Assembly: GCA_902782455.1 (NCBI GenBank)
Contig: CACZNA010000007.1
Location: forward strand, 3,865-67,864
Reading direction: 5' to 3'
Source of the DNA: an uncultured Bacteroidia bacterium
GTDB taxonomy: Bacteria; Bacteroidota; Bacteroidia; Bacteroidales; F082
Length of the DNA: 64,000 nt
Below the pieces are notes generated by a model. It ran no database searches. It had not been told where the DNA came from and worked only from the letters and a program-made list of their open reading frames with translations. Both the position numbers and the translations under genes were made by a program. Each line of letters starts with the position of its first letter. Positions within the stretch are counted from its first letter, which is position 1. Shown here in pieces: positions 1 to 64,000 of the stretch.

Positions 1-1404
1 TTCTGTGGCAATCTGGCCATGCAAACCGTTGTTCACTGCATAAACCTGATAATCGTGCAAGCCATAAAACGGCACCTCATCCGTGATTTCCATGGCCGCG
101 CCCGGGGTGACATTGTCTTCAGTATAAACCACCCTTCCGTCACGTTTGACTACGATTTGGTCGATATGGGTCAAGTTACTGTTATTCAACGACTTTGTTG
201 GATTGTTCCAATGCACTGTGCAGGTGTAGGAATCGTCGGAAAGCGGCTGTACGCTCAAGTTGGTCGGTGCCTTGGGCATAGCGTTGTAGACGCCAGAAGG
301 AACAGCATCGGCAATCATCTTTTGCACAAGGTTCCATGACTGGTTGTAGGTTTGAAGGTTGTCGATGCTGAACCAGCCATCGAGTTCGCCTCCCCAACTC
401 CAGTTGATGTGAAACAGGCCGTTGTCGTCGTAGCCGTCGCAGATGAATGAATGTCCCTGGCTTCCTCCATCGGTACCTGCATACAAAATCGGAATGCCCA
501 TATCCAAGGCATCACGCATCATGGCCACCCATTCATCGTAGGGATAATCATCCCTAAACAGATTGTGCGAAGTGCCATAACCGAAATATGAACTCATCGC
601 CGGTGGGATGCTTTGGTGCAAGGCACCGCTGGCCATGTTGCCATAGTTCATGTCGACGCTCACGCCGCAATGATACATGAGAAGCGAAACATATTGATTG
701 TCATCATTTAGCGACTCGGGCATTTCGTCCCAGTGGTAAGTGGTCGCGCCGAAATCAGCATATTGGGTGCCGTAAAGGTAACTGTTGTAAGAGTGCGAGC
801 CTGTGCCTTGCTGCGGATGGTTCCAATACTTCATCACCTGCGCCATCGAGGTGGCCACACAACCGGCGTAGGCATTGCCGCAAGGTCCCGCTTCGTCTTT
901 TGGGCAAAATGCGTTATAAAAACAATCTTGGTCCCAATGCGTGGCAATCAAGGGCTGGACGACCACCGTTTTCAAGGTTTGGGTTTTGCCGCTGCGTTCA
1001 AGGTTTTCCCATTCTTGGGCAATCACAAAATCGGCTTTTTTTAGGTTTTCTTCCGCAAAATCAACGGATTGGCCATAGCCATTGAGGAAATAGGACAATC
1101 CGTCAGGGATGTTTTCCGTGTTGAAATTGCCTGTTTCGGCATAGCCGAGGATGGGGCTGGTGAGGTCGCTGGCCGAGATGATGACGAAACCGCCCAAAGT
1201 GCCGTTGAAGGCATAAAACGCTGGATGGCCTTTTTCGGAAACGCCAGTATAGACCCATTCCAACTGCGTGTCATTCTTGAAGTTGGCCTCGACAAACTTC
1301 GCGCCCAAGGCCTTGGCGCGTTCCACGCCGACCGTTCCGCCAAGCAATGGCATCGAAGCCATCAGCAGAACGGTGAGCAAACTGTAAAATCTGTTGTTTT
1401 TCAT
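1..1404 (-). CDS. Peptidase C10 (streptopain/SpeB-like) family cysteine protease, 3' end cut by the window edge
   Basis: Not in the supplied ORF track because there is no stop inside the window. My reverse-complement translation from ATG 1404 is open to position 1. It reads MKNNRFYSLLTVLLMASMPLLGG (signal), then ...NAYAGCVATSMAQVMKYWNHP (catalytic Cys motif) and ...GGSQGHSFICDGYDDNGLFHINWSWGG (catalytic His motif), then an FN3-like tail. Confidence 0.85.
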   Translation of the reverse strand, partial: MKNNRFYSLLTVLLMASMPLLGGTVGVERAKALGAKFVEANFKNDTQLEWVYTGVSEKGHPAFYAFNGTLGGFVIISASDLTSPILGYAETGNFNTENIPDGLSYFLNGYGQSVDFAEENLKKADFVIAQEWENLERSGKTQTLKTVVVQPLIATHWDQDCFYNAFCPKDEAGPCGNAYAGCVATSMAQVMKYWNHPQQGTGSHSYNSYLYGTQYADFGATTYHWDEMPESLNDDNQYVSLLMYHCGVSVDMNYGNMASGALHQSIPPAMSSYFGYGTSHNLFRDDYPYDEWVAMMRDALDMGIPILYAGTDGGSQGHSFICDGYDDNGLFHINWSWGGELDGWFSIDNLQTYNQSWNLVQKMIADAVPSGVYNAMPKAPTNLSVQPLSDDSYTCTVHWNNPTKSLNNSNLTHIDQIVVKRDGRVVYTEDNVTPGAAMEITDEVPFYGLHDYQVYAVNNGLHGQIATE

Positions 1405-1443
1405 TTTAACTTGTTTTTAATTGGTTTTCTGTTTGTTATTCTT

Positions 1444-1526
1444 CGCTTTGCGTCACTATAATTCGTTTCATTCGCCTAATTCGCCGTTTTATTGTTGTCG
1501 GCGAATTGAACGAATTTTGCGAATTT
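1444..1526. repeat. Intergenic palindromic repeat, short copy (AATTCG..AATTCGCCG-loop-CGGCGAATT..CGAATT)
   Basis: cgctttgcgtcact..aattcgtttcattcgcctaattcgccgttttattgttgtcggcgaattgaacgaattttgcgaattt aligns with 3976-4080 and 6771-6870. It lacks the internal gcgaggaacgaagc..caaa segment. Confidence 0.8.
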
Positions 1527-3122
1527 TTATTCTTTTATCCATTTTCCAGTTTTAATGAGAGCCGTTGAGCCGCTCGTTGAGTAGATTTTCCAAAAATACA
1601 TTCCCGAAGGCCAAGGCTCAGTATTGATAGCAATTTGATTTCCAAATATTTTGTTTTCAAAAACTTTGCGTCCGGTGAGGTCGTACACCTCCACCCTATC
1701 CGCTGCATCGCGAACCTCAATGTTGAGCACATCCTTGCCCGGATTGGGATAGACGCAACTTTGGGCTGCGGTTTCCTCCACTCCATTCGGGATGGGAAAC
1801 TCGATGGCTCCGAGGTCAATACGCTCGTCAACCACACGCGGACTGCCCGTGAAATCGGTGTCAGGATAATATTGGTTCATGTCGGTTGTCCCCGCATTGA
1901 CGCAAGGCGAGGTTTCCAACAATGCCCAATGAGTAGCCAAGGTTGAATGGTCGTATTCAGGGCCTAAACCTTCAGTCGGACGGACAAATTGGGGGTCGCC
2001 AAAGACATCTCCCGAGCCTGAGATCGTGCCGTTGCAGTTGTTGAAAACGGTCGGGTCGGGATGCGTCGGGTCCATTCGCTCGAACCAAACGCCCGTGTTG
2101 CCCCAAAAGATGTTGTTGTAGATTTTCTGCTGCCCATTCGTCCAAATCCCTGAGCCATAACCGTGTATGTGTCCCTCGCTATGGTTGTTGACAATCGTGT
2201 TGTTGTAATAATGGGAATAATTGGGAGCCGTGGTACCCAGCACTGGCGAATAGCCATCATTGTTGACAATGATATTGTCGTGGAAACGCCCCACTCCTTC
2301 CCAACCGAGATAGGCCGTGCTGCCGTGGTTGCCGTGGATGTAGTTATTATAGACTTGTGGCCCCGAAGCCGTAAGCGACAATTCGCCAACGTGCATATCA
2401 AGCGCAGTGCCGTAATGCCCCGAGTTGTTGTAAAACTCGCAGTTGCGCACCGTAAAATGCCGCAAGCCGTCCATTCTGATACTCGCACCCCACCAAGCGT
2501 AATTGTCGTGGAAAACGCAATGCTCCACAAGGACTGTCCCTGGGTTATGCACACTCATTCCGCCGCCACCTCCACCAGTCGTAGGCGAATTGCCATTGTG
2601 TTCTGAGCGGTTTTGCGAGAAACGGCAATGGGCGAAGTAACAGTATTTCTTGTTTCTCACCTCAACGCCGGCGCCGTACCTTTCCCCTTCGGGTGCGCCC
2701 GTGATGATCTTTCCGTACTTGACCTCACAAAACTCCATCATCACGCTGTCTTGGGAATTGCTTTGGTCGGAAATCAGGTGGATGCCTCGCCACCCCGTTT
2801 CCGCTGTAGGATTATGGAAATCGGTGGTGTCGCGTGCGGTGAAGGTGACGAGAACCTTATCCGCGCCCAAGGCATAAAACGAGCCGTTGTGGACGGTGAT
2901 GCGGTAATAGCCTTCCGCAATCACCCAAGTCCCACGCTCAATGGTGAGGCGCGCCGTGCCTTCCGTATCAGGCTCGATGACGACATCACCCACAAGTTTA
3001 ACAGTGTCGGCGTCCCAAAGCACATTGCCTTGGTATTCGCCCGAAACCTCGATGACATTTTGCGCGGCCAAAGTTGCCGTCAGCAGCGTCATCCAAATTG
3101 CAAAAAACAAACTTTTTTTCAT
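1527..3122 (-). CDS. T9SS-secreted right-handed beta-helix repeat protein (type-A C-terminal sorting domain)
   Basis: Start taken at MKKSLFFAIWMTLLTATLAAQ (signal peptide). Has repeated NN(x)I/V..N beta-helix-like motifs (YNNYIHGNHG, HDNIIVNNDG, YYNNTIVNNHS, IYNNIFWGN). The C-terminus VYPNPGKDVLNIEV..VEVYDLTGRKV..GMYFWKIY..KTGKWIKE is typical of a T9SS CTD. Confidence 0.8.
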   Translation of the reverse strand: MKKSLFFAIWMTLLTATLAAQNVIEVSGEYQGNVLWDADTVKLVGDVVIEPDTEGTARLTIERGTWVIAEGYYRITVHNGSFYALGADKVLVTFTARDTTDFHNPTAETGWRGIHLISDQSNSQDSVMMEFCEVKYGKIITGAPEGERYGAGVEVRNKKYCYFAHCRFSQNRSEHNGNSPTTGGGGGGMSVHNPGTVLVEHCVFHDNYAWWGASIRMDGLRHFTVRNCEFYNNSGHYGTALDMHVGELSLTASGPQVYNNYIHGNHGSTAYLGWEGVGRFHDNIIVNNDGYSPVLGTTAPNYSHYYNNTIVNNHSEGHIHGYGSGIWTNGQQKIYNNIFWGNTGVWFERMDPTHPDPTVFNNCNGTISGSGDVFGDPQFVRPTEGLGPEYDHSTLATHWALLETSPCVNAGTTDMNQYYPDTDFTGSPRVVDERIDLGAIEFPIPNGVEETAAQSCVYPNPGKDVLNIEVRDAADRVEVYDLTGRKVFENKIFGNQIAINTEPWPSGMYFWKIYSTSGSTALIKTGKWIKE

Positions 3123-3204
3123 GGCATAAAACAGTTTTAATGATACATTTAGTTTCATGCCTCCAAAATTATATAAAAAAATAGGGAGTTTTTCAACCCC
3201 AAAG

Positions 3205-3275
3205 GCCAAGTACAGATTTTTCTTTTCAACTCATTTTGATAATCAACGAGTTACGAGAAAAAAGTACAGATTTTT
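3205..3275. repeat. 71-bp direct repeat, promoter-proximal module of the cassette repeat (copy 1)
   Basis: gccaagtacagatttttcttttcaactcattttgataatcaacgagttacgagaaaaaagtacagattttt is 70/71 identical to 4158-4228 and close to about 6952-7022. Contains the TTGATAATCAA palindrome. Confidence 0.85.
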
Positions 3276-3364
3276 TTGGCGGTTAGGAGGAAAAAAAGGG
3301 GCAAAATCGCCCGATTTTAATCCTAAAATCAACTGAATTTCTTTGCTGATTTCCGACAATTCAC

Positions 3365-3372
3365 TATATTTG
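3365..3372 (+). promoter_or_regulatory. Bacteroidota -7 promoter box TATATTTG upstream of the rhuM remnant
   Basis: Matches the TAnnTTTG consensus, 20 nt upstream of ATG 3392. Confidence 0.4.
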
Positions 3373-3391
3373 CATAAAACTACAAATTGGT

Positions 3392-3902
3392 ATGAGCAAA
3401 CAAATCGAAATAAGGAACAGCACGGCGGAGTTTCTGATTTTCCAAGCAGAGGGAAAAGAAGACGGTATCCAGGTCGTTTACAAAGACGAAACCATTTGGT
3501 GTACGCAAAAGGCGATGGCAGCCTTGTTTGATGTGGACAGAAGCGTCATCACCAAGCATTTGAAAAACATCTTTGAACTCAACGAACTCAACCAAGATTC
3601 AGTATGTGCAATTTTTGCACATACTGCTGAAGACGGCAAGTCTTATAATACCCAATTCTACAATCTCGACGCCATCATCTCTGTGGGTTATCGTGTCAAT
3701 TCATTGAGAGCCACGCAATTCAGGCAGTGGTGTACCTATGTGCTTCGGCAGTTCACCATACGAGGTTATGTCATCGACAAGAAACGTATGGAAAACCGGG
3801 TTCATCCAAGACCGCCTTTTCCAATCCGACTTCGACAAGTTCGCCTACGAACACCTCTTGCCGCTTGACGACATCAAGGAGATTGAAGGGACAAAAGACT
3901 AA
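3392..3902 (+). pseudogene. rhuM: RhuM-family (virulence protein RhuM-like) gene with internal deletion and frameshift
   Basis: The N-terminal 135 aa (..TIWCTQKAMAALFDVDRSVITKHLKNIF..YNLDAIISVGYRVNSLRATQFRQWCTYVL..IDKKRMEN) are typical RhuM. After about 3798 the frame shifts. A different frame then reads GFIQDRLFQSDFDKFAYEHLLPLDDIKEIEGTKD*, which resembles the usual RhuM C-terminal end. The middle of the protein, roughly 150-200 aa, is missing. Confidence 0.7.
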
Positions 3903-3975
3903 AAACCAACCCCATCTCAACCCCAGCGCGTCGCCAAACGCATGGAATTGAGAGGGGCAGGCTTTGCTTTTCTCC

Positions 3976-4228
3976 CGCTTTGCGTCACTGCGAGGAACGA
4001 AGCAGTCCAAATAATTCGTTTCATTCGCCTAATTCGCCGTTTTATCGTTATCGGCGAATTGAGCGAATTTCGCGAATTGGATTGCATCACTTCGTTCGCA
4101 ATGACGCGAAGCGACCACAAAACTATAACAAAAATCCGCTGAAAAAACAAGATTTGAGCCAAGTACAGATTTTTCTTTTCAACTCATTTTGATAATCAAT
4201 GAGTTACGAGAAAAAAGTACAGATTTTT
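3976..4228. repeat. Mosaic intergenic cassette repeat, full copy (palindromic module + cgcaatgacgcgaagcg module + promoter-proximal module)
   Basis: About 90% identical to 6771-7026 along its length. Includes the imperfect 27-nt-arm palindrome aattcgtttcattcgcctaattcgccg / cggcgaattgagcgaatttcgcgaatt. Confidence 0.85.
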
Positions 4229-4229
4229 C

Positions 4230-4295
4230 TCAGTCCAAAAGCGCAAAAATCGGGTCAAAATCGGCCTTGTTATTGAGGTTGGAGCTGTATTTTCT
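4230..4295 (-). pseudogene. 3'-terminal remnant of a TPR/LuxR-type cassette regulator gene
   Basis: The minus-strand reading ..KYSSNLNNKADFDPIFALLD* parallels the C-terminus ..KYRSNLKNKADFDPISALVE* of the 7027-8685 gene. Homology stops about 15 bp before the stop codon of the adjacent HTH gene. Confidence 0.7.
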
Positions 4296-4310
4296 ACTAT
4301 GTTTTAGCGT

Positions 4311-4571
4311 TCAAACCTTTATCACATCTTCACCCAAAACCGTGGAGATTTTTGCCAATGTGCGAAGGGTGAAATTGTGCGTTCCTCCCACCCATCGCGA
4401 CACTTCTGGTTCGGTTTTGCCCATGAGGTGAGCAAATTCCTTTTGTGACAAACCTCTCGCTTTCAGTAGCGAATCAATCTTGTCGGCAATGGCCCACGAC
4501 ATGTCTACCTGCTTCTTCATCTCGGCAGGAATCTTGGCCAATTCTTTCTGAAACATGCTGCTTGCGCTCAT
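4311..4571 (-). CDS. XRE-family helix-turn-helix protein (HigA-like antitoxin candidate)
   Basis: LLKARGLSQKEFAHLMGKTEPEVSRWVGGTHNFTLRTLAKI is a classic XRE/Cro HTH. ATGA overlap with the upstream ORF. Confidence 0.75.
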   Translation of the reverse strand: MSASSMFQKELAKIPAEMKKQVDMSWAIADKIDSLLKARGLSQKEFAHLMGKTEPEVSRWVGGTHNFTLRTLAKISTVLGEDVIKV

Positions 4572-5053
4572 AACTCAAAATATTTGTTTTCGACACCAAC
4601 CAATTTTGTTTCTTTTATTTCGATTTCTCCAGCACGGATGTACGATTTTAACAAAGCATCAAATTTCTGTAAATCAATCACATAACCTTTCAGTTCTTCA
4701 CTTTCTTCGTAGGTTTTTGTTGTCTTCTCTCCACCATTCCCCAAAATCAATATCTTGTCTGTCAGTCTCAAACAATATAAGCGCAATTTGCTTTTCTCAA
4801 TGGGTAAGGCCACAACATTGTCATTCATTTTCCCTTCGGGGCGAAAATTTCTTTCTAATGCGCCATGTGAGGCTATCTTGTCAAGTGCAAGCAATATAAT
4901 CTGATAATCGCGCTGCAAAACAGCATTATCCTTGAATTTCTCCATAAACTTCTCAAATTCAGAGATTTCACTATTCTCAAAGATAATCGTGTAAAGACTG
5001 ACAAAATCTGTCTCATTCATAATGTCAAGTTTGGCCTGCTTCATATTAATCAT
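4568..5053 (-). CDS. Putative toxin partner (RelE/Gp49/HigB-like core motif, weak) of the XRE protein
   Basis: LRLYCLRLTDKILILGNGGEKTTKT resembles the Gp49/HigB-type core. Has a 4-bp overlap with the downstream HTH gene (toxin-first order). Start chosen at MINMKQ. The N-terminal ~90 aa are unassigned. Confidence 0.45.
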   Translation of the reverse strand: MINMKQAKLDIMNETDFVSLYTIIFENSEISEFEKFMEKFKDNAVLQRDYQIILLALDKIASHGALERNFRPEGKMNDNVVALPIEKSKLRLYCLRLTDKILILGNGGEKTTKTYEESEELKGYVIDLQKFDALLKSYIRAGEIEIKETKLVGVENKYFEL

Positions 5054-5198
5054 TATTGTTACATAGTGCAAAAATAAACATTTTTCGGAAACCAATTACT
5101 TTATATGCTATTTTTTTTGTAAAAAACCACCAAAAGCCCTCAACAGTCCCCAATCGCCATTGGGAACGGTTAGGCTTTCGATGGCTTGTCGGTTTACT

Positions 5199-6737
5199 TT
5201 ATTCCTTAACCCACTTCCCCGTTTCCGCGAGGGTCGTTGAGCCTATTGTAACGCCTGTAGTATAAACCTTCCAAACATAAGCCCCCGAAGGCCAACTTTC
5301 GGCATTTATCGAAGTGACATTCTCCGTAATTTCTTTCTTACAAACCAGTTTCCCGGTCAAGTCATAGATTTCCACACGGGCGTTCTGCAAAGCCGTGCGA
5401 ATATTCAGCACATCCTTCCCTGGATTGGGATAAACCGTGGCCACAGCAAAGCCATGCGAATGTGCCTCCTCTATATTCCAAAAATCCTCAAGCGTGATTC
5501 TGTAGACACAATAGTCTGTCGGGCCAGAATCTTTGCCACGGAAACAGCTCAAAATGCAACCTCCTGCCGGACAAGCCGAAATGGTATTGGGAGCCAAACT
5601 TAAGTCGGGCTTGAAGTAAATCTCACTCTGCTTGTTCAAATCTTCGTCCATCAGCCCTACATAGACATTGTAAAATTCCTCGCTTTCCGTTTGCCCAATT
5701 CCTTTGAATAATGGCAAATCCATCCAACCAAGCATAAACACCTCACCATTAGGACTGAAACTCATCCCATAGCCTTCATCCTTACGATAGGGATTGATGA
5801 TGCCAAAAGTCCAATTCACAAGGTTAAAGTCCTCGTCGTAAGCAGTCATAATTACATTCGTTTTTTCATCCTGATATTCCCATGCGTCTTCACTGCCAAC
5901 CGAATAAGTACGACCGTTGTATGGATTGAATCGCATTGAGCAAACATCGTTGGAAATAGCGTATAACCATCCACTCATATTCTGGTTGGAATAGTGTACC
6001 CTACCCACAGAATCAGCGACAGAGATTGTGTTAAGGTCGGCATCAAGGGTGTAACAATCAAAGTCATACCTCTCATTCATCAAAATGAAGCGAAAACCCA
6101 AAGAATCAGGTGCCGAGAAGAAAAAGTTGGTCAAAGAGGCTTTATAGTCGCGAAACACCCTTTCCTTTATTATATTGCCCTCATTGTTAAACTTTACCAA
6201 GTGCATGGATTCTTTTTGGTCAATCATCCAAAGACTGTCAACGGGATATGACAAAGTCAGGCTACCGTCCTTTGAAAAAACGGGGTAAATCATATTCGTG
6301 TAAAACTGGGTTACTGGTGGATGGTTGAAGTCAGACCCGTCCCAATTATAACTTGTGTATGTCAGTGACAGGTCTTCTGGGGCAATATCAACGACACAAA
6401 GTAGGGGAAGCGTGTCGTTGTCGTCTAAGCGGAGCGAGACATAACGAAACTTACCATTCATGAAATTGGCATGTCGCCATAATTCCAGTCGATTATCGGG
6501 CAAACTGATGGAATCAAGGATTTCGCCCTCGTATGTGATTTTCATCAGTGCACGGCTTCCTGATTCGGTTGTTGCAAATGCAAGAAAAGCATTCGCGTCG
6601 ATACAATACACACTTGTAACCCGAACATAATCCGACCTGTATATTACTTCGAGGTCTTGAGGATACTCTTGCGCTTTCATCGTCACCCCTTCCGCCATTA
6701 GGAGCGCAAGCAGGGTGAAAAGTCTAATGTTTTTCAT
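5199..6737 (-). CDS. T9SS cargo protein of unknown function (paralog of 8779-10458)
   Basis: Signal peptide MKNIRLFTLLALLMAEGVTMKAQ. CTD VYPNPGKDVLNIRTALQNARVEIYDLTGKLV..GAYVWKVY..ETGKWVKE. Shares FNxEGNI and pre-CTD EEAH..G motifs with 8779-10458. Confidence 0.8.
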   Translation of the reverse strand: MKNIRLFTLLALLMAEGVTMKAQEYPQDLEVIYRSDYVRVTSVYCIDANAFLAFATTESGSRALMKITYEGEILDSISLPDNRLELWRHANFMNGKFRYVSLRLDDNDTLPLLCVVDIAPEDLSLTYTSYNWDGSDFNHPPVTQFYTNMIYPVFSKDGSLTLSYPVDSLWMIDQKESMHLVKFNNEGNIIKERVFRDYKASLTNFFFSAPDSLGFRFILMNERYDFDCYTLDADLNTISVADSVGRVHYSNQNMSGWLYAISNDVCSMRFNPYNGRTYSVGSEDAWEYQDEKTNVIMTAYDEDFNLVNWTFGIINPYRKDEGYGMSFSPNGEVFMLGWMDLPLFKGIGQTESEEFYNVYVGLMDEDLNKQSEIYFKPDLSLAPNTISACPAGGCILSCFRGKDSGPTDYCVYRITLEDFWNIEEAHSHGFAVATVYPNPGKDVLNIRTALQNARVEIYDLTGKLVCKKEITENVTSINAESWPSGAYVWKVYTTGVTIGSTTLAETGKWVKE

Positions 6738-6770
6738 TGTGTTTTAGTTTTGATGTTTTGCCATTCAGTT

Positions 6771-7026
6771 GCGCTTGTCGTCGCTGCGAGGAACGAAGCC
6801 GTCCAAATAATTCGTTTCATTCGCCTAATTCGCCGTTTTATCGTTATCGGCGAATTGAACGGATTTCGCGAATTGGATTGCTTCACTTCGTTCGCAATGA
6901 CGCGAAGCGACCACAAAACTATAACAAAAAAACCATCGAAAAAACAAGATTTGAGCCAAGTACAGATTTTTGTTTTCAACTCATTTTGATAATCAACGAG
7001 TCACGATAAAATAATACAATTTTTTC
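6771..7026. repeat. Mosaic intergenic cassette repeat, full copy
   Basis: Same module order as 3976-4228. Fills the whole spacer between the regulator stop (7027) and the cargo start (6737). Confidence 0.85.
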
Positions 7027-8685
7027 TCACTCGACAAGCGCAGAAATCGGGTCAAAATCGGCCTTGTTTTTGAGGTTTGAGCGGTATTTCGCCACGGTGT
7101 TTTCGCTCAGGCCGAGCAGGTCGGCCTCTTCCTTGATGCGGAAGCCCAGGAACGACAAAATGACGAGATGCGTTTCCGTCTTGTTGAGGTCGGGATAGGC
7201 CGATTTCATTTTCCCAATGCCTTGGGGATAGGCCGCCTCGAAAGCCTCGATGATGCGCTGCAAGCGGTCTTTCTGCCCCGATTGGTAAATCGCCAAAACT
7301 TGTTGGTTGAGCATCTCCTTCTGCTGGGTAGTGAGTTGCTCCAACTCAGTTTGCAGTTGACGTTGCGCCTCGCGGAGTTTCAGCGTTTCCAATTCCTTGT
7401 TCTTGCGGTAGCGCAATGCAGTCCAAAGCACTGCCATCAGCACGATGACCAACAGGGCTATCCACAAATAGAGGCGGTAACGTTTCAACTGCTGCTCGCT
7501 TTCCAAACGCTGGATTTCCAACTGCTTGTCGTATTCTTCCTTCACTTGCGCCACGGCTTTTTGCTCCGCACCATAGTCGGGGCTGGAACTCAGCAACTTA
7601 TCAGCATAAATGGCGGCATTGGCCTCGTCGCCCAAGGCTTTGTAGGAACCGTAAAGACGCTTGTATAAGAAGGTGAGGTCGCTACTCCTTTGAGTCATTT
7701 CCTCGGACATCAAACCATAATGAATGCAAGAATCGTATTGCTGCAAATCGAAATAGGCACGGCAAATGTTTTCTGTCAACTCATATTGATAACTTTTCGC
7801 CATTGGAGAATGGACAAAACGCAAGTCATCCAATCCCTTTTGGCTCTCCGCTATGCTCTGATGAAGCATATTCTTACCATCATCTTCTTTTTCAAAATGT
7901 TGTGTCTCAAAACAATAGAGATAGTAATCGGCTAATGCACTATGGAAATAAGAAGCCTCAACCGTGTCGCCGATGATTTCTGCGGAGTGAAGGCCGATTT
8001 GATAATACATCAGGCAACTGTCGTATTCGCCGAGAAGCAGATACGCCATCCCCAACGGAAAGGCTGTGATAAGCCGATTTCGATGATACTGTTTTTCAGC
8101 ATAATAGCCATCGGCAAGTTTCAAGTGATCGACACCTTCGCGATGGTATCCCGAGTTGGTGTAAGACATGCCAAGCCGCTGATGGATAGCATATTTCAGT
8201 CGGTCGATTTCGTTCTTTTCATCGGTGGGCTTGAGCGAAAAGCGCACAAAACGCTCGTCCACATGCTGGCATTGCTTGATGCTTTGCAAAGCCTTCAAAC
8301 GGTAGTCAAGCACATGTTGCTCACCCAAGTTTTTCACTTGGGCCATACGCGACAAAATCCAATAAGTCATGGATTCGAAATATTTGTCTTTTCCACCAAC
8401 AAATTGCTTTTCAGCTACTTGCATCAACGAATCGAAGTCATTGTATTTGCGAAGGCCATCATTCACCTTGGCCCGCAGCAGGCAATAATGCGCCCGTTCC
8501 TTCTCCGAAAGGGCTGAAACATTCAGCGTGTCAAGGATTTGCCTTGCGCTGTCGAGGTTGGTTTGGTAGAAACACTCCACGCGATAGAGCATGTCCTCCT
8601 CGGGCGGTGGAGGCGTTTCGCGCTTGGAGCAAGCAGCCACCAACACGACAAAAAGCAAAAGCCATATAAAAAACATGCGTTTCAT
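7027..8685 (-). CDS. Membrane-anchored one-component regulator: lipoprotein signal, TPR-like helical domain, single TM, coiled coil, C-terminal LuxR/GerE-type HTH
   Basis: Has the lipobox MKRMFFIWLLLFVVLVAAC|SK and the TM segment LYLWIALLVIVLMAVLWTALRY. The C-terminus PDLNKTETHLVILSFLGFRIKEEADLLGLSENTVAKYRSNLKNK is LuxR-like. A TACCTTTG box lies just upstream of the ATG. Confidence 0.65.
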   Translation of the reverse strand: MKRMFFIWLLLFVVLVAACSKRETPPPPEEDMLYRVECFYQTNLDSARQILDTLNVSALSEKERAHYCLLRAKVNDGLRKYNDFDSLMQVAEKQFVGGKDKYFESMTYWILSRMAQVKNLGEQHVLDYRLKALQSIKQCQHVDERFVRFSLKPTDEKNEIDRLKYAIHQRLGMSYTNSGYHREGVDHLKLADGYYAEKQYHRNRLITAFPLGMAYLLLGEYDSCLMYYQIGLHSAEIIGDTVEASYFHSALADYYLYCFETQHFEKEDDGKNMLHQSIAESQKGLDDLRFVHSPMAKSYQYELTENICRAYFDLQQYDSCIHYGLMSEEMTQRSSDLTFLYKRLYGSYKALGDEANAAIYADKLLSSSPDYGAEQKAVAQVKEEYDKQLEIQRLESEQQLKRYRLYLWIALLVIVLMAVLWTALRYRKNKELETLKLREAQRQLQTELEQLTTQQKEMLNQQVLAIYQSGQKDRLQRIIEAFEAAYPQGIGKMKSAYPDLNKTETHLVILSFLGFRIKEEADLLGLSENTVAKYRSNLKNKADFDPISALVE

Positions 8686-8778
8686 GGCTGCAAAGGTAGC
8701 TTTTTTTGCAACGCCAGCAAAAAAAGGCCAGCCACTTTCGTGACTGACCTATATGCTTCCACTCTATCCTTTACGCAA

Positions 8779-10458
8779 TTATTTTTCCTTCACCCACTTC
8801 CCCGTCTCGACCAAGGTCCCTGAGCCTGTCGAAGGGCCGCCATCCGAAGTAAACACCTTCCAAACATAAACGCCCTCGACCCAATCCCCAGCATCAATCG
8901 TCGTCACACTCTCCGTGAGGGCTTGGCTGTGGACGAGCCTGCCGTTGGTGTCGTACACTTCCACGCGGGCGTTCTGCAATCCAGTCCTGATGTTCAGCAC
9001 ATCCTTCCCCGGATTAGGATAGGCCACCGCCACCTTCAAGCCGTTGTCATGCGCCTCGTCGATACCTTCAAAAGCCTCAGCGGGGAATTTGGTTATCGTC
9101 GTCCAGCGTTGGTCGGTGTTGTCGAGGTTTTTGGATTGATAGACAAGCAACAAGCCGCCGTCCCTTGTAGCCAAAATGCTCGTGGCGGTACTATGGATGC
9201 GTTCCCCCTCATGGTCATAATACAACGTTGATATTGTGTCGAAACCGGGAGTTAAACGCTCTATCATCATCCATGAATCGAGATTGCTCCAAAATCCTAT
9301 GTTCAACGTGTAGGCAAAGCAAAGGCTGTTGTCATCAAACAATTCGATGCCACTTGGCCAATCCAAATCATCGGAAGTGCGAGTGATGTATTGTAACGAA
9401 GGAATGTAGGGCTCAGTTCCGTCAATATTGTCGTCCAACTCATAAAGCCTCACGTCGTAATCAGTGGCTTTCGCGGGGTTGTTTGACGCTAATTCAACGG
9501 CAAAATAGGTTGTGTTGTGCCGACTTCTTTTTACCTTGATTCCTTGCATTAGGTCATCAAATTGCGAAAGCGGATCAATTTTCTTGCAAGGCCTCACCTT
9601 TAGCAGATTGAGATTATTGTCAAGATAAACAACATGATAATAGTATCCATCATCGACAAAACGGAACGGACAATACAACATATAACCCGCTTCCGATTTG
9701 AACAGCAATTCCCTTCCCAGAAAATGAAGACAACTGCCGCCACTACCCATGTAGGGAAGCTCAAATCCCTGTTGTTCAAGGATATTCCCTTCAAAATCCA
9801 TACGAAATGCGAACAAGGAATCGGGGCCATGCGGGTCGGTCGGATACCTGCTGTATGTCTTCATATAGGCACCAACTATTATGTCATCATCAACGACAGG
9901 AGGAACCATCACCAATGCACCACATTGTTCGAGCGGAACATCTTCCCATTGTTGGTCACGGTATTCCGAGGTGTCAATTTTGATATGGTGTTCGTAAGCC
10001 TCCACAATGTTCAGTTGGTCGTCAAGTTTGTACAATCCGTAAATACCTTCATCGGGCGGATTGTCATAGTTGAGAAAATAATTGAACGAAGTATAGTCGT
10101 GGTCAGGGGTGTAGGAGGCCATCATATACAATTCACCTTTTTTGTTTTCAATGATGTGCGGGTGTCCTCCATAGTAGGCTGGTTTGAAATAAAGGTTTTC
10201 CGCCAACTCCGTTCCGTCAGCCGCAAACATTTTTAAAGCGGGGTGTGGCGCATAAAAATCACCCCAATCGCACTTATAATATTGATTTGTCGAAACAACG
10301 ATGTTTCCCGAGGAAGTTTCGTATGGTTGGACCAAATCAAATTCCTCCTCATCGGAAAAACGCCATTCGTAGGACTGCTCCCACTCCTGCCCAAAGGCCT
10401 TGGCACCGACAAACAATGCGAGAGCGAAAGCAACTGAAAGTTTAAAAATCTTGTCCAT
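8779..10458 (-). CDS. T9SS cargo protein of unknown function (paralog of 5199-6737)
   Basis: Start taken at MDKIFKLSVAFALALFVGAKAFGQ. CTD AYPNPGKDVLNIRTGLQNARVEVYDTNGRLV..GVYVWKVF..ETGKWVKEK. Confidence 0.8.
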   Translation of the reverse strand: MDKIFKLSVAFALALFVGAKAFGQEWEQSYEWRFSDEEEFDLVQPYETSSGNIVVSTNQYYKCDWGDFYAPHPALKMFAADGTELAENLYFKPAYYGGHPHIIENKKGELYMMASYTPDHDYTSFNYFLNYDNPPDEGIYGLYKLDDQLNIVEAYEHHIKIDTSEYRDQQWEDVPLEQCGALVMVPPVVDDDIIVGAYMKTYSRYPTDPHGPDSLFAFRMDFEGNILEQQGFELPYMGSGGSCLHFLGRELLFKSEAGYMLYCPFRFVDDGYYYHVVYLDNNLNLLKVRPCKKIDPLSQFDDLMQGIKVKRSRHNTTYFAVELASNNPAKATDYDVRLYELDDNIDGTEPYIPSLQYITRTSDDLDWPSGIELFDDNSLCFAYTLNIGFWSNLDSWMMIERLTPGFDTISTLYYDHEGERIHSTATSILATRDGGLLLVYQSKNLDNTDQRWTTITKFPAEAFEGIDEAHDNGLKVAVAYPNPGKDVLNIRTGLQNARVEVYDTNGRLVHSQALTESVTTIDAGDWVEGVYVWKVFTSDGGPSTGSGTLVETGKWVKEK

Positions 10459-10478
10459 AGTTTCTTGTTTTTGAATTT

Positions 10479-10683
10479 GCGACACAAAACTATAACAAAA
10501 ATCCGCCAAAAAAGCCAATTCCATCGGTTAATCCACTATTTTTCCAAAAATCAATATTGATTGTCAACAGATTACGAAAAGTTTTTCCACTAAAAAGTTG
10601 TTGGAAATCCATGATAAATTCGCAAAATTCGTTTCATTCGCCGGCAAAAACAACGGCGAATTATACGAATTAAACGAATTTTG
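10479..10683. repeat. Mosaic intergenic cassette repeat with rearranged module order
   Basis: gcgacacaaaactataacaaaaatccgcc comes first. Next is the atcaatattgat palindrome plus cagattacgaaaag. The palindromic module aattcgtttcattcgccggcaaaaacaacggcgaatt comes last, next to the regulator stop. Confidence 0.7.
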
Positions 10684-12168
10684 TCACCCGACAAACCGCC
10701 TCCAAAGCACCTCAAACGAATCGGCTTGCGTCTTTCGCTTGATGGAAGTGCGGTATTTCGAGACGGTGTTTTCGCGCAGGTCAAGGATGTCGGCGATTTC
10801 CTTCGTGCGGAAAGGGAACATGGAAAGCACACAAATGTCGAGTTCGGTTTCGTTCAGGTCGGGATGGGCAGCCTTCAGTTTCGTCAAAGCATCGGGATAG
10901 GACTCGTTGAACACTTCGAGGATACGGCTGAAAGTGTTGTTGCGCTTGTCGCCGTAGATGGCCTGCACCTTCATCCTCAATGCTTCTTGCGCCTGCATTT
11001 CCAAAGCACCGTGCGCCTCATGCAGGTCGCGCTCGATGGCTTCATGTTTTCGGGTCATCCTTTTTCGATAGACGTGATGGTAGCCTACGAAAGTGGCCGC
11101 CATAGCGAGAAACACCAGCACCCAAAGCAGCGTTTTCCCACCTTTTTGCGGCTCCCTTTCCTTCAAATAGGCGTTCAGCACCGAAAGCACCTCGGCGTTG
11201 TGGTTCAATTCGGTCACCCGTTTTTCCTCCTGTACCTTCACTAAAGCGTAATAAGGCATTGCCCTCAGCGTGTCGCCCAACTCCTCATAACAATCGGCCA
11301 AACCGTAGGCAGCCTGTGTCTTAATGTTCTCATCCTTCGATTGATAGGCGACTTCCAAATCGGCCAAAGCCGCCGCATAGTCACGCGCCCGATAGTGGAC
11401 AAAGGCCTTTTCAATCGCGTTTTTGTGAAACAATTGGCAGTCACTATCTACCAAGGCAAAACTCTTCTCAAAATAATAGATGGCGGAATCGTATTGATGG
11501 CTGTGCCGCAAACTATTGGCGAGTGAGTTTTCCAACAATGCCGTTTCGTAAGGATAACGGTCGGCATTGGCGATGCGGAGGCCTTCGTCACAATAAAAAT
11601 AGGCTGTGTCGCCCTCTCCGGGTTTCCCGAAACGCTCGTAAAGCAAACCGAGGTTGGCCATCGAGCGGAGCATCCAAGCCGTGTCGCCAACAGAGGAGGC
11701 GCAATCCAAGCCCAAGCGGGCAAACTTCGTGCTGCATTGCTCGTCGGAGAAATTGAAAGCCAAACGCGAAAGGATGATACAAATCTTGCTGTAAAGCCTT
11801 CCAACGGGTGCCTGACGGGCATCGAAATGGGTGTCCAAGATGTTCAGGGCTTCCACGAAATGCGCCGTTGCCTTTTCCGAAAGTTTGTTCTTGTCAAAAA
11901 GCAGGCATCCCGTCAGGTAATGGCACCGCGCCTGCATCCAATAATCACGAGGCGTGTCGCTTTTTATATAAAAACCTAAAGCTGGACTTACGAGAGAATC
12001 CGTGAAGTCACGGTACTTGGAACCGTCAAATGTTGCTTCTACCGAGTCGATTAGCAATGCGTATTCCGCATCTTTAACGTCGTTGGGCGACAAAAAGTCG
12101 GTTTGCTGCCGAATGCAGGCCGCCAAAAAGCCCAATAAAACAAAACCGATATAAAACAGACGTTTCAT
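10684..12168 (-). CDS. Membrane-anchored TPR-like / LuxR-HTH regulator (paralog of 7027-8685)
   Basis: Start taken at MKRLFYIGFVLLGFLAAC (lipobox). TM LLWVLVFLAMAATFVGY. C-terminus PDLNETELDICVLSMFPFRTKEIADILDLRENTVSKYRTSIKRK. Confidence 0.65.
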   Translation of the reverse strand: MKRLFYIGFVLLGFLAACIRQQTDFLSPNDVKDAEYALLIDSVEATFDGSKYRDFTDSLVSPALGFYIKSDTPRDYWMQARCHYLTGCLLFDKNKLSEKATAHFVEALNILDTHFDARQAPVGRLYSKICIILSRLAFNFSDEQCSTKFARLGLDCASSVGDTAWMLRSMANLGLLYERFGKPGEGDTAYFYCDEGLRIANADRYPYETALLENSLANSLRHSHQYDSAIYYFEKSFALVDSDCQLFHKNAIEKAFVHYRARDYAAALADLEVAYQSKDENIKTQAAYGLADCYEELGDTLRAMPYYALVKVQEEKRVTELNHNAEVLSVLNAYLKEREPQKGGKTLLWVLVFLAMAATFVGYHHVYRKRMTRKHEAIERDLHEAHGALEMQAQEALRMKVQAIYGDKRNNTFSRILEVFNESYPDALTKLKAAHPDLNETELDICVLSMFPFRTKEIADILDLRENTVSKYRTSIKRKTQADSFEVLWRRFVG

Positions 12169-12205
12169 AAGTGCAAAGCAACTCAAATGCTTTATTGTAA
12201 AACTA

Positions 12206-12628
12206 TCATTTCGAATGTTCAGCAAACCAAACATTCAACATATCGGCTATGGTTTTGACAAACACTTGCGCTTGAGGCAACAATTCATCCACGGTTTCAA
12301 GCGTATGGTTGATAAAATCATCATAATCGCCAGTTGAGCGTTTGGAAAACAACCGACTGAAAAAGCGACCATGCTCGGGTGAAACTTTCCCAGTCAGCAC
12401 AAAATTCAAACCGAACTGATGACGGACACCATCGTGTGACTTGGTAACGATGCCATTCGCAATCAACAGAGCACTTACGGCATAATAGCAAGCATAATAC
12501 ATCCGATTGACAGCCGTGTTATAAAAGCCGTTTTCCCTATGGCTTTCCACTTCCGCCAAGGTGTTCCAAGCGTTTTCCAACCTGTAACGCACGATGTCAA
12601 TCCTCTGTTGTTCAGTTAGTCCAGTCAT
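12206..12628 (-). CDS. HEPN domain protein (toxin of an MNT-HEPN pair)
   Basis: MTGLTEQQRIDIVRYRLENAWNTLAEVE..NRMYYACYYAVSALL..SHDGVRHQFG.. has a HEPN-like layout. ATGA overlap with the upstream nucleotidyltransferase gene. Confidence 0.75.
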   Translation of the reverse strand: MTGLTEQQRIDIVRYRLENAWNTLAEVESHRENGFYNTAVNRMYYACYYAVSALLIANGIVTKSHDGVRHQFGLNFVLTGKVSPEHGRFFSRLFSKRSTGDYDDFINHTLETVDELLPQAQVFVKTIADMLNVWFAEHSK

Positions 12629-12933
12629 AGTTTCACTCTTTCGTTGACGACATTGATATAAAAAGGAGTCACAGGTTTCCCCCATTGGGATTTTGGGAGA
12701 ATCAAAGGATTAATGAGAACGCCTGACTGGAGTTCAATTTGATAAAGCGGAGTAAAGATTCTGTTCTCATCCTCACCCGAAACCGAAGGCTGGTCGACTA
12801 AAATCAACAAATCAATGTCAGAATCCGGCCTCGCATCGCCTCTCGCCTCGCTTCCATAAAGCCAGGCCTCCATGCGATAAGGCAACAAATCTAAGGCTTT
12901 TCTAATCGACTGAATGACACTTGTCCGCTTCAT
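12625..12933 (-). CDS. Minimal nucleotidyltransferase (MNT antitoxin-type)
   Basis: The LYGSEARGDARPDSDIDLLILV motif (GS..D.D) is typical of the Pol-beta superfamily NTase. Confidence 0.8.
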   Translation of the reverse strand: MKRTSVIQSIRKALDLLPYRMEAWLYGSEARGDARPDSDIDLLILVDQPSVSGEDENRIFTPLYQIELQSGVLINPLILPKSQWGKPVTPFYINVVNERVKL

Positions 12934-13012
12934 TTTGTTCTGTTTTGCCGCAAAAATAGATATTTTTATCGGTTTTTATGACAATTCTTCAAATATTTCT
13001 CTGCAAAGCAAC

Positions 13013-13927
13013 TCAAAACTTCACATAATGTTCCAGCAAGGGATTCACCTCCCCGTCTTCCTTGATGAGTGCCTCCATCTGCGCCCAGTTTTTGATCATT
13101 CCGCGTTTCTCGCGCTGGTTGAAAATGCGCTTCACTTGCTCGTAGTTGAGGTAGGGATGATGCACCAAAGTCTTGAAATCGGCGCGGTTGATGTCGATTT
13201 TGCGCGTTTCGGCCTCACCTAAATTAATATACGGCTCAATGGCGGAAAAACGCGCCTCGTCCATGCCCTTCACATCACGCAATTGTTCCTTGTCGACGAA
13301 GCCGCCCAACTTTTCGCGGAACTCGATGATGCGCAAAGCCGTATACGGACCGATTTGTGGCAGCTCCACCAAAGTCAGCGAGTCGACCGTATTGAGGTCG
13401 ACGATGGGAATGGCTTTCTTTTCCTCGGGTTTTGCTTCCTCCTGCTGAGTCGGTTTCTTTTCCGAGTCGGCATTCGAAGTGCTTCGGCGCGCCACCTCGG
13501 GCAAGACGATGAACGGCTCCAATTGTGCAAAATCCTCCTCGGTGATGGTGTAGAGTTTGGCCAAATCGCTTTTCGAGTAGAACTTACCACCCTTGTCGCG
13601 GTAGTTGATGATGTTTCGTATCTGCCTGTCTGTCAAGCCTATCCTTCTCCCCTCTTCCTCGGTCATGGTATTGGGGTTGAAAGGAAATGGCGTCAACTCT
13701 ATGACTTGTTGAACAACGTTTTGCGTGGCATTTTGCTGCTGTTCCTCAATCGCGGCATTGCGCAAGGCCAAAAGCGAGTCCAAATTACGAAGCGAAGCCT
13801 CGTCCAACGAAACGCGAGGACGATGCAACACGCAAGCCAGCACCAAAAGGAGGACAACCGCCAAGATGGTGATGATGGCGATACGTTCCCCTTTGTTGAA
13901 CGACAAAAACTTGCGCAACTCCTCCAT
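13013..13927 (-). CDS. ComEA-like helix-hairpin-helix DNA-binding membrane protein
   Basis: N-terminal TM IAIITILAVVLLLVLAC. Has repeated HhH-like segments (DLNTVDSLTLVELPQIGPYTALRIIEFR.., IDINRADFKTLVHHPYLNYEQVKRI). Confidence 0.65.
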   Translation of the reverse strand: MEELRKFLSFNKGERIAIITILAVVLLLVLACVLHRPRVSLDEASLRNLDSLLALRNAAIEEQQQNATQNVVQQVIELTPFPFNPNTMTEEEGRRIGLTDRQIRNIINYRDKGGKFYSKSDLAKLYTITEEDFAQLEPFIVLPEVARRSTSNADSEKKPTQQEEAKPEEKKAIPIVDLNTVDSLTLVELPQIGPYTALRIIEFREKLGGFVDKEQLRDVKGMDEARFSAIEPYINLGEAETRKIDINRADFKTLVHHPYLNYEQVKRIFNQREKRGMIKNWAQMEALIKEDGEVNPLLEHYVKF

Positions 13928-13930
13928 AGC

Positions 13931-15283
13931 TTATTTTATCAACCCGCTGACAAAGATGAAGGCGATGGCCACAGGAGCCAAGTATCTGATAATGAAGAAA
14001 AAGATTTTCTTAAGTGACGACTTCAACGTGCCCTCATTCGACACCTCATCAAAAAACTTCTGCTTGCCCAATTTCCAGCCCACAAAGATGACAATCAGCA
14101 ATCCGCCGAAAGGCAGCAGAATGTTGGACGAGACAAAGTCCATCAGGTCGAAAACGGTCTTGCCTCCAATGGCAAAAGGCGTGTGTTCCATAAGGCTCAA
14201 CGAGGCGAAAGCACCAAGGAAGAGCGTGGCGCCACAAGCCAAGACAGTAGCTTTCTTTCTGTTGAGGTGCAACTCCTCGGAAAGGAAGGCCACAATGACT
14301 TCAAGCAGCGAAATCGTGGATGTCAGTGCGGCGATGGCTAACAACACGAAGAAGATGATGCAGAAGACATATCCTCCCGCCATCTGGTTGAAAATCATCG
14401 GTATCGTATTGAACACCAACCCCATGCCTGCCGTCGGACGGATGCCAAACGAGAAAGCCGCAGGGAAAATGACGATTCCCGCCAGCACTGCAACCAATGT
14501 GTCGGCAAATATCACGGAAAAGGCCGTGGAAGTCAGGTTGTCGGTTTTCTTCACGTATGAACCGTATGTGATGAGCACACCCATGCCGAGGCTCAACGAG
14601 AAAAAACTTTGTCCCAAGGCATCAATGAGCACTTCACCTGTAATCTTCGAGAAATCAAGCTTAAAGAGGAAAGCCAAACCATCGTGGGCACCCGGCAGAG
14701 TGGCGGAACGTATGCCAAGGATGATAAGGATGACCAAGAGCAGCGGCATCAGGATTTTTGAGTATTTTTCAATGCCGTTTTGCACGCCTCGGAAGACCAC
14801 ATACCCCGTCAGGAAGATGAACATGGCCTGCAATATCACATTGAGCCAACCCAAGTTGTGGAAATCGGCAAAGTCTTGCTGCATAGCGGCCAAATCCTTG
14901 CCGTGGAACGAGTTGGTCACGGCCTTGAAGATGTATTCCAAGGTCCATCCCGCCACGGTGGTATAGAACGCAAAAATGATGAGGCCACACAAAACGCCCA
15001 TGTAACCGACTAAAGGCCAACCCGATTTAGGTGCCAACTTCTTGAAGGCACCGACTATGTTGCTTTGGGAACGACGACCGATGACAAGCTCCGAAAGCAT
15101 CACGGGGATGCCGAGGAGAATGACCATGAAGAGATAAACCAATAGGAACGCCGCCCCTCCATTGTCGCCCAACTCACAAGGGAAACGATAGATGTTGCCT
15201 AAACCGATGGCCGAACCCGCAGCAGCGGCAATGATGCCCAATTTCGAGCCAAAGCCATCGCGCTTTTTCTTTTCTTCTGCCAT
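13931..15283 (-). CDS. Sodium-dependent transporter, neurotransmitter:sodium symporter (NSS/SNF) family
   Basis: GFGSKLGIIAAAAGSAIGLGNIYRFP..GGAAFLLVY signature. Multi-TM throughout. Confidence 0.85.
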   Translation of the reverse strand: MAEEKKKRDGFGSKLGIIAAAAGSAIGLGNIYRFPCELGDNGGAAFLLVYLFMVILLGIPVMLSELVIGRRSQSNIVGAFKKLAPKSGWPLVGYMGVLCGLIIFAFYTTVAGWTLEYIFKAVTNSFHGKDLAAMQQDFADFHNLGWLNVILQAMFIFLTGYVVFRGVQNGIEKYSKILMPLLLVILIILGIRSATLPGAHDGLAFLFKLDFSKITGEVLIDALGQSFFSLSLGMGVLITYGSYVKKTDNLTSTAFSVIFADTLVAVLAGIVIFPAAFSFGIRPTAGMGLVFNTIPMIFNQMAGGYVFCIIFFVLLAIAALTSTISLLEVIVAFLSEELHLNRKKATVLACGATLFLGAFASLSLMEHTPFAIGGKTVFDLMDFVSSNILLPFGGLLIVIFVGWKLGKQKFFDEVSNEGTLKSSLKKIFFFIIRYLAPVAIAFIFVSGLIK

Positions 15284-15295
15284 AGTATATGATTT

Positions 15296-15961
15296 TTAAG
15301 ATGATCTCTTTTCTCCGTAGGCCAAATCGCCGACATCGCCCATGCCTGGAACGACGTATGCACGGGCAGTCAATTCCTCATCGATGCCGCCTACCCAAAT
15401 TGTTACGGGCTTGAGCGACATGGCCTGCTTCACATAGTCGAGGCCGTCTTGCGAGGCCACGGCCACAGCGATATGTATCTGTTTAGGCTCTTCATCCTCC
15501 AACAACCCTTGAAGCGTTTTCACGATGGACTCGCCCGTAGCCAGCAAGGGGTCGCAAAGGATGAGCACACGGTCGTCCAAACTGGGCGAAGAATAATACT
15601 CCACACGGATTTCAGAATCCTCCTCGTTCTTGTCGTATTTGCGGTAGGCCGCGATGAAGGCACTGTCGGCATGGTCGAGCATACTGATCATCCCGTTATG
15701 GAACGGCAGTCCGGCCCGAAGGATGGTGGCCACTACAGGTTGTTCCTTCATCGTGCGTATTTCCTTGACGCCCAATGGTGTAGTCACCTCTTCCTCTTCG
15801 TATTCAAAGGTCTTGCTGATTTCGTAAGCCATAATCTCGCCGATACGCTCAAGGTTGCGGCGGAAGCGCATACGGTCAAGTTGGATGACTGCATCGCGCA
15901 ATTCGGCCATAATTTGGTTGAAGACGCTGTCATTCGCGCCCAAGTCGTGTATTTTTATCAT
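15296..15961 (-). CDS. upp: Uracil phosphoribosyltransferase
   Basis: ..ATILRAGLPF.. and the PRPP-binding loop VLILCDPLLATGES. The end, YVVPGMGDVGDLAYG, is UPRT-typical. Confidence 0.85.
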   Translation of the reverse strand: MIKIHDLGANDSVFNQIMAELRDAVIQLDRMRFRRNLERIGEIMAYEISKTFEYEEEEVTTPLGVKEIRTMKEQPVVATILRAGLPFHNGMISMLDHADSAFIAAYRKYDKNEEDSEIRVEYYSSPSLDDRVLILCDPLLATGESIVKTLQGLLEDEEPKQIHIAVAVASQDGLDYVKQAMSLKPVTIWVGGIDEELTARAYVVPGMGDVGDLAYGEKRSS

Positions 15962-16019
15962 AGTAGTGTAGTTTTATTGGCACAAAAATAGAGCATTATC
16001 CTTTACGGAGCAAATTTAT

Positions 16020-16952
16020 TCACTTTTTTCTTCCTTTCCAAACCTTCAGCAGCCCCTTCCCTATGGCCGACAAATTATTAAAGGTATAGGATGGGTATTT
16101 CACTTCATTACCGCCAAAACCGAGATAGAAACGCGCCAGATTTTCGTCGTCGGAGCCTTCAAAATCAAAGGTAACGGGTTGATTGGCAAATCTTTGTATG
16201 GTATTATCCAAAAGGAATGTCATGGCCTGCTTGTCCTTGCCTTCTTGCTTGAGACCCGAGAAAAGGAAGGTGATTCGACCGTTGGCTTTCATGAAGATGG
16301 CCGCGCTAAGCAGCTCACCCACACCTTTTTCGGTCACGCCGAGAATGAATGCGGAATTGCGCTGCACAGCAACCTTGCCCAAGGCCGTCAGACGTGCGTA
16401 TTCGGCATCGCCCCATTTGTCGAGCAAGGCTCCGCGATTGTCGGTGAACAAGGCCACCACATGATAGGGAATCACCGTGTCAACGATTTGCAGTTGGTTG
16501 CTCTCAGCCTTGGCCAAATTGCGCTTGGTGTTTTGGTGATAGTTGGAACGGATTTCCTCGTAACTCTTATTTAGGTCAAGAAATACATTCCGATGATATT
16601 CAACGCCTTGCGTACTTTCACTGAACAAATTGTGCTCATTCAGCCGGATTTCAGCGAAACGGTATTTCTTAGGGATGGCTTGAAGGAACATTTCTGTTTT
16701 TTCGGCGGTCAAAGGCTGTTTGGAAAACACACCGAGCTGTTGCACGAAATAAGGCTGGTAGAGATAATCCACACCGAATTTCTTTCCTGCAGTCATGGGC
16801 ATAACGGACTGATAATCATCCTCAACCAGGGCACCCCACTCAGGATGGACCACATCAAGATACCAGGAATAGGCGTAAATGTTGCCACACTCTGCAATGG
16901 TGGCATCCCATTTGTTTTTGTCGATTTGGTTATGTGTAAGATATTGAATCAT
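16020..16952 (-). CDS. GNAT/FemAB-like acyltransferase-fold protein (function unassigned)
   Basis: 310 aa with a 4-bp overlap with the upstream deacetylase-like gene. General resemblance to the BioF2-like/FemAB acetyltransferase domain; a weak call. Confidence 0.4.
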   Translation of the reverse strand: MIQYLTHNQIDKNKWDATIAECGNIYAYSWYLDVVHPEWGALVEDDYQSVMPMTAGKKFGVDYLYQPYFVQQLGVFSKQPLTAEKTEMFLQAIPKKYRFAEIRLNEHNLFSESTQGVEYHRNVFLDLNKSYEEIRSNYHQNTKRNLAKAESNQLQIVDTVIPYHVVALFTDNRGALLDKWGDAEYARLTALGKVAVQRNSAFILGVTEKGVGELLSAAIFMKANGRITFLFSGLKQEGKDKQAMTFLLDNTIQRFANQPVTFDFEGSDDENLARFYLGFGGNEVKYPSYTFNNLSAIGKGLLKVWKGRKK

Positions 16953-18265
16953 TGTGATATATATTCGATTAAATGACGGTACATCTCAGGCCAGCCGACC
17001 CAACGCTGTTCGCCGCCAAGGGTTTCGTTGTGTGTTAAATAGATGAAAGTACCGCCGACGGCATTCACCTCGTCGACCAACTGAGTGGCAAGGGTGTATG
17101 AAGACTCCACGTCGAGGTTGAGATAGTCGCGCATGGTGCCGTCCATGAGGGCAAAAGGATGCACACGAAGGTTTGTAACCATGTCGTTTTCAAGGTCGTA
17201 GAAACGGAAAGTGTTGGCAATGCCTGCTCGGAATCCGGCTTGCGAGGCGAAACCCATCGTGTAGTCGTCGCTAATATCCAACTCTATGAGTTTCTGATAG
17301 CTGCGGGGCAGATTCATCCTCAAGAAATGCTGCCGGCTTTTGGTCAGCGGACGATGCAACACCTCCGAAAGATTGTCGATTTCGCGACGCATCTTGTCGA
17401 TGTCCAAGTACGACGAAAACGAAGGGTGAATGCCCACGTCGGCATAGTCGCCGAGATGCTTGATGAGGTTGCGGAAGGCTTCCTTGCGGAGCGAAATGTT
17501 TTTGTCGTTGGTGTCGTATTCGCCACAAAGGATGAAGTATATCGGCTTGAGTTTGAACTCTTTCTGCAAATCGAACTGGAAATCGAAGGAATCGAAGGGA
17601 TCATTCCGCTTGCCCCTCAAAACCTGATGGCGTTCCTTGATTCGCCCCATATCGCCCGCCGCCAAATCCTTGAGGAAACCGCCCACGGTGCGATAGAGGC
17701 CCTTGTGCTTGTAGGCCCAAGCCGCATCCACATCATAAGTCGGGACAAATGTGAATTTCGGTTGTTTCATGGGAAGGTCGGGATAAGCAGCCTTCAATTT
17801 GGTTCCCAACGACTTAGCCCAAATGTTGACCAAAGGTTTTTGGAGCATTCCGTTCTCAAACATCCAGGTCGACTCGGCCTGAAAACGTCCGTACTTGTCG
17901 CGCACTTGTGGCAAATACTCTTCATAACGCGAAACCAAATAAAACGACGCTGCAAACACATCGAATGGCATCAGCAGGTTCTTCCCATAGACAGGAAACA
18001 AACCTTTTACACCCTCAAAATCAATTGATTGCGTATCCTTTTCACTGATATTACGTTCAAAAAGCAGGTTGACCGACTTCACGAAAGGTGCATCGCACAA
18101 CCGCTCATCACCATAGTGCATCTTCGGGCCTTCTTCCGCCTTGAAACGCTCCACATCAGTGGTCAGGGCAAAGTCAAGTCCGAGAAGGTCCTCCAAGAGC
18201 AAATCGAAGGTGTAAGCAACTCGGTCGGTGATTTTCGGTACAAGAACCAGCATTTTCATAGGCAC
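16949..18265 (-). CDS. Polysaccharide deacetylase-like (NodB-homology) family protein
   Basis: TYDVDAAWAY.., GIHPSFSSY.., SRQHFLRM.., AGFRAGIANTFRFYD are patterns seen in the Bacteroidota deacetylase-like family. Confidence 0.5.
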   Translation of the reverse strand: MPMKMLVLVPKITDRVAYTFDLLLEDLLGLDFALTTDVERFKAEEGPKMHYGDERLCDAPFVKSVNLLFERNISEKDTQSIDFEGVKGLFPVYGKNLLMPFDVFAASFYLVSRYEEYLPQVRDKYGRFQAESTWMFENGMLQKPLVNIWAKSLGTKLKAAYPDLPMKQPKFTFVPTYDVDAAWAYKHKGLYRTVGGFLKDLAAGDMGRIKERHQVLRGKRNDPFDSFDFQFDLQKEFKLKPIYFILCGEYDTNDKNISLRKEAFRNLIKHLGDYADVGIHPSFSSYLDIDKMRREIDNLSEVLHRPLTKSRQHFLRMNLPRSYQKLIELDISDDYTMGFASQAGFRAGIANTFRFYDLENDMVTNLRVHPFALMDGTMRDYLNLDVESSYTLATQLVDEVNAVGGTFIYLTHNETLGGEQRWVGWPEMYRHLIEYISQ

Positions 18266-18485
18266 AAAAATAAAAGGAATTTCAATGCCAATGACATTAA
18301 CGATGAAAAATCGTGAAATTGACTATTTGAATCTGATTTAAAACACGAATTATCAGTAATTTATCTCGAATTGATTCAAAAATTGAATTTCTGGAAATTC
18401 GTGGTTAATTGAAGGAAATTCATGTCGAAAAACAAACAAAAACGATTTCTATGGCCATTTCGGGCGAACCAATCCCGAAAAGTTG

Positions 18486-18493
18486 TAATTTTG
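18486..18493 (+). promoter_or_regulatory. -7 promoter box TAATTTTG upstream of dnaX
   Basis: TAnnTTTG match 26 nt upstream of ATG 18519. Confidence 0.45.
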
Positions 18494-18518
18494 TCGGTTT
18501 AAAACAAGGCTTCCCGAT

Positions 18519-20330
18519 ATGGAAAATTTCGTCGTATCAGCAAGAAAATACAGGCCAATGACCTTCGACACCGTTGTGGGTCAAGGCTCCATCACCAACA
18601 CCTTGAAAAACGCCATCCGCAACAACACCTTGGCGCAAGCCTTCCTGTTTTGCGGGCCGCGCGGCGTGGGCAAGACCACTTGCGCGCGCATCATGGCCAA
18701 GACCATCAACTGCCTGAATCCCACCGAGAACATGGAGGCTTGCAACGAGTGCGAATCGTGCCGCGCCTTCAACAACAACGCCTCGTTCAACATCTATGAG
18801 CTTGACGCTGCATCAAATAACTCCGTCGAGGACATCCGCAGCTTGGTCGACCAAGTGAGGATTCCGCCACAAATCGGACAGTATAAGGTCTACATCATCG
18901 ACGAGGTTCACATGCTTTCTGCGGCGGCCTTCAATGCTTTCCTGAAAACCTTGGAAGAGCCGCCTGCGTATGCCAAATTCATCTTGGCCACGACGGAGAA
19001 ACACAAAATCATCCCTACCATCCTTTCACGCTGCCAAATCTTTGACTTCAAACGGATTACGGTGGATGACATTGCCAAACATTTGGCTTTTGTCGCCCAA
19101 AGCGAAGGCGTGAACGCCGAGCCTGAAGCCCTGAACATCATCGCGCAGAAAGCCGATGGTGCCTTGCGTGACGCGCTTTCCATTTTTGACCAAATGGTGA
19201 GTTTCAGCGGCAAGAACATCACCTACAAGGATGTCATTGACAACCTGAACGTTTTGGACTACGACTATTACTTCCAAATCGTTGACCACATCCTGCAAGG
19301 CAACACGAGCGACATCCTCTTGATTTTGAACGACATCATCAGCAAAGGATTTGAACCACAGCATTTTGTGAGCGGCATGGGCAACCATTTGAGAAGCCTT
19401 TTGGTATGCAAAGACGCGGTGACGGTGCAACTTTTAGAGGTCAGCGAACAATTGAGGCAAAAATATCTGGCCCAAGCACAGGCCTGTCCCCTGCCCTTCC
19501 TGATTAAAGCCTTGGAAATCAACAACCAATGCGACATCGACTACCGCGCCGCCAACAACAAACGGCTGCATTTGGAAATCGCATTAATGAAAATGTGCGC
19601 CTTGTGCAGCAGTGCCTTGACCATGCCGACGGCACAGGCGCAACCGGTGCAAATGCCACAAAACAGGCCAGCGCAACAACAATCTACATCTTTGACAGCG
19701 GGTCATGACCCGCTGCCGCTGCCAGCACAAGCAGCACAACAACAACCTACACCAGCTATGACAACGGGGCATGCCCCGTTGCCGCCAACCCACAATCCAA
19801 ATCCTATCCAAACAACAACAATTCAACAATCAACCGCTCCCGTTTCGACAGGCTCAACGTCCGCACAACCCGTAGTAAGGCCACGCGGCACCACCAGCGG
19901 CATCAGCATCAACAAGGCCATGCAGCAAGCCGAGCAAAAAGCCGAGGAAAAGGAGGAAACGTGGGACTCGCCCTTCACGCAAGAGCAACTGACGGCATCG
20001 TGGGCCGACTTTGTCAACCGTTACAAGAACATATCTCAAAGCTTTGCCGCCGCTATCGGGAAATACACACCTAAATTAATAGGCAGCTCCGAAATCCATT
20101 TCAGCGTGGACAACAAGCTCTTCGAGAGCAATACCGAAGGCATGGGAGCCTTGCGCAACCATCTGAAAAACAACCTCCACAACAACCAATTCATGCTCGT
20201 CCCCGAGTTGATGGAACGCCCCGCCGAAATCGAGGCCTACACCGACAAAGACAAGTTCGAAAAAATGGTGGAGGAACGGCCTTATTTGCGGACTTTGCAA
20301 ACGGAGTTAAAGTTGGAGGGAGATTTGTAA
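18519..20330 (+). CDS. dnaX: DNA polymerase III subunit gamma/tau
   Basis: YRPMTFDTVVGQ..FLFCGPRGVGKTTCARI (Walker A), a Cys4 zinc module (CNECESC), and YIIDEVHMLS. Has a Pro/Gln-rich linker. Confidence 0.95.
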   Translation: MENFVVSARKYRPMTFDTVVGQGSITNTLKNAIRNNTLAQAFLFCGPRGVGKTTCARIMAKTINCLNPTENMEACNECESCRAFNNNASFNIYELDAASNNSVEDIRSLVDQVRIPPQIGQYKVYIIDEVHMLSAAAFNAFLKTLEEPPAYAKFILATTEKHKIIPTILSRCQIFDFKRITVDDIAKHLAFVAQSEGVNAEPEALNIIAQKADGALRDALSIFDQMVSFSGKNITYKDVIDNLNVLDYDYYFQIVDHILQGNTSDILLILNDIISKGFEPQHFVSGMGNHLRSLLVCKDAVTVQLLEVSEQLRQKYLAQAQACPLPFLIKALEINNQCDIDYRAANNKRLHLEIALMKMCALCSSALTMPTAQAQPVQMPQNRPAQQQSTSLTAGHDPLPLPAQAAQQQPTPAMTTGHAPLPPTHNPNPIQTTTIQQSTAPVSTGSTSAQPVVRPRGTTSGISINKAMQQAEQKAEEKEETWDSPFTQEQLTASWADFVNRYKNISQSFAAAIGKYTPKLIGSSEIHFSVDNKLFESNTEGMGALRNHLKNNLHNNQFMLVPELMERPAEIEAYTDKDKFEKMVEERPYLRTLQTELKLEGDL

Positions 20331-20396
20331 ATGCGGAATGCGGAATGCAGAATGCGGAATGCAGAATTATGAATGCAGAATGCGGAATTAGGAATG
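20331..20396. repeat. Heptamer tandem repeat (ATGCGGA/ATGCAGA/ATTAKGA) x about 9.4
   Basis: Begins immediately after the dnaX stop codon: atgcgga atgcgga atgcaga atgcgga atgcaga attatga atgcaga atgcgga attagga atg. Confidence 0.9.
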
Positions 20397-20413
20397 TTAA
20401 ATCTTGAAATTAG

Positions 20414-20455
20414 AAATCTTTGAATTTTAAATCTTTGAATTTTAAATCTTTAAAT
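20414..20455. repeat. 15-mer tandem repeat AAATCTTTGAATTTT x2 plus terminal AAATCTTTAAAT
   Basis: Direct reading. The terminal 12-mer lies 9 nt upstream of the pepO-like ATG. Confidence 0.85.
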
Positions 20456-20464
20456 AATCAAATA

Positions 20465-22510
20465 ATGAAAAAAAGAAACGTTATCGCCATGATGATCTTG
20501 ACAACAGTGGCAACCGGCTGCGGTGAAAAGGCAGTCGAAACACAAGAACCCAAGAAAGAAGTCGTTCCAGCCATCGAATTGGGCAACATGGACACCAACA
20601 TCAATCCTGCGGACGACTTTTTCCGCTATTGCAACAACAACTGGATGAAGAACAATCCGATTCCGGAAGAGTATTCCACCTTCGGGGCCTTCACCGAAAT
20701 CGACCAGCGTAATGAAATCCTCATTCAGGAGATTATTGACGAAGTGTCGCAAGACGCCAATGCCGCCCAAGGCAGCGTGGCACAGAAAATCCGCGACTTC
20801 TACAACGCTGGTATGGACAGCGTGGCCATCAACGAGCGCGGTTACAGCGAGTTGAAGCCTTATTTCGAGATGATCGACAACCTGAACGACAAGGCACAAT
20901 TGGCCGTGCTGATGGGCAAGTTCCACAGCGACGGCATTGGAGGTTTCTTTGGAGCAGGCGGCAGTCCCGACCCCAAGAATGCCGAAATGGTCATCATGCA
21001 CCTCTACCAAGGCGGGCTGAGCCTCACCGACCGCGACGACTACCTGAAGGAAGAGACGCAAGAAATGCGCGACAAGTATGTGGAGCACGTCGCCAAGATG
21101 TTTGAACTCACCGGCACTGCCCCCGATGCCGCTACCGACAAAGCCAAGCGCATCCTCGCCCTCGAAACCGAGATGGCCAAAAACTCGATGAGCCGCGTTG
21201 AACGCCGCGACCCCGACAAAACCTACAACATGAGGACTTTGGTCGAATTGCAGAAATCCACGCCCAACTTCGATTGGAACACCTATTTCAAGAATGCCGG
21301 CGCCCCGACGATCGAAAGCCTCAACGTGGGTATGCCCGACTACATTGCCGCTTTGGGCAAAATCATCAGCAAAACCGACCTCGAAACCCTCAAGGACTAC
21401 TTGCGCTGGAAGGTCATCCACGGCAGCGCTTCCATGCTGAGCAGCGACTTAGACAACGAGAACTTCAACTTCTACGGCAACTACCTTTATGGCCAGGAAG
21501 TGCAGCAACCCCGTTGGCGCCGCGTGCTTGACGCAACCTCCGGCTGCTTGGGTGAGGCCGTCGGCCAACTCTATGTGGAGAAGCACTTCCCCGCCGAGGC
21601 CAAAGCCAGAATGTTGGAACTCGTCGGCAACCTGCGCGTGGCCTTGGGCGAGCGCATCAAGAACCTTGAATGGATGAGCGAAGACACCAAAGCCAAAGCC
21701 CTTGTCAAACTCGACGCCTTCAATGTGAAAATCGGCTATCCCGACAAGTGGAAGGATTACAGCAAGTATGAAGTCACCCCGGAGTCGTATTTCGAGAATG
21801 TACACCGCGCCATCCGCTTTGAAAATGAGAGAGACATGGCCAAAATCGGCAAGCCCGTCGACAAGGACGAATGGTTCATGACGCCTCAAACCGTCAACGC
21901 CTACTACAGCCCCGAGATGAACGAAATCGTGTTCCCCGCCGCCATCCTGCAACCGCCTTTCTTCAATATGGATGCTGACGATGCCATCAACTACGGCGGC
22001 ATTGGCGTGGTGATTGGCCACGAAATGACCCACGGCTTCGACGACCAAGGCTGCAAGTACGACGAAAAAGGCAACCTCAACAACTGGTGGACCGAGGAAG
22101 ATTCCAAGAAATTCAACGAGCGCACTGCCCAATTGGCCAAGTTGTTCGACGAATTCCAAGTGCGTGGCTACCAAATCAATGGCCAGCTGACCCTTGGCGA
22201 GAACATCGCCGACCTCGGTGGCCTGAATGTGGCCTGGGACGCCTACCAAATGACCGACGAGGCCAAGGCCAACCAGAACATCGACGGCTTCACGCCCGCC
22301 CAGCGTTTCTTCATCAGCTATGGCACCATCTGGCGCAACAACTCCCGCGGCAAGTACCTTGAGCGCCAAGTTGTCACCGACGTACACTCGCCCGCCGAAG
22401 CCCGCGTCAACCGCACCCTCGGCTCGATGCCACACTTCTATGAGGCTTTCGAGATTCTGCCTGAAAACAAGATGTATATCGCTCCGGAGGAACGCGCTGC
22501 GATTTGGTAA
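20465..22510 (+). CDS. pepO: M13 family zinc metallopeptidase (PepO / endothelin-converting-enzyme-like), lipoprotein
   Basis: Start at MKKRNVIAMMILTTVATGC (lipobox). VIGHEMTHGFD (HExxH) and GENIADLGG motifs. Confidence 0.9.
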   Translation: MKKRNVIAMMILTTVATGCGEKAVETQEPKKEVVPAIELGNMDTNINPADDFFRYCNNNWMKNNPIPEEYSTFGAFTEIDQRNEILIQEIIDEVSQDANAAQGSVAQKIRDFYNAGMDSVAINERGYSELKPYFEMIDNLNDKAQLAVLMGKFHSDGIGGFFGAGGSPDPKNAEMVIMHLYQGGLSLTDRDDYLKEETQEMRDKYVEHVAKMFELTGTAPDAATDKAKRILALETEMAKNSMSRVERRDPDKTYNMRTLVELQKSTPNFDWNTYFKNAGAPTIESLNVGMPDYIAALGKIISKTDLETLKDYLRWKVIHGSASMLSSDLDNENFNFYGNYLYGQEVQQPRWRRVLDATSGCLGEAVGQLYVEKHFPAEAKARMLELVGNLRVALGERIKNLEWMSEDTKAKALVKLDAFNVKIGYPDKWKDYSKYEVTPESYFENVHRAIRFENERDMAKIGKPVDKDEWFMTPQTVNAYYSPEMNEIVFPAAILQPPFFNMDADDAINYGGIGVVIGHEMTHGFDDQGCKYDEKGNLNNWWTEEDSKKFNERTAQLAKLFDEFQVRGYQINGQLTLGENIADLGGLNVAWDAYQMTDEAKANQNIDGFTPAQRFFISYGTIWRNNSRGKYLERQVVTDVHSPAEARVNRTLGSMPHFYEAFEILPENKMYIAPEERAAIW

Positions 22511-22541
22511 TCCGAATGTTGCCTATAAATCATTAATGAAA

Positions 22542-22590
22542 GAAGGCCATCTGCTCCTTGCATTCTGGAGCGATGGCCTTCGCTTTTTTA
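22542..22590 (+). terminator. Rho-independent terminator of the M13 peptidase gene
   Basis: gaaggccatc(t)gctcc-ttgcattct-ggagcgatggccttc gives a 15-bp stem with one bulge, followed by gctttttta. Confidence 0.8.
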
Positions 22591-22600
22591 TGGATTCATC

Positions 22601-22783
22601 GGCAGGGGTTCACACCGGCAGGGGTTTACACCGCCTGCCTAACATCCTTTCACCCCTATGGGGTTCCTCCGCACCCCTGACCAAGTCACGGAGTGACGCA
22701 GGATAGTAGGCAGGGGTGAAATGAAATGCAACCCCTGCCGATAATAATCATAACCCCTGCCGGCAAAAAAACAAACCCCTGCC
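22601..22783. repeat. Cluster of GGCAGGGGT motifs: three direct then three inverted (ACCCCTGCC)
   Basis: GGCAGGGGT at 22601, 22617 and 22709. ACCCCTGCC at 22731, 22753 and 22775. Also ACCCCTATGGGGT at 22652. Confidence 0.85.
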
Positions 22784-22861
22784 AAAACACGGCTGCCGCA
22801 TTGCGACAGCCCTACAACCCCGAACCTGTAAGACTGTCACACCATGTCAGCCGCACACCCC

Positions 22862-22902
22862 AAAACAAAAAAAGTAGAGGCGCCACATTGTGACGTCTCT
22901 AC
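22862..22902 (-). terminator. Rho-independent terminator for the 22970-24571 gene
   Basis: On the minus strand, gtagagacg-tcacaatgtgg-cgcctctac is followed by ttttttgttttg. Confidence 0.65.
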
Positions 22903-22969
22903 AATCATACGGGAATGGCAAATTCGCAAGAACGGCTGCCAAACGCCTTGCCTCTGCCAACACATAAAA

Positions 22970-24571
22970 CTAATTCTCGACAGGGCGAACAAGGCGCACA
23001 CTTTGACCGTTGCACCTTTCGTATTTGACGTACGATTGGAGGTTCGACTCTTCGAAGGACATGCATTTCGCGCCGTATTGATCTTCGTGCGAGGCCGACC
23101 AGTAGTAGCCTTTGCTGCCCACATCGTGGAAACTAGTGTGGGAATCAGTGAATTTGCGTTTGCCCGCAGCCGGCAGGAAGACCGCACCTGCTTGCTCCAA
23201 GGTGTTCCATTGCGAAGCCAAGATAGTATTGCTGCTGAAGCTGGCACCACTGCTGTTGGTGTTGCTCAAACTGTAGGTGTCGCTGCTCCAGTCGTCGGGC
23301 AGCAGGATTACTCCATTCACATCGTTCACCTTGGCCTTGGCATAACGGATGCCTGTGCTCGTTGCGCGGGTTTCGAGGATATATACCCATTCGGGACGGG
23401 ACAACGTTCTCCACTTGTGTTCCTCGCCGCCGCCGTTGCTTATCGCGTTGTAACCCCAATCGGCTTTGCCGGATTCGTTGAACAGGTCTTTATTGGTCCC
23501 ACCGTAGGCATAATATTTAAAAGAATTATTATCACAACTCCAAGGCTGGTAGCAGGTGGCACCGTGGTTGTAGCCGCTCGTTCCCCAGCCGAAGAGGTCG
23601 TAATCGGCGGTCGCAACGCCGGCGCCCTGTCCATCACCAAGATAATCCCACTGGTGGTTGGCAAACTTCCAGTAAGGCGTGGCGGCACTGCCAATGTATT
23701 GCAGGTTGCCTTGCGAGAAATACACTTGGTCGTTATTGCTGTTTATGGTGAACTTGCCGTTGATGGCGCCTGTGGGAACGGATGACGTAGCCGTCAGCGT
23801 CATGGTGGCGTCGGTCAGGAAGCCGTTGGTGTAGGCCGCCGAGGGGATGCTGAACGTGCCCTCGTAGCCTTCCGCGCTGATGGTGCCATTGGTCACCGCA
23901 GCTTGGTCGCTGAGCACCACGGCATAGCGTGTCGAGCCAGTGCCGTAGGTCACGATGTTGCCCGTCGTCGTGCCGTTGGTCACCGTGCCGTCGAAGCCGA
24001 TGGTGGCCTGGGTCTTCACGCCCGTGAGCGTAATCGCAGCGTCGGCGCTCACCTCGCCCAAGTCGAACTTCACCAAGGCGCACTTGTTGCGCAGGGTAGC
24101 GGTGTAGTCCGATTTGGTTGCGCTGAAGTTCTCGTTGGAGGCCGCACACGAAATCACGGCAATGCCATTGCTTTGGTCGCTGATGTTGAAGATGTATTCG
24201 GTTGTGATGTTCTCGGTCAGGTTGGCGTGGAAGTTTTGGCCGCCCATGAAGACGAATTGCAGGGGCTGGCCTTCGGTGGCCGCAGTGCTGATGCTTCCCG
24301 CGAACAAGTGGCTGCCGCTGTTGTAGGTCAGGTAGCCCATGTACTTGCCGTTGCTGCCCACATACACCATGTCGCCGTTGTCGTAAACCACGTTGGCCAA
24401 CCCGTTTTCCTCTTCGGGATGCACCCTTTGTCCGCCGTTGTCGAGCGTCAGGGTGATGCTCACGCGGTTGCCGTTGTCGGCAGTGTTATTGTTTGTAGGT
24501 TCGTTTTTCTTGCATTGTGCCAGGCCCAGCACCATCAGGCAGGCCAAGGCGATCAAACTCAGTTTCTTCAT
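22970..24571 (-). CDS. Surface lipoprotein; N-terminal fimbrillin/Mfa-like region (weak), C-terminal FISUMP/DUF1566-like domain (weak)
   Basis: Lipobox MKKLSLIALACLMVLGLAQC. The C-terminal half has DLFGWGTSGYN.., WRTLSRPEWVYIL, AVFLPAAGKR.., YYWSAS.., and ends in CNGQSVRLVRPV, as in FISUMP/DUF1566-type domains. Confidence 0.5.
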   Translation of the reverse strand: MKKLSLIALACLMVLGLAQCKKNEPTNNNTADNGNRVSITLTLDNGGQRVHPEEENGLANVVYDNGDMVYVGSNGKYMGYLTYNSGSHLFAGSISTAATEGQPLQFVFMGGQNFHANLTENITTEYIFNISDQSNGIAVISCAASNENFSATKSDYTATLRNKCALVKFDLGEVSADAAITLTGVKTQATIGFDGTVTNGTTTGNIVTYGTGSTRYAVVLSDQAAVTNGTISAEGYEGTFSIPSAAYTNGFLTDATMTLTATSSVPTGAINGKFTINSNNDQVYFSQGNLQYIGSAATPYWKFANHQWDYLGDGQGAGVATADYDLFGWGTSGYNHGATCYQPWSCDNNSFKYYAYGGTNKDLFNESGKADWGYNAISNGGGEEHKWRTLSRPEWVYILETRATSTGIRYAKAKVNDVNGVILLPDDWSSDTYSLSNTNSSGASFSSNTILASQWNTLEQAGAVFLPAAGKRKFTDSHTSFHDVGSKGYYWSASHEDQYGAKCMSFEESNLQSYVKYERCNGQSVRLVRPVEN

Positions 24572-24593
24572 TTTTTCTTCTTTTTTTTGTTAC

Positions 24594-24932
24594 TTAATTC
24601 TGTTTGTTTTTCTTCGATTGGATGATGGCATAGCCCATGCCGGCGGCAAGCAGTATGCCGAGGCCGCCGCCCAAAGGAGCGCCGAACGGCTCGTTGCCAA
24701 TCTGGCTTCCGGCTGTGCCAAAGGCCTCATTGCCCAAGGTTGAGCCGTCACTGCGGTCGCCGTTGCCTCTCAGCAAAGCTCCGCCACTCTGGCTCGTTTG
24801 TTCTTTTTCAGCGTAATAGTTGTCAAGCATGTCGCCAAAGACACCTTGGGCGGATGCGCTGGCCGGCAGCATCATTCCCGCTGCCAGGCCGAGGGAAAAC
24901 ACGATGGCTTTCAGTTTTTTGCTGTTGTTCAT
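24594..24932 (-). CDS. Small secreted protein with duplicated GNE(A/P)FG motif and a C-terminal Gly-rich TM plus basic tail
   Basis: Signal MNNSKKLKAIVFSLGLAAGMMLPASASAQ. Tail ..LGNEAFGTAGSQIGNEPFGAPLGGGLGILLAAGMGYAIIQSKKNKQN. Lies 22 bp upstream of the lipoprotein gene on the same strand. Confidence 0.6.
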   Translation of the reverse strand: MNNSKKLKAIVFSLGLAAGMMLPASASAQGVFGDMLDNYYAEKEQTSQSGGALLRGNGDRSDGSTLGNEAFGTAGSQIGNEPFGAPLGGGLGILLAAGMGYAIIQSKKNKQN

Positions 24933-24940
24933 TTTTTATT

Positions 24941-24976
24941 GATTTAAAGATTTAAGATTTAAGATTCAAGATTCAA
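24941..24976. repeat. Heptamer tandem repeat GATTTAA/GATTCAA x5
   Basis: gatttaaa gatttaa gatttaa gattcaa gattcaa. The reverse complement gives AAATCTT-type units ending in AAATCTTTAAAT, 9 nt before ATG 24932. Confidence 0.85.
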
Positions 24977-25442
24977 CTACAGATTGCACTGATTTTACGG
25001 AGTGGATACCGAAGTAATTATGCTGCCTCGCAGCGGACGGATACGGATATCCGTTTAATCCGTTTAATCCGTAGTTCCGATACAAAAAAATCCAAGACAA
25101 AGCCCATTGGCCCTGCCTTGGATAGAGGATATGCAAAAGTTTGGAAAGGAGATTTAGCCCCCCCCCAATTGCTTGATAATCAATGTTTTACATAGTAATT
25201 CCATTGGTTTTCTGTTTGAGGCTGCAAAATTACAAAAATATCTTTTTCCTATTTCATTTTTTACACGAATTTCCACCAATTGAACACGAATTTTCAAAAA
25301 TATCAATTTATGGAACAATTAACTCCGTTGAATCTGCGATTTCGTGATTCAATTCAATGGCAATTCGTGTTTTTCCTTTCTTTTTTCCATCTTTCGCCAA
25401 GAATTGTTTATTTTTGCAGTCGGATTCCAACTTTAGAACGCT

Positions 25443-26987
25443 ATGACTAAATATCCCATCGGCATACAGACATTCTCCAAAATCATCGAGGAAGGTTGGG
25501 CCTACGTCGACAAGACCGCCTTTGTCTACCAATTGGGCAAAAACGGTGGCTATTATTTCCTCAGTCGTCCACGCAGGTTCGGCAAAAGCCTGCTGCTCTC
25601 CACCATCGAAGCCTATTTCCAAGGCAAGAAGGAACTCTTCAAAGGTCTGGCTTTGGAGCAATTGGAAAAGGATTGGAAGGTTTATCCTGTTTTGCATTTG
25701 GATTTGAACGCAGAACGGTATGATACACCCGATAAACTGATTTCTATTATAGACAGGCACTTGCGCTTTTGGGAAAGCGAATACGGCAAGGAAGAAAACG
25801 ACAAAACACCAGCCGACAGATTTGTTGGGATCATCCGTCGCGCTTGCGAGCAAACAAAGCAAAAAGTCGTCATTTTGGTGGACGAATACGACAAACCTTT
25901 ACTGCAAGCCATCGGGGAAAAGGAACTCCAAGATGAATATCGTGCTGTGTTGAAATCATTTTATGGCGTTGCTAAAACAATGGACGGCTATATCAAAATG
26001 GCGTTTTTCACTGGGGTGACGAAGTTCTCCAAGGTCAGCGTTTTCAGCGACCTGAACAACCTGAAGGACATTTCTTTGGATTCCCGGTTTGTGGCGGCAT
26101 GTGGCATCACAGAGAAGGAAATCCATGATTACCTTGACGACGAGGTCGGGCAAATGGCCGAGGCCAACGGCATCGACAAAAACGCCTGCTACGAAAGATT
26201 GAAAAAAGAATATGACGGTTATCATTTTCGCGAAAACAGCGTCGGGATTTACAATCCATTCAGTCTGATCAATGCCCTTGACAGCCATGATTTCAAAGAC
26301 TTTTGGTTCGAGACCGGCACCCCGACTTTCCTCGTCGAGACTCTGAAACGCACCAATTACGAACTAGAAAACCTAACTCGAGAGGAAGTCACTGCCGACC
26401 TTTTGGGCAGCCTTGACAGTATTGACCAAAACCCGTTGCCTCTACTCTATCAGAGTGGTTATCTGACCATTAAAGATTACAACCCAGATTTCTGCACCTA
26501 CACTTTGGGCTTCCCCAATGGAGAAGTGGAAAGAGGTTTCACGAGATTCCTGTTTAGATACTATGCGCCCATAAAAATATACGAATCCGATTCGTTTGTC
26601 AAAAACTTCACCATTGAGGTGCGTAACGGCCAGCCCGAAAAGTTCATGTCGCGCCTCGAAGCCATGTTCGCCAATCAGGACTATCAAATTGTTGGCGATA
26701 CAGAATTGTATTTCCACAATGTCACCAGCCTTGTTTTCAAGTTGTTGGGATTTTATGTCGATGTGGAACGCCACACCACCGACGGGCGGATGGATATGCT
26801 CGTTCAAACCAAAGATTATATTTATATCTTTGAGTTTAAGATTGACAAGTCGGCTGATGAGGCTTTGAAGCAGATCGAGGAAAAGCAATATGCCAAGCCA
26901 TTTGAAACGGACTTGCGCAAACTTTATAAAATAGGTGTTAATTTCTCCAGCACAACCCGGAGGATAGAAAGTTGGAAAGTAGTTTAA
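25443..26987 (+). CDS. AAA-ATPase-like domain protein with C-terminal PD-(D/E)XK nuclease-like domain (DUF1703-type)
   Basis: The N-terminus, YPIGIQTFSKIIEEGWAYVDKTAFVYQL..YFLSRPRRFGKSLLLSTIEAYF, is typical of this Bacteroidales multi-copy family. The C-terminus reads GRMDMLVQTKDYIYIFEFKIDKSA. Confidence 0.8.
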   Translation: MTKYPIGIQTFSKIIEEGWAYVDKTAFVYQLGKNGGYYFLSRPRRFGKSLLLSTIEAYFQGKKELFKGLALEQLEKDWKVYPVLHLDLNAERYDTPDKLISIIDRHLRFWESEYGKEENDKTPADRFVGIIRRACEQTKQKVVILVDEYDKPLLQAIGEKELQDEYRAVLKSFYGVAKTMDGYIKMAFFTGVTKFSKVSVFSDLNNLKDISLDSRFVAACGITEKEIHDYLDDEVGQMAEANGIDKNACYERLKKEYDGYHFRENSVGIYNPFSLINALDSHDFKDFWFETGTPTFLVETLKRTNYELENLTREEVTADLLGSLDSIDQNPLPLLYQSGYLTIKDYNPDFCTYTLGFPNGEVERGFTRFLFRYYAPIKIYESDSFVKNFTIEVRNGQPEKFMSRLEAMFANQDYQIVGDTELYFHNVTSLVFKLLGFYVDVERHTTDGRMDMLVQTKDYIYIFEFKIDKSADEALKQIEEKQYAKPFETDLRKLYKIGVNFSSTTRRIESWKVV

Positions 26988-26989
26988 TT

Positions 26990-27568
26990 ATGGGAATCAG
27001 AAAATTCATAGGAAAAGCAGGCCTCAAATTGGGCGGCTGGAAAGTCGTCAACGAAGCCCCTAAAGACCTTGGCAACGCGGTTTGCATCGTTGCGCCGCAC
27101 ACGGCCATAGAAGATTTCTTCGTCGGGTTGGCCTTCTATTGGTCTTACGGCATCAAGTTCAAGGTGATGATAAAGAAGGAGTTCTTTGTTCCCGTCGTCG
27201 GCTGGCTCTTGAAGAAAGTCGGCGGAATCCCTGTCAACCGAGGGCACCAAAACCATCTTGTGGAACAGATGGTCGACATGTTCAGCCAAAACAAGGACAC
27301 GCACCTCATCATTTGTCCTGAAGGCACTCGAAAGGCTATAAAGCATTGGAAGAAAGGCTTCTATGTCATTGCTAAAGGTGCCCATGTACCCGTCATCCTC
27401 GGCTTCATCGACTACAAGAAAAGATATTGCGGAATCGAGAGAATCTTCTATCCCACAGGCGATTACGAAAAAGACTTGGCCAAGATTTGGGACTACTACA
27501 AGGACATCAAAGCCAAGCACCCCGAAGGCTTCAACCTTGACGAGCAATACCGAAACCCACAAGCATGA
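26990..27568 (+). CDS. Lysophospholipid (1-acyl-sn-glycerol-3-phosphate-type) acyltransferase family protein
   Basis: CIVAPHTAIEDFF (H..D box) and ICPEGTRK. Start at MGIRKF to avoid overlap with the upstream stop. Confidence 0.7.
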   Translation: MGIRKFIGKAGLKLGGWKVVNEAPKDLGNAVCIVAPHTAIEDFFVGLAFYWSYGIKFKVMIKKEFFVPVVGWLLKKVGGIPVNRGHQNHLVEQMVDMFSQNKDTHLIICPEGTRKAIKHWKKGFYVIAKGAHVPVILGFIDYKKRYCGIERIFYPTGDYEKDLAKIWDYYKDIKAKHPEGFNLDEQYRNPQA

Positions 27569-29031
27569 TTGACCTGACCACAAAAATCCACGACAAATTC
27601 ACCTTGGAATTTAAGGTGGGATTCAACACCGAAGCGACGGCAAAACCGATGAAACACAGCGACTTCGTGATGAACACATGGATTTTTGTGCCCAACAGTC
27701 TCGACATCAATGCGGCCAAGTACAGCAAAGATAACTTCTACCGCGACCTGAAATCGGATGTGCGCCTCATCACGCCGAATTATCCGCTTCATGATTTGGC
27801 TAATGACGAGCATCTCCTTCCCAACCAGTCACTTACCGACGAATTCAACAGGATTTTCGATACGCCCGAAGATACCGCCAATCTCGTCCATTCGCTCAAG
27901 ATGTACTGCGCCATCGCCAAAAGTGCCTTTCGAAACGCTGCACGAAAAGCCAAAAAATGTGAGACGCAACAACAACGCTACGAGGCTTGCCAAACCTACT
28001 TGGATGATGTGACGCAAGTGCTGAACCGATTCCGAAACCTCTACAAAAAGCTCAAAGACAGCAGGATAAAAGGCAAAATCGTTCAGGATTTCGCCTACGC
28101 GGATGAATTTTTGGGCAACATCTTCGCAGAATACACTTACCGCCTTCGCGATTATCTACGCCTCTCGTTTCCAGAAGATTACAAAATCTTTGAAACCCGT
28201 TTCAAGACAATACTCTTAGGCGAAAGAGCCTACAAGGAGCAGCAAGGCTATATCATTTTCCATCCCGACGACCCTAATGGCAACGAGGACTTCGTTTTCC
28301 GCGCCAGTCTGCTGAAAAAGTTCGCCGAAAGCGACCTTTACCTGAGTTCCAACAAGCGCAAAAACACCTTTTTGGTCGAACAAATCCTTTACAGCTTCGC
28401 CGCCGGAGCCGCTATGGTGGTGGCTACTTTGTCGTCGTTCTTCTTCCAACAGAAATACGGCAACTTCACTCTACCGTTCCTTATCGCATTGGTTATCAGC
28501 TATATGTTTAAGGATCGTTTGAAAGATTGGTTACGCCTTATCTTCGCCAAGCGCGTCAGCAGCAAAGTTTTTGATACACGCACCAACTTCAGCATCAAGG
28601 GAAGACACATCGGCTGGAGCAAGGACAGTTTCGACTTCATCGACAGCAACGAGGTGTTGCCTGAAGTAATGCGCCTTCGCAACCGTCTGCCCCTCTTCGA
28701 CGAGGTGAGCGGCAAAGATGAAAAAGTACTGCTGTTTCGCAAGAAAGTGGAGGTTTGGCGTGGCGAGTTGGCCAAAGCCAGTCCGTTTCCGATGAGAGGC
28801 ATCAACGACATCCTGCGCTACAACATCACCGAGTTTGTCCGCAAGATGGACAACCCCGACTTTCCCCTTGCCGGCACTTGGGAACAAGACGGCTACGTGC
28901 CTATCGTAGGCAGGAAAATTTACCGCCTACATTTCATCATCCAATGCGTTTACGAAGGCAAAACTGAATTCAAGCGCGTGATGGTAAAGTGCGACAAAAA
29001 CGGAATCGTCAGCGTGGAGGAAACCAATTAA
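27565..29031 (+). CDS. Conserved-looking membrane protein of unknown function, translationally coupled to the acyltransferase
   Basis: ATGA overlap with the upstream gene. Central hydrophobic helices (FAAGAAMVVATLSSFFF, FTLPFLIALVISYMF). No motif recognised. Confidence 0.5.
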   Translation: MIDLTTKIHDKFTLEFKVGFNTEATAKPMKHSDFVMNTWIFVPNSLDINAAKYSKDNFYRDLKSDVRLITPNYPLHDLANDEHLLPNQSLTDEFNRIFDTPEDTANLVHSLKMYCAIAKSAFRNAARKAKKCETQQQRYEACQTYLDDVTQVLNRFRNLYKKLKDSRIKGKIVQDFAYADEFLGNIFAEYTYRLRDYLRLSFPEDYKIFETRFKTILLGERAYKEQQGYIIFHPDDPNGNEDFVFRASLLKKFAESDLYLSSNKRKNTFLVEQILYSFAAGAAMVVATLSSFFFQQKYGNFTLPFLIALVISYMFKDRLKDWLRLIFAKRVSSKVFDTRTNFSIKGRHIGWSKDSFDFIDSNEVLPEVMRLRNRLPLFDEVSGKDEKVLLFRKKVEVWRGELAKASPFPMRGINDILRYNITEFVRKMDNPDFPLAGTWEQDGYVPIVGRKIYRLHFIIQCVYEGKTEFKRVMVKCDKNGIVSVEETN

Positions 29032-29750
29032 GCCTGTTGCAAACGGGCCAAAAGTACGTCGCGGAAGCTGGAACCGACCGGAATCTTGTTGCCCGCCACC
29101 GTCACATCACTCTTGTCCAAATCTTGTATGTGCTTGAACGACACAATGTAAGACTTATGCACACGGACAAATTTGTCTTCAGGCAGCACTTCCTCCAAAT
29201 CCTTTAATGCAAAAAGTGCCGTGATGCGTCGCTGTGTGGTGTGGAACGTCACATACTCATGTTGCCCTTCAATGAAAAGCAAGTCGTCGTAATTGATCTT
29301 ATAGAGTTTGTAATCAGCCTTCACGGTGATGAAATCGGAAGAGCGGCTGACGGTATCGGCCTTGCGTGTCTGCCCTTCAGCCTTGGGATGCACGTTGCCA
29401 ATAGCCTTGTTGATGGCCTGGATGAAACGCGGAAAATCGAAAGGCTTGAGCAGATAGTCGGTCACAGCAAGATTGAACGCATCAACGGCATACTCCGAAT
29501 AGGCCGTAGTGAAAATGACGGCTGGTTTCTTCTCTAAGCTTTTCACCAACTCAAGACCCGTCAAATCAGGCATTTGTATATCCAAAAGCATGATGTCTAC
29601 CACATCTTCTTTCAAAACGTTCATGGCTTCAAAGGCATTGGAGCATGTTGCCACAAGTTGAAGACTATCCACTTTCGAGACATAGTCCTGCAACAGTTTT
29701 TGGGCCAAATACTCATCGTCCACAATCATCACATTATACTTCTCTTTCAT
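29028..29750 (-). CDS. LytR/AlgR-family response regulator (REC + LytTR)
   Basis: REC domain VMIVDDEYL..DIMLLDIQMPDLTGLEL. C-terminal LytTR-like segment ..FVRVHKSYIVSFKHI. Confidence 0.85.
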   Translation of the reverse strand: MKEKYNVMIVDDEYLAQKLLQDYVSKVDSLQLVATCSNAFEAMNVLKEDVVDIMLLDIQMPDLTGLELVKSLEKKPAVIFTTAYSEYAVDAFNLAVTDYLLKPFDFPRFIQAINKAIGNVHPKAEGQTRKADTVSRSSDFITVKADYKLYKINYDDLLFIEGQHEYVTFHTTQRRITALFALKDLEEVLPEDKFVRVHKSYIVSFKHIQDLDKSDVTVAGNKIPVGSSFRDVLLARLQQA

Positions 29751-30832
29751 AGTGCTATTCTGACTTTATATGTTTTATCATCTTGTTGAATTTCAAAAAT
29801 ATAATCCTCTCCATAGTGCAGAAACAGACGTTGTTGCACGTTCTTTTGCCCGATGCCCGACTTCTTCTCGCCCATCCCGTTGATGGCCGTCGGCAGGGTG
29901 CTTTTCGCGATGCTGTTTTCCGCCTCAAAACAAAACTCATTTCCCGATTGCCTGATATTGATATGCACAAAGCCTTCAGGATGCGTCTCCAAACGGCTGT
30001 ATTTGAAGCAGTTTTCGATAACCGGCTGCAAAATCATCGGGGCAATCAAGAAATCCTCCTTGTCCACTTCCTTTTTCACATACACGTCGCGACGACCGGC
30101 CATGCGCATCATCTGGAAATCAATGAAATTCTTGATATAGTTGATTTCCTTGCTCAGCGGAATCATCTCAGCCTGACAATCCACAAGCACGTAACGAAGC
30201 ATTTCACTAAGTTTCAGAACACCGTCAGCAGCATTTTCGTCATGGGTATAAACCATTGAGTATATGTTGTTTAAGGCATTGAAAAGGAAATGCGGGTTAA
30301 TCTGCGACTTGAGATAACGCAACTCCATGTCCAACTTTTCGCTCTTCAACTGGTCGGCAATGATTTTCTCCTCATTCTCCTTGCGTTGGTAATAGAAAAT
30401 CAGCACGATAGCGTATGTGGAGATGAACCAAATCAAGCGCACCATGAACGTGAGAAAGATGAAGGGGAAAAACTCCATCTCTTCAAAAGGCCTCTTCACG
30501 ATCCAATGCAAAAGGCACAAATCGATGGCCGTGGATGTAGCTGCCCAAACCGCCAAAGTCAAGATGGTGAGCAAGATGAAAATGACTACGCGATTTTTAT
30601 CTTTCAACAACTTGTAAATCAACACTTTGTTGGTAAAAAACACCAACAGGACGACCATAATCAAGAAACACAACGAACTGACCGCCCTGAAGACATAGTT
30701 GCTGCTGGGATTCACCATGAAGTAGACGATATACAGCAACAGCCACACGGCGCCGCTCTTATAGAGACGCTCAAGCAGGTCGAGGTTGGAGGTCGGCAGT
30801 TGAGGCAATGTTGGCAAGTTGCGTTTCTTCAT
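29747..30832 (-). CDS. LytS-type sensor histidine kinase (His_kinase/PF06580-like)
   Basis: Multi-TM N-terminus. LKSQINPHFLFNALNNIYS phospho-acceptor box. 4-bp overlap with the response regulator gene. Confidence 0.85.
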   Translation of the reverse strand: MKKRNLPTLPQLPTSNLDLLERLYKSGAVWLLLYIVYFMVNPSSNYVFRAVSSLCFLIMVVLLVFFTNKVLIYKLLKDKNRVVIFILLTILTLAVWAATSTAIDLCLLHWIVKRPFEEMEFFPFIFLTFMVRLIWFISTYAIVLIFYYQRKENEEKIIADQLKSEKLDMELRYLKSQINPHFLFNALNNIYSMVYTHDENAADGVLKLSEMLRYVLVDCQAEMIPLSKEINYIKNFIDFQMMRMAGRRDVYVKKEVDKEDFLIAPMILQPVIENCFKYSRLETHPEGFVHINIRQSGNEFCFEAENSIAKSTLPTAINGMGEKKSGIGQKNVQQRLFLHYGEDYIFEIQQDDKTYKVRIAL

Positions 30833-30946
30833 CGCGCAAAAATTTGTGCAAAAATAAGATGAAAAACCGTTCCCATCCTCACAAATGATGATTTTTCCTC
30901 CCAGAAAGTATTATTAATAAGGAGAAAAACTTTAGGAAAGTCGCTG

Positions 30947-30954
30947 TATCTTTG
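30947..30954 (+). promoter_or_regulatory. -7 promoter box TATCTTTG upstream of feoAB
   Basis: TAnnTTTG match 15 nt upstream of ATG 30970. It argues against the ORF-track start at 30952. Confidence 0.45.
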
Positions 30955-30969
30955 CAAATTCAAAATAGT

Positions 30970-33333
30970 ATGCCAATGATAACACTTGATAAACTCGAAA
31001 TTGGACATTCCGCTCGCATCAAAACCGTAGGCGGAGAAGGCCAACGACGCCAGCATTTTTTGGACATGGGCGTGATTCCCGAAGCCATCGTCAAACTTGT
31101 GAAATTCGCCCCTATGGGCGACCCGATGGAGGTGATGATTCACGGTTACTCTCTCACTTTGCGCATTGCCGATGCCAAATTGATTACGGTGGAGCCTTGC
31201 GCTGAAGAGATGAAAACCAGCACTTTAGACCCCAATAAATTATACGACACTGCCCTGCACGACCACAACGCCCACCCTGGCCTTGGCGAAGCGGGAATCT
31301 ACCATGACAAGAGCCAAGAAAAACCGCTGCCCAAAGGTGTCAAACTGACTTTTGCCCTCGCCGGACAGCAAAATTGTGGCAAAACCACCCTCTTCAACCA
31401 ACTGACAGGCGCGAACCAACATGTGGGCAACTTCCCAGGCGTCACCGTCGACCGCAAGGACGGCACCATCAAGGGGCATCCTGAGACCTCCGTCACCGAT
31501 TTGCCGGGCATCTATTCGCTTTCGCCTTACACCTCTGAGGAAATCGTTTCGCGCGAGTTCATCATGAAAGACAAGCCCAAAGGCATCATCAACATTGTGG
31601 ATGCCAACAACATAGAACGCAACCTCTACCTGACCATGCAACTCATGGAATTGGGACAACCTATGGTATTGGCACTCAATATGATGGACGAGGTACGAAA
31701 CAATGGTGGCAGCATCCTCGTGAACGAGATGGAACGTATTCTCGGTATGCCTGTGGTACCCATCTCAGCCTCCAAAAACGAAGGCGTCTCAGAGTTGGTC
31801 GACCACGCCATGCACATTGCAAAGTACCAGGAAGCCCCTATGCGTCAGGACTTTTGCGACAAGGACGACCACGGCGGTGCCGTACACCGTTGCCTCCACA
31901 GCATCATGCACCTCATTGAAGACCACGCCCAACGCGCCGATATCCCCTTGCGATTTGCCGCATCGAAGCTCGTTGAGGGCGACTCGATTGTGCTTGAAGC
32001 CTTGCAACTCTCTCAGAATGAAAAAGAAACCTTGGAGCATCTCATTGTACAGATGGAAGAGGAACGCGGCCTCGACCGCGCCGCTGCCATGGCCGACATG
32101 CGTTTCACCTTCATCAAACGCCTCTGCGAACAAACCGTGGTGAAACCCAAGGAAAGCAAAGAATACCGCCGCAGCCGCAGCATCGACAAAGTCCTCACTG
32201 GCAAATGGACTGCCATCCCCATCTTTATCCTCGTCATGGTGAGCATCATCTATCTTTCCATCGATTTGCTCGGTGCCCCGCTACAAAACTGGCTCGACGA
32301 AGGCATCACTTGGCTTGCCGACGTATGTGGCAATGCCCTCGCCCATTGGAACGTCAGTCCTGCCGTGCAGTCGCTTGTCGTCGACGGCATTTTTGGCGGC
32401 GTTGGCAGCGTCCTAAGTTTCGTGCCTATCATCATCCTGCTGTTTTTCTTCCTCAGTCTTTTGGAAGACAGCGGCTACATGGCGCGTGTGGCTTTCGTCA
32501 GCGACAGTTTCTTGCGCAAGCTCGGTTTGACCGGACATAGCATCGTGCCCATGCTCATCGGTTTCGGTTGCACTGTGCCCGCAGTGATGGCCACCCGCAC
32601 CCTCCACTCCACCCACGACCGTTGGCGCACCATCCTGCTCACGCCTTTCATGAGTTGTTCGGCCAAAATCCCGATCTACGGCTTTTTCACAGCCGTGTTC
32701 TTTCCTGGTCATGGCGGTTTGGTGCTGATTTGCCTCTATCTGTTGGGTATCACCGTCGGCATCGTCACTGCGCTGTTTACCAAGTGGTTCGGCGACAAAG
32801 GCGATGTGGCACCCTTCGTGATGGAGCTGCCCAACTACCGTATGCCGAGCGCGAAAAACGTCGCCCACCTGCTATGGGACAAGACCAAAGACTTCGTGCA
32901 ACGTGCCTTCACGGTCATTTTCTTGGCCACTTTGGTCATTTGGTTTCTGCAAACATTTGATTTCCAATTCAATATGGTCGAAAACGGCGAAGGCAGCATG
33001 TTGGCAAGCCTGGCCGGCTGGATTGCGCCCGTCTTCAGTCCTTTGGGATTGGGCAACTGGCAAGTCGTCACTGCATTAATCAGTGGTTTCATGGCCAAAG
33101 AAAGCGTCGTCGCCACCCTTGAGGTCTTGGATGCCATGCCACTATTCACCACAGTGACAAGCATTTCCATGTTAGTGTTCTGTCTGCTTTACACGCCTTG
33201 TGTGGCCGCCATTGCCTCCATCCGCCGTGAATTAGGCACTAAGTGGATGCTGTTCATCATCGCCTTCCAGTGCGTCGTCGCATGGGTCTGCGCGTGGCTT
33301 GCCTATCTCATCGCCAATGCCGTCATCGCATGA
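30970..33333 (+). CDS. feoB: Ferrous iron transporter, FeoA-FeoB fusion
   Basis: N-terminal FeoA-like SH3 segment (LEIGHSARIKTVGGEG..RQHFLDMGVIPEA). Followed by the G-domain ALAGQQNCGKTTLFNQLTG, DLPGIYSL and the permease region. Confidence 0.9.
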   Translation: MPMITLDKLEIGHSARIKTVGGEGQRRQHFLDMGVIPEAIVKLVKFAPMGDPMEVMIHGYSLTLRIADAKLITVEPCAEEMKTSTLDPNKLYDTALHDHNAHPGLGEAGIYHDKSQEKPLPKGVKLTFALAGQQNCGKTTLFNQLTGANQHVGNFPGVTVDRKDGTIKGHPETSVTDLPGIYSLSPYTSEEIVSREFIMKDKPKGIINIVDANNIERNLYLTMQLMELGQPMVLALNMMDEVRNNGGSILVNEMERILGMPVVPISASKNEGVSELVDHAMHIAKYQEAPMRQDFCDKDDHGGAVHRCLHSIMHLIEDHAQRADIPLRFAASKLVEGDSIVLEALQLSQNEKETLEHLIVQMEEERGLDRAAAMADMRFTFIKRLCEQTVVKPKESKEYRRSRSIDKVLTGKWTAIPIFILVMVSIIYLSIDLLGAPLQNWLDEGITWLADVCGNALAHWNVSPAVQSLVVDGIFGGVGSVLSFVPIIILLFFFLSLLEDSGYMARVAFVSDSFLRKLGLTGHSIVPMLIGFGCTVPAVMATRTLHSTHDRWRTILLTPFMSCSAKIPIYGFFTAVFFPGHGGLVLICLYLLGITVGIVTALFTKWFGDKGDVAPFVMELPNYRMPSAKNVAHLLWDKTKDFVQRAFTVIFLATLVIWFLQTFDFQFNMVENGEGSMLASLAGWIAPVFSPLGLGNWQVVTALISGFMAKESVVATLEVLDAMPLFTTVTSISMLVFCLLYTPCVAAIASIRRELGTKWMLFIIAFQCVVAWVCAWLAYLIANAVIA

Positions 33334-33497
33334 ACTTAGCCACCATCATAGTATTGCTGATTGTCCTTGGAATGGTCGTGTTGGCCATTTATGGGCTGCA
33401 TAGCGGCAAGGGGAAGTGCTCTTGCGAATATAAAGAAAAGAGCAGCGAAAACTACTGCTCTTCCTGTAATGCAAATTGTCCCTTAAAAAAGAGATAA
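33330..33497 (+). CDS. FeoB-associated Cys-rich small membrane protein
   Basis: MNLATIIVLLIVLGMVVLAIYGL..GKCSCEY..CSSCNANC. ATGA overlap with the feoB stop. Confidence 0.7.
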   Translation: MNLATIIVLLIVLGMVVLAIYGLHSGKGKCSCEYKEKSSENYCSSCNANCPLKKR

Positions 33498-33523
33498 CAG
33501 AGATAACAAAATAATCTGTTAGC

Positions 33524-34672
33524 TTACTTCTTTTTTGTTTTCGGCAGCACCGCAAACTTGTAGATACAAAGCTGGTGATACTCCTCGCCAGGATTCAGAA
33601 TCGGCTTGGGTGCCAAAGATTCATGGTTGATGGCATCGGGGAAAAACTGCGTCTCAAGGGCAAGGCCTTCACGATAGGCCAACGGCTTGCCACACTTACC
33701 TGTGCACTTGCCATTGAAGAAGTTGCCGCTATAGAATTGCAGACCCACCTGATTGCTCCACACTTGCATCTCGCGACCGCTTTTGGGTTCGGTCAAGGTG
33801 GCATTCCAGGCGTAAGCTTTCGGGTCGGTTTTGTCGATAATCCAGTTTTGATCGTAGCCCTTGGCGTTCCTAAGTTGTTCGTCATCAGCACCGATGCGCT
33901 CACCGATGGTATGTTTCTCGCGGAAATCGAAAGGCGTTTCTTTCACGCCGCAGAACTTGCCCGTAGGAATCAAATGCTCGTCAACGATGGTCATGTAACG
34001 CGAATTGATTTGAAGCTCGTGGTCGAGGATGGTGCCGTTGCCTTCGCCCTTCAGGTTGAAGAACGAATGATGCGAGAAGTTGCACAAGGTCGGGGCGTCA
34101 GTCGTGGCCGCATAACGCACTTGCAACTGATTGTCGTTAGTCAGCGTATAGCTCATCGTCACGTCAAGGTTTCCAGGAAAACCGTCCAAGCCGTCTGCAA
34201 ACAAAGTGTGCATTGTTATCATCGTGTCATTGGCCGAAACCACATCCCAAACCATCTTGTCGGCGCCCACGAGACCACCATGCAAAGTGTTCTCACCGTC
34301 ATTCTTAGGCAGTTGATACTCAACATCATTCAATGTAAAAGTAGCGTTGGAAATACGGTTGGCACAACGACCGACCACAGCGCCAAGATAACGCTCGCCG
34401 CTGTTGTTGATGTATTTGTCAATATGGTCATAGCCGAGAACGATGTCTTCATAGCTGCCGCGCTGGTCGAGCATCCATAAGGCAACGATGCGACCACCAT
34501 AATTGGTAACTTGCATGGTCAGGAAGCCGTTGTGCATGGTATAAAGCGACACCGACTTGCCATCAATTACTTTGTTGAAATTGGTAGCGTCAATCAACTT
34601 TACTTCTTTTTTCTTAGGTCCGCAACTGACTAACAATAAGGCAATTGCAAAAATCGACAATGCTTTTTTCAT
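33524..34672 (-). CDS. galM: Aldose 1-epimerase (galactose mutarotase), lipoprotein
   Basis: ..GRCANRI..F.L.. YQL..N.G.N.LHGG.. and FCLETQ-like LALETQFFPD motifs. Lipobox LLLVSC. A TAATTTTG box lies at 34707-34714 on the minus strand. Confidence 0.85.
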   Translation of the reverse strand: MKKALSIFAIALLLVSCGPKKKEVKLIDATNFNKVIDGKSVSLYTMHNGFLTMQVTNYGGRIVALWMLDQRGSYEDIVLGYDHIDKYINNSGERYLGAVVGRCANRISNATFTLNDVEYQLPKNDGENTLHGGLVGADKMVWDVVSANDTMITMHTLFADGLDGFPGNLDVTMSYTLTNDNQLQVRYAATTDAPTLCNFSHHSFFNLKGEGNGTILDHELQINSRYMTIVDEHLIPTGKFCGVKETPFDFREKHTIGERIGADDEQLRNAKGYDQNWIIDKTDPKAYAWNATLTEPKSGREMQVWSNQVGLQFYSGNFFNGKCTGKCGKPLAYREGLALETQFFPDAINHESLAPKPILNPGEEYHQLCIYKFAVLPKTKKK

Positions 34673-34746
34673 TTCTTTCGATTTCTATCTTCAAAAATTT
34701 GGGCTGCAAAATTACAAAATCAGTTTCAACCTTGCAAACACATTTT

Positions 34747-36183
34747 TTATTGTGTTCTTGATACGCCCTGATAATCAACCTTTTTGCGCTTTTTCAAAAA
34801 CTCAATCACCATTTCTTCCGAGGTTTTGAACGTGCTGCGACCTTCGTCCATCGCCCTCAGGTCGATAGTCGATGCCATATAGCTGTTAAAAGCGACTTTA
34901 TACAGTTTCTTGGTCGAGAATGGTGCGCCCTTGGTCTCAATCCAAACGCTGTTGCCTTCGTCGCCGATGGTATAGGTCATGCCCGACACATACGATGGGT
35001 AGCCACCATTTTTGCGGTAGCTGTTAAGAATGAAATGCTTCACCTGCGCTCCAGTCATCTGATACACAATTATTTCGTTGTTGAAAGGGTCGATGCTGTA
35101 GACGTCCTTCACCGTTATGGGGCCTTCATCAAGATAGTTGACTCGAATCCCACCCGTGTTTTGGAAAGCGAAATCGGCACGGCTAATCACGCGAAAGGCA
35201 TCCGTCATCATACAACCGATTTCCTCCCTATTGTTGAAACGCGTCTTGGCCACCGCTATGGCTTCATTCAAAACAGGTGAGTTGTTGAACTCCTCAACCA
35301 AGGCTTTAATTTCTGGTTTTTCGTGGTTAAATTCTTTGACATTCAACACCATGGCATTCTTTTCGACCAACTTCCCTTCCTTGAATTTTAGGGTTACCAA
35401 AGTAGCATAATTAAGGTGTGAGCCTGACTGGGTGATGAGCACTCCGTTGTATTCCTTAGGATTCTCAACCAGAGTATGGCTGTGTCCCCCGATGATGACA
35501 TCCAACCAAGGATAGGTTTTGGCCAACTCTACATCGTCCTCAAAGCCGCAATGCGAAAGCAGAACCAATGCATCAGAATGGACTTTAAGAAATTGATACT
35601 CAGGCATCACAGCAAGGGCATTTTTGAAACTCACCTTGTTCAGGTTTTGTGGATGTGCCTCTGGAATTCCATCATGACCAACTTCTATCATGCCCACCAC
35701 GCCTAATTTAACACCCTGATTCTCAATGATAACATGCGACTCAACGTCGAGATTGACAGAATCGGGAATGAAAACATTGGCACAAAGGAATGGAAAATCG
35801 GCCCGCTTGATGTCTTCTTCCAAAGCGTCAATGCCTCCATCCCATTCGTGGTTGCCCACGGCACAAGCATCGAAACCGACTTCATTCATCAAGTTTATCA
35901 TCGGATAATTGACTGGATTGTACTGGTCGTTGACGGGATTGCCCGTGCGGTTGTCGCCTGCTGAGAAAACGAGGAGGTCGGGATAAACCTCACGCAAACT
36001 ATCAACCAATGCTGCAAACCTTGGAAACTTGTCGATGTCGGCATGAATATCATTGACAGTCAAAATGTTGACTTCGGCCTCAACAGCAGTAGAAGCCTGT
36101 TTTTGAGTCTTTGTTTTGCAGCCATAAAACACTGCAAAAAGCAATGCCACAAAGAGAAAAAGATAGTTCTTCATATAGTTCAA
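34747..36183 (-). CDS. Bifunctional metallophosphatase / 5'-nucleotidase (UshA-like)
   Basis: ILTVNDIHADID.., SAGDNRTGNP, GNHEWD, IIGGHSH metallophosphoesterase motifs plus a C-terminal 5'-nucleotidase domain. Confidence 0.85.
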   Translation of the reverse strand: MNYMKNYLFLFVALLFAVFYGCKTKTQKQASTAVEAEVNILTVNDIHADIDKFPRFAALVDSLREVYPDLLVFSAGDNRTGNPVNDQYNPVNYPMINLMNEVGFDACAVGNHEWDGGIDALEEDIKRADFPFLCANVFIPDSVNLDVESHVIIENQGVKLGVVGMIEVGHDGIPEAHPQNLNKVSFKNALAVMPEYQFLKVHSDALVLLSHCGFEDDVELAKTYPWLDVIIGGHSHTLVENPKEYNGVLITQSGSHLNYATLVTLKFKEGKLVEKNAMVLNVKEFNHEKPEIKALVEEFNNSPVLNEAIAVAKTRFNNREEIGCMMTDAFRVISRADFAFQNTGGIRVNYLDEGPITVKDVYSIDPFNNEIIVYQMTGAQVKHFILNSYRKNGGYPSYVSGMTYTIGDEGNSVWIETKGAPFSTKKLYKVAFNSYMASTIDLRAMDEGRSTFKTSEEMVIEFLKKRKKVDYQGVSRTQ

Positions 36184-36190
36184 AAATTGG

Positions 36191-38203
36191 TTATTCCTTT
36201 AGTTGTTCCTGCAATTCCATCATCTCGTCCCTAAACTTGGCCGCCGCGAGGAAGTCCATCTCCTTGACGGCCTTTTCCATGTTCTTTTTGGCTTGGCCGA
36301 TGGCCTTACGAATCTGTTCGAGTGACTGGTATAGTGTCGTGTTTTCGGCAGCCATCGTGGGGATATGCTCACGGTCGCTGTAGGCTGCAAGATTGTGCTG
36401 TTCGCCTTTCAAGGTGCCAAGTGCGTTGTCGATGGCTTTGACGATGGTTTTGGGCACTATGCCATGTGCCTCATTATAAGCCATTTGCTTCGCACGACGA
36501 CGGGCAGTCTCATCGATGGTCTTGCGCATCGAGTCGGTGATGGTGTCGGCGTACATGATGACCTTGCTCTCGGCATTTCGTGCGGCACGACCTGCGGTCT
36601 GCGTCAAAGAACGCTCGGAGCGCAAAAAACCTTCCTTGTCGGCATCAAGGATGGCGACAAGGCTCACTTCAGGCAAATCCAAGCCTTCGCGAAGCAAATT
36701 CACGCCGACCAACACATCAAAGTCACCCATTCGGAGGCCTTGAAGGATTTCAACACGCTCCATCGTTTCCACGTCGGAATGAATGTATCGCGTCTTGATT
36801 TTCAATCCGTTGAGGTAAGTGTTCAGCTCCTCGGCCATGCGTTTTGTCAAGGTCGTGACGAGAACGCGCTGGTTCTTTTCCACGACCTTGTGGATTTCAT
36901 CGATGAGATCATCGACTTGGTTCAAGCTCGGACGCACTTCAATGAGCGGATCGAGCAGGCCCGTAGGACGAATCAGCTGCTCCACATACACGCCCTCGCT
37001 CTGCTGCAACTCGAAGTCGGCAGGCGTGGCACTGACATAGATGGTCTGTCCAGTAAGGGCTTCAAACTCATCGAATTGAAGTGGACGGTTATCCAAGGCC
37101 GAAGGCAGGCGGAAACCGTATTCCACCAAAGTTTGCTTGCGCGAGCGGTCGCCGCCGTGCATCCCTCTGATTTGGGGGATGGTGACGTGGCTTTCATCGA
37201 TGATGGTGATGAAATCGTCAGGGAAATAGTCCAAAAGGCAGAAAGGCCGTGTCCCCGGACTGCGTCCGTCGAAATAGCGCGAATAGTTCTCAATGCCAGA
37301 GCAATAGCCCAATTCCTTCATCATCTCAAGGTCGTAATTCACGCGGTCTTCAAGGCGTTTTGCCTCTATGTTCTTCCCGATTTCACGGAAAAACTCAGCC
37401 TGCTTGAACATGTCGTCTTGGATCTCCACCAAGGCCGAATTCAGCTTGCTCTGCGAGGTGACGAAAATGTTGGCGGGAAACAAAGTCAATTGGGAAAGTT
37501 CCTCTATCTTGCGTCCAGTGACTGGGTTGAAACTCTCCAAGCTGTCGATTTCATCGTCCCAAAACACGATGCGATAGGCAATGTCGGCGTAGGCCGGAAA
37601 CACATCCATCGTCTCGCCTTTTATCCTGAATTTGCCCTGCGTGAACTCTATTTCATTGCGCACATACAAAGCATTCACCAAGGCCTTGGCCACCTCGTCG
37701 CGGCTCATCTTGGCACCACGCTCCAGATAAATCACATTTTTGCCGAAATCATCAGGATTACCGATACCATAAAGGCATGAAACCGAGGAAACTACAATAA
37801 CATCGCGCCGCCCCGAAAGCAAAGAGGAAGTCGTCGCCAAGCGCATCTTGTCGATGTCGGCATTGATGGCAAGGTCTTTTTCAATATAGGTGTTGGTGGC
37901 GGGAATGAAGGCTTCGGGTTGGTAGTAGTCATAATATGAAACGAAATACTCCACCGCATTCTCAGGGAAAAACTGCTTGAACTCGCCGTACAGTTGCGCC
38001 GCAAGGGTTTTGTTATGACTCAACACCAAGGCCGGACGATTCAACTGTGCCAGCACATTGGCGATGGTAAAGGTTTTTCCAGAGCCCGTCACGCCGAGCA
38101 ACGTCTGGGCACGGTCGCCTCGATTCAGCCCGTCAACGAGCTGTTTGATGGCCTCGGGCTGGTCGCCGGTAGGCTGAAAATCCGAAATGAGTTTGAAGTC
38201 CAT
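36191..38203 (-). CDS. uvrB: Excinuclease ABC subunit B
   Basis: GDQPEAI..L..G....QTLLGVTGSGKTFT, DESHVT, and a C-terminal UVR motif. A TAAATTTG box lies at 38214-38221 on the minus strand. Confidence 0.95.
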   Translation of the reverse strand: MDFKLISDFQPTGDQPEAIKQLVDGLNRGDRAQTLLGVTGSGKTFTIANVLAQLNRPALVLSHNKTLAAQLYGEFKQFFPENAVEYFVSYYDYYQPEAFIPATNTYIEKDLAINADIDKMRLATTSSLLSGRRDVIVVSSVSCLYGIGNPDDFGKNVIYLERGAKMSRDEVAKALVNALYVRNEIEFTQGKFRIKGETMDVFPAYADIAYRIVFWDDEIDSLESFNPVTGRKIEELSQLTLFPANIFVTSQSKLNSALVEIQDDMFKQAEFFREIGKNIEAKRLEDRVNYDLEMMKELGYCSGIENYSRYFDGRSPGTRPFCLLDYFPDDFITIIDESHVTIPQIRGMHGGDRSRKQTLVEYGFRLPSALDNRPLQFDEFEALTGQTIYVSATPADFELQQSEGVYVEQLIRPTGLLDPLIEVRPSLNQVDDLIDEIHKVVEKNQRVLVTTLTKRMAEELNTYLNGLKIKTRYIHSDVETMERVEILQGLRMGDFDVLVGVNLLREGLDLPEVSLVAILDADKEGFLRSERSLTQTAGRAARNAESKVIMYADTITDSMRKTIDETARRRAKQMAYNEAHGIVPKTIVKAIDNALGTLKGEQHNLAAYSDREHIPTMAAENTTLYQSLEQIRKAIGQAKKNMEKAVKEMDFLAAAKFRDEMMELQEQLKE

Positions 38204-38289
38204 AATTCGGCTGCAAATTTACACAATTTCCACGAACCGCATCGCTTTTCCTTCGTGGCAACAATGCAGTTTTCGTAGCTTCCTTTTTG

Positions 38290-39618
38290 TCAAATCTGTT
38301 TCTTTCGCCAATCCGCTTTCCAAATATACACCAGCGAAATCAACCCAATGGAGATGTTGTAGACCCACTCAGCAGTCCATACGCCGGCGATAGTGGAAGT
38401 CTTGGTCATGAGGAAGACATAGATGATGTAGGCGATAAGGATGCCAAACTCCAAGGCCATGGCCGCAGTGGTGTTGCCCGTGCCCGAAACGGCCTCGAAG
38501 AAGGTCATGGAGAAAGCCCCCAACAGCGTGGCAACACAAATCACATAGACCGAGGGAATAGCCGCCTGCGCCAAAGCCATGTCGTCAGTATAAATCTGCA
38601 AGACTAAATGCGGAATGGCCGCCACCACAGCGACCAAGACAAGACCACACAAGAAACTGTTTTTCACCACTTTCCAGATAGTGGCCATCACCTCGTTGCT
38701 CTTGCCCTCGCCAATGATGCGACTCGTCAGGGTGTTGGCGGTCGAAGCGAAAGCGATGCCCGGAATGATGAGAATCATATACGTACTTCGCACCACCGAC
38801 GAAACGCCGATGGCCGTCTCGCCCATCTTCTCAATCATCACGAAGAAAATAAACCACGCGCCAAAAGAGAACAGCCGCTGAATCATGCTCGGGAAGGCCA
38901 CCTTGAGGATGTCGCCCATCAAGGCGGGCTGCCATTGGTGCCAACGGAACATGCCGTATTCCTCATGCGGGATTTTGATATAAGTGTAAATCCAGAAGAA
39001 GCAGAACGCCGTAATTTCGGCCATCAGCGAGGCCAAGGCCGCGCCGCCGATACCCATTTCGGGCAAACCCGCGTTGCCGAAAATCAAGGCCCAGTCGAAA
39101 AAGATGTTGACGACGGCCATGATGATTGTTGAGAACGTGATGACTTTGGTGCTGCTGATGCCGACATAGAACGAGCGGAACAGAAAATTGAACACCACGA
39201 AGAAGATGCCGAACTGCCTGAACCTCAGGTACTCGCTCGCCGCCGCATAAATATGCTCCGACTCGATGATGATGTGCAACAACTTGTGGCTGAAGAAGAA
39301 AAGAATGCTGAACAAGAAGATGCCCAAGCCCAGCACAAACAAAGCCCCATGTTGGAACACCACACCGATTTTACTGAAGTTGCCCTCACCGAAGCGTCGC
39401 GCGATAAAGATTTGGATGCCCACGGCAAAGCCCATCGCCAAGGTGGTGAAGACGAAATAATACAGGCCCGCCATCATGGAGGCACTCAGTTCGTTGGTGC
39501 CAAGATGACCGAGAAAGGCTGTATCAGTGAAGGTGATGATGGTTTGCGCAAGGTTGCCCAACATGATGGGATATGCAATGCGCCAGATTTCCTTGTTGGT
39601 AACGGTGGATTTAATCAT
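38290..39618 (-). CDS. MATE family efflux transporter
   Basis: 12-TM profile. N-terminus IWRIAYPIMLGNLAQTIITFTDTAFLGHLG is typical of MATE. Confidence 0.85.
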   Translation of the reverse strand: MIKSTVTNKEIWRIAYPIMLGNLAQTIITFTDTAFLGHLGTNELSASMMAGLYYFVFTTLAMGFAVGIQIFIARRFGEGNFSKIGVVFQHGALFVLGLGIFLFSILFFFSHKLLHIIIESEHIYAAASEYLRFRQFGIFFVVFNFLFRSFYVGISSTKVITFSTIIMAVVNIFFDWALIFGNAGLPEMGIGGAALASLMAEITAFCFFWIYTYIKIPHEEYGMFRWHQWQPALMGDILKVAFPSMIQRLFSFGAWFIFFVMIEKMGETAIGVSSVVRSTYMILIIPGIAFASTANTLTSRIIGEGKSNEVMATIWKVVKNSFLCGLVLVAVVAAIPHLVLQIYTDDMALAQAAIPSVYVICVATLLGAFSMTFFEAVSGTGNTTAAMALEFGILIAYIIYVFLMTKTSTIAGVWTAEWVYNISIGLISLVYIWKADWRKKQI

Positions 39619-39738
39619 GGGGCAAAATTAGTCAATTCTTCCGCACCTCTAAATCAATTTTCTCAGTTTTCACAATTTTTCTTTCTCAATATCCCGAAAA
39701 AATGTATTTTTGCCTCTGTCAAAAAAAGAACTTCAAAA

Positions 39739-42165
39739 ATGAAAAAAATAATTGTACTACTGCTAACCACCTTATTGTTGGGTTTTGTATGTGCCGAAAG
39801 ACTTCACGCCCAACTCATTGTGACTGATGCCTCTACCTTAAACGGTTGGACCGCAGATTCGTTGGTCAGGAACATTCTCTTGGACAATGGTGTCACCATT
39901 TCCAATGCCAGATTCAATGGTTCAAATAGGGTCATTGATTGTAACAGCATTGGAATATTCGAGACAGGAAACACACCTACAAACCTAGGTATAGAATCCG
40001 GCTTGCTCCTTGCCTCTGGAGGGATAAGTGTAGCTGTAGGCCCGAATACCGACGAAAGTTTTAGTGTGCCTACAACCTGCATGTCATATTATGATAATGA
40101 TTTAGCTTCTATTGCATCGGATGAGCCAAATGATGTTGCAGTGCTTGAGTTTGATTTTGTCCCATGGGATAACATGTTGTCTTTCAGCTTTGTGTTCGGT
40201 TCCGAAGAATACATGGAATATGTCGGCATGGGTTATAATGACGTATTCGGTTTCTTTGTGGAAGGCGCCAATCCGGCGGGTGGGTATTACGACCACCAAA
40301 ACATGGCCTTGATACCGGGAACGACTGAGGTCGTCAGCATAGATAACGTGAACCTATACCACAATTCAGCTTATTACATTGACAATACAGGCGGTGCCTC
40401 CATTCAATTTGACGGGTTTACGACTGTGATTGAAGTAAGCTTCGATGTGATTCCCATGTCGAATTACCATATCAAAATGGCCATTTGCGATGTTGGTGAC
40501 GACATGTATGATTCGGGAGTCTTTTTAGAGGCACACAGTTTTACCACAAACCTCTCCTACAGTATGACGATTGACGATTGGATTTACACGGAAATCCCTG
40601 AAAACCATTATTTCTGCTCCAATCAAGCCGTAGAATTCAATACGGTGACCAACTGGAATTACGATGACGTGGTGTGGTATTTCGGCGACGGCACATCGGC
40701 GCAAGGGGAACAGGTCACACATACCTATAGCGCCGACGGCTTTTACACCGTGACCAATGTGCTTCACAATCCTCATAGAGACATGGACTCAATCTTTCTT
40801 ACCAAAGAAATAGAAGTCAGAACACTTTCTTCAGAAGAGCATGTCACCTCATGCGACAGCTACGAATGGTATGGAACCACCTATACGGAGAGCGGCACTT
40901 ACACCCATGTCGTGCAGACACCCGGAACCTGCGACAGCATCCTTGTCTTGAACCTTGAAATCGGCAACAGCTTTAGTTCTGAGCAGGATGTGACCGCATG
41001 TAACAGCTACAATTGGCGAGGAACCACCTATACGGAAAGTGGCACATACACCGATTTTGTCACGTCGCCCGGCGCTTGCGACAGCACCTTTGTGCTGAAT
41101 CTGACCCTTGGCCATGATGTCCAAAGCGACACCACGGCGGTCACGTGCGATGCGTTCACTTGGCACGGCACCACTTATACAGAATCGGGCGACTATCCCT
41201 ATTTGACCCAGACGGTTATGGGGTGTGACAGTTTGCTCACCTTGCATCTTACGGTAGGCCATGAGCAAATCCATCCAACAGAAGAAGAGGTAACTTGCGA
41301 GAACTCATTCACATGGCATGGTCACAGCTATTTGCACGATGGTGTTTATTACGACACCATAACGGATGCCGCTGGATGCGACGAAATCTATTCGCTTGAC
41401 CTTACTTTTGTGGAGGCATACAACACCAATTTAATTGAGACGGTATGCGACAGTTATCCGTGGCCGTCGGCTGATGGCGGCTATCTGATCGAATCAGGTC
41501 ATTATAAATATGAAGGCACGACACAAAGTGGATGTGACAGCATCGTCGACTTGGATCTTACCGTGTATTACACACCTTCACCCGCCGGAATCCACCCCGT
41601 GGATACCACAAACAAAGCCCCACACTGGGTTATCACTGCTACCGAATTCCAAATCAACGCATACGATTTCCAAATTTGGGACAACAACCCCATTTGCGGT
41701 TGGGACACCGTCACGTGGAGTTTCGAAGAGCCGGTGCAATGGCTGCTTGAGCCTTACGGCGATAAGGGCAAACACTGCAAGATGTATGTGCTGAACTATA
41801 TGAGCGACACCGTTTGGCTGACAGCCCGCGCTTTCAACCATTGTGCCCCCGAGGGCATTGAGCAAAGATACTGGTTCGTCTGTTCGTTTTATGGACTTGA
41901 AGAAACAGGTTCAGAGACTGCTGGATTCAACGTCATCCCCAACCCTAACGATGGCCAAATGAGGCTTTCTTTCGACCATCTTACAGGCAAAGTGGGTATC
42001 AAGGTGTATGACATGATGGGGAGTTTGGTAGATGATATCCAAACCTACAATGGCCTTGACCATAACGAATTGGAATACAGTTTGAAAGGTCGCACAAAAG
42101 GAATCTATTTCTTTGTTGCTACCGGAAAAGAGGGCACTGTGGCCAAAAAGGTGGTCATTCGATAG
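39739..42165 (+). CDS. T9SS cargo: choice-of-anchor-L domain + PKD-like domain + five ~43-aa Cys repeats + type-A CTD
   Basis: Start at MKKIIVLLLTTLLLGFVCAERLHAQ. The ORF-track 5' extension overlaps the MATE gene on the other strand. Choice-of-anchor-L-like motifs: FGSEEYMEYVG..NDVFGFFV..FDGFT..ICDVGDDMYDSGVFLEAHSF. PKD-like: WYFGDGTS. CTD: IPNPNDGQMRLSF..IKVYDMMGSLV..GIYFFVA. Confidence 0.8.
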   Translation: MKKIIVLLLTTLLLGFVCAERLHAQLIVTDASTLNGWTADSLVRNILLDNGVTISNARFNGSNRVIDCNSIGIFETGNTPTNLGIESGLLLASGGISVAVGPNTDESFSVPTTCMSYYDNDLASIASDEPNDVAVLEFDFVPWDNMLSFSFVFGSEEYMEYVGMGYNDVFGFFVEGANPAGGYYDHQNMALIPGTTEVVSIDNVNLYHNSAYYIDNTGGASIQFDGFTTVIEVSFDVIPMSNYHIKMAICDVGDDMYDSGVFLEAHSFTTNLSYSMTIDDWIYTEIPENHYFCSNQAVEFNTVTNWNYDDVVWYFGDGTSAQGEQVTHTYSADGFYTVTNVLHNPHRDMDSIFLTKEIEVRTLSSEEHVTSCDSYEWYGTTYTESGTYTHVVQTPGTCDSILVLNLEIGNSFSSEQDVTACNSYNWRGTTYTESGTYTDFVTSPGACDSTFVLNLTLGHDVQSDTTAVTCDAFTWHGTTYTESGDYPYLTQTVMGCDSLLTLHLTVGHEQIHPTEEEVTCENSFTWHGHSYLHDGVYYDTITDAAGCDEIYSLDLTFVEAYNTNLIETVCDSYPWPSADGGYLIESGHYKYEGTTQSGCDSIVDLDLTVYYTPSPAGIHPVDTTNKAPHWVITATEFQINAYDFQIWDNNPICGWDTVTWSFEEPVQWLLEPYGDKGKHCKMYVLNYMSDTVWLTARAFNHCAPEGIEQRYWFVCSFYGLEETGSETAGFNVIPNPNDGQMRLSFDHLTGKVGIKVYDMMGSLVDDIQTYNGLDHNELEYSLKGRTKGIYFFVATGKEGTVAKKVVIR

Positions 42166-42179
42166 GTCTTCGTTTTTTC

Positions 42180-42266
42180 CACACAGAATCCGCAGAATTA
42201 TATGAATCGCGATGCGACGCATAGTTTGCGTCCGGCAGGTTCAGCGAGTTCTGCGGATTCTGCGTG
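42180..42266. repeat. Long inverted repeat (18-nt arms, one mismatch) between convergent genes
   Basis: cacacagaatccgcagaa ... ttctgcggattctgcgtg, with a nested gacgca-tagtt-tgcgtc hairpin in the ~50-nt loop. Flanked by T6 on the left and A6 on the right. Confidence 0.8.
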
Positions 42267-42274
42267 AAAAAATC

Positions 42275-43783
42275 CTACTTCGCGTGAAGCGCAGCGTATG
42301 CCTTCCCCAAATGCTCCGTAATATCGCCAGCAATCAAAGCCTCCTGCCCTATCTCCTCGGCGGCAAGGTCGCCAGCAAGGCCGTGTAGATAAACACCCAA
42401 CACAGCAGCTTCCTCGGGCGAATAGCGTTGCGCCAAGAGCGAGAGGATGATGCCCGTCAAAACATCGCCGCTGCCCGCCGTGGCCATACCGGGATTGCCT
42501 GTGGTGTTGAAGAAGATGGTGCCGTTGGGCATCGCAACCGAGGTATGCGCGCCTTTCACGATGACGACAAGGTTGTATTTGGTGGCCAGTTCACGCTGTT
42601 TTTCAAGCTGTTCAAACGAGGTCGAGGACTTTCCCACCAAGCGTTCAAACTCCTTGGGATGGGGCGTCAGTATCGTTTTGGCGGGCAGGAACGGCAGCCA
42701 AGTCGGGTTGTCGGAGAGGATGTTCAAGGCATCGGCATCCATGACTAACGGCACTTGCACTTCTTGGATTAAGCGTTTCAAGGCGCGGACGGTTTCCTCC
42801 GCCTTGCCCAAACCTGGACCTACACCCACAGCGGTATAAGCATCCAATTTGCCGAACATCGAAAAGCAGGTTTCGGAATCGTCGCCGTCAATCATCGCCT
42901 CGGGGATAGAGGTTTGCATGGGCAGTTGGGCCATCTTGGGCAGGTGGACGCTCAAAAGCCCCACGCCCGTGCGCAGACAGGCTTTCGCGCCAAGCAAAGC
43001 CGCGCCCGTCTTGCCTTCGGAGCCGGTAATCAACAGGGCGTGGCCGTATGTGCCTTTGTGGGAGTATTTCGTGCGGTTGTGCAGTATCGGCTTCACCATC
43101 GCCTTGACGGTCAGGAGGTTGTTGGTCTCCACCTCTTCCAGATAGCGTGGATGCAAACCGATGTCCAAGACCTCGAAGCGACCCACATACGGGTCGTTTT
43201 CGGGCAACAGGAAGGCCAACTTGGGGTTTTGGAAGGTCAGCGTGTAATCGGCCTTGAAGATAAAGCCCAAGGCACTGGGTTGGTCGGCGAAGAGGCCCGA
43301 AGGGATGTCGATGGCCACGCGGATGGCCTTGCTTTGGTTGAGGTAGGCGATCAGGTCGGCGGTCATGCCTTGCGGCGGACGGTTGAGGCCCGAGCCGAAG
43401 ATGGCGTCGACCACCACGTCGTTGGCATCGACTTTCGGGAAGTCGTCCTCGGTGAGGATGTCGAACATCGGCACCTTGGTCTCGTTCACGAGGCGGTAGT
43501 AGTTCACCTCGCAGTCGTGGCTCATACGGTCGCTGTAGCGCACCATAAACACCTGCGGGACAATCTCTTGCTCGTTGAGCAGTCGGGCCACCACGAGGCC
43601 ATCGCCGCCGTTGTTGCCCATGCCGCAGAAGATCTTGATGGTCTTGTCGCGCGGCGTCCGGCGATAGAGCCACTCAAAGACTTTCGTGGCCGCCCGTTCC
43701 ATCAGGTCGACGGACTCGATGGGTTCGTTTTCTATCGTGTATTTGTCCGCTTCGCGGATTTGTGGTACTGAGAGGATTTTCAT
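42275..43783 (-). CDS. nnr: Bifunctional NAD(P)H-hydrate repair enzyme (epimerase + ADP-dependent dehydratase)
   Basis: N-terminal YjeF_N (CGMGNNGGDGLVVAR). C-terminal carbohydrate-kinase-like part (KGTYGHALLITGS.., GNPGMATAGSGDVLTG). Confidence 0.9.
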   Translation of the reverse strand: MKILSVPQIREADKYTIENEPIESVDLMERAATKVFEWLYRRTPRDKTIKIFCGMGNNGGDGLVVARLLNEQEIVPQVFMVRYSDRMSHDCEVNYYRLVNETKVPMFDILTEDDFPKVDANDVVVDAIFGSGLNRPPQGMTADLIAYLNQSKAIRVAIDIPSGLFADQPSALGFIFKADYTLTFQNPKLAFLLPENDPYVGRFEVLDIGLHPRYLEEVETNNLLTVKAMVKPILHNRTKYSHKGTYGHALLITGSEGKTGAALLGAKACLRTGVGLLSVHLPKMAQLPMQTSIPEAMIDGDDSETCFSMFGKLDAYTAVGVGPGLGKAEETVRALKRLIQEVQVPLVMDADALNILSDNPTWLPFLPAKTILTPHPKEFERLVGKSSTSFEQLEKQRELATKYNLVVIVKGAHTSVAMPNGTIFFNTTGNPGMATAGSGDVLTGIILSLLAQRYSPEEAAVLGVYLHGLAGDLAAEEIGQEALIAGDITEHLGKAYAALHAK

Positions 43784-43795
43784 AATTCTAACAAA

Positions 43796-44350
43796 TTACT
43801 TCATTGAAAGAGTTATGTCTTGCAATGCGCAAACAATATTATTCTTTTTGCTAATCAATTGAAGAACATCTTCTTCTTCCACTGATTTATTTTCAATCGC
43901 TTTGTTATAACAATTTGCTAAACACTTACAGAAATCAAATATTTCTTCGGCAACTCCCGACTCCTTATTCAGATTGAATAAAGATAATCTTGAAGAATAA
44001 AATGTATCAACATATAAAAGTGCTGAAGACAATAACTTTTCAGTACAAACATCGTTTTCATTAGTAATAATCCTAGAAAAAGCATCTATTTCACTCTTCC
44101 TAAACTGCATTAGCATCATGTTTTTCTGATACTCCAATTCTTTTCTTGAACGCATTTCATCTTTTTCAGAAACAGCTTTCGTCAATTTCACAAAAACATA
44201 AACATTAATTGCCGTGAGAATTGGCATCATTATTCCATTAAAAATGGTACTGAATTCAATCCATGAATGATTTACGTTGATAGCCAATAAACACAAAATC
44301 ATCATCAAAATAACGAATGCACCCACTATTATTGAAAGGTTCTTCTTCAT
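43796..44350 (-). CDS. Small membrane protein (two N-terminal TM helices + helical cytoplasmic domain), unknown function; partner of 44361-45623
   Basis: LSIIVGAFVILMMILCLLAI and IMMPILTAINVYVFVKL. About 28-30% GC. 10 bp downstream of the T5orf172-like gene and 12 bp upstream of nnr. Confidence 0.6.
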   Translation of the reverse strand: MKKNLSIIVGAFVILMMILCLLAINVNHSWIEFSTIFNGIMMPILTAINVYVFVKLTKAVSEKDEMRSRKELEYQKNMMLMQFRKSEIDAFSRIITNENDVCTEKLLSSALLYVDTFYSSRLSLFNLNKESGVAEEIFDFCKCLANCYNKAIENKSVEEEDVLQLISKKNNIVCALQDITLSMK

Positions 44351-44360
44351 ATCATTTCTT

Positions 44361-45623
44361 TTATGATAGTGTTTTTACAACATTTAATATATCCTTTTCA
44401 TCCAAAGCAAACCATTCCCCTCTTAATCTCTTCTCTCCATAAGCCTTATGTAATGCAGCTTCTATCGCTTCAGCAATAATCCTCGTTGGATATTCTTTGG
44501 CACATAAAAGAACAATGGTTGGTTTTTCACTTTGTAAAGTCCTTTCTCTGTATTCAGGCTTATTTGAAATACCAATTTTATAATAACCATTGGATTCATC
44601 CTTCATTAGATATACATAGCATGATGATTCTTTAGTCTCATTTATATATTCCTTAGTACTTTCATCTTGATATTCATTCTTAAAAACAGCAGGATCAATT
44701 TGAGCACCACATTCAGCCAAAGCTTTTATATATTTTTGAAAATAGAGCTTAAATGTTAATGAAGCAAAGTCGTTTTCTCTTTTTAAATCAATTGGAGCAT
44801 CACCATTTTGAAAATCGCATCTAATTGCAACCAAATTCTCTGAAGCAAATACTTGAATATCCTGAGGCAACATTGAAAAACTCACCTGCTTATAATATGA
44901 ATTACTTGTATTAGATGCTGCTTTTTTTAGTTGATATTCTAAATGTCTATTATTTTCAAAAACAAAATGAAGCGCATCTCCCTTTACAAATTTATGTTGT
45001 GAGAACTCTTTCTTATCAAACTGAAAAACAAATTGCTCTTTTGTATTATCAAGTCGAACGAATGGAAAAGAATAATAATTAGTAGGCTTATCAAAAGGAG
45101 AATATCTTAATTGAAAGGCATCTCTATTATATAACAAATCATTATGCCCACAGCCATGACTCCATACAATCTTTTTATCTCCTTTGAACACATCATCAAT
45201 AATATCATAATTGCAATAATGCTCAATAAATACATTTGCCATTTCTTCAACGCTATCCATTTTTCGGCAGAATACAATATCATCATACAAACGAATTACC
45301 GAAATTTTCGTGTCCAAAATTTTAGTTTCAGAAAAATCATAATATGCTGAGACTGGAATCGTCAAATCAATTTTATATTTTATTCTTGCCAAAGAATACT
45401 TATCAATTGATTTACAGAAAACAAGAGAACCTACTACATCTCCATTTTGGAGTTGATAATAAAAGCCCTGTTGATCATTCATCAAGCCACTTTTATCATA
45501 TCGTATATAGAAATCATCAAAATCATCTACTTGATTTTTAATATCTTCAATTTCTTTACGTTGCGATTCTGAAATAAAATCTCTCAGATAATATTCTTTC
45601 ATTTTTCCTCCTAGCTTTTTCAT
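44361..45623 (-). CDS. Unknown ~330-aa N-terminal region fused to a C-terminal T5orf172/MUG113 (GIY-YIG superfamily) domain
   Basis: The C-terminal CYVYLMKDESNGYYKIGISNKPEYRERTLQSEKP..AIEAALHKAYGEKRLRGEWFALDEKD fits the T5orf172 pattern. Low GC. I recognise no motif in residues 1-330. Confidence 0.7.
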   Translation of the reverse strand: MKKLGGKMKEYYLRDFISESQRKEIEDIKNQVDDFDDFYIRYDKSGLMNDQQGFYYQLQNGDVVGSLVFCKSIDKYSLARIKYKIDLTIPVSAYYDFSETKILDTKISVIRLYDDIVFCRKMDSVEEMANVFIEHYCNYDIIDDVFKGDKKIVWSHGCGHNDLLYNRDAFQLRYSPFDKPTNYYSFPFVRLDNTKEQFVFQFDKKEFSQHKFVKGDALHFVFENNRHLEYQLKKAASNTSNSYYKQVSFSMLPQDIQVFASENLVAIRCDFQNGDAPIDLKRENDFASLTFKLYFQKYIKALAECGAQIDPAVFKNEYQDESTKEYINETKESSCYVYLMKDESNGYYKIGISNKPEYRERTLQSEKPTIVLLCAKEYPTRIIAEAIEAALHKAYGEKRLRGEWFALDEKDILNVVKTLS

Positions 45624-45732
45624 TTAATATTTATGAGAAACAATCCCTTTCAACTCTCTTTAACTAATTGTTCTTCCGATTCATAAAAGACTCCGTGTAT
45701 TATCGACAAGATTTATCTCTCTTGACTTTGCG

Positions 45733-45765
45733 CAAAATTACAAATAAAATCGGGATAAAAGCAAA
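45733..45765 (-). promoter_or_regulatory. Candidate Bacteroidota promoter (TTTG - 21 nt - TAATTTTG) for the low-GC two-gene operon
   Basis: Minus-strand TTTG at 45765-45762 and TAATTTTG at 45740-45733, about 110 nt upstream of ATG 45623. Confidence 0.4.
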
Positions 45766-45780
45766 ACATTCATCGATAGG

Positions 45781-45947
45781 TTGGAAAAAAGTTGCAAAAA
45801 GGGGGTTGAAACAGTGTTCTTCAGCGGAGGCAAAACGATGAACATGTTGGAAAAAAGTTGCAAAAAGGGGGTTGAAACAGTGGAAAAAAGTTGTAATTTT
45901 GCATCGAAAATAGTGGAAAAAATTTGCAAAAAAGCACTGAAACACAG
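45781..45947. repeat. Iteron-like block: two perfect 36-bp repeats separated by 30 bp, then two degenerate ~33-bp units in direct tandem
   Basis: ttggaaaaaagttgcaaaaagggggttgaaacagtg occurs at 45781-45816 and 45847-45882. It is followed by ggaaaaaagttgtaattttgcatcgaaaatagtg and gaaaaaatttgcaaaaaagcactgaaacacag. Confidence 0.85.
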
Positions 45948-46016
45948 AAATATTGCCGCTGGCACAGAAATTGTGATTATCTTTGCAGCGTAAAACAGAT
46001 TAAAGGAGAAAGGATT

Positions 46017-46190
46017 ATGGCAACGGCAATTAAGGCGATACCGACGCTTTACGGAGATGCTGCCCGTCGCTTCCGCGACATGGCTGACGAGGCGGAGATG
46101 CGATATGAACGTAGCGAAAAAAAAGACAGGGATAAAGACCCGTTTGTCATCGCTATGCGAGAAATGTTGAAGCGTTCTGGTTTGGAATAA
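46017..46190 (+). CDS. Small protein (57 aa), candidate antitoxin for the downstream GNAT
   Basis: MATAIKAIPTLYGDAARRFRDMADEAE.. Preceded by a strong AAAGGAGAAAGG Shine-Dalgarno-like element. 11 bp before the GNAT gene. Confidence 0.5.
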   Translation: MATAIKAIPTLYGDAARRFRDMADEAEMRYERSEKKDRDKDPFVIAMREMLKRSGLE

Positions 46191-46201
46191 AAACCACTCG
46201 G

Positions 46202-46831
46202 ATGAAAGAATCATTTCTTTTGACGCAGTGCAATTTGTCACTACTCACACAAGAAATCATAGATTATTGCTACCCTTTCTCGTGTGGGAAGGATGACGAT
46301 ATGGACGAGTTTTTCAGGAAAGACGCATTGGAATATACCCGTTTCCTGATGGGAAAAACTTATTGTTTTCGCCTGAATGAAGACCCTAGGCGTATTGTAT
46401 GTTGCTTTACCCTTTCTAACGACAGCATCCGTATTTACGATTTGCCGAGTGCCCGTCGCCAAGCCATGTGGAAAATCACTAATCGGGAAAAGATGCTGTC
46501 TCGTTTCCCTGGTGTGCTAATCGGAAGGCTTGCTGTTTCTGTAGATTTTGGCGGGAAAGGCATTGGCTCAGATGCACTTACTTTTATAAAAGAATGGTTT
46601 ACGGAAAAGAGCAACAAAACGGCTTGTCGTTTTTCCATTGTTGATGCCAAAAACGAGCCAGAAGTCCTTCGGTTTTATGAGAAGAATGGTTTCAAGACAC
46701 TATTTCCAAATGAAATAGACGAAGACCTATACACCAAACCGCCGAAAGACGAACAGGAAAAAGCGGAACGCCTATGCCATCCCCGCAAACTGCGCACAAG
46801 GCTGATGTTCCGCGACTTGCTGAATGATTAG
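46202..46831 (+). CDS. GNAT family N-acetyltransferase, TacT/KacT-like toxin candidate
   Basis: ..FSCGKDDDMDEFFRKDA.., GRLAVSVDFGGKGIGSDAL.. (acetyl-CoA loop), IVDAKNEPEVLRFYEKNGF. Confidence 0.6.
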   Translation: MKESFLLTQCNLSLLTQEIIDYCYPFSCGKDDDMDEFFRKDALEYTRFLMGKTYCFRLNEDPRRIVCCFTLSNDSIRIYDLPSARRQAMWKITNREKMLSRFPGVLIGRLAVSVDFGGKGIGSDALTFIKEWFTEKSNKTACRFSIVDAKNEPEVLRFYEKNGFKTLFPNEIDEDLYTKPPKDEQEKAERLCHPRKLRTRLMFRDLLND

Positions 46832-46977
46832 TCTTGTTTTTCACAAAACCAGCAAAACCGTCAAAACTTTTTTTGTCAAGGAAAGCCCGCCAACCGGCGG
46901 CTTTCCAGCGGCAACACGGCTTGTGAAGCCGCTTACACCTCTATTGTTTTGCAAGTTTTGAAGGTTTTGTGAAATAA

Positions 46978-47571
46978 TTACAAATTGTTTATAGTTCTTT
47001 CCAATTTCTCTTTCCCCTCAAACAATATCCCCGTGATGCCCAAAGCATTCGCCGCCGCCACATTATTCGGGTTGTCATCAATGAAAACCGTTTCCTCGGC
47101 CTTGATGCCGAAGCGTTGCAAGGCCAGTTGGAAAATCCTCGGGTCAGGCTTCATCACCCGCTCGATGCCCGAAATCACCATATCCTCCATGAGGTTGAGG
47201 ACGGGATAGACAGGCCTCACCAAGGCAAAGGTTTCCTCAGACCAGTTGGACAGTCCAAACACACGGAAGCCTTTGGCTTTCAGTTCCTTGATATATTCCT
47301 CCATACCAGGAATCTGTCCGCCCATCATCTTCATGAACTCGCCGTAATACAGCTCGATTTCCTTCTTCCACTCGGGATGCTCGGCAATGAGTTCAGCCGT
47401 GCCTTCCGCCACGGGACGACCGTTGTCGTGTTGGGCATTCCATTCGTAGGTGCAGATGTTGGTGAGGAACCATTCGGCCTTGTCCTTGTCGCCGAAATAA
47501 GGGTCATAGAGATAATGCGGGTTCCAGTCTAAGAGCACGCCGCCATAGTCGAAGATTATGTTTTTGATCAT
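46978..47571 (-). CDS. HAD-superfamily hydrolase (subfamily IA-like)
   Basis: IIFDYGGVLL (DxG/DxD-type motif I), GLSNWS, VFIDDNPNNV. Confidence 0.8.
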   Translation of the reverse strand: MIKNIIFDYGGVLLDWNPHYLYDPYFGDKDKAEWFLTNICTYEWNAQHDNGRPVAEGTAELIAEHPEWKKEIELYYGEFMKMMGGQIPGMEEYIKELKAKGFRVFGLSNWSEETFALVRPVYPVLNLMEDMVISGIERVMKPDPRIFQLALQRFGIKAEETVFIDDNPNNVAAANALGITGILFEGKEKLERTINNL

Positions 47572-47573
47572 AG

Positions 47574-48437
47574 TCAGTTCTTTTCGTTGATTTGTTTTTG
47601 TTCGTCTTCTTTTGCTGCTTTCAGTTTCATGGCCTCTTTCGCGTTCAGCGAAGTCACCACGGGCTTCCCCGTTTTGGTTTCCAACTCCATGCGGGCGTGG
47701 CGGGCAATCTCGCCGCCTTGACGTGCCACATCCATGTGCTCGCCAAAAGTTTCGGGGTTTTGGCTTTCTGAAATATCCTTGGTGGAGAGTTCAGCCAGCA
47801 TGTTCAACACCAGTTCGCGGTTAGTCATGTTGTCGCGCAGGTTTTCTTTCTTCAAACCTTTGAATTGCTTGTATTCCTTGGCAGTCATGCCTGACCATGT
47901 GCTGTAAATGATGTCCGTCAAAGTCGCGAATTGAACTCCTTCCTGCAAACCACGTTTCTTCCATTCATCCGTCAAGTCCTTTCGGATTTCGATCGACTTC
48001 AGCCGCTGGTTAATCCAAGCATCGGAATAACCCAAACGCTTGTAGTCCATCATAGCCTGCTCAATGCTCAGTTCAGGGTCTTGCATTTGGTCAAGTCGTT
48101 GTGCTGCCACTTGCGCCATCCATTGCTTGAAAGGTTCAGCCTTGGGGGATGGAATGGATTGGATAAGACGAAGAAGTTGCTCTGTATCAGCGACATCCGT
48201 CTTGTATCTCTTACCATCAGAAGACTGCATTTTCAGTTGGTTACAATTTGTAACCGACTCGTTTCCTTCCTTTATCAATCTGTGTTTCAGAACTTTCCAA
48301 TAGTTACGAGGATTGGAACTTTCGGTTAATACCGCAATTACATCCACTATGGAAAAATACCATTTCTCTGCCTCGTCGTCCCAAAGGGCGCGAACTTTCT
48401 TTTCCTCGAAAAGCTGTATTTTATTGTGCTGGGTCAT
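47574..48437 (-). CDS. Bro-N domain / DNA-damage-inducible protein D (DinD)-like protein
   Basis: IQLFEEKKVRALWDDEAEKWYFSIVDVIAVLTES.NPRNYW is Bro-N-like. The helical C-terminal part matches the DinD layout. Start at MTQHNK. Confidence 0.65.
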   Translation of the reverse strand: MTQHNKIQLFEEKKVRALWDDEAEKWYFSIVDVIAVLTESSNPRNYWKVLKHRLIKEGNESVTNCNQLKMQSSDGKRYKTDVADTEQLLRLIQSIPSPKAEPFKQWMAQVAAQRLDQMQDPELSIEQAMMDYKRLGYSDAWINQRLKSIEIRKDLTDEWKKRGLQEGVQFATLTDIIYSTWSGMTAKEYKQFKGLKKENLRDNMTNRELVLNMLAELSTKDISESQNPETFGEHMDVARQGGEIARHARMELETKTGKPVVTSLNAKEAMKLKAAKEDEQKQINEKN

Positions 48438-48472
48438 AATTCCTTGATTTTGCCGCAAAGTTAGCGAAAAAT

Positions 48473-49675
48473 TCAATACAAAAACCCGAACAGCCAAAGC
48501 GGAATCTTGTTGCCGCGGCCAAACTCAACGCCGTCGATGGCCAAAAAACTGTCCGGAAGGTCTTTGATTTGCTCGAAACGCTTGTCGGCACCGCCCACTT
48601 CGAAGGTGTATTTCCCGTCAACGAGGAAATCGCCTTGCTTCGGCGCGTTGAGTTCGTGATTGTGACAGGTCTGGTTGTAGAAATAAGTCTCCCTCACCGC
48701 CCCGATGGCCGGATTGGGATTGAAAGCGTACATCAAGTTGGTGTTGTCCAAAAACAACTTTTCCGGCGACGACATCTGCTTGAAGGCCTTGACGCGGGTC
48801 TTCAACTGCCCCAACAAAGCGCCTCTTTCCAACAAGTCCAGCAACTTCAAGCCCTGCTCGCGGCTGGTTTCAAGTTGGCGGTAAAGTTCTTCCATCTTCG
48901 GCACAAACGGCACTTGCAAAGCAATGATACCCAGCAACTTCTTCAACTTCTGAATCGTTATGTATTCCACTTTGTCCACAGCCGGCATATCCAATTCGAT
49001 GGTCTGCTGCGCCACTTCCATCAGTTTGGCGTGGAAGCCCTCCAAGTCCTCCTTGTAAAACGGATAGTAGCCGTGACGACAATAGCGCTCAAAATGCGGC
49101 AAAATGCGCACATTCTCGGCTATTTCCGAGGCAATCTGCACATGGCGGGTCAAAATGTCGTCCAATGACAGTTTTTCGTGATGCAGAATGTCCTCAAACA
49201 TCAGATATTCACGAAACGAGAGGCCGTTCATCGTGTGCATAGCCACGCGGCGCGACAGGTCGCCTTCGCCTTTGGTCAATTTCAGCATCGAACTGCCCGT
49301 AAACACCACATTCATCGTCGGATAGTCGTCGTAAATGTTCTTGATGTAGGTCTGCCAATGCTCGTATTTGTGTACCTCGTCAAGAAAAAGGTGGGTACCT
49401 CCGTGCGTGTAATGGTATTCCACCAAATCGGCGAGGGTGTTGTTGGCAAACCACATATTGTCCAACGACACATACAGCACCTTGCTCTCGTCTGTAAAGG
49501 CCTCCTTGATGCGTTGCTTCAGCAGCGTCGATTTCCCCACGCCTTTCGGCCCTTTGATGCCGATGATGCGGGCGTTCCAGTTGATGCTGTGCAGCAGTTC
49601 CCTTTGGAATTTCATACTTACCTGCTGCACACTTCGCTTTGAGTTTCTGTAGAGTATGTCCGGGCTTTCATTCAT
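48473..49675 (-). CDS. AAA+ ATPase with C-terminal DUF4143-like domain
   Basis: IIGIKGPKGVGKSTLL (Walker A), LFLDEVHKY (Walker B). Start at MNESPD. A TATCTTTG box lies at 49708-49701 on the minus strand. Confidence 0.75.
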   Translation of the reverse strand: MNESPDILYRNSKRSVQQVSMKFQRELLHSINWNARIIGIKGPKGVGKSTLLKQRIKEAFTDESKVLYVSLDNMWFANNTLADLVEYHYTHGGTHLFLDEVHKYEHWQTYIKNIYDDYPTMNVVFTGSSMLKLTKGEGDLSRRVAMHTMNGLSFREYLMFEDILHHEKLSLDDILTRHVQIASEIAENVRILPHFERYCRHGYYPFYKEDLEGFHAKLMEVAQQTIELDMPAVDKVEYITIQKLKKLLGIIALQVPFVPKMEELYRQLETSREQGLKLLDLLERGALLGQLKTRVKAFKQMSSPEKLFLDNTNLMYAFNPNPAIGAVRETYFYNQTCHNHELNAPKQGDFLVDGKYTFEVGGADKRFEQIKDLPDSFLAIDGVEFGRGNKIPLWLFGFLY

Positions 49676-49713
49676 AATTCCCTCCTTTGTTTTGACGCCG
49701 CAAAGATACAAAA

Positions 49714-49890
49714 CAATATTTAAATATTGAAATTTTTGAAGAAAAAAATATCTAAATATTGAAAATTAAAGAAAAATCACTATTGAATTATTGATATATC
49801 TGCATATATTCAATATTTAAATATGTAAAATTCTCAGAAAAACAATATTTCAATATTGATATTTTTATTTGAAAACAATATTCAAATATG
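49714..49890. promoter_or_regulatory. Array of six phased 16-bp palindromes (consensus CAATATTTAAATATTG) in a divergent promoter region
   Basis: Site starts are 49714 (perfect), 49746, 49778, 49811, 49843 and 49876. Spacings are 32, 32, 33, 32 and 33 bp. Confidence 0.8.
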
Positions 49891-49928
49891 GAAATGCAAA
49901 AACACGCCTTATTTTGCAAAGAAAACCG

Positions 49929-49936
49929 TATTTTTG
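49929..49936 (+). promoter_or_regulatory. -7 promoter box TATTTTTG upstream of tex
   Basis: TAnnTTTG match 21 nt upstream of ATG 49957. Confidence 0.45.
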
Positions 49937-49956
49937 CGCTTCAAAACTTGAAAAAT

Positions 49957-52095
49957 ATGCCTAACACCATAGACTTCGCCCCGCAAATCGCGCAGGAACT
50001 CAACTTGGCCGCGCACCATGTGGCCAATGTCATTCGCCTTTTCGACGAAGGCGCAACCATCCCTTTCATCGCCCGCTACCGCAAGGAAATGACAGGCACA
50101 ATGAACGAGGAAAACGTGGCCGCCGTGCAAAAACGCCTCGAACAACTCGTTGAATTACAGAAACGTAAGGAAAGCGTCATCGCATCCATCCGCGAACAGG
50201 AGAAACTCACGCCCGAATTGGAGCAGAAGATACTGAACGCCAAGACCTTGCAGGAAGTTGAGGATTTGTATCTCCCCTACAAGCCTAAACGCCGCACCCG
50301 CGCCGCCATCGCCCGCGAAAAGGGTTTGGAGCCACTGGCCGCACAAATCATGGCGCAAAATGTGGATATGGTGGATCGCCTCGCAGCGCGTTACGTCAAT
50401 GCGGGCAAAGGCGTGAACGACGTGGAGGAAGCCCTGCAAGGGGCGAAAGACATCATGGCCGAGTGGGTTTCAGAGAACATCAACGGGCGCAACCGCATCC
50501 GCAAGATTTTCCATTTGCAGGGCGACATCAGTTCCGCCGTGGTGAAAGGCAAGGAAGAAGAAGGCAAGACCTACCAACAATATTTCGACTTCCGCGAGCC
50601 GATTTCGCAGGCACCATCGCATAGGCTTTTGGCCTTGTTCCGCGCCGAAGATGAGGGTATGGTGAAACTGAAAATCAAGGTGGATGACGATTTTGTGCTC
50701 AATTCGTTGGAGAGCATTTTCCTGAAAAACGACAACGAATCTTCCGAACTCGTGCGCGAGGCCATCGCCGACTCGTGGAAACGCCTTTTGGAGCCGAGCA
50801 TCGAGACCGAAATCCGCAATTATTATAAGGAGAAGGCCGACGAAACCGCCATCCGCGTTTTTGCCGAGAACTTGAAACAACTCCTTTTGGCCGCCCCGAT
50901 GGGCCAAAAGCGCGTCCTTGCCATCGACCCGGGCTTCCGCACGGGCTGCAAGGTGGTGGTCTTGAGCGAAACGGGCGCATTGTTGCACAACGAAACCATC
51001 TATCCCCATCCGCCCAAGTCGGACACAGTAGGCGCGATGCGCAAAATCAAGGCATTAGTGGATGCCTATAGAATCAAGGTGATTGCCATCGGCAACGGCA
51101 CGGCAGGACGCGAGACCGAGGACTTTATCCGCTCCATCAAGTTCGACCGCGACCTGATGGCCGTGATGGTGAGCGAGAGCGGCGCGTCGGTGTATTCCGC
51201 CTCAAAAATCGCCCGCGACGAGTTCCCCGACTACGACATCACCGTGCGCGGCGCGGTCAGCATCGGTCGCCGACTGATGGACCCTTTGGCCGAGTTGGTG
51301 AAAATCGACCCGAAGAGTATCGGCGTGGGACAATACCAGCACGATGTCGATCAAAAGAAACTCGGTGAGAGCCTCGACCAAACCGTGGAAAGTTGTGTGA
51401 ACGCCGTAGGCGTGGAACTGAACACGGCCAGCCAGCGACTGCTGTCATACGTCAGCGGCGTCGGCCCAAGTTTGGCCTCCAACATCATCCAATACCGCGA
51501 GGAAAAAGGCGGTTTCAAGAACCGCAAACAACTCAAGGAAGTGCCGCGCCTCGGCGACAAGGCCTTCGAGCAATGCGCGGGCTTTTTGCGCATCCATAAC
51601 GGTGAAAATCCACTTGACCAAAGTGCCGTCCACCCGGAAAGTTATCACATCGTGGAAAAGATGGCCAAATCGCTGAACGTGAAGGTGAAAGACCTCATCG
51701 GCAACAAGGAACTCATCGCGAAAATCAAGCCGGAGAATTTCGTTGAAAAGGACTTCGGCTTGGAGACCATCAACGACATTTTGACCGAATTGGACAAGCC
51801 CGGTCGCGACCCAAGAAAGACTTTTGAAGCCTTTGAGTTCGACAAGAACATCCGCGAGGTCAAGGACTTGCGTGCTGGAATGACCTTGAACGGCATCGTG
51901 ACCAACATCACCGCTTTTGGCGCGTTTGTCGATATAGGCGTTCACCAAGACGGCCTCGTCCACATCAGCCAAATGGCCGATCGTTACATCAAAGACCCGA
52001 ATGAGGTGGTGCATCTGAACCAAAAAGTGAAAGTAAAGGTTTTGGAGGTCGATGCGAACAGAAACAGGATTAGTTTGACGATGAAATTGCAATAA
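49957..52095 (+). CDS. tex: Tex-family transcription accessory protein (S1 RNA-binding)
   Basis: FIARYRKE.TG N-terminal motif, a YqgF/RuvC-like segment (LAIDPGFRTGCKV), HhH, and a C-terminal S1 domain (GIVTNITAFGAFVDIGVHQDGLVHISQ). Confidence 0.92.
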   Translation: MPNTIDFAPQIAQELNLAAHHVANVIRLFDEGATIPFIARYRKEMTGTMNEENVAAVQKRLEQLVELQKRKESVIASIREQEKLTPELEQKILNAKTLQEVEDLYLPYKPKRRTRAAIAREKGLEPLAAQIMAQNVDMVDRLAARYVNAGKGVNDVEEALQGAKDIMAEWVSENINGRNRIRKIFHLQGDISSAVVKGKEEEGKTYQQYFDFREPISQAPSHRLLALFRAEDEGMVKLKIKVDDDFVLNSLESIFLKNDNESSELVREAIADSWKRLLEPSIETEIRNYYKEKADETAIRVFAENLKQLLLAAPMGQKRVLAIDPGFRTGCKVVVLSETGALLHNETIYPHPPKSDTVGAMRKIKALVDAYRIKVIAIGNGTAGRETEDFIRSIKFDRDLMAVMVSESGASVYSASKIARDEFPDYDITVRGAVSIGRRLMDPLAELVKIDPKSIGVGQYQHDVDQKKLGESLDQTVESCVNAVGVELNTASQRLLSYVSGVGPSLASNIIQYREEKGGFKNRKQLKEVPRLGDKAFEQCAGFLRIHNGENPLDQSAVHPESYHIVEKMAKSLNVKVKDLIGNKELIAKIKPENFVEKDFGLETINDILTELDKPGRDPRKTFEAFEFDKNIREVKDLRAGMTLNGIVTNITAFGAFVDIGVHQDGLVHISQMADRYIKDPNEVVHLNQKVKVKVLEVDANRNRISLTMKLQ

Positions 52096-52188
52096 AAAAC
52101 CGCAAAAACGACAAAAAAGCGGTTTAAAGCAAAATATTTGTCCAAAAATTTGCATTTGTAAAACAAGACATCTATTTTTGCAGCTGAA

Positions 52189-54651
52189 ATGCCATTTATT
52201 ATGACTAAACTGATAAAGCCGCTTTGTTTAAGCATCGTCATTTTCGGGTTGTACCTTTCCTCAACCGCCAACCCTGTCGACCTGCAAACAGCCCAATCCG
52301 TTGCTGCCAAGTTCATGGGCACCAACGATTTGCAGCTTTCCGCGACTTATCGGATGGACAACATCATTGCCGCCTTTTATGTCTTCAACACCGCTGACGG
52401 CTTCGTCATCGTTGCCGCCGACGACTGCGAAACACCCATCATCGGTTATTCCCATGAAGGCCGTTTCGACCCAAACAATGTCCCCGTGCAAATGGTTGGT
52501 TATCTTCAGGATTTCGTCGAAAGGATACAATACGGCATTGAGAACCATATTGTTGCAAACGAAACCACGGCAAGGCAATGGGAACTTGTGAAAACCACTG
52601 GACGGCTCAACGACCGCAAGTCCACCCAAGCCGTGGAGCCTTTATTGACCGAATTGTGGCATCAGGGTTGCCTTTACAACAGCCTCTGCCCTACTATGAG
52701 CGGTCCTTGCAGCCATGCAGAAGCAGGTTGTGTAGCGGTGGCCATGGGACAAATCATGCACTATTGGAAATACCCGGATATGGGTTGGGGTTACCACTCC
52801 TACTCCAATCAAGGCATCACGCTCTCAGCCGACTTCGGCAACACCGCTTACGACTGGGACCACATGCCCGATTCACTGACCGAAAGTTCTAACGAAACCG
52901 AGGTCAATGCGGTGGCAACCCTGTTGTACCATTGTGGCGTGGCAGTGGACATGGAATATAACACAAACGGTTCAGGAGCCAGTTCCAACGATGTACCTGA
53001 TGCCTTGAAACGCTATTTCAACTATTCCAGGCGCGTCCACAGGGAAAAGCAATCCGATTACACAAATGACGAATGGCTGTCGATGTTGAAAAGCAGCCTT
53101 GATGCGCAACGTCCTGTGCTTTATTCGGGACATGGTGACGCAGGCGGACATGCCTTTGTATGCGACGGTTATGACGACAACGACTTGCTGCATTTCAATT
53201 GGGGCTGGGGCCGCGCCAACGGCTATTTCGCCTTGGGCAACCTGAATCCCATCGGCTATGAGTTCAACGAGAACAATTACGCCGTTTTCGACATCATCCC
53301 GCAATTTGAGCCTTGGATTGTGGAAGCCACGCCTTATCCACCCGAGGCAGGCATCATCGAAGGAACAGGAGGATACCATCTCGGTGAACAATGCACGCTT
53401 ACAGCAGTGTCCAACGAAAAATGCGAGTTCCTCCATTGGAAGAAAGACGGGAGGGTTGTATCCAACGACACGACCTATTCTTTTATCATCAACAACGATG
53501 TTGATGACATTGAGGCCTGTTTTTCCTATAAGCCAATAAAGGATATTTCAGCGCACCATGCGCCTGACACAAACGATGTGAACAGCCCTTACGTCAGCCT
53601 TTCATGGAATTTCGACGGCAAGCACGAATGGACATTATTGAACCGATTCAGAATCGACGAGGAGAACTTGGTGACAACGGATGGCGAATACATCTATACC
53701 GCCTTTCCCTATTGGCATAACAGCCAGTTCATGTTCGGAAAATACACAATGGATGGTGAAATGGTAGAAGCCTTTAATATCGATGGAGCCAGACCAGACG
53801 GCCTGACCTGTGACGGGAACTATTTCTATTGCAGCAAAAACACCGCTTCCTACGATATTTGCCACCTTTATCGTTATGACTTTAACGACAAAACGCTTGT
53901 GGACAGCACCAATATGATGAATCGGCAGTTTTCCAAATGCGCCTATGACGCTTATTATGATGGCTTTTGGCTTTTGCATTACTATCCTGCCAACCAATTA
54001 TATCTGCAAACCCGTCAAGGCGAACCGATAGGCGGCACAACGATACCGTCATCAATGCAACTCGAACTCAATGGATTTGGAGGCATTACGGCCAAAGACG
54101 GGAGTCCTCATTTATTGATATGTTTAGGTGGAGGCATTTACGATTATGACATCCTCAACGAAAAACTGAACACCAATTCCATAACGAGATTGGATTATAC
54201 AGGCCGTGCCTTGGATGCTTCCGTCGGAAAATACAACGGCAAAGACGCAATTTATTTGATTGCCAAGGACTATGGAACTGAAAACCATTGGATTTACATT
54301 TATGAGATTGCGTGTCATTTGTCTCCAATTTTGCACTATCGGCTTTATCGTGCCGACAACGAAGGAAACACGGTGATGCTTGCCGACGAATACACTGGCA
54401 CTTCCTTCATCGACTCAACGTGGAACCACACATGCGCTGGCATGTATCGCTTCGGTATCAGTGAGGTCTACTACAATGGCTCCGAGTCGGAAATCATTTG
54501 GTCCGACCTCATCAAAAAGACGGACTTCGGCATTGATGAGAACGACCAAGAAACGCCCGAACAAGCCGTCCAGAAAGTGTTTGAAGACGGGCAAATCGTC
54601 ATCATCAAAAACGGGAAACGATACACCATCACAGGACAACATTTGAATTAA
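52189..54651 (+). CDS. Peptidase C10 family cysteine protease with ~450-aa uncharacterised C-terminal extension (tandem copy 1)
   Basis: Propeptide-like ..AFYVFNTADGFVIVAADDCETPIIGYS. Catalytic motifs AGCVAVAMGQIMHYW and GGHAFVCDGYDDNDLLHFNWGWG. The start could instead be MTKL at 52201, since the TATTTTTG box ends at 52180. Confidence 0.85.
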   Translation: MPFIMTKLIKPLCLSIVIFGLYLSSTANPVDLQTAQSVAAKFMGTNDLQLSATYRMDNIIAAFYVFNTADGFVIVAADDCETPIIGYSHEGRFDPNNVPVQMVGYLQDFVERIQYGIENHIVANETTARQWELVKTTGRLNDRKSTQAVEPLLTELWHQGCLYNSLCPTMSGPCSHAEAGCVAVAMGQIMHYWKYPDMGWGYHSYSNQGITLSADFGNTAYDWDHMPDSLTESSNETEVNAVATLLYHCGVAVDMEYNTNGSGASSNDVPDALKRYFNYSRRVHREKQSDYTNDEWLSMLKSSLDAQRPVLYSGHGDAGGHAFVCDGYDDNDLLHFNWGWGRANGYFALGNLNPIGYEFNENNYAVFDIIPQFEPWIVEATPYPPEAGIIEGTGGYHLGEQCTLTAVSNEKCEFLHWKKDGRVVSNDTTYSFIINNDVDDIEACFSYKPIKDISAHHAPDTNDVNSPYVSLSWNFDGKHEWTLLNRFRIDEENLVTTDGEYIYTAFPYWHNSQFMFGKYTMDGEMVEAFNIDGARPDGLTCDGNYFYCSKNTASYDICHLYRYDFNDKTLVDSTNMMNRQFSKCAYDAYYDGFWLLHYYPANQLYLQTRQGEPIGGTTIPSSMQLELNGFGGITAKDGSPHLLICLGGGIYDYDILNEKLNTNSITRLDYTGRALDASVGKYNGKDAIYLIAKDYGTENHWIYIYEIACHLSPILHYRLYRADNEGNTVMLADEYTGTSFIDSTWNHTCAGMYRFGISEVYYNGSESEIIWSDLIKKTDFGIDENDQETPEQAVQKVFEDGQIVIIKNGKRYTITGQHLN

Positions 54652-54671
54652 CATCATTAAACTCAATTTTT

Positions 54672-57077
54672 ATGAAAAAGACTTTTTTACTTTGCATCAT
54701 CATTTTCGGGTTGTACCTTTCCTCAACCGCCAACCCTGTCGACCTGCAAACAGCCCAATTCGTTGCTGCCAAGTTCATGGGCACCAACGACTTGCAACTG
54801 GTCGTAACCTACCCAACGGACAAGAATGCACCAGCATTCTACGTCTTCAACACCGCTGACGGCTTCGTCATCGTTGCCGCCGACGACTGCGAAACACCCA
54901 TCATCGGCTATTCCCATGAAGGCCGTTTCGACCCGAACAACGTCCCCGTGCAGCTGGAGGATTACCTTCAGGATTTCGTCGAAAGGATACAATACAACAT
55001 TGAAAACCATATCGTTGCAGACGAAACCACGGCAAGTCAATGGGAGTTGGTGAAGGCCACGGGACGACTCAGCAACCGCAAGTCTGCCAAAGCCGTTGGG
55101 CCTCTGCTGACCGAAAGATGGAATCAAGGCTGCCGTTACAACAGCCTCTGCCCGACTGGACACGGCCCTTGCGACCATTTCGAAGTGGGATGCGTGGCAG
55201 TAGCTATGGGACAAATCATGCACTATTGGAAATACCCGGATACGGGTTGGGGCTCCCACTCCTACTCCAATCAAGGTGTCACGCTCTCAGCCGACTTCGG
55301 TAACACCGTTTACGACTGGGGCCACATGCCCGATTCGTTGACCGAAAACTCTAACGATGCCGAAATTGAAGCCGTGGCAACCCTACTCTACCATTGTGGC
55401 GTCTCGGTGGACATGAGTTATACGCAAAACAGTTCGATGGCCAACTCCAACGTCGTCCCTAAGGCACTCACCCGCTATTTCAATTACTCAAAGCGGCTCC
55501 ATATTGAAAAACGGAACAACTACAGCGATGAAGAATGGTCGCTCATGTTGAAGGACTGCCTTGACCTGCAACAACCCATATATTATACAGGGCATGGGCA
55601 ACAAGGCGGACACGCTTTCGTTTGCGACGGCTACGACGACAACGACTTGATGCATTTCAACTGGGGATGGGGCCGTGCCGACGGTTATTTCTCTTTGGGC
55701 AACCTGAATCCTCTTGGATATTCTTTCAACACCACACAGTCCGTCATTCTTGACATCTACCCTCATTATGAACCTTGCCTTGTTGTTGCCACCGCCAATC
55801 CACCAACAGCTGGCACCATCGAAGGCGCTGGAGAATACCATATCGGTGAACAATGTACGTTAAAGGTGACACCCTCACCAAACATCGACTTTTTCTACTG
55901 GAAAAAGGATGGCCAAATCGTTTCCAACGACCCGTCCTATACCATTGGCGTTGAAGCTGACACCATTATTCTCGAAGCCCATTTCACCTGCTTCCAAGTA
56001 GGCGAAATCGCTGCGAATTACTCGCCTGAGGCAAACAATCCAAACAGCACAAGCGTGAACCTGACTTGGAACCGCGCCGATACTGACTGGATACTCTTGA
56101 AACAGTTTGAAATTGGCGAAGAACTTGGCGGCTTAGCCACCGACGACGAACATATCTATGTCACCTACGCAGAGTGGAACAACCCTCCATTCGAGTTCGG
56201 AAAATACACCATGGAAGGAGATTTGGTTGAACGGTTCAACATAGAAGGCTTTAGCGGCGCCACATGCTTAGCCTACGATGGAACCAGTTTTTATTGCAAC
56301 GCCGCTTCTAGCTTTTATGAAGTATTGTACCGTGTCGACCTCGACAACAAGACAATCACCGACAGCACAGACATAAACATGTGGTTCGGGACGTTGACTT
56401 ACGACCCCGATTATGATGGTTTCTGGCTTGGCCATGATTATCAAGCAATCCTCTACAACCGTCAAGGCCAAAGAATCATGACAAGTCCTACAACACATTT
56501 TGATTACATAAACGGCGCAGGATATGTAGTGGCAGAAGACGGGAATCCACATCTGTTGATGTCGTTGGAATTCGGAGTTTACGATTATGACATCGTCAAC
56601 AACTTCATCTTCGACCATCCATTGCTTGCTTTTGGCGAAGGTGGTAACGAAAATTTAGGCACTTGCACCGGGAAATACCATGGGGAAGATGCTTTGTTTG
56701 TTGTTGTTGGCTACACCGTCTACATTTATAAGGTCAGGAGCAACCTTGCACAAATCGTCGGTTATCGCATCTATCGCGCCGACAGCGAAGGAAACACCAT
56801 AATGCTTGCCGACGGAATCAGTGGTGTGGAATACAACGACTGCACCTGGAATGATGCCGTTGCCGGCACTTACCGCTTCGGAATAAGCGAGATATTCTCC
56901 AACGGCACTGAGTCAGAAATCGTTTGGTCCGACTTCATCGAGAAAACAGACTTCGGCATCGGCGAAGACAATGGCGACCCAACCTGCCCGGCTGTCCGAA
57001 AAGTGTTCGAGGATGGTCATATCGTCATCATCAAGGACGGGAAACGCTACACCATCACAGGCCAACAGCTGAATTGA
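54672..57077 (+). CDS. Peptidase C10 family cysteine protease with uncharacterised C-terminal extension (tandem copy 2)
   Basis: Same motifs (VGCVAVAMGQIMHYW; GGHAFVCDGYDDNDLMHFNWGWG). 20 bp after copy 1. Near-identical signal/propeptide and the last ~100 aa. Confidence 0.85.
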   Translation: MKKTFLLCIIIFGLYLSSTANPVDLQTAQFVAAKFMGTNDLQLVVTYPTDKNAPAFYVFNTADGFVIVAADDCETPIIGYSHEGRFDPNNVPVQLEDYLQDFVERIQYNIENHIVADETTASQWELVKATGRLSNRKSAKAVGPLLTERWNQGCRYNSLCPTGHGPCDHFEVGCVAVAMGQIMHYWKYPDTGWGSHSYSNQGVTLSADFGNTVYDWGHMPDSLTENSNDAEIEAVATLLYHCGVSVDMSYTQNSSMANSNVVPKALTRYFNYSKRLHIEKRNNYSDEEWSLMLKDCLDLQQPIYYTGHGQQGGHAFVCDGYDDNDLMHFNWGWGRADGYFSLGNLNPLGYSFNTTQSVILDIYPHYEPCLVVATANPPTAGTIEGAGEYHIGEQCTLKVTPSPNIDFFYWKKDGQIVSNDPSYTIGVEADTIILEAHFTCFQVGEIAANYSPEANNPNSTSVNLTWNRADTDWILLKQFEIGEELGGLATDDEHIYVTYAEWNNPPFEFGKYTMEGDLVERFNIEGFSGATCLAYDGTSFYCNAASSFYEVLYRVDLDNKTITDSTDINMWFGTLTYDPDYDGFWLGHDYQAILYNRQGQRIMTSPTTHFDYINGAGYVVAEDGNPHLLMSLEFGVYDYDIVNNFIFDHPLLAFGEGGNENLGTCTGKYHGEDALFVVVGYTVYIYKVRSNLAQIVGYRIYRADSEGNTIMLADGISGVEYNDCTWNDAVAGTYRFGISEIFSNGTESEIVWSDFIEKTDFGIGEDNGDPTCPAVRKVFEDGHIVIIKDGKRYTITGQQLN

Positions 57078-57163
57078 CGATGATTTTGTATTTTTGCACC
57101 CTGTTTCGCAATAAAACCACGACAAATCAGTTTTAGTAGATGTGCAGATTTAGTTTACATAAT

Positions 57164-57235
57164 GGACTGCGGGACTGCGGGACTGCGAGACTGTGGGAAT
57201 GCGGGGCTGTAGGACTGCGGGGCTGTAGGACTGCG
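57164..57235. repeat. Octamer tandem repeat (GGACTGCG and variants) x9
   Basis: ggactgcg ggactgcg ggactgcg agactgtg ggaatgcg gggctgta ggactgcg gggctgta ggactgcg. Confidence 0.9.
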
Positions 57236-57248
57236 AGTCGAACAAATA

Positions 57249-57280
57249 CCCGAAGTCACGTGTCCCGAAGTCCCGAAGTC
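57249..57280. repeat. CCCGAAGTC short repeat x3
   Basis: cccgaagtc acgtgt cccgaagt cccgaagtc. Confidence 0.8.
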
Positions 57281-57335
57281 AAATAATAATACAGTTTAAT
57301 TTTGAACAGTTACTTAATCATATAATCGAGACAAG

Positions 57336-58169
57336 ATGAAACGATTCAGAATATTTGCCCTTTTGTTGGCTTTCGCGGTGGCCACCCCTACCCTGCTTCA
57401 TGCGCAAATCATTAAAGGTGAGCTGTTTGCAGGTGCCAATCTATGCCAAGTGGACGGTGACGAGTGTTATGGCTTCAAGAAAATCGGCGTCAATGCGGGC
57501 GCGGGTGCTTTGGTACCGCTCACCAAATGGATGGACGTAGGCCTTGAGGTGATGTTCAGCCAAAAAGGTGCTTTCAAGCGCGACAGCATCACCTACAACA
57601 GCACCTATCCCCATGCCTACAACCTGAAACTCAACTATGTGGAGGTTCCACTGATGCTCTATTTCACCGACAAAAACGTTGCCTCGATAGGCATCGGCGT
57701 TTCCTACGGGCGTTTGGTGGGCCTCAACGAATTGGATGACGGAAAGCCCTCCGACTACGAAGGCGTCAGCATAGGCACTGGCGACGGCTGCATCCATTGG
57801 CGTAACGACGACCCCAACCTGCCTGACATCAGCAAAATCGACGACATCGAAGAGCTGAACACCATCGTTTACCATCAATACCCCGACGTCACACACGTTC
57901 CAGAAGTGGTGGCCAACTCCAACACCTATCGCGCCAACGATTTCAACATTTGCGCCGACCTGCGTTTCCGCGTATGGGAAGGCCTGCATCTTGAGGCCCG
58001 CTACCAGTATTCGCTTAGCCCGCTGCGTTACAGGATGTTTTACAGTGACCCGAACCAACAGCTGCCCTCCCAAATCAGGAAACAGTACAACAACACCATC
58101 ACCATCCGCCTCGTCTACATCTTCAACGAGCACCGCAGCAAGGCCAACCGCGAAGCAATGCAAAAATAA
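57336..58169 (+). CDS. Outer-membrane beta-barrel protein (PorT/OMP_b-brl_2-like)
   Basis: Signal MKRFRIFALLLAFAVATPTLLHAQ. Alternating beta-strand pattern, NYVEVPLMLYF. Aromatic-rich C-terminal strand ITIRLVYIF. Confidence 0.6.
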   Translation: MKRFRIFALLLAFAVATPTLLHAQIIKGELFAGANLCQVDGDECYGFKKIGVNAGAGALVPLTKWMDVGLEVMFSQKGAFKRDSITYNSTYPHAYNLKLNYVEVPLMLYFTDKNVASIGIGVSYGRLVGLNELDDGKPSDYEGVSIGTGDGCIHWRNDDPNLPDISKIDDIEELNTIVYHQYPDVTHVPEVVANSNTYRANDFNICADLRFRVWEGLHLEARYQYSLSPLRYRMFYSDPNQQLPSQIRKQYNNTITIRLVYIFNEHRSKANREAMQK

Positions 58170-58181
58170 CATTACTTGCTT

Positions 58182-59399
58182 ATGGAAAACAGCAATTCGC
58201 TTATACCACTTTCCCAAGCCGTCGAAGCCATCAAAACCGCCATTCTGCAAGGCCAATACGAGGCCGCTAAAGAAGTCAATCGTGTGCAATTGGCAGTCTA
58301 TTTTGCCATTGGTAAATACTTGTCGAAAAACACAAAACGATTTGCTTGGGGTACAAGCGTAATGGATAAGATTAGCGAACAACTTCGTAAAGAACTTCCA
58401 GGATTGAGAGGTTTTTCTTCTTCCAACCTTTACGAGATGCGGAAATTCTATGAAGCATGGAAAATGTTGGACGCTGATTTTCCAGTTGCGTCTGGAAAAA
58501 TTGAAAATGCCCCCAATAATCCTAATATTATTGACGAATCTCAAGAACAATCAAATTATCCAGTTGCGTCTGGAAAATTACAAACATCTGATTATCACAT
58601 TGATATATACAACGCAATATCTATTCCAAATATAGCGGAATTCCCAATCGAGGACTTTTTCAAAGTACCTTTTTCTCACCATATAAGGATTGTTTCGTTG
58701 CAAAAAGAAGTGTATGCCCGTTACTATTACATCCACCGCACGGCAGAGGAACACTTGTCGGTCGAGGCTTTGGAAAGGCTCATCAAGCAGCAAGCCTACG
58801 AAAACCAAGAAAAATTGCCCAACAATTTCGTGCAGACCTTGCCCAACTCAAATTTGGCTCGCAAGGCCGTAATGATGTTCAAAGACTCTTATACGCTAAA
58901 TTTCATCAATGTGGAGGAAATTGGGGAACGCGACAAGGAAGATGTTGATGAAAGAGTTGTGGAACAGCAGATTGTACAGAATATCAAGAAGTTCATCATG
59001 ACTTTCGGGAAAGATTTCACTTTTGTAGGCAACCAGTATCATTTGGAAATTTACGGAGTGGAATTGTTCCCCGACTTGATTTTCTTCAACCGTGAACTTA
59101 ATGCCCTTGTGGTCGTTGAACTGAAAACAGGCGAGTTCAAAAGCGGATATTTGGGTCAACTGATGGGCTATTTGCAAATCCTTGACGACCATGTGAAGAA
59201 ACCGCACGAAAACCCTTCCATCGGAATCGTGCTTTGCAAATCGGCCAACAAAGCATACGTTGAATACGTGATAAAGGAATACAACAAACCCATGGGCGTG
59301 GCAACCTATCACACCTCTGACAACATGCCTGAAAACCTCCGCAAAGCACTGCCTAACATTGAGGACCTGAAAAGACTGCTGTCTGACGATATAAACTGA
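58182..59399 (+). CDS. YhcG/DUF1016 family PD-(D/E)XK nuclease domain protein
   Basis: N-terminal ..VNRVQLAVYFAIGKYL.., SSSNLYEMRKFYEAW. C-terminal nuclease core ..FPDLIFFNRELNALVVVELKTGEFK..GQLMGYL. Confidence 0.8.
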   Translation: MENSNSLIPLSQAVEAIKTAILQGQYEAAKEVNRVQLAVYFAIGKYLSKNTKRFAWGTSVMDKISEQLRKELPGLRGFSSSNLYEMRKFYEAWKMLDADFPVASGKIENAPNNPNIIDESQEQSNYPVASGKLQTSDYHIDIYNAISIPNIAEFPIEDFFKVPFSHHIRIVSLQKEVYARYYYIHRTAEEHLSVEALERLIKQQAYENQEKLPNNFVQTLPNSNLARKAVMMFKDSYTLNFINVEEIGERDKEDVDERVVEQQIVQNIKKFIMTFGKDFTFVGNQYHLEIYGVELFPDLIFFNRELNALVVVELKTGEFKSGYLGQLMGYLQILDDHVKKPHENPSIGIVLCKSANKAYVEYVIKEYNKPMGVATYHTSDNMPENLRKALPNIEDLKRLLSDDIN

Positions 59400-59405
59400 C
59401 CGGAA

Positions 59406-60896
59406 ATGCAGAACCGCTTTATCAAGAATATCATTTTCCTCTTGTTTCTCAATTTGTTGGTGAAGCCGTTCTGGATTCTCGGCATCGACCGTGAGGTGCA
59501 AAACCTGATTGGCGATGCGTCCTACGGCACCTACCAGGCCCTGCTCAACTTCTCCTACCTCTTTTATATATTGCTCGACCTCGGCATCACCAACTTCAAC
59601 AGCCGCGCCGTCGCGCAAGACCCGAAAAACCTTTCCAAACACTTCGGCGGACTTACAGAAATCAAGCTGCTGCTCGGACTGCTTTATGCCGTTGTCATCT
59701 TCATCGTCGGCTATCTGCTCGGCTATTGCGAAGGACTGAAATTCAAGTTGTTGTGCTGGTGTGGATTGAACCAAATCCTGTTGTCGTTCATCCTCTACCT
59801 CCGCTCAAACATACAAGGATTGTTGCTCTTCAAGCAAGACAGTATTTTGAGTGTTTTCGACCGCATTTTGGCCATCGTCATCATGAGCCTCGTGCTGTGG
59901 AGCGGCTGGTTCCCGAAGGAAAAGTTCAACGTCATCTGGTTCCTGCAAGCCCAAACTTTGGCTTACGTCTGCACCATCATCTTCGCTTTGACCATTGTGC
60001 TGCGCCATGTCGAGAAACTCAGTTTCAAAATCAACTTCCGGTTTTTCAAGGAGATACTGCGGCAAAGCCTGCCTTTCGCCTTGCTCGTGCTGCTGATGAG
60101 CGTCTATAGCCGCATCGAACCCGTCCTGCTTGAGCGACTTTTGGACGACCAAGGCACCCAAGCCGGCGTCTATAGCCGCGCCTACCGCCTCTTCGATGCG
60201 GGCAACAACATCTCCAACCTCTTCGCTATCATGCTGTTGCCCATGTTTGCCGCCACGCTGAAGAACAAGCTGGAACTCAACAACTTGGTCAAGACCTCGT
60301 TTAATGTCATTGTGGCTATGGCGGGTATCGTATTGATTATGTGCGTGTTCTATCGTCAAGAAATCATGCTGATGATGTATAGCCCCGAAAAAGCCGAAAC
60401 CGAAGCCGCTTACCTAATACGCATCGGGCAATACGCCAACGTGTTTCCCCTGTTGATGGGAAGTTTCTTCTGCCTGTCAACGACTTACGTTTTCGGGACC
60501 TTGCTCACCGCCAATGGAAGCCTCAAGCAGCTCAACCTTGTGGCAGCTGCGGGCGTGGTCATCAATATCTTGCTGAACCTCATCGTCATACCACGTTTCA
60601 AGGCGGTGGGAGCGGCCTGCACCAGCCTCTCTGTGCAAGCAGTCACTGCTTTCATGCAGTACATTCTCGCCAAACGCATCCTGAAGTTGGAAATACGCGG
60701 TCGCTATTGGATTCACGTTGTTGTTTTCCTTGCCATTGTAGTCTTGGTCACCTTCCTCGTCAAGCAACTGAATATCAATTGGATGATGGGCTTCGTCATC
60801 GCATTTGCGGTCAATTGCGCTACCATCTTCCTCACCCGATTGCTCAGCCTCAAGGAAATCATCGCCTTGGCGCTGCCCAAAGGAAAAAATGACTGA
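59406..60896 (+). CDS. Polysaccharide biosynthesis flippase (Wzx/MOP superfamily)
   Basis: About 12-14 TM helices. N-terminus FIKNIIFLLFLNLLVKPFWILGIDREVQN is typical of the Bacteroidota oligosaccharide flippase family. Confidence 0.7.
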   Translation: MQNRFIKNIIFLLFLNLLVKPFWILGIDREVQNLIGDASYGTYQALLNFSYLFYILLDLGITNFNSRAVAQDPKNLSKHFGGLTEIKLLLGLLYAVVIFIVGYLLGYCEGLKFKLLCWCGLNQILLSFILYLRSNIQGLLLFKQDSILSVFDRILAIVIMSLVLWSGWFPKEKFNVIWFLQAQTLAYVCTIIFALTIVLRHVEKLSFKINFRFFKEILRQSLPFALLVLLMSVYSRIEPVLLERLLDDQGTQAGVYSRAYRLFDAGNNISNLFAIMLLPMFAATLKNKLELNNLVKTSFNVIVAMAGIVLIMCVFYRQEIMLMMYSPEKAETEAAYLIRIGQYANVFPLLMGSFFCLSTTYVFGTLLTANGSLKQLNLVAAAGVVINILLNLIVIPRFKAVGAACTSLSVQAVTAFMQYILAKRILKLEIRGRYWIHVVVFLAIVVLVTFLVKQLNINWMMGFVIAFAVNCATIFLTRLLSLKEIIALALPKGKND

Positions 60897-60963
60897 AAAC
60901 CATATTTTTGATTGCCATTTCAACGAAATTCCCTACCTTTGACAACTCATTTATACTGAATCT

Positions 60964-62037
60964 ATGGACGATAGACAACCTAACTCATACAGTTCCAAAT
61001 ACTTATGCAGGCTTTTGGTAGACTATAGACGACCCATCCTCATCATTCTTGCAGTGGCCGCCTTCTGTGCCGTCATTTTCAGTGCACCTTTTTTCATCAC
61101 TCCACTGTACAAGTCAACGACGGTAATCTACCCCACCTCCAGCAACTCCACCTCCAAAGTGCTCATCAGCACCACTTACCAGTCGGAGAAAGACATCATG
61201 AACTTCGGCGAGGACGAGCAGACCGAGCAAATGCTGCAAGTGCTGAACTCAAACCGTGTGCGCGACAAGGTCATCTCCCGCTTCAACCTCATGGAGCATT
61301 ACAACATCAAGCCCGACAGCAAATATCCCTACACCAGACTCAACAAGCTTTACGACAGCCGAATCAAGTTCCGCCGCACGGAATACAACGCCGTGAAAAT
61401 CACCGTCCTTGATTCCGACCCCGCACTTTCGGCACGGATGGCCAACGACATTGCCGAGATTTTCGACAGTACGATGAACCAAATCCAAAAGGAAGTGGCG
61501 GTGAAGGCTTTCAGGCTCGTGGAAGACGAATACAACTTGCTCTGTGCAGAGATGGCCCAGTTGGAAGACTCGCTGAACACCTTGCGCAAGCTCGGCGTGT
61601 TTGACTATGAGTCGCAAGTGGAGATGCTCAGTCGCCAGATGGCCGTTGAGCTTGGCAAAGGCAACACCCAAGGCATCAGGAACATACAAGAACAATTGGA
61701 CATCCTTGCCGAATATGGTGGTGCTTCCTACGCCATCAACGAGCGCTTGGACAACGACCGTTTGCAACTCTCGTTGGTCAAGTCAAAATACGAAGAGGCC
61801 AAGATGGACGCCACGCAAGACATCCCGCGCAAGTTCGTAGTCACCTCTGCCTTCCAAGCCGAGCGCAAGAGCTATCCCGTGCGTTGGATTATCGTGGTAG
61901 TCACGGTGTTGAGCACCTTCCTGCTGCTCCTTTTCTGCATCGTGGCCTACGACCGCTCGCGCCACTTTTTTCGTGACAAGGCCGAGGAAAGAGCGGCCTC
62001 CACGACCCCAAAGAGAGAAAAAGCAAAAACAGCATAA
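60964..62037 (+). CDS. Wzz-like chain-length-determinant / polysaccharide co-polymerase family protein
   Basis: N-terminal TM followed by ..TPLYKSTTVIYPTS. Coiled-coil periplasmic region. C-terminal TM VRWIIVVVTVLSTFLLLLFCIV. Confidence 0.6.
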   Translation: MDDRQPNSYSSKYLCRLLVDYRRPILIILAVAAFCAVIFSAPFFITPLYKSTTVIYPTSSNSTSKVLISTTYQSEKDIMNFGEDEQTEQMLQVLNSNRVRDKVISRFNLMEHYNIKPDSKYPYTRLNKLYDSRIKFRRTEYNAVKITVLDSDPALSARMANDIAEIFDSTMNQIQKEVAVKAFRLVEDEYNLLCAEMAQLEDSLNTLRKLGVFDYESQVEMLSRQMAVELGKGNTQGIRNIQEQLDILAEYGGASYAINERLDNDRLQLSLVKSKYEEAKMDATQDIPRKFVVTSAFQAERKSYPVRWIIVVVTVLSTFLLLLFCIVAYDRSRHFFRDKAEERAASTTPKREKAKTA

Positions 62038-62077
62038 ACCCTTAACTGACAATATTTTGAAAACAACAAGAATACCA

Positions 62078-63013
62078 ATGGATAACAACTTCAACAATCT
62101 TTCATTAGTGCAAATCATCCTGAAATGGAAATGGCACATCGCCATCATCACTTTGGCAGCGGCCATCTGTGGTGCCATTTTTTCCAGTTCAATGTTCATC
62201 ACGCCTTTATTCAAGTCGGAGGCTGTGGCCTATCCCGCCAACATCAGCCCCTATTCAGACGAGAGCGAGACCGAACAAATGCTGCAAATCATCAACTCGC
62301 AGTCCATCACGGACTCCATCATTGAGAAGTATGACCTCTGGACGGACTACAAAATCGACAAGAACTACAAGTTTGCCCGGACTTACATGCTCAACGAGTA
62401 CCGCAGCAAAATCAAGATTGGCAAGACGCCCTACGAGGCCGTCAGCATCACCGTGATGGACAAAGACCCCATGGTGGCCTGCAACATTGCCAAAGACATT
62501 TTGAAATTCTACGACCAGAAGGTGCACGACCTGCACACTCAAAAGGTGGCTGAAGTGGTTGCCATGTACGACATGCAGCTCAAGTTGAAGCAGCGCGACA
62601 TCGACTCGCTGAAACAGGACCTTACCAACCTTGCCACCAACTACGGTGTGCTCAACTATTCCGGCCAGCTCCGCGAGGTGACGCGCGGTTTCATCAACGG
62701 CTCGTCGAAAGCCACCGACCTGAAGTCGAACCTCGAACAATACGGTGCCGATGCCGTCGACTTGGAGACCAAGATCATCGCCGAGGCCAACACCTATTCG
62801 CTCATCAAGAGAGACTACGAGCAGAACCTGCGTTTCTTCAACTCGCACCTCACCTACTCCAACATCATCACCGAGCCATTCCCCGCCGACAAGAAGGCCT
62901 TCCCCGTGCGTTGGGTGGTCGTCGCCCTGAGCGCCTTGGGTGCCTTGTTGCTCTCCATCGTAGTCATCTTCATCATCGAGAACCGCAACCGCTTCGTTGG
63001 CGAAACCAAATAA
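62078..63013 (+). CDS. Wzz-like chain-length-determinant family protein (paralog of 60964-62037)
   Basis: Start at MDNNFNN. ..TPLFKSEAVAYPAN.. and a C-terminal TM VRWVVVALSALGALLLSIVVIF. Same topology as the upstream gene. Confidence 0.6.
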   Translation: MDNNFNNLSLVQIILKWKWHIAIITLAAAICGAIFSSSMFITPLFKSEAVAYPANISPYSDESETEQMLQIINSQSITDSIIEKYDLWTDYKIDKNYKFARTYMLNEYRSKIKIGKTPYEAVSITVMDKDPMVACNIAKDILKFYDQKVHDLHTQKVAEVVAMYDMQLKLKQRDIDSLKQDLTNLATNYGVLNYSGQLREVTRGFINGSSKATDLKSNLEQYGADAVDLETKIIAEANTYSLIKRDYEQNLRFFNSHLTYSNIITEPFPADKKAFPVRWVVVALSALGALLLSIVVIFIIENRNRFVGETK

Positions 63014-63016
63014 GTT

Positions 63017-64000
63017 GTGGAGAAACGGGCAAAGATAGCATGGCTTTACCTCATCGCGGCACTCTTTATCGCCGTGGGGCTGTTCTTCGTCGTGAAGAAG
63101 AACACCTATCTCTTTTTTGCCCTGCCCGTCGTTTTGGGTGTGCTACTGCTCTACATCTTCTCATTAGACAAAGTGCTGATGCTCACCTCGTTTTGTGTGC
63201 CGCTTTCGGTCAACTTGAAAGCACTTGAGGCTGGATTGGCCATCTCGCTGCCCGCCGAGCCCTTGCTGATGGGCATCCTTGTGCTCTTTTTGGCCAAAAT
63301 GCTTTACGACGGCAAGTACGACAAACGCATTTCCCATCATCCAATTGCCATCGTCATCTACTGCATGTTCGCGTGGATGATCGTGACCACCATCACAAGC
63401 GAGATGCCTTTGGTGTCGCTGAAGTTCATCCTTGCAAGGCTGTGGTTTGTGGTGCCAGCCTTCTTCCTTTGCGCCATCCTCTTCAAGAACCCGAAAAACA
63501 TCCATTGGTTCATTTGGCTCTACATTTCGGCCTTGTGCATCGTATGCATCTACACCATCATCCATCACGCGCAGTATGGCTTCGACGGCGACTCGGCCCA
63601 CTGGGTGATGTCGCCTTTCTACAACGACCACACGGCCTACGGCGCGGCTCTGGCCATCTATCTCATCCTCGCCTTGACCTACGCTTTCCTGCCCAATATC
63701 AAGCCAAGTCGCAAGCTCGTCATCATCGGCGTGGTGGTGCTGCTCAGTGTGGCACTTATGCTCTCCAACTGCCGTGCAGCCTGGCTGAGCATGATTGCGG
63801 CCATTGCGGTCTTGATGTGCATATTGTTCAAAATCAAGTTCCGCTGGATTGCTGCCGTCGCCATCATTTTAGTGGGTTTGTTCCTCACTTTCCAAAACCA
63901 AATCATCGACACTTTGGAGAAGAACAACCAAGACGCTTCGGGCGACCTTGTGGAAAACATCCAGAGCATCACCAACATCTCCACCGATGCCTCCAACCTT
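63017..64000 (+). CDS. O-antigen ligase/polymerase (Wzy_C-like) family membrane protein, 3' end beyond window
   Basis: Not in the ORF track (GTG start, no stop in the window). My translation VEKRAKIAWLYLIAALFIAVGLFF... is multi-TM and contains ..ALMLSNCRAAWLSMIAAIAVL, which resembles the O-antigen ligase motif. The GTG start is tentative. Confidence 0.6.
   Translation, partial: MEKRAKIAWLYLIAALFIAVGLFFVVKKNTYLFFALPVVLGVLLLYIFSLDKVLMLTSFCVPLSVNLKALEAGLAISLPAEPLLMGILVLFLAKMLYDGKYDKRISHHPIAIVIYCMFAWMIVTTITSEMPLVSLKFILARLWFVVPAFFLCAILFKNPKNIHWFIWLYISALCIVCIYTIIHHAQYGFDGDSAHWVMSPFYNDHTAYGAALAIYLILALTYAFLPNIKPSRKLVIIGVVVLLSVALMLSNCRAAWLSMIAAIAVLMCILFKIKFRWIAAVAIILVGLFLTFQNQIIDTLEKNNQDASGDLVENIQSITNISTDASNL

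Follow-up and report, generated by a model that had tools for sequence, protein, structure and literature searches.

Reiterated units of a predicted membrane-tethered regulator and a T9SS cargo gene, linked by direct-repeat operator-like sites, in uncultured Bacteroidales

Within a 64,000-nt stretch of contig CACZNA010000007.1 from an uncultured Bacteroidales bacterium (the window), a gene for a lipoprotein-like protein with a C-terminal helix-turn-helix (HTH) is followed by a gene for a type IX secretion system (T9SS) cargo, and the pair occurs more than once. What connects the two genes, and what would keep the copies apart? The ORFs and their translations bear out the four minus-strand genes of the original prediction, which was made from the sequence alone, and their order of regulator, spacer and cargo, present in two copies: Reg1 (10684-12168) and cargo1 (8779-10458), then Reg2 (7027-8685) and cargo2 (5199-6737). 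A terminator-like hairpin with a T-run, of the intrinsic type (8725-8750, minus strand; 11-pair stem with 6 GC pairs in a terminator scan), lies 3' of cargo1 and parts it from Reg2. The array extends further, to a third minus-strand cargo gene (cargo3, 1527-3119) and an orphan spacer copy (4000-4292). The first reading overlooked both, the former with its full Reg2-type operator and the latter opening with a remnant of a Reg2-like C-terminus.

The pairing recurs in other genomes. We examined 144 related loci picked by regulator similarity alone, from uncultured Bacteroidales MAGs of gut and rumen, an assignment broader than the Prevotellaceae named in the original prediction. A co-directional gene with a T9SS C-terminal domain (CTD) lies directly 3' of 103 of 129 regulators in all loci (80%), and of 47 of 62 in the genome loci only. 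A median of 154-155 nt separates the two genes, and the CTD ORFs share the regulator's strand in 252 of 254 cases. Separate gene calls with precomputed Pfam hits give the same linkage, so that the regulator-cargo association expected elsewhere is borne out. The arrays are interrupted by toxin-antitoxin, Fic, AbiEii and RhuM genes and by REP/MITE-like elements.

Translation, Pfam, hydropathy and alignment with NarL divide Reg1 into a lipoprotein signal (LAAC), a TPR sensor, one transmembrane (TM) helix, a long helix and a LuxR/GerE-type HTH with the recognition helix ..LRENTVSKYRTS.., and the Pfam models TPR_12, TPR_2 and GerE all reach or exceed their gathering scores. Reg2, 27% identical to Reg1 over 400 aa, carries the lipoprotein signal VAAC with Cys19. 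Its AlphaFold2 model (pLDDT 84.7) consists of a TPR superhelix (residues ~30-366), a single unbroken helix (374-468) within which the TM segment lies (~405-424), and an HTH bundle (474-541; the HTH is also assigned to 502-541). The recognition helix is E528-K541, in which A532 and K533 occupy two positions here called X1 and X2. Foldseek matches the model to the TPR domains of LGN/Pins and Rap, and profile matches in the PDB are TPR proteins and LuxR-type HTH proteins; no Pfam HTH model reaches its threshold for Reg2. Of 82 family members, 77 have a single internal TM helix by hydropathy and 65 a lipobox-like motif. The C-terminal HTH, ~50 residues, aligns gap-free with the NarL DNA-binding domain and carries the TV..Y/H.. 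signature; GerE and Sigma70_r4_2 are each matched by 12 of 40 members. The lipobox, the TPR-like region, the one internal TM helix and the HTH proposed at the outset are thus all recovered, the TM and lipobox predictions family-wide as well as in the two regulators. Charged residues lie at both ends of the TM helix, so that the positive-inside rule leaves the topology unsettled.

The regulators appear to have their own promoters. The -7-like TTGCTTTG upstream of Reg1 (12174-12181) is followed by the ATG 5 nt further on, and the -7 element of Reg2, TACCTTTG (8691-8698, minus strand), stops 5 nt short of the ATG at 8685, which implies an mRNA with no leader or almost none. Among 108 regulators whose start is defined by the lipobox, 62 likewise have 4-5 nt between the -7 element and the ATG.

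All cargos pass the gathering threshold of Por_Secre_tail, as the T9SS call anticipated, and would be exported by T9SS. Their CTDs, described as nearly identical, share 67% identity (52/78). Cargo1 consists of a signal peptide, an N-terminal domain without assigned function and a type A CTD above both the Pfam and the NCBIfam cutoff; its start at 10458 is favoured because the promoter at 10485-10492 falls within the longer ORF. Cargo2 has a signal peptide, a beta-propeller and a type A CTD, and Foldseek relates its AlphaFold2 model (pLDDT 79.8) to the CylK propeller, PorZ and WD40-like propellers. It has more than 726 full-length homologues, every one unnamed. The proposed paralogy of the two cargos holds as remote full-length homology by profile-profile comparison only (hhalign against the cargo2 family), with a score dominated by the CTD, while BLASTP shares just the C-terminal ~130 aa; the N-terminal domain of cargo1 is probably a beta-propeller as well. 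By Pfam and NCBIfam, cargo3 has a signal peptide, a right-handed beta-helix, a choice-of-anchor Q domain and a T9SS CTD. In the family at large, the type of cargo tracks sensor similarity, not HTH similarity.

The spacers between regulator and cargo follow one plan. After the stop codon come a distal box, a central TTG-N5-CAA element, a proximal box that repeats the distal one in the same orientation, and a conserved Bacteroidetes -33/-7 promoter, in keeping with the promoter and operator expected there. A direct repeat matching at least 10 of 12 positions occurs in 91 of 151 spacers, against 1.9 in shuffles; in the other 60 the repeat is weaker. The distance between the boxes is 53-57 bp in 46 spacers and 64-66 bp in the other 45, and never 58-63 bp. 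Spacings of 54 or 65-66 bp are 5 or 6 helical turns, which places both boxes on the same DNA face. The proximal box most commonly starts 50 nt upstream of the TAnnTTTG -7 element, and the 6-nt core is the same in both boxes in 56 of 91 spacers. Of the 91 spacers, 71 contain the central TTG-N5-CA(A/G) where 1.6 would be expected, and its distance from the distal box is constant at ~28-32 nt. It is common to all subfamilies and does not vary with the recognition helix, and RNAalifold finds no conserved hairpin there.

In the window, the two spacers measure 225 nt (10459-10683) and 289 nt (6738-7026) rather than 205 and 256. They are mosaic, as described, but not conserved throughout: ~98 nt can be aligned, at 73% identity, and an AATTCG hairpin element is shared in opposite orientation. 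The Reg1-to-cargo1 control region (10485-10683, minus strand) contains a AATTCGCCG..CGGCGAAT hairpin element (~10616-10682), an additional ATGGATT (10606-10612), a distal (10586-10592) and a proximal (10532-10538) box TAGTGGA placed 54 bp apart, the central TTGACAATCAA (10557-10567) overlapped by ATCAATATTGAT (10550-10561), and the -7 element TAGTTTTG (10485-10492). This layout recurs in loci L053, L056, L057, L018, L058, L061 and L001. In the Reg2-to-cargo2 region (6914-7026, minus strand), a degenerate distal box AAAAAATTGTATT with 3 mismatches (7013-7025) is followed by the central TTGATTATCAA (6986-6996), the proximal box AAAAATCTGTACTT (6958-6971) and, 50 nt from the start of that box, the -7 element TAGTTTTG (6914-6921). 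Downstream, cargo2 has a long 5'UTR with nested palindromic, REP/MITE-like elements (6750-6912, minus strand), in which an AATTCG hairpin (6810-6835) is enclosed by an outer inverted repeat; the RNA fold has -64 kcal/mol and z = -4.7. The insertion is also found in L010, and the outer element alone in L005 and L011.

A Reg2-type operator and promoter also stand 5' of cargo3 (3164-3275, minus strand) with no regulator adjoining, an arrangement that is syntenic in L010. Its boxes AAAAATCTGTACTT (3262-3275 and 3208-3221) are 54 bp apart around the central TTGATTATCAA (3236-3246), and its -7 element is TAATTTTG (3164-3171). The cargo3 and cargo2 operators are identical at 66 of 71 nt, and cargo3 is a probable second target of Reg2. 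The orphan unit (4000-4292, minus strand), 88-93% identical to 6796-7089, begins with the remnant of a regulator C-terminus (..NLNNKADFDPIFALLD and stop, ~4240-4292). It has boxes (4215-4228 and 4161-4174), the central TTGATTATCAA (4189-4199), a -7 element (4118-4125) and the palindromic UTR element, and is followed by no cargo ORF of its own.

Which of these elements does the HTH read? In all 16 cases with Gln at X2, core position 4 is A, a base found there in 1 of the 75 others; in all 11 cases with Arg at X1, core position 2 is G, as it is in 4 of the 80 others. These raw counts are inflated by co-inheritance through recombination, as the 3' end of the gene, which encodes the HTH, lies within ~100 nt of the boxes, and many of the loci represent orthologues in related MAGs. 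With sequences clustered at 80% identity, p is 4e-7 for Gln/A and 4e-4 for Arg/G. On a tree of the C-terminal domain with the X1 and X2 columns removed, Fitch parsimony gives four steps for Gln, three for Arg and five for each of the box bases. The NarL residues aligned with X1 and X2 are K188 and V189, both of which contact bases (PMC10853779). Regulators with sensors 88-94% identical but HTHs 70-74% identical have different boxes, and a shared box is found where the HTHs are ~90% identical and the sensors ~20%. By this comparison the box changes with the HTH and not with the sensor. The Lys/G pattern is broken by one exception (L025, Thr-Lys with core CCAATAC), and a V-to-A change at NTV pairs with GAA in some lineages, not in others. 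The palindromes to which an operator role had been ascribed exist (TTGATTATCAA, TTGACAATCAA, ATCAATATTGAT), but it is the boxes that track the recognition helix. We conclude from these patterns that the two direct-repeat boxes are the predicted sites read by the regulator, and that the palindrome is a shared central element.

Our data are best explained overall by cargo-specific transmembrane regulators that read direct repeats and most likely act as activators, an explanation to which we give a probability of roughly 0.6. Each unit would be a self-contained circuit. The regulator, expressed from its own promoter on a leaderless or near-leaderless mRNA, would have an exported, lipid-anchored N-terminus and a periplasmic TPR superhelix, and its single helix would span the inner membrane and extend into a cytoplasmic, coiled-coil-like linker to the C-terminal LuxR/GerE-type HTH. 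The HTH may bind the two boxes in the ~150-nt spacer immediately 3' of the regulator's stop codon, which flank the shared TTG-N5-CAA element, the proximal one at about -61 to -48 from the predicted start site, just 5' of the -33/-7 promoter. A periplasmic signal reaching the TPR domain would then most likely switch on this promoter, which would drive at least one T9SS-secreted protein. Distinct HTH/box pairs would keep the paralogous units of one genome apart, and HTH and operator may be swapped jointly as a cassette. The idea of a periplasm-sensing, membrane-tethered transcription factor paired with a T9SS protein in a reiterated unit is supported by the linkage, the family-wide architecture, the promoter and the operator-like sites.

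The original prediction gave neither protein family a described function; the regulators can be placed as distant relatives of BT3442 and of SusR/DUF6377-type one-component regulators. In common with SusR and SusR-like proteins (NCBIfam NF058541; Pfam DUF6377), they would combine an exported sensor and a C-terminal HTH in one protein that crosses the membrane by a single TM helix, and would act as one-component regulators without a phosphorelay. DUF6377 shows weak similarity over the last TPR, TM helix and linker in 15 of 40 members, far under cutoff (17.4 bits against 36.7), as is the SusR model (16.8 against 480). The predicted SusR-like operators consist of two direct repeats on the same DNA face, spaced 67 or 77 bp (PMC3878776), the same long-spacer form as the 54 or 65-66 bp here. 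SusR, however, targets susC/susD loci, whereas here the targets would be T9SS-CTD proteins, in tandem reiterated units with many mutually distinct HTH/box types per genome. The units would be a new variation on the SusR-type design. The best curated match is the BT3442 family (NCBIfam NF053779; 34 of 40 members, best E-value 7e-18), similar in length (563 aa) and matching at the N-terminal ~75 residues and the C-terminus; at 39 bits against a cutoff of 940, we rejected membership. In B. thetaiotaomicron, BT_3442 is a TPR protein heading a cluster of surface lipoproteins and MACPF proteins (PMC2954219), so its neighbours are lipoproteins, not T9SS cargo, and we found no described function or DNA target for it in the literature. 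BguR, the beta-glucan utilization regulator of Formosa agariphila, is a proven activator of its adjacent gene cluster (preprint 10.64898/2026.01.10.698779) and is built likewise, from a signal peptide and a periplasmic sensor through one TM helix and a helical linker to a GerE-type HTH. It differs in its length (940 aa), its double beta-propeller plus Y_Y_Y sensor and its laminarin PUL target, in place of the lipid-anchored TPR superhelix and T9SS cargo gene found here. With NarL/FixJ/LuxR-type (GerE) proteins the regulators share the gap-free HTH alignment, the covarying residues at NarL K188 and V189, and weak PDB profile matches including EsrB, EL222, DosR and GerE. In contrast to those, they are membrane-tethered without a receiver or autoinducer domain, and their candidate sites are widely spaced direct repeats instead of a compact palindrome or 7-2-7 site. 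ToxR and CadC also sense outside the cytoplasm and bind DNA inside it in one protein, without a phosphorelay; their topology is reversed, with an N-terminal, winged-helix DNA-binding domain of the OmpR type.

With the same architecture and sites, the regulator might instead be a repressor or dual regulator that the periplasmic signal releases, an unlikely reading, though the likeliest of the alternatives. A repression loop is conceivable between two sites that lie 5-6 turns from each other on either side of a central element, and dual regulators exist in the NarL/LuxR family, narL being annotated as one. However, the proximal box lies 5' of the -33 element without overlapping it, the usual place for an activator, and SusR and BguR, the nearest analogues in function, both activate their targets. 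The promoter elements are near consensus, which does not decide between the two modes.

In a reading close to the original prediction, a dimer of the regulator would sit on the central palindrome (TTGATTATCAA or a variant of it), and the direct repeats would serve another factor or simply be inherited along with the 3' end of the gene; we consider this doubtful. LuxR-type HTH dimers often bind inverted repeats, the central element is the best-conserved part between the boxes, and the RNAalifold result makes a DNA-level motif more likely. Yet it is the boxes and not this element that change with the recognition helix, and they do so at two positions that make chemical sense; the half-site centres are just ~6 bp apart, tight for two HTH domains; and both boxes are mostly the same variant. 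We therefore retain the direct repeats as the predicted sites.

Very improbable is a spacer that serves as a recombination or mobility site, with adjacency reflecting co-mobilisation and not regulation: the arrays are reiterated, mosaic and broken up by the genes and elements listed above, HTH-plus-operator segments are exchanged between otherwise near-identical genes, and the orphan copy has a truncated regulator end, but no recombinase gene is tied to the units in the window and the loci examined, the layout is locked to the -33/-7 promoter at a fixed 50-nt distance and helical phase, and the bases of the boxes covary with residues that contact DNA. Repeats can still recombine with each other as a by-product. 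Just as improbable is a protein that serves mainly as a periplasmic or inner-membrane chaperone or adaptor for the adjoining cargo, with a C-terminal domain that has no DNA role; the resemblance of the TPR domain to peptide-binding superhelices, the tracking of cargo with sensor and the sub-threshold Pfam HTH scores of Reg2 are outweighed by the gap-free NarL alignment with its signature, the GerE and Sigma70_r4_2 matches and the covariation with adjacent DNA. A sensing role that includes cargo binding would fit the direct-repeat-reading regulator as well.

The window belongs to an uncultured Bacteroidales MAG, and two units on its minus strand each consist of a membrane regulator and, behind it, a gene for a protein with a T9SS C-terminal sorting domain (CTD). 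These are Reg1 (10684-12168) with cargo1 (8779-10458), and Reg2 (7027-8685) with cargo2 (5199-6737). ORFs and translations confirm the gene order and protein features of the original prediction, while several of its quantitative details need correction. The regulator-to-cargo spacers are 225 and 289 nt rather than 205 and 256 bp, and they are not conserved as a whole but share only ~98 nt at 73% identity and a hairpin element in opposite orientation. The CTDs, described as nearly identical, are 67% identical. The paralogy of the cargos holds by BLASTP over the last ~130 residues only; a profile-profile alignment covers 488 columns, with a score dominated by the CTD. The two regulators are 27% identical across 400 aa. 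A third cargo without an adjacent regulator, cargo3 (1527-3119), lies outside the region first described and matches domain models for a right-handed beta-helix, a choice-of-anchor Q domain and the CTD. Upstream of it is a complete copy of the Reg2-type control region. The orphan Reg2-type control region at 4000-4292 is 88-93% identical to 6796-7089. It begins with what is left of a Reg2-like gene, the last ~17 codons, and has no cargo ORF behind it. A terminator scan predicts a terminator, rated good, at 8725-8750 between cargo1 and Reg2, suggesting that the two are separate transcription units. The sigma-70 promoter scan is unsuited to Bacteroidetes; only the terminator output was used, and promoters were read as a T-run/TTTG at -33 with TAnnTTTG at -7.

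The regulators combine an exported sensor with a cytoplasmic HTH. Both carry a lipobox, as do 65 of 82 family members in the form of a lipobox-like motif, and by a hydropathy scan 77 of the 82 have a single internal TM segment. The TPR domain is placed outside the cytoplasm because it lies between the signal peptide and the TM helix. In the AlphaFold2 model of Reg2 (pLDDT 84.7), a confident TPR superhelix (residues 30-366) is followed by an unbroken helix (374-468) holding the TM segment and by a small C-terminal helical bundle (474-485, 489-496, 502-512, 517-524 and 528-541), the last helix being the recognition helix. Foldseek groups the sensor with TPR superhelices that bind peptides, LGN/Pins and Rap among them. 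Reg1 exceeds the Pfam thresholds for TPR_12, TPR_2 and GerE (PF00196, 24.2 bits against a cutoff of 23.5). Reg2 has no GerE match, and its Pfam matches are all sub-threshold (Sigma70_r4_2, 17.6 against a cutoff of 25.7, DUF6377 and TPR_8); across the family, GerE is matched at E < 0.01 by 12 of 40 members. The HTH aligns gaplessly to residues 156-200 of the E. coli NarL DNA-binding domain, and the C-terminal helical bundle with an (S/T)E(S/N)TV motif in its recognition helix identifies a LuxR/GerE-type fold, to which weak PDB profile matches (EsrB, EL222, DosR, GerE) can be added. Pfam searches found no HisKA, HATPase or receiver domains in family regulators. The regulator is annotated as 'hypothetical protein' (NCBI) or as a 'CsgD family' regulator (JGI). 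A profile search puts the family at 80 representative clusters (50% identity) at E <= 1e-30, and at 2379 at E <= 1e-10, a number that possibly includes TPR-only matches.

The pairing of regulator and cargo is not peculiar to this contig. Comparison loci were retrieved by regulator similarity only: 64 came from species-representative genomes, nearly all uncultured Bacteroidales/Bacteroidia MAGs and many of them ruminant, and 80 more from metagenomes. ORFs called in each locus were screened with two HMMs, one for the regulator and an iterated one for the CTD. The latter replaced an HMM built from the three window cargos, which was too narrow and missed true CTDs (Pfam Por_Secre_tail was present in 7 of 10 missed ORFs). 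The linkage expected by the original prediction holds in other genomes, with a co-directional CTD protein directly behind the regulator in 103 of the 129 copies (80%) that have a complete downstream ORF. The gap between them has a median of 154 nt and lies within 130-190 nt in 79 of the 103, and 252 of 254 CTD ORFs are on the regulator's strand. In the exceptions, an AbiEii-like ATPase or a Fic/DOC gene has typically been inserted, and most such loci have a CTD gene further downstream. Independent gene calls with precomputed Pfam assignments give the same pattern. Clustering by sequence sorts the neighbouring cargos into 22 clusters, and they include beta-propeller, beta-helix, IgGFc_binding/PKD, GLUG and C10-peptidase types; in one related locus (L146) the gene that follows a family regulator after 156 nt encodes a C10 peptidase with a CTD.

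The cargos themselves are predicted from sequence to be exported and to have their CTDs cleaved by the T9SS. Por_Secre_tail (PF18962) scores are 39.2, 48.9 and 49.6 bits for cargo1, cargo2 and cargo3 against a cutoff of 27, TIGR04183 scores are 36-45 against 23, and the translations begin with hydrophobic N-termini ending in ..AQ/GQE. This combination of a sorting domain above cutoff and a signal peptide is that of T9SS type A cargo. Among the window ORFs scanned, no T9SS machinery genes were identified. The AlphaFold2 model of cargo2 (pLDDT 79.8) contains a beta-propeller and then the CTD, and Foldseek matches it to generic propellers, CylK and PorZ among them. Full-length homologues of cargo2 number more than 726, all unnamed.

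Across subfamilies, the spacer has a common order. From the regulator stop codon, a distal box lies within a few nt, then a central TTG-N5-CA(A/G) element and a proximal box, which repeats the distal one in direct orientation. Past the proximal box come a T-run/TTTG at -33, a TAnnTTTG and, 25-40 nt further, the cargo ATG. A repeat matching at least 10 of 12 positions is present in 91 of 151 spacers, against a mean of 1.9 in shuffled spacers. Box spacing is bimodal, 53-57 bp in 46 spacers and 64-66 bp in 45, with none at 58-63, so the two classes differ by one helical turn. The proximal box starts 50 nt from the -7 element in 43 of the 91 spacers and 49-51 nt from it in 67, which gives this box an approximate span of -61 to -48, further upstream than the -33 element. 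Of the 91 spacers, 71 hold the central element, against 1.6 expected. Its distance from the distal box is fixed whichever the spacing class; the extra turn is therefore between the central element and the proximal box. The small palindromes of the original prediction do exist, but they are this shared element between the boxes. An RNA hairpin or terminator as the reason for its conservation can be dismissed, since RNAalifold returned no pairs for 22 diverse inter-box sequences. Searching each locus for additional cognate box pairs returned only the one in L010, the syntenic counterpart of the cargo3 operator, which suggests that within ±3-6 kb a regulator usually serves its neighbour alone. 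The regulators have putative promoters of their own. Among 108 regulators with a lipobox-defined start in the related loci L001-L144, 62 have a TAnnTTTG close to the ATG, ending exactly 5 nt ahead of it in 56 cases and 4 nt ahead in 6. This spacing implies that the regulator mRNAs are leaderless or near-leaderless. In the window, these -7 elements are at 8691-8698 for Reg2 (TACCTTTG) and at 12174-12181 for Reg1.

The box core varies by regulator subfamily (TCTGTAC, CCTATAT, TGTGTAC, TCCGTAC, GGCGTAC and CTTGTAC among others, and TAGTGGA for Reg1-type regulators), and it varies together with two recognition-helix positions, X1 and X2, in the motif ..NTV-X1-X2-YR... Where X2 is Gln, core position 4 is A in 16/16 spacers, against 1/75 for other residues, nearly all Lys; where X1 is Arg, core position 2 is G in 11/11, otherwise in 4/80. 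X1 and X2 align to NarL K188 and V189, which are two of its three base-contacting residues (PMC10853779). Patterns at a third candidate position (Ser/Thr after YR, aligned with NarL K192, or the residue before NT) were inconsistent.

These raw counts are inflated by co-inheritance, because the HTH-coding end of the gene adjoins the boxes. Single-linkage clusters at <=60% identity nearly all merge and lose statistical power; 80%-identity clusters and parsimony on a C-terminal-domain tree were used for this reason. By cluster, Gln goes with A in 7/7 against 1/33 (p = 4e-7), and Arg with G in 4/4 against 3/33 (p = 4e-4). On the cytoplasmic-domain tree, built without the X1 and X2 columns, Gln requires four steps and Arg three, the matching box bases require five each, and the matching base is present in each Gln or Arg clade. 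Sister clades change both characters, for example LQ/TCTATAA beside NK/CTTGTAC. Such repeated and chemically sensible co-changes, usually in both boxes together, argue for direct readout. In addition, regulators with sensors 88-94% identical and HTHs 70-74% identical have different boxes, while those with sensors ~20% identical and HTHs ~90% identical have the same box. The box tracks the HTH, not the sensor. There are more than ten types of matched HTH-box variants, in which the two residue-to-base rules recur independently. Within a MAG the recognition helices are mostly distinct: only 2 of 46 co-resident regulator pairs, from 21 MAGs with at least two recovered regulators, share the recognition-helix octet.

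The cargo behaves differently. It is notable that the cargo family goes with the sensor and not with the HTH, given that sensor and cargo are separated on the DNA by the HTH and operator. Pairs with sensors at least 60% identical and differing HTHs have the same cargo cluster in 61% of cases, against 14% (7 pairs only) among pairs with differing sensors and HTHs at least 85% identical. This pattern fits the replacement of an HTH-plus-operator cassette inside otherwise conserved units, and hints that the regulator's signal is related to the cargo. One reading is that the exported TPR superhelix might recognise its own cargo during export (for example an unfolded segment, the CTD or a pro-region) or else something that the cargo's activity produces, giving each substrate a private feedback circuit. 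We consider this reading unlikely; it is suggested by the cargo following the sensor and by the resemblance of the sensor to peptide-binding TPR domains. If it were true, transcription of each T9SS substrate would be coupled to export or substrate availability, and dozens of circuits per cell would be kept apart by swappable HTH-operator cassettes whose pairings can be read as a code (Lys with G, Gln with A, Arg with G). For the control region itself, the most likely mechanism is that a putative cargo-specific transmembrane activator reads the two phased direct-repeat boxes. The original interpretation, a membrane-tethered sensor-regulator paired with T9SS cargo, is supported and sharpened by our results.

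SusR is the archetypal membrane one-component regulator in the Bacteroidetes phylum. The family shares its architecture of an exported sensor, a single TM helix and a cytoplasmic C-terminal HTH with no phosphorelay domains. It also shares an operator form, direct repeats several turns apart: SusR-like proteins are predicted by comparative genomics to bind two repeats that lie on the same face of the DNA at a spacing of 67 or 77 bp (PMC3878776), compared with 53-57 or 64-66 bp in the 91 spacers here. However, the SusR model (NF058541) matches 1 of 40 family members, and a family sequence scores 16.8 bits against 480, below cutoff and over the HTH only. The genomic setting also differs. SusR-like regulators are associated with PULs (susC/susD, glycoside hydrolases), whereas here the next gene is mostly a T9SS-CTD gene, and no SusC/SusD was found among the neighbours scanned. 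DUF6377, matched by 15 of 40 members, scores 17.4 against 36.7, below cutoff. The BT3442 model is matched by 34 of 40 members (best E = 7e-18), but Reg2, at 38.8 bits against a cutoff of 940, is not a member of that family (NF053779); BT_3442 itself is described no further than as a TPR protein at the head of a surface lipoprotein and MACPF cluster (PMC2954219). By sequence, the family is therefore outside SusR, DUF6377 and BT3442, the nearest curated families, and scores far below the cutoff of each, with architecture and operator logic in common. An activating role has been proven for BguR, which joins a beta-propeller sensor to a TM helix and a GerE domain; according to its authors, SusR alone is comparable in architecture (preprint 10.64898/2026.01.10.698779). 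The BguR sensor is a double beta-propeller with Y_Y_Y, unlike the all-helical TPR superhelix here. The likeness to RRNPP/Rap is one of fold only (Foldseek ranks 33-45, TM-scores 0.31-0.34); those receptors are cytoplasmic and bind an imported oligopeptide, whereas the family TPR domain is exported.

To our knowledge, described T9SS regulation is global, via PorX/PorY and SigP. The literature searched contains no report of cargo-specific T9SS sensors and no description pairing such regulators with T9SS cargo. Most members of a large regulator family directly precede a T9SS cargo gene, and we predict that gut and rumen Bacteroidales choose which surface proteins to deploy cargo by cargo. This would extend the SusR/BguR membrane one-component design beyond glycan utilization and give the uncharacterised BT3442-like Bacteroides proteins a testable role. 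As naturally occurring orthogonal LuxR-type pairs, the HTH-box variants may help to show how cross-talk between paralogous regulators is avoided, and may supply parts for Bacteroidales genetics.

Several minor features of the arrays were also observed. Defence-type or toxin-antitoxin genes flank or interrupt them, in the window and in five related loci (L002-L004, L013 and L016). In the window, these are a toxin-antitoxin-like pair at 4311-5095 (an HTH_3 gene and a 175-aa partner of no known family), a RhuM fragment at 3392-3868 on the plus strand and, abutting Reg1, a HEPN gene beside a 102-aa ORF (12206-12933). In other loci, AbiEii-like AAA_21 or Fic/DOC genes sit between regulator and cargo. 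Three related loci, L019 (5953-9097), L016 and L148 (2732-5850), have two regulator genes back to back before the first cargo, separated in L019 and L148 by 19-23 nt; the second gene of L148 is an inferred regulator. The plus strand of the window also carries a T9SS cargo with PKD and Por_Secre_tail (39253-42165) and two tandem C10 peptidases with Inhibitor_I69 pro-domains (52189-54651 and 54672-57077). No family regulator was found beside either among the ORFs scanned.

Many array CTDs extend ~17-27 residues past the Pfam-matched part, for example at 5199-5270 and 8779-8850, and terminate in a conserved ..ETGKW(I/V)KE; the Pfam model thus covers only positions 1-66 of 75. A small palindromic element, AATTCGCCG...CGGCGAATT, looks like a REP/MITE-like hairpin and has four copies in the window: on the minus strand after the cargo3 stop (1461-1486), inside the 5'UTR of the orphan copy (4014-4039) and inside the cargo2 5'UTR (6810-6835), and inverted, on the plus strand, directly after the Reg1 stop (10654-10679). 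An outer inverted repeat, GTCGCTTCGCGTCATTGCGAACGAAG... / ...GCTTCGTTCCTCGCAGYGAC, surrounds the AATTCG hairpin at 6750-6912 and 3984-4110. The cargo2 5'UTR is thereby 188 nt long, with a predicted fold of -64 kcal/mol (z = -4.7). In two related loci, L005 and L011, the outer element is present without the inner hairpin.

Follow-up and report, generated by a model that had tools for sequence, protein, structure and literature searches.

A recently transferred low-GC cassette in a Bacteroidales gene-exchange hotspot pairs a predicted T5orf172 nuclease with a small membrane protein and is a candidate anti-phage module

A low-GC block of two genes, wedged against the core gene nnr of a Bacteroidales genome, raises the question of what these genes do for their host and how they came to lie there. 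An initial annotation had read the block as a candidate two-gene abortive-infection or anti-phage system. In the window (the whole 64-kb stretch of DNA analysed), we located two co-directional ORFs, a large one (44361-45623(-), 420 aa) and a small one (43796-44350(-), 184 aa), separated by 10 bp and followed after 12 bp by nnr, in agreement with the annotated layout. The GC content of the block 43796-45765 was 30.0%, versus 48.7% for the remaining window, and the block was the minimum-GC 1.9-kb stretch of the window; the original hand count of 17 G+C among the 60 nucleotides at 43801-43860 was exact. The host-type promoter proposed upstream was recovered as TTTG at −33, 21 nucleotides and TAATTTTG at −7, a motif (TTTG-N21-TAATTTTG) with 10 occurrences in the window where 2.4 would be expected, and the stretch upstream of the cassette is common to the L001 and L012 alleles. 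Because no terminator precedes nnr, the cassette promoter probably also drives nnr in this genome.

Table 1 Features of the cassette and its flanks
Feature	Position	Strand	Remarks
nnr, NAD(P)H-hydrate repair enzyme	42275..43783	-	Core gene, right side of hotspot
Small gene, cytoplasmic part and stop codon	43796..44170	-	Residues 61-184
Small gene, membrane part	44171..44350	-	Residues 1-60, TM1 and TM2, conserved motif MPILT..N..VFV
Large gene	44361..45602	-	Probably 413 aa from ATG 45602; mechanical ORF reaches 45623 (420 aa)
T5orf172/MUG113 (GIY-YIG superfamily) nuclease domain	44364..44621	-	Residues 335-420
Variable linker	44622..44708	-	Residues 306-334
β-rich middle domain and long helix	44709..45074	-	Residues 184-305; conserved across Bacteroidota relatives
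N-module, mixed alpha/beta, hypervariable	45075..45602	-	Residues 8-183 (420-aa numbering)
Cassette promoter, Bacteroidetes-type	45733..45765	-	−33 TTTG, N21, −7 TAATTTTG
33-nt direct repeats	45780..45944	.	Two perfect and two degenerate copies
Putative antitoxin and GNAT acetyltransferase, hotspot cargo	46017..46831	+	Antitoxin ~57 aa from ATG 46017; GNAT 46202-46831
HAD-family hydrolase	46978..47571	-	Core gene, left side of hotspot

The repeats described earlier as an iteron-like block are present, but they consist of 33-nt units, two perfect and two degenerate, located between the divergent promoters of the cassette and of the GNAT toxin-antitoxin (TA) genes. A CRISPR-like reading of these units, whose ends are GTTG...GAAAC, was rejected, as they are tandem and degenerate, carry no CRISPR-type spacers and occupy a promoter region. 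As annotated, the cassette interval contained no integrase or transposase ORF, by the ORF list and Pfam, and no conserved boundary repeats or att-like sites were seen at the cassette junctions.

Given that homologues begin with MKEY and that GGAGG lies upstream, the true start of the large gene is probably the ATG at 45602; the homologue P0001 is likewise 413 aa long. Residues 336-418 scored above the Pfam cut-offs for both MUG113 (49.5 bits, cut-off 22.3) and T5orf172 (34.9 bits, cut-off 20), bearing out the earlier assignment to the T5orf172/MUG113 branch of the GIY-YIG superfamily. This domain contains Y338, Y347-K349-G351, R359, H392 and E403, the last within an RGEWF motif, and Y338, K349, G351, R359, H392 and E403 are invariant columns in a 33-sequence alignment. 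The conserved Tyr, Arg and Glu align with those of GIY-YIG enzymes and, by analogy with Odn, may be the catalytic residues. The AF2 model of the large protein was confident (pLDDT 84.9) and comprised three domains, with linker residues 312-331 predicted to be disordered (pLDDT <50).

The remainder of the large protein resembles nothing in the databases searched. Residues 1-330 had no match in Pfam, NCBIfam or PADLOC and contained no CxxC motif, in keeping with their description as motif-free; PHROGs matches were restricted to approximately residues 313-419, and fold matches in BFVD to the T5orf172 domain (T5orf172, MUG113 and GIY-YIG proteins). Profiles of the large and small proteins matched no PDB sequence. 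Foldseek comparison of both structure models with the PDB, which the initial annotation had proposed, gave nothing significant for the full-length large protein (best E=0.03, IalB) and generic helical bundles only for the small one. A phmmer search with residues 1-310 against 1.84 billion representatives returned 12 matches, 10 of them already among the T5orf172-family relatives, and no fusion of this region to another effector was evident among the 12. Homologues number ~1,300. Most relatives align only from about residues 184-215 onwards. The absence of a named system also held up: in PADLOC, the large protein matched PDC-S57 weakly through its T5orf172 domain (positions 5-92 of 212, E=8e-5, 20 bits), ten relatives showed the same partial match, and the pair matched no named two-gene defence or Abi system in PADLOC-DB v2, where the small protein had no match at all. 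We also asked whether T5orf172 relatives supply the component lacking from multi-gene candidates of PADLOC (PDC-M29, PD-T4-4 and others) and rejected this, as they match only PDC-S57, and weakly.

In the small protein, we recovered the two N-terminal TM helices and the helical tail noted before, the tail consisting of a juxtamembrane helix, conserved as LMQFRK.EI..F, and, after it, a three-helix bundle that varies more. The family comprises 75 clusters and has no Pfam model. DUF7935, encoded by a 1-TM gene after relatives in L020-22, was rejected as a distant relative, with an hhalign probability of 0.2 and a host-like gene GC of 0.51.

To place the cassette in its genomic setting, we compared occupancy of the HAD-nnr interval among genomes whose nnr shows 90% identity or more. 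The interval is empty in L149 and L150, where the HAD stop overlaps the nnr start (ATGA), and is filled by the T5orf172 cassette in L138, by GNAT-TA genes without the cassette in L139, L148 and L161, and by a large GIY-YIG-like repeat protein in L146, L153 and L158; other occupants are PDC-S01 ATPases and an RHS-repeat lipoprotein. The HAD-nnr interval is a recombination and gene-exchange hotspot in rumen Bacteroidales. Some of its cargo, such as the RHS-repeat lipoprotein, has no link to defence. In the window, the neighbours include a GNAT acetyltransferase, a Bro-N protein (PADLOC candidate PDC-S13, 1e-137) and an AAA_14 ATPase (PDC-S01), as annotated, except that the DUF4143 label on the ATPase was not reported by Pfam at E<=0.01. 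Together with the defence-type neighbours of relatives described below, the empty sites and alternative cargoes fit the earlier description of a foreign-composition islet in a TA/defence-type neighbourhood.

The transfer of the cassette can be dated by comparison with L001. The cassette differs from that of L001 by a dS of ~0.004, while the flanks differ by 0.40 (nnr) and 0.61 (HAD), and it therefore moved recently between lineages; the tract identical to L001 starts at ~45816, within the repeat block, and decays in the first ~500 nt of nnr. Other alleles at the same site are ancient, with dS values of 1.0-2.3 versus 0.35-0.5 for their flanks. Between allele types, the N-module is 21-38% identical and the T5orf172 domain 85-95% identical, a pattern of variable N-module and conserved nuclease domain that recurs in 8 species at another hotspot, which lies downstream of PFOR. 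All parts of the cassette are under purifying selection, with omega values of 0.02-0.11 for the C-terminal domain (dS saturated), 0.06-0.16 for the middle domain, 0.24-0.52 for the N-module and 0.18-0.34 for the small gene; omega was below 1 throughout with dS saturated, and positive selection on the N-module was not demonstrated. The L138 allele is a natural recombinant: in the N-module it shares 95% identity with P0030, an allele without the small gene, and in the middle domain, C-terminal domain and small gene it shares 91%, 95% and 89% identity, respectively, with L010; the break falls at residue ~183/184, the N-module boundary. The N-module is presumed to be the specificity or sensor part of the protein.

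Such a history would also suit a selfish, homing-endonuclease-like element that cleaves alleles in which it is absent, or a site nearby, and gains a copy there through recombinational repair, taking adjoining DNA along and the small gene as a passenger, an explanation that we consider unlikely but weighty. In phages, T5orf172 proteins act as free-standing homing endonucleases in which one end binds DNA and the other is the nuclease; they swap domains by recombination and are located between conserved genes (PMC10448857; PMC8263062). The empty sites, the recent spread together with a tract of nnr that was co-converted, and the swapped N-module point the same way, as do the GIY-YIG-like repeat protein found at this very site and the family members that abut a core gene at three hotspots (nnr, PFOR and tRNA_edit). 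However, presence/absence and flank co-conversion are equally predicted by plain homologous exchange of accessory genes, and the same hotspot holds non-nuclease cargo. If a nuclease homes to a single site, its recognition domain should be maintained, yet the N-modules found at this one site diverge as described above; nor did Pfam detect a CapR, DUF723 or DUF4397 zinc finger or another known DNA-binding domain in the large protein. No immunity polymorphism exists, since the empty allele L142 and the filled alleles L012 and L138 have identical 5′ ends of nnr. In IMG/VR phage contigs, all 41 matches cover only the T5orf172 domain, and no relative of the N-terminal or middle region, or of the small protein, was found there. 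Purifying selection on all domains and on a conserved membrane partner also argues against a homing element. One full-length relative, P0048, adjoins phage-type recombination genes (Sak, PD-(D/E)XK), a point against the defence reading.

How firmly the two genes belong together is the next point on which the readings differ. In at least seven alleles, the small gene lies behind the large one at a distance of 7-16 bp, and the pair also occurs at a different locus, SIR2/ORF6N...tRNA_edit (42% identity, E=2e-45); since a homologous pair sits at this second chromosomal locus, the pair travels together. The two genes are nevertheless not obligate partners. The large gene occurs without the small one in P0030 at the HAD-nnr site, which the collection lists in 25 blocks (24 contigs read), in P0041 at locus 2 and in P0048 in a phage-like context, while the small gene also follows KilA-N proteins, stands without any T5orf172 gene or forms a solo low-GC insert (GC 0.28-0.29 in loci of 0.45-0.48). 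The initial proposal of a two-gene system is strengthened by the recurrence of the pair at a second locus but does not hold for a fixed pair, and the small gene is only in part a conserved partner of the large one.

These solo occurrences would be expected if the locus contained two unconnected single-gene modules that often lie side by side in defence islands, a restriction-like nuclease and a membrane protein acting, for example, in superinfection exclusion or abortive infection. Either gene is found without the other, the small gene can be inserted alone, and the single-gene candidates of PADLOC include T5orf172 and Bro-N/KilA-N types (PDC-S57, PDC-S13 and PDC-S04). Against independence stand the gaps of 7-16 bp, in which neither a promoter nor a terminator separates the genes, the recurrence of the pairing at two unrelated loci and the co-segregation of the L138 small-gene type with the middle and C-terminal chassis. 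Moreover, at the loci examined, most small genes lie directly after T5orf172 or KilA-N genes, both of which are part of a single network of phage-derived DNA-binding domains. We judge independence to be rather improbable. An addiction pair, in which a nuclease toxin is neutralised by the small membrane protein, appears highly improbable. The tight two-gene operon in a TA-rich region (GNAT TA here, MNT-HEPN near relatives) would suit it, but intact solo nuclease alleles are common, as in P0030, whose N-module shares 95% identity with one from a paired allele, and at locus 2, and an antitoxin that is encoded downstream and bound to the membrane would be atypical.

The neighbourhoods of relatives across Bacteroidota supply the association with defence. 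Among 60 relatives, the immediate neighbours include 10 AAA_15/21 ATPases (PD-T4-4_A-, PDC-M29A- and PDC-M47A-like), 4 Abi_C proteins and one each of AbiGi, Abi_2 and SLATT_5; a TIR-like protein and a DUF2971 protein lie downstream of two relatives. The ATPases downstream of relatives appear to possess small downstream partner ORFs of their own. Family members upstream of such varied defence genes could instead be domesticated, sequence-specific DNA-binding regulators of their neighbours, including nnr, that do not cut, like CapR of PLE; CapR is reported to be a T5orf172 protein repurposed as a repressor (PMC10448857; see also PMC8096241), and the cassette promoter probably drives nnr in the window. 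This possibility seems very unlikely, given that the catalytic-type residues are invariant and the nuclease domain has an omega of 0.02-0.11, which fits a working enzyme, and that nnr functions without the cassette in empty-site genomes.

Taking these observations together, we propose that the block is a mobile accessory cassette in the HAD-nnr hotspot and a modular anti-phage or anti-mobile-DNA module, a reading to which we give about an even chance. The large protein, judged from its sequence, would be a single-chain nuclease in which the exchangeable N-module sets the target, which might be foreign DNA, a DNA modification or a phage protein, and in which the middle domain and the invariant, GIY-YIG-type T5orf172 domain would form a constant cleavage chassis. 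The co-transcribed 2-TM protein would be a facultative partner that co-segregates with the middle and C-terminal chassis, and may tether or gate the nuclease at the membrane, the point of phage-DNA entry, or act as a second effector at the membrane. The cassette would have spread through homologous recombination in the flanking core genes rather than by an integrase of its own. The argument for defence is one of guilt by association and of evolutionary signatures, from which we infer phage protection, and the cassette is probably an undescribed anti-phage module; that it acts by abortive infection, as first suggested, is speculation.

A bolder model, which we regard as a long shot, is that T5orf172 proteins are chromosomal "hotspot nucleases" at the edges of variable regions beside core genes (nnr, PFOR, tRNA_edit), where their breaks would drive the turnover of defence cargo and the N-module would set the cut site; a second, less radical model, graded alike, makes the 2-TM protein a membrane hub shared by exchangeable DNA-recognising partners, either a T5orf172 nuclease or a KilA-N protein. 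Homing nucleases that mark the boundaries of genetic exchange in phages offer a parallel to the former.

The proposed defence cassette, should it protect against phages, would add a defence family from rumen and gut Bacteroidales, which are experimentally little covered, with N-terminal and middle domains of no known fold and a 2-TM family that has no Pfam model. A true hub role of the 2-TM protein would make this a new family of membrane-coupled immune modules, and a homing-like nuclease would extend the influence of such elements from phage genomes to the turnover of accessory genes in bacteria. The locus itself is a clean natural hotspot of the defence type within an operon of two core genes, with empty sites, alternative cargoes and a datable recent transfer, and the natural recombinant L138 pinpoints the exchange border of the presumed specificity module, easing the design of swaps.

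Several known systems share parts of this architecture. Kiwa (KwaA/KwaB), Zorya and RexAB of lambda each combine a membrane component with a DNA-acting or DNA-sensing cytoplasmic protein, and the cassette similarly co-encodes a small membrane protein with a cytoplasmic protein predicted to act on DNA. It differs from them in having no sequence relationship, neither cassette protein matching the PADLOC models of Kiwa, Zorya or RexAB, and in a partner that has two TM helices only and is facultative. The single-gene, unvalidated PADLOC candidate PDC-S57 has the T5orf172 domain and the association with defence islands in common with the large protein, but the match is limited to the profile positions given above and the remaining architecture differs; the papers searched contained no mention of PDC-S57, and T5orf172 is not mentioned in the main text of PMC9973331.

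Closer in domain content are Odn (Gp88) of ICP1 and the phage T5orf172 homing endonucleases, which act in conflicts between genetic elements and, like the large protein, have a C-terminal T5orf172 domain with conserved Arg and Glu and an N-terminal module, presumed here to set specificity, that is exchanged by recombination (PMC8263062; PMC10448857). Unlike them, the large protein is chromosomal in Bacteroidales hotspots, has a 2-TM partner, and carries N-terminal and middle domains unrelated to RepA_N or to the CapR/DUF723/DUF4397 zinc fingers. By contrast with END nucleases, Type IV modification-dependent enzymes that have no membrane partner, no modification-reader fold was detected in the large protein by Pfam (SRA, EVE, YTH, ASCH, PUA or EndoIII-like, including iEndoIII) or by Foldseek against the PDB. 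END nucleases are single polypeptides that join a variable sensor to a conserved nuclease domain, which can be of the GIY-YIG type (PMC12191111), and the large protein is reminiscent of them in this single-chain layout and in its modular, arms-race evolution.

The two minus-strand ORFs proposed in the initial annotation, 10 bp apart and with the second ending 12 bp short of nnr, are present as described, as is the promoter placed upstream of them, and the hand-counted G+C of 43801-43860 (17/60) is correct to the base. The cassette block has a GC content of 30.0%, against 48.7% in the rest of the window, and is the lowest-GC 1.9-kb stretch within 64 kb. The large gene probably starts at the ATG at 45602, giving 413 aa, the length of P0001, an identical protein in the database; residues are numbered here on the 420-aa ORF. 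The supposed iteron-like block does contain repeats, but these are really copies of a 33-nt unit, located between the divergent promoters of the cassette and a GNAT toxin-antitoxin pair and present as one copy in L001-8. Similarly, the neighbouring "DUF4143 ATPase" is an ATPase matching AAA_14, but the window's own copy has no DUF4143 match.

Features of the cassette, its surroundings and related loci (L-numbers, loci in relatives)
Feature	Position or loci	Strand	Remark
Large gene, 420 aa	44361-45623	minus	ORF call
Small gene, 184 aa	43796-44350	minus	ORF call; omega 0.18-0.34
nnr	42275-43783		
Bacteroidetes-type promoter, TTTG-N21-TAATTTTG	45733-45765	minus	
33-nt unit GTTGGAAAAAAGTTGCAAAAAGGGGGTTGAAAC	45780-45944		four tandem-register copies, two perfect, two degenerate
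Bro-N protein	47574-48497		matches PADLOC candidate PDC-S13 over nearly its full length (1e-137)
AAA_14 ATPase	48473-49711		matches PDC-S01; mechanical ORF overlaps Bro-N ORF by 25 bp
970-aa mechanical ORF	39253-42165		probably starts later
Large protein, N-terminal region			alpha/beta (AlphaFold2 model)
Large protein, N-module	residues 8-183		omega 0.24-0.52
Large protein, middle domain			β-rich, ends in long helix up to residue 304 (AlphaFold2 model); omega 0.06-0.16
Large protein, linker	residues 312-331		disordered (AlphaFold2 model)
Large protein, T5orf172 domain	residues 335-420		AlphaFold2 model; omega 0.02-0.11
HAD-nnr: empty	L149, L150		HAD stop overlaps nnr start (ATGA)
HAD-nnr: short spacer only	L140, L142, L143, L157, L168		
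HAD-nnr: T5orf172 gene + small gene	window, L001-8, L009, L010, L029, L138, L218-219		
HAD-nnr: T5orf172 gene alone	L012-15		
HAD-nnr: GNAT toxin-antitoxin only	L139, L148, L161		
HAD-nnr: AAA_14/DUF4143 ATPase	L141, L152, L162		PADLOC candidate PDC-S01
HAD-nnr: RHS-repeat (RHS/YD-type) lipoprotein	L145:3602-4924, L147:785-2035, L156:3648-4913, L161:1024-2334		416-440 aa, low-GC
HAD-nnr: GIY-YIG-like core + many repeats	L146:1830-3596, L153:1071-3203, L158:642-3026		588-794 aa, low-GC (0.34)
~155-160-bp element in "empty" HAD-nnr sites	L142:4842-5001, L143:4839-5001, L168:4846-5001		
PFOR hotspot	L026, L030, L037, L043, L048, L060, L063, L064		about 5400-8000 in each
AbiGi homologue	L020:4841-5725		low-GC; PADLOC 3e-28
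KilA-N-linked 2-TM homologues, 204 aa	L227:166-1629, L229:4145-5615, L231:196-1666		36-40 bp after KilA-N gene
Solo 2-TM inserts	L224:5001-5591, L232:4268-5591		GC 0.28-0.29

The close relatives are of rumen-metagenome origin; the rumen MAG RUG13196 (L029), with a large protein 90% identical, is the species-level representative genome. Genomes that share 90-97% identity with the window in their Tex, HAD hydrolase and nnr proteins differ in what the HAD-nnr interval contains; the cassette is therefore an insertion into an otherwise two-gene operon and one among several alternative cargoes. No integrase was found, nor any boundary repeats at the cassette junctions. The GIY-YIG-like occupant has a central core (VYxYEF...VYVGRT...R..EH) flanked by about ten ~37-aa repeats (W.Y..C..EA.KY....EF...S.AY..A.KNGW.D.Y.WL), an architecture resembling that of repeat-rich phage homing endonucleases, and no match in Pfam or PADLOC. 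The lipoprotein-like RHS/YD-type occupant has a conserved C-terminus (HESLFF.DEHGNCIAHIQWMP) and no defence annotation. The element inside some "empty" sites, a GC-rich hairpin (GGCGGC...GCCGCC, then GAAAGC...GCTTTC) with AAAAC/GTTTTG-rich arms on both sides, may be a small MITE or REP-like element. Homologues of the Bro-N protein (68% identical) lie directly upstream of a solo T5orf172 gene at locus 2 (L016-19) and also adjoin HAD or nnr in L143, L144 and L151. The gene of the 970-aa ORF, whose relatives are ~808-aa choice-of-anchor-L/PKD/Por-secretion-tail proteins, is far more variable than nnr between relatives (57-82% identical).

Between the window and L001, dS is 0.40 in nnr and 0.61 in HAD versus ~0.004 in the cassette, and a near-identical tract runs from ~45816, at the edge of the 33-nt repeats, through both genes before decaying gradually in the first ~500 nt of nnr, the mark left by a recent horizontal exchange through homologous recombination. 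Against the alleles of L009, L010, L012 and L138, cassette dS is 1.0-2.3 with flanks at 0.35-0.5, and these alleles are far older than their host lineages. Purifying selection acts on all cassette parts; the T5orf172 domain has a saturated dS, and its conservation is thus due to protein-level selection and not to gene conversion. The N-module comprises at least five types, mutually only 21-38% identical. The L138 allele is a recombinant, its residues 8-183 matching the solo L012 allele at 95% identity and its middle domain, T5orf172 domain and small gene being 91%, 95% and 89% identical to L010. This mosaic identifies the N-module as an exchangeable unit, and the small gene co-segregates with the middle-plus-nuclease chassis. 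In eight species a second hotspot, which directly follows pyruvate:ferredoxin oxidoreductase (PFOR), shows the same pattern: PFOR is 81-99% identical, the T5orf172 domains of the family members lying 18-126 bp downstream 81-97%, and the remaining N-terminal parts 24-61%. The next gene there is none, a HEPN-like protein, Abi_C or a PDC-M29A-/PD-T4-4_A-like ATPase.

The main rival reading is a selfish homing-endonuclease-like element. It fits the empty sites, the recent spread in which a flank was co-converted, and the swapping of domains, and phage T5orf172 genes do behave in this way (PMC10448857). We consider this explanation rather improbable, however: hypervariable recognition modules occur at one single site, the large protein has no known DNA-binding domain, the membrane partner is conserved, and non-nuclease cargo occupies the same hotspot. 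Nor were phage copies found in IMG/VR, where all 41 matches are confined to the generic T5orf172 domain and no small-protein relatives were found.

The proposed T5orf172/GIY-YIG C-terminus was borne out, residues 336-418 matching MUG113 and T5orf172 above Pfam's thresholds, and the motif-free N-terminal region likewise has no match in Pfam, NCBIfam, PHROGs or PADLOC before ~residue 313. Confidence in the AlphaFold2 model, for which 33 homologues served as input, is high (mean pLDDT 84.9). Hardly any position of the T5orf172 domain varies in the alignment, and Y338, K349, G351, R359, H392 and E403 (RGEWF) are among those conserved; they match the Tyr motifs of GIY-YIG enzymes as well as the Arg and Glu that Odn, a characterised T5orf172 nuclease, has kept (PMC8263062). 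The N-terminal and middle regions gave no significant fold match in PDB or BFVD and no PDB match by sequence profile. A phmmer search of residues 1-310 against 1.84 billion representatives returned only 12 proteins, 10 of them already T5orf172-family matches, with no fusion to another effector evident in the set.

The small protein has no match in Pfam, NCBIfam, PHROGs or PADLOC and is predicted to be all-helical, with TM1 at residues 2-25, TM2 continuous with a long helix (30-96), and a three-helix bundle after that. A profile search enlarged its family to 75 clusters. Across 72 members, TM2 (MPILT..N..VFV) and the juxtamembrane helix (LMQFRK.EI..F) are best conserved, which points to a membrane element with a function beyond anchoring.

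In the closest clade at HAD-nnr, the small gene follows the large gene in every allele with gaps of 7-16 bp, and at a different locus, SIR2/ORF6N...tRNA_edit, the large gene P0040 likewise has a small-gene homologue (42% identity, E=2e-45) behind it, so the pair travels as a unit; three further pairs, P0142/P0044, P0143/P0045 and P0139/P0038, are suggested by contigs of matching length. Intact large genes also occur alone, namely P0030 at HAD-nnr, P0041 after a Bro-N gene at locus 2 and P0048 beside phage-type Sak and PD-(D/E)XK genes. In turn, ~270-aa KilA-N proteins stand immediately before 2-TM members with 32-38% identity (L227-231), linking the family to a Bro-N/KilA-N/T5orf172 domain network, and others with 41-42% identity (L224-226, L232-234) form low-GC inserts upstream of a conserved 690-aa gene, with no T5orf172 gene. 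The KilA-N proteins have a DinD-like C-terminal region; the solo inserts in L224 and L232 are preceded by a WG-repeat lipoprotein or a low-GC 191-aa 1-TM protein, with an MNT-HEPN pair nearby. Because such separate copies occur, each gene is its own module and T5orf172-plus-2TM is one recurrent pairing. The two-gene system proposed initially thus recurs at two loci and is unbroken in the closest clade, but does not hold strictly as a fixed system. The same evidence bears on a second rival, that the two genes are independent neighbours, which we regard as doubtful.

Relatives sharing the middle and T5orf172 domains number 77 loci across Bacteroidota, those from rumen Bacteroidales always being low-GC (0.30-0.36 in loci of 0.44-0.50). 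Genes directly adjoining 60 relatives include ten AAA_15/AAA_21 ATPases that resemble PD-T4-4_A, PDC-M29A, PDC-M47A and AriA, four Abi_C, and one each of AbiGi, Abi_2 and SLATT_5; a TIR-like and a DUF2971 protein lie downstream of two relatives. In L020, the AbiGi homologue is directly upstream of a T5orf172 relative that is likewise low-GC.

The suggested anti-phage module keeps its defence-type context and matches no named system, but the pair is not obligate. The best-supported reading, which we hold about as likely as not, is an undescribed cassette of modular build directed against phages or mobile DNA, in which an exchangeable recognition module would be fused to a constant middle-plus-T5orf172 cleavage chassis, with a facultative 2-TM partner that would belong with this chassis; nuclease activity, target, membrane-protein role and protection are all what we infer. 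That the cassette acts as a regulator or a toxin-antitoxin pair is unlikely. Many candidate systems of this type exist, and the cassette is a credible new one among putative defence-island nucleases, with unusually clear population-genetic evidence. Kiwa, Zorya and RexAB pair a membrane protein with a DNA-acting protein, as the cassette does, with no homology to it. Its modular logic resembles that of Odn (PMC8263062), with no homology claimed, and of modification-dependent restriction nucleases (PMC12191111), again without homology.

Follow-up and report, generated by a model that had tools for sequence, protein, structure and literature searches.

Phased palindromes in front of an ATPase gene with a predicted nuclease-like domain: a probable private operator array

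The window analyzed here, a 64-kb stretch of DNA that matches the rumen metagenome-assembled genome "uncultured Bacteroidia bacterium RUG13092", contains between two divergent genes an intergenic region (49676-49956) with six copies of a 16-bp dyad-symmetric site. On the left, on the minus strand, lies a gene for a 400-aa P-loop ATPase, which is followed by a Bro-N domain gene that is probably co-transcribed with it, and then by a HAD hydrolase gene. On the right lies tex, followed by two Peptidase_C10 genes. The coordinates of the features are collected in the table. The sequence-only reading, which had described six palindromes phased every 32-33 bp between the two genes, is confirmed. The start-to-start spacing is 32, 32, 33, 32 and 33 bp, and there is no other match with up to three mismatches in the 64-kb window, whereas dinucleotide-preserving shuffles expect 0.39 matches and 0 of 100 shuffles reached six. 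Tandem Repeats Finder reports the array as a 65-bp period with 2.9 copies, that is, two sites per higher-order unit. The -7-type box of the ATPase gene is 5 nt from site 1, and that of tex is 38 bp beyond site 6.

Table. Coordinates of the array, its sites and the neighboring features in the window.
Feature	Coordinates	Strand	Sequence	Mismatches to site 1	Remarks
Array of six 16-bp dyad-symmetric sites	49714..49891	-			Site 1 is promoter-proximal in the ATPase orientation
Site 1	49714..49729		CAATATTTAAATATTG	0	Perfect palindrome; dyad center about 13 bp from the first base of the -7 box
Site 2	49746..49761		AAATATCTAAATATTG	2	
Site 3	49778..49793		CACTATTGAATTATTG	3	Most degenerate site
Site 4	49811..49826		CAATATTTAAATATGT	2	
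Site 5	49843..49858		CAATATTTCAATATTG	1	
Site 6	49876..49891		CAATATTCAAATATGG	2	Distal site; absent from variants whose upstream neighbor is not tex
-7 box of the ATPase gene	49701..49708	-	TATCTTTG		Bacteroidota type; the same TAnnTTTG box follows the proximal site in most homologues
AAA_14 P-loop ATPase gene	48473..49675	-			400 aa; predicted winged helix and PD-(D/E)XK-like C-terminal domain; proposed binder of the array
Predicted winged helix-turn-helix	48749..48964	-			Codons 238-309: helices 238-253, 261-268 and 272-284, wing strands 288-292 and 306-309
Ser271 codon	48863-48865	-			
Bro-N domain gene	47574..48437	-			36 nt downstream of the ATPase gene; accessory, absent in some variants
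-7 box of tex	49929..49936	+	TATTTTTG		Neighbor, not part of the system; in one variant locus (L003) another gene is inserted between this box and tex
tex	49957-52095				

Several scans of the region were negative. A search of 49000-50500 against Rfam at E<=10 gave only chance-level matches, among them CRISPR-DR63 at E 3.6 and 20.5 bits against a gathering score of 37, and an RNA element was rejected; the array also lies upstream of the -7 box, so it is not in the ATPase transcript. Single-strand folding of the array gave z = -2.3 with an essentially unstructured centroid, which provides no strong argument for a cruciform or hairpin. A sigma-70 promoter and terminator scan remained at background level, although it is not applicable to Bacteroidota promoters. 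A CRISPR array is also not supported, since the repeats are 16 bp and the spacers 16-17 bp, and no cas genes are present.

The array belongs to the ATPase gene and not to tex. The exact 400-aa protein is found on metagenome contigs with different upstream neighbors, namely tex, a TPR protein, another gene, or tex with an extra ATPase_2/DUF234 gene inserted, and the palindromes sit in front of the ATPase gene in all of them, so control of tex is at most incidental. More distant homologues (80%, 69% and 61% identity) lie in quite different chromosomal contexts and keep two sites of the same kind directly in front of a TAnnTTTG box. In order to study how general this layout is, 80 genome loci encoding homologues of 44-100% identity were fetched, one of which (L023) encodes an ATPase 100% identical to that of the window. 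Autocorrelation of positions -220 to -20 of 75 loci shows an isolated peak at lags 32 and 33, with 336 and 534 matching windows, against about 1 in control windows from the same loci, and for 56 of the 75 loci the best lag is 32 or 33. At least two sites 31-34 bp apart were called in 71 of 76 loci: two sites in 31 loci, three in 28, four in 6, five in 3 and six in 3, while one locus (L092) has nine by another count. The center-to-center spacing is 31 bp in 5 cases, 32 in 49, 33 in 77 and 34 in 1, with a mean of 32.56 bp. Moreover, the dyad center of the last site lies 12-18 bp (mode 13) upstream of the first base of the -7 box in 51 of 67 loci, which places it between the -33 and -7 elements of a Bacteroidota promoter.

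Most of the sites are dyad-symmetric and 16-22 bp long, with a T-tract/A-tract center, although some are only partly palindromic and the mean arm complementarity is 0.67. Their sequence differs between clades, examples being CAATATTnnAATATTG, CAATCTTCCAAGATTG, TTTACATTTTAAAATGTAAA, TCACTTTTGGAAAAGTGA, TTTCTTTGCAAAGAAA and TTTGTTGTTTnnAAACAACAAA. AT-richness does not explain the pattern, given that a GC-rich version, TCCCTCATTGAGGGA, occurs three times at exactly 33-bp spacing in cultured Segatella copri. When ten orthologous arrays from close relatives were aligned, the palindrome arms were 92% identical, the spacers 77% and the central two bases 72%, with 24 of 81 variable columns in the sites and 36 of 66 in the spacers (Fisher p = 0.0025). 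One variant lacks exactly one 33-bp unit, so copy number changes by whole units. The same layout is seen in cultured Segatella copri (HDE06, KUA49_RS17505), Parabacteroides distasonis (UNS60_RS09790), Runella slithyformis and Persicobacter psychrovividus, all on records labeled as plasmids, whereas it is unclear in Aliarcobacter. The reverse relation, that an array implies an ATPase, is only weakly supported. A two-site DNA pattern scan of metagenomes returned 80 loci, but the pattern also fits (NAATATTG)n microsatellites of period 8 and most of the loci were irrelevant. Seven of them also carry an ATPase homologue and have 32-33-bp arrays, in six cases in front of that gene; in the remaining one (L139) the array lies downstream of an ATPase of a different site type and thus has no cognate ATPase. 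The other hits were inspected by eye only, and a few two-copy repeats without an ATPase hit, such as one with 32-bp spacing (L170), were not resolved.

The ATPase had been labeled a DUF4143 protein in the sequence-only reading. However, Pfam finds only AAA_14 (PF13173; E 1.6e-29, 102.9 bits against a cut-off of 27) and no DUF4143 (PF13635) hit even at E<=1, while relatives at three loci give sub-threshold DUF4143 hits (L101 3e-4, L139 0.024 and L090 0.12, all below the 28.1-bit cut-off). The family is nevertheless homologous to canonical AAA_14+DUF4143 proteins (COG1373), with an hhalign probability of 98.6% over columns 8-318 to a canonical member and the same order of ATPase, helical region and winged helix, followed by a C-terminus that may be PD-(D/E)XK-like. 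Seven models of the PADLOC phage-defense candidate PDC-S01 hit the protein, the best at E 3.4e-23 over residues 20-334, and its Bro-N neighbor hits PDC-S13 at E 1e-137, in a library that carries no curated cut-off. A sequence search of the PDB found no homologue. An AlphaFold model from 34 close homologues reached a pLDDT of only 43.6, but the one built on 120 diverse homologues is confident (pLDDT 95.0, pTM 0.92) and shows a P-loop core at residues 35-160, a helical lid at 171-234, a canonical winged helix and an alpha/beta C-terminal domain at 312-400. The nearest folds are archaeal AAA+ SSO1545, ORC, RuvB and Avs; the closest solved structures are an archaeal AAA+ ATPase (2fna, TM about 0.5), ORC subunits, RuvB, RFC, Apaf-1, Avs4/Avs5 and DnaA. 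The full-length fold search was dominated by the AAA+ part, so the C-terminal domain on its own was not matched. G42, G47, K48 and D99 of Walker A and B are invariant in the 120 diverse members, and E329, D349, E359, K365 and D381 are conserved in 88-96% of them, although the motif is E-V-G-G-x-x-K rather than (D/E)-x-K.

The sequence-only reading saw no cognate binder next to the array. We think that the binder is most likely the ATPase itself, through its internal winged helix. No flanking gene is conserved, as the commonest cluster among 793 flanking ORFs occurs in only 6 of 76 loci. Besides, two genomes that each contribute two paralogues (RUG12531 with L037 and L058, RGIG7921 with L088 and L095) have different palindromes in front of each, which makes a shared host factor unlikely. 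Loci whose half-site is CAATATT were compared with those whose half-site is CAATCTT (14 and 10 loci, respectively). Residue 271, at the start of the recognition helix, is Ser in every locus of the first type and Asn in every locus of the second, and it is the only one of about 400 alignment columns with disjoint residue sets (mutual information 0.99 bit, against 0.72 for the next column). On a neighbor-joining tree the two states interleave, which requires at least four independent switches, and one pair with different states (L163, Ser/ATATT; L026, Asn/ATCTT) is 88% identical. As a prospective test, three Asn271 proteins were chosen from the first protein search before their DNA was fetched, and all three have CAATCTT/AAGATTG sites. 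Other recognition-helix motifs go with other site types. However, one TSREQG protein (L057) has a different site type, so residue 271 is not the sole determinant, and a global Mantel-type test does not separate the recognition helix from the rest of the protein (site~helix rho 0.28, site~rest 0.29, partial correlation 0.13 at p = 0.01). We rely instead on the targeted test of residue 271.

In our opinion, and with reasonable though not full confidence, the array is best explained as a cooperative autoregulatory operator array that is read by the ATPase's own winged helix and is probably repressing. The comparative evidence supports the core inference of the sequence-only reading, which had proposed a cooperative binding array for a dimeric DNA-binding protein. 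In the mechanism that we propose, two winged helices would read the two arms of each 16-20-bp palindrome, with residue 271 reading the fourth base from the dyad, and dimers on sites roughly three helical turns apart would lie on nearly the same face of the DNA and touch each other. Occupancy of the proximal site would block RNA polymerase, so that the gene, and here probably the downstream Bro-N and HAD genes as well, would be auto-repressed in a switch-like way. Physical binding, dimer stoichiometry, cooperativity and the sign of regulation are inferred, without experimental binding or expression data. A position between -33 and -7 would also fit a MerR-like activator, and in STAND NTPases the equivalent winged helix is structural rather than DNA-binding. 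In addition, the mean spacing is about 1 bp more than three turns of 10.5 bp, which would rotate successive sites by roughly 36 degrees, and we cannot explain this.

Two other readings cannot be excluded, and either could coexist with autoregulation. The array might be a chromosomal assembly platform on which the AAA+ protein forms a DNA-bound filament or ring stack in a roughly 32.6-bp register, holding a latent nuclease in check, or priming it, until a trigger such as phage infection releases or activates it, with autoregulation as a by-product. The presence of up to 6-9 sites where one or two would be enough for repression, the strictly conserved spacing of sites whose sequence is free to vary, the conservation of Walker A/B and of the nuclease-like residues E329, D349, E359 and K365 in 88-100% of 120 diverse members, the PDC-S01 and PDC-S13 hits and the similarity to Avs4/Avs5 and ORC, which act as oligomers, point in this direction. 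Yet most homologues have only two or three sites, nothing here shows oligomerization on DNA, nuclease activity or a defense phenotype, and PDC-S01 is itself not experimentally validated (PMC12988326); we regard this reading as unlikely. An extension, likewise unlikely but possible, is that these genes are autonomous modules, each keeping a private DNA address on which such a filament both silences the gene and stores the latent nuclease, with helix and sites co-evolving quickly so that the many paralogues in one cell stay insulated from each other; the same reading head might also direct the nuclease to foreign DNA. Still less likely is a cis site for the mobility or maintenance of a selfish one-gene cassette, resembling iterons, terminal repeats or a homing site. 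The gene plus array does sit as a solitary unit between unrelated housekeeping genes in different genomes, homology between contexts ends at the distal edge of the array, the protein would combine sequence-specific binding with a nuclease-like domain, and some copies lie beside recombinase or integrase genes on plasmid records. On the other hand, there is no second array or inverted copy at the other end of the gene, no target-site duplication or empty site was identified, and the sites are palindromes placed against the promoter, as expected of operators. DnaA boxes in the window are at chance level (16 found, 14 expected) with none in the array, the cumulative GC skew is monotonic, and several paralogues with arrays occur per chromosome, which does not fit a plasmid iteron or replication origin either. 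Viral contigs gave 0 hits and the phage genome collection only one weak hit (38%), so that a phage-operator origin is not supported.

The two remaining possibilities are contradicted by the data. An unlinked host regulator or nucleoid-associated protein would fit the absence of a separate small DNA-binding gene nearby, but the site sequences differ between paralogues of one genome and between close relatives, they switch in step with residue 271 of the ATPase, and the motif is absent from the rest of the 64-kb window; we consider it very improbable. A non-functional AT-rich tandem repeat is more doubtful still. The region is indeed AT-rich and the two-site pattern hits many microsatellites, but the layout is conserved over 44-100% protein identity while the sequence changes, the arms are more conserved than the spacers, GC-rich versions exist and residue and base co-vary. 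The partition-centromere alternative is not supported, since the ATPase is AAA_14 and not ParA or ParM and there is no conserved second gene.

In how it would work, the arrangement resembles several systems. Archaeal Orc1/Cdc6, with origin recognition boxes that seem to lie next to its own gene, shares the AAA+ core, the lid and a winged helix, but here there are several paralogues per bacterial genome, an extra nuclease-like domain, sites abutting a promoter and only modest structural similarity (TM 0.25-0.5), with neither a duplex-unwinding element nor DnaA boxes above chance. MalT, NtrC-type enhancer-binding proteins and DnaA at its own promoter likewise appear to join a P-loop or AAA+ module to a DNA-binding domain that assembles on several phased sites; the present protein belongs to a different ATPase family, its DNA-binding domain is internal, it has a C-terminal nuclease-like domain, its spacing is strictly 32-33 bp and its sites are private to each clade or paralogue rather than one conserved box. 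Autorepressed toxin-antitoxin and partition operons, such as that with parC of plasmid R1, probably share the phased repeats over the promoter of the binder's operon and the divergence of specificity, but here there is no small RHH/HTH binder gene, the unit is a single gene and most copies are chromosomal.

DUF4143 is listed as a PD-(D/E)XK family of unknown function (PMC3424549), and PDC-S01 is described as an ATPase fused to a PD-(D/E)XK domain (PMC12988326, PMC13356809). In the literature that we searched, no functional study was found and no paper mentions upstream repeats, so the arrays are, as far as we could find, undescribed. The one canonical AAA_14+DUF4143 gene that was examined (in L020) also has three repeats about 32 bp apart in front of its -7 box, a single case that hints that the feature may extend to the wider superfamily. 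Relatives of this ATPase are reported as the most frequent single "defense candidate" locus in rumen genomes, with 10,358 hits in 6,530 genomes (PMC13356809), and as the fourth most common defense candidate across prokaryotes (PMC12988326), although no function or mechanism is known for them. Cloning such genes for defense assays without their native arrays may change their expression, and the family would provide a natural set of orthogonal repressor/operator pairs for Bacteroidota. Each clade or paralogue has its own site sequence, which in our proposal keeps the many paralogues in one genome from cross-regulating. The finding gives this abundant family a concrete property: its proteins appear to be sequence-specific DNA binders that recognize phased palindromes in front of their own genes, and a single residue (271) predicts a base in the site.

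The window and loci of related sequences contain further features, whose coordinates are collected in the table. A low-GC island of the window, with 30-31% GC against about 48% elsewhere, carries a T5orf172/MUG113-domain gene and an ORF without any Pfam hit, and it is probably horizontally acquired. Directly downstream of the ATPase, the Bro-N domain protein matches the PADLOC candidate PDC-S13 at E 1.4e-137. It is missing from one variant (L004), so it is an accessory insertion in the same probable operon.

Coordinates of features in the window and in loci of related sequences
Record	Positions	Strand	Feature
window	43796-46000		low-GC island
window	43796-44350	minus	184-aa ORF with no Pfam hit
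window	44361-45623	minus	T5orf172/MUG113-domain gene
window	47574-48437	minus	Bro-N domain protein
window	1459-1485, 4012-4038, 6808-6834		short tandem repeat TAATTCGCC, 3 copies
window	20330-20470		AATGCGG x9.6 followed by AATTTTAAATCTTTA x4
window	57164-57280		GGACTGCG x9 followed by CCCGAAGT x4, just after the second Peptidase_C10 gene
window	22600-22787		CGGCAGGGGTTCACAC (2 copies) and AACCCCTGCCG-containing 22-bp repeats, about 100 bp apart
L003	314-1746		ATPase_2/DUF234 gene inserted between the tex -7 box and tex
L020	5711-6988		canonical AAA_14+DUF4143 gene
L020	6990-7120	minus	three copies of GCATTTTATCGGATTTC about 32 bp apart, ending at a TACCTTTG box
L041	from about 7069	plus	ORF called for a DUF234-type ATPase
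L139	1537-2745		ATPase of another site type
L139	2987-3070		three-site CCATATTnnAATATTG array with 32-bp spacing
L139	3157-4836		AraC-type regulator gene

Other repeats are also present in the window. The occurrence of the same short tandem repeat at three separate places suggests a dispersed intergenic element, whereas two other places are occupied by short-period tandem repeat blocks. In addition, the repeats at 22600-22787 are formed by complementary G/C-rich motifs that lie between two genes.

Regarding the geometry of the arrays, the mean site spacing over all of them is 32.56 bp, with 33 being commoner than 32. This value is about 1 bp more than three turns of 10.5 bp, so that successive sites would be rotated by roughly 36 degrees, an offset for which we have no explanation. 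As for distribution, close homologues of this Bacteroidota-type ATPase sit on contigs (loci L030, L039, L044, L045, L066, L078 and L081) binned as Lachnospiraceae, Treponema, Gastranaerophilales, Verrucomicrobia, Limiplasma and Kiritimatiellae, which reflects either horizontal transfer or binning errors.

In the locus L139 the three-site array has no ATPase behind it and lies between the ATPase of another site type and the AraC-type regulator gene. It may be an orphaned array. Palindromic or repeated sites were also observed in front of other ATPase genes. In L003, which is a close relative, the inserted ATPase_2/DUF234 gene's own upstream region carries the palindrome TTTACAAATTTGTAAA, and the DUF234-type ATPase in the locus L041 has TTTTCAGCGGAAA/TTTCCGCTGAAAA inverted repeats at its promoter. 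Moreover, the canonical AAA_14+DUF4143 gene of the locus L020 has its three repeats ending at the TACCTTTG box, and therefore the phased-array layout may extend beyond the subfamily studied.
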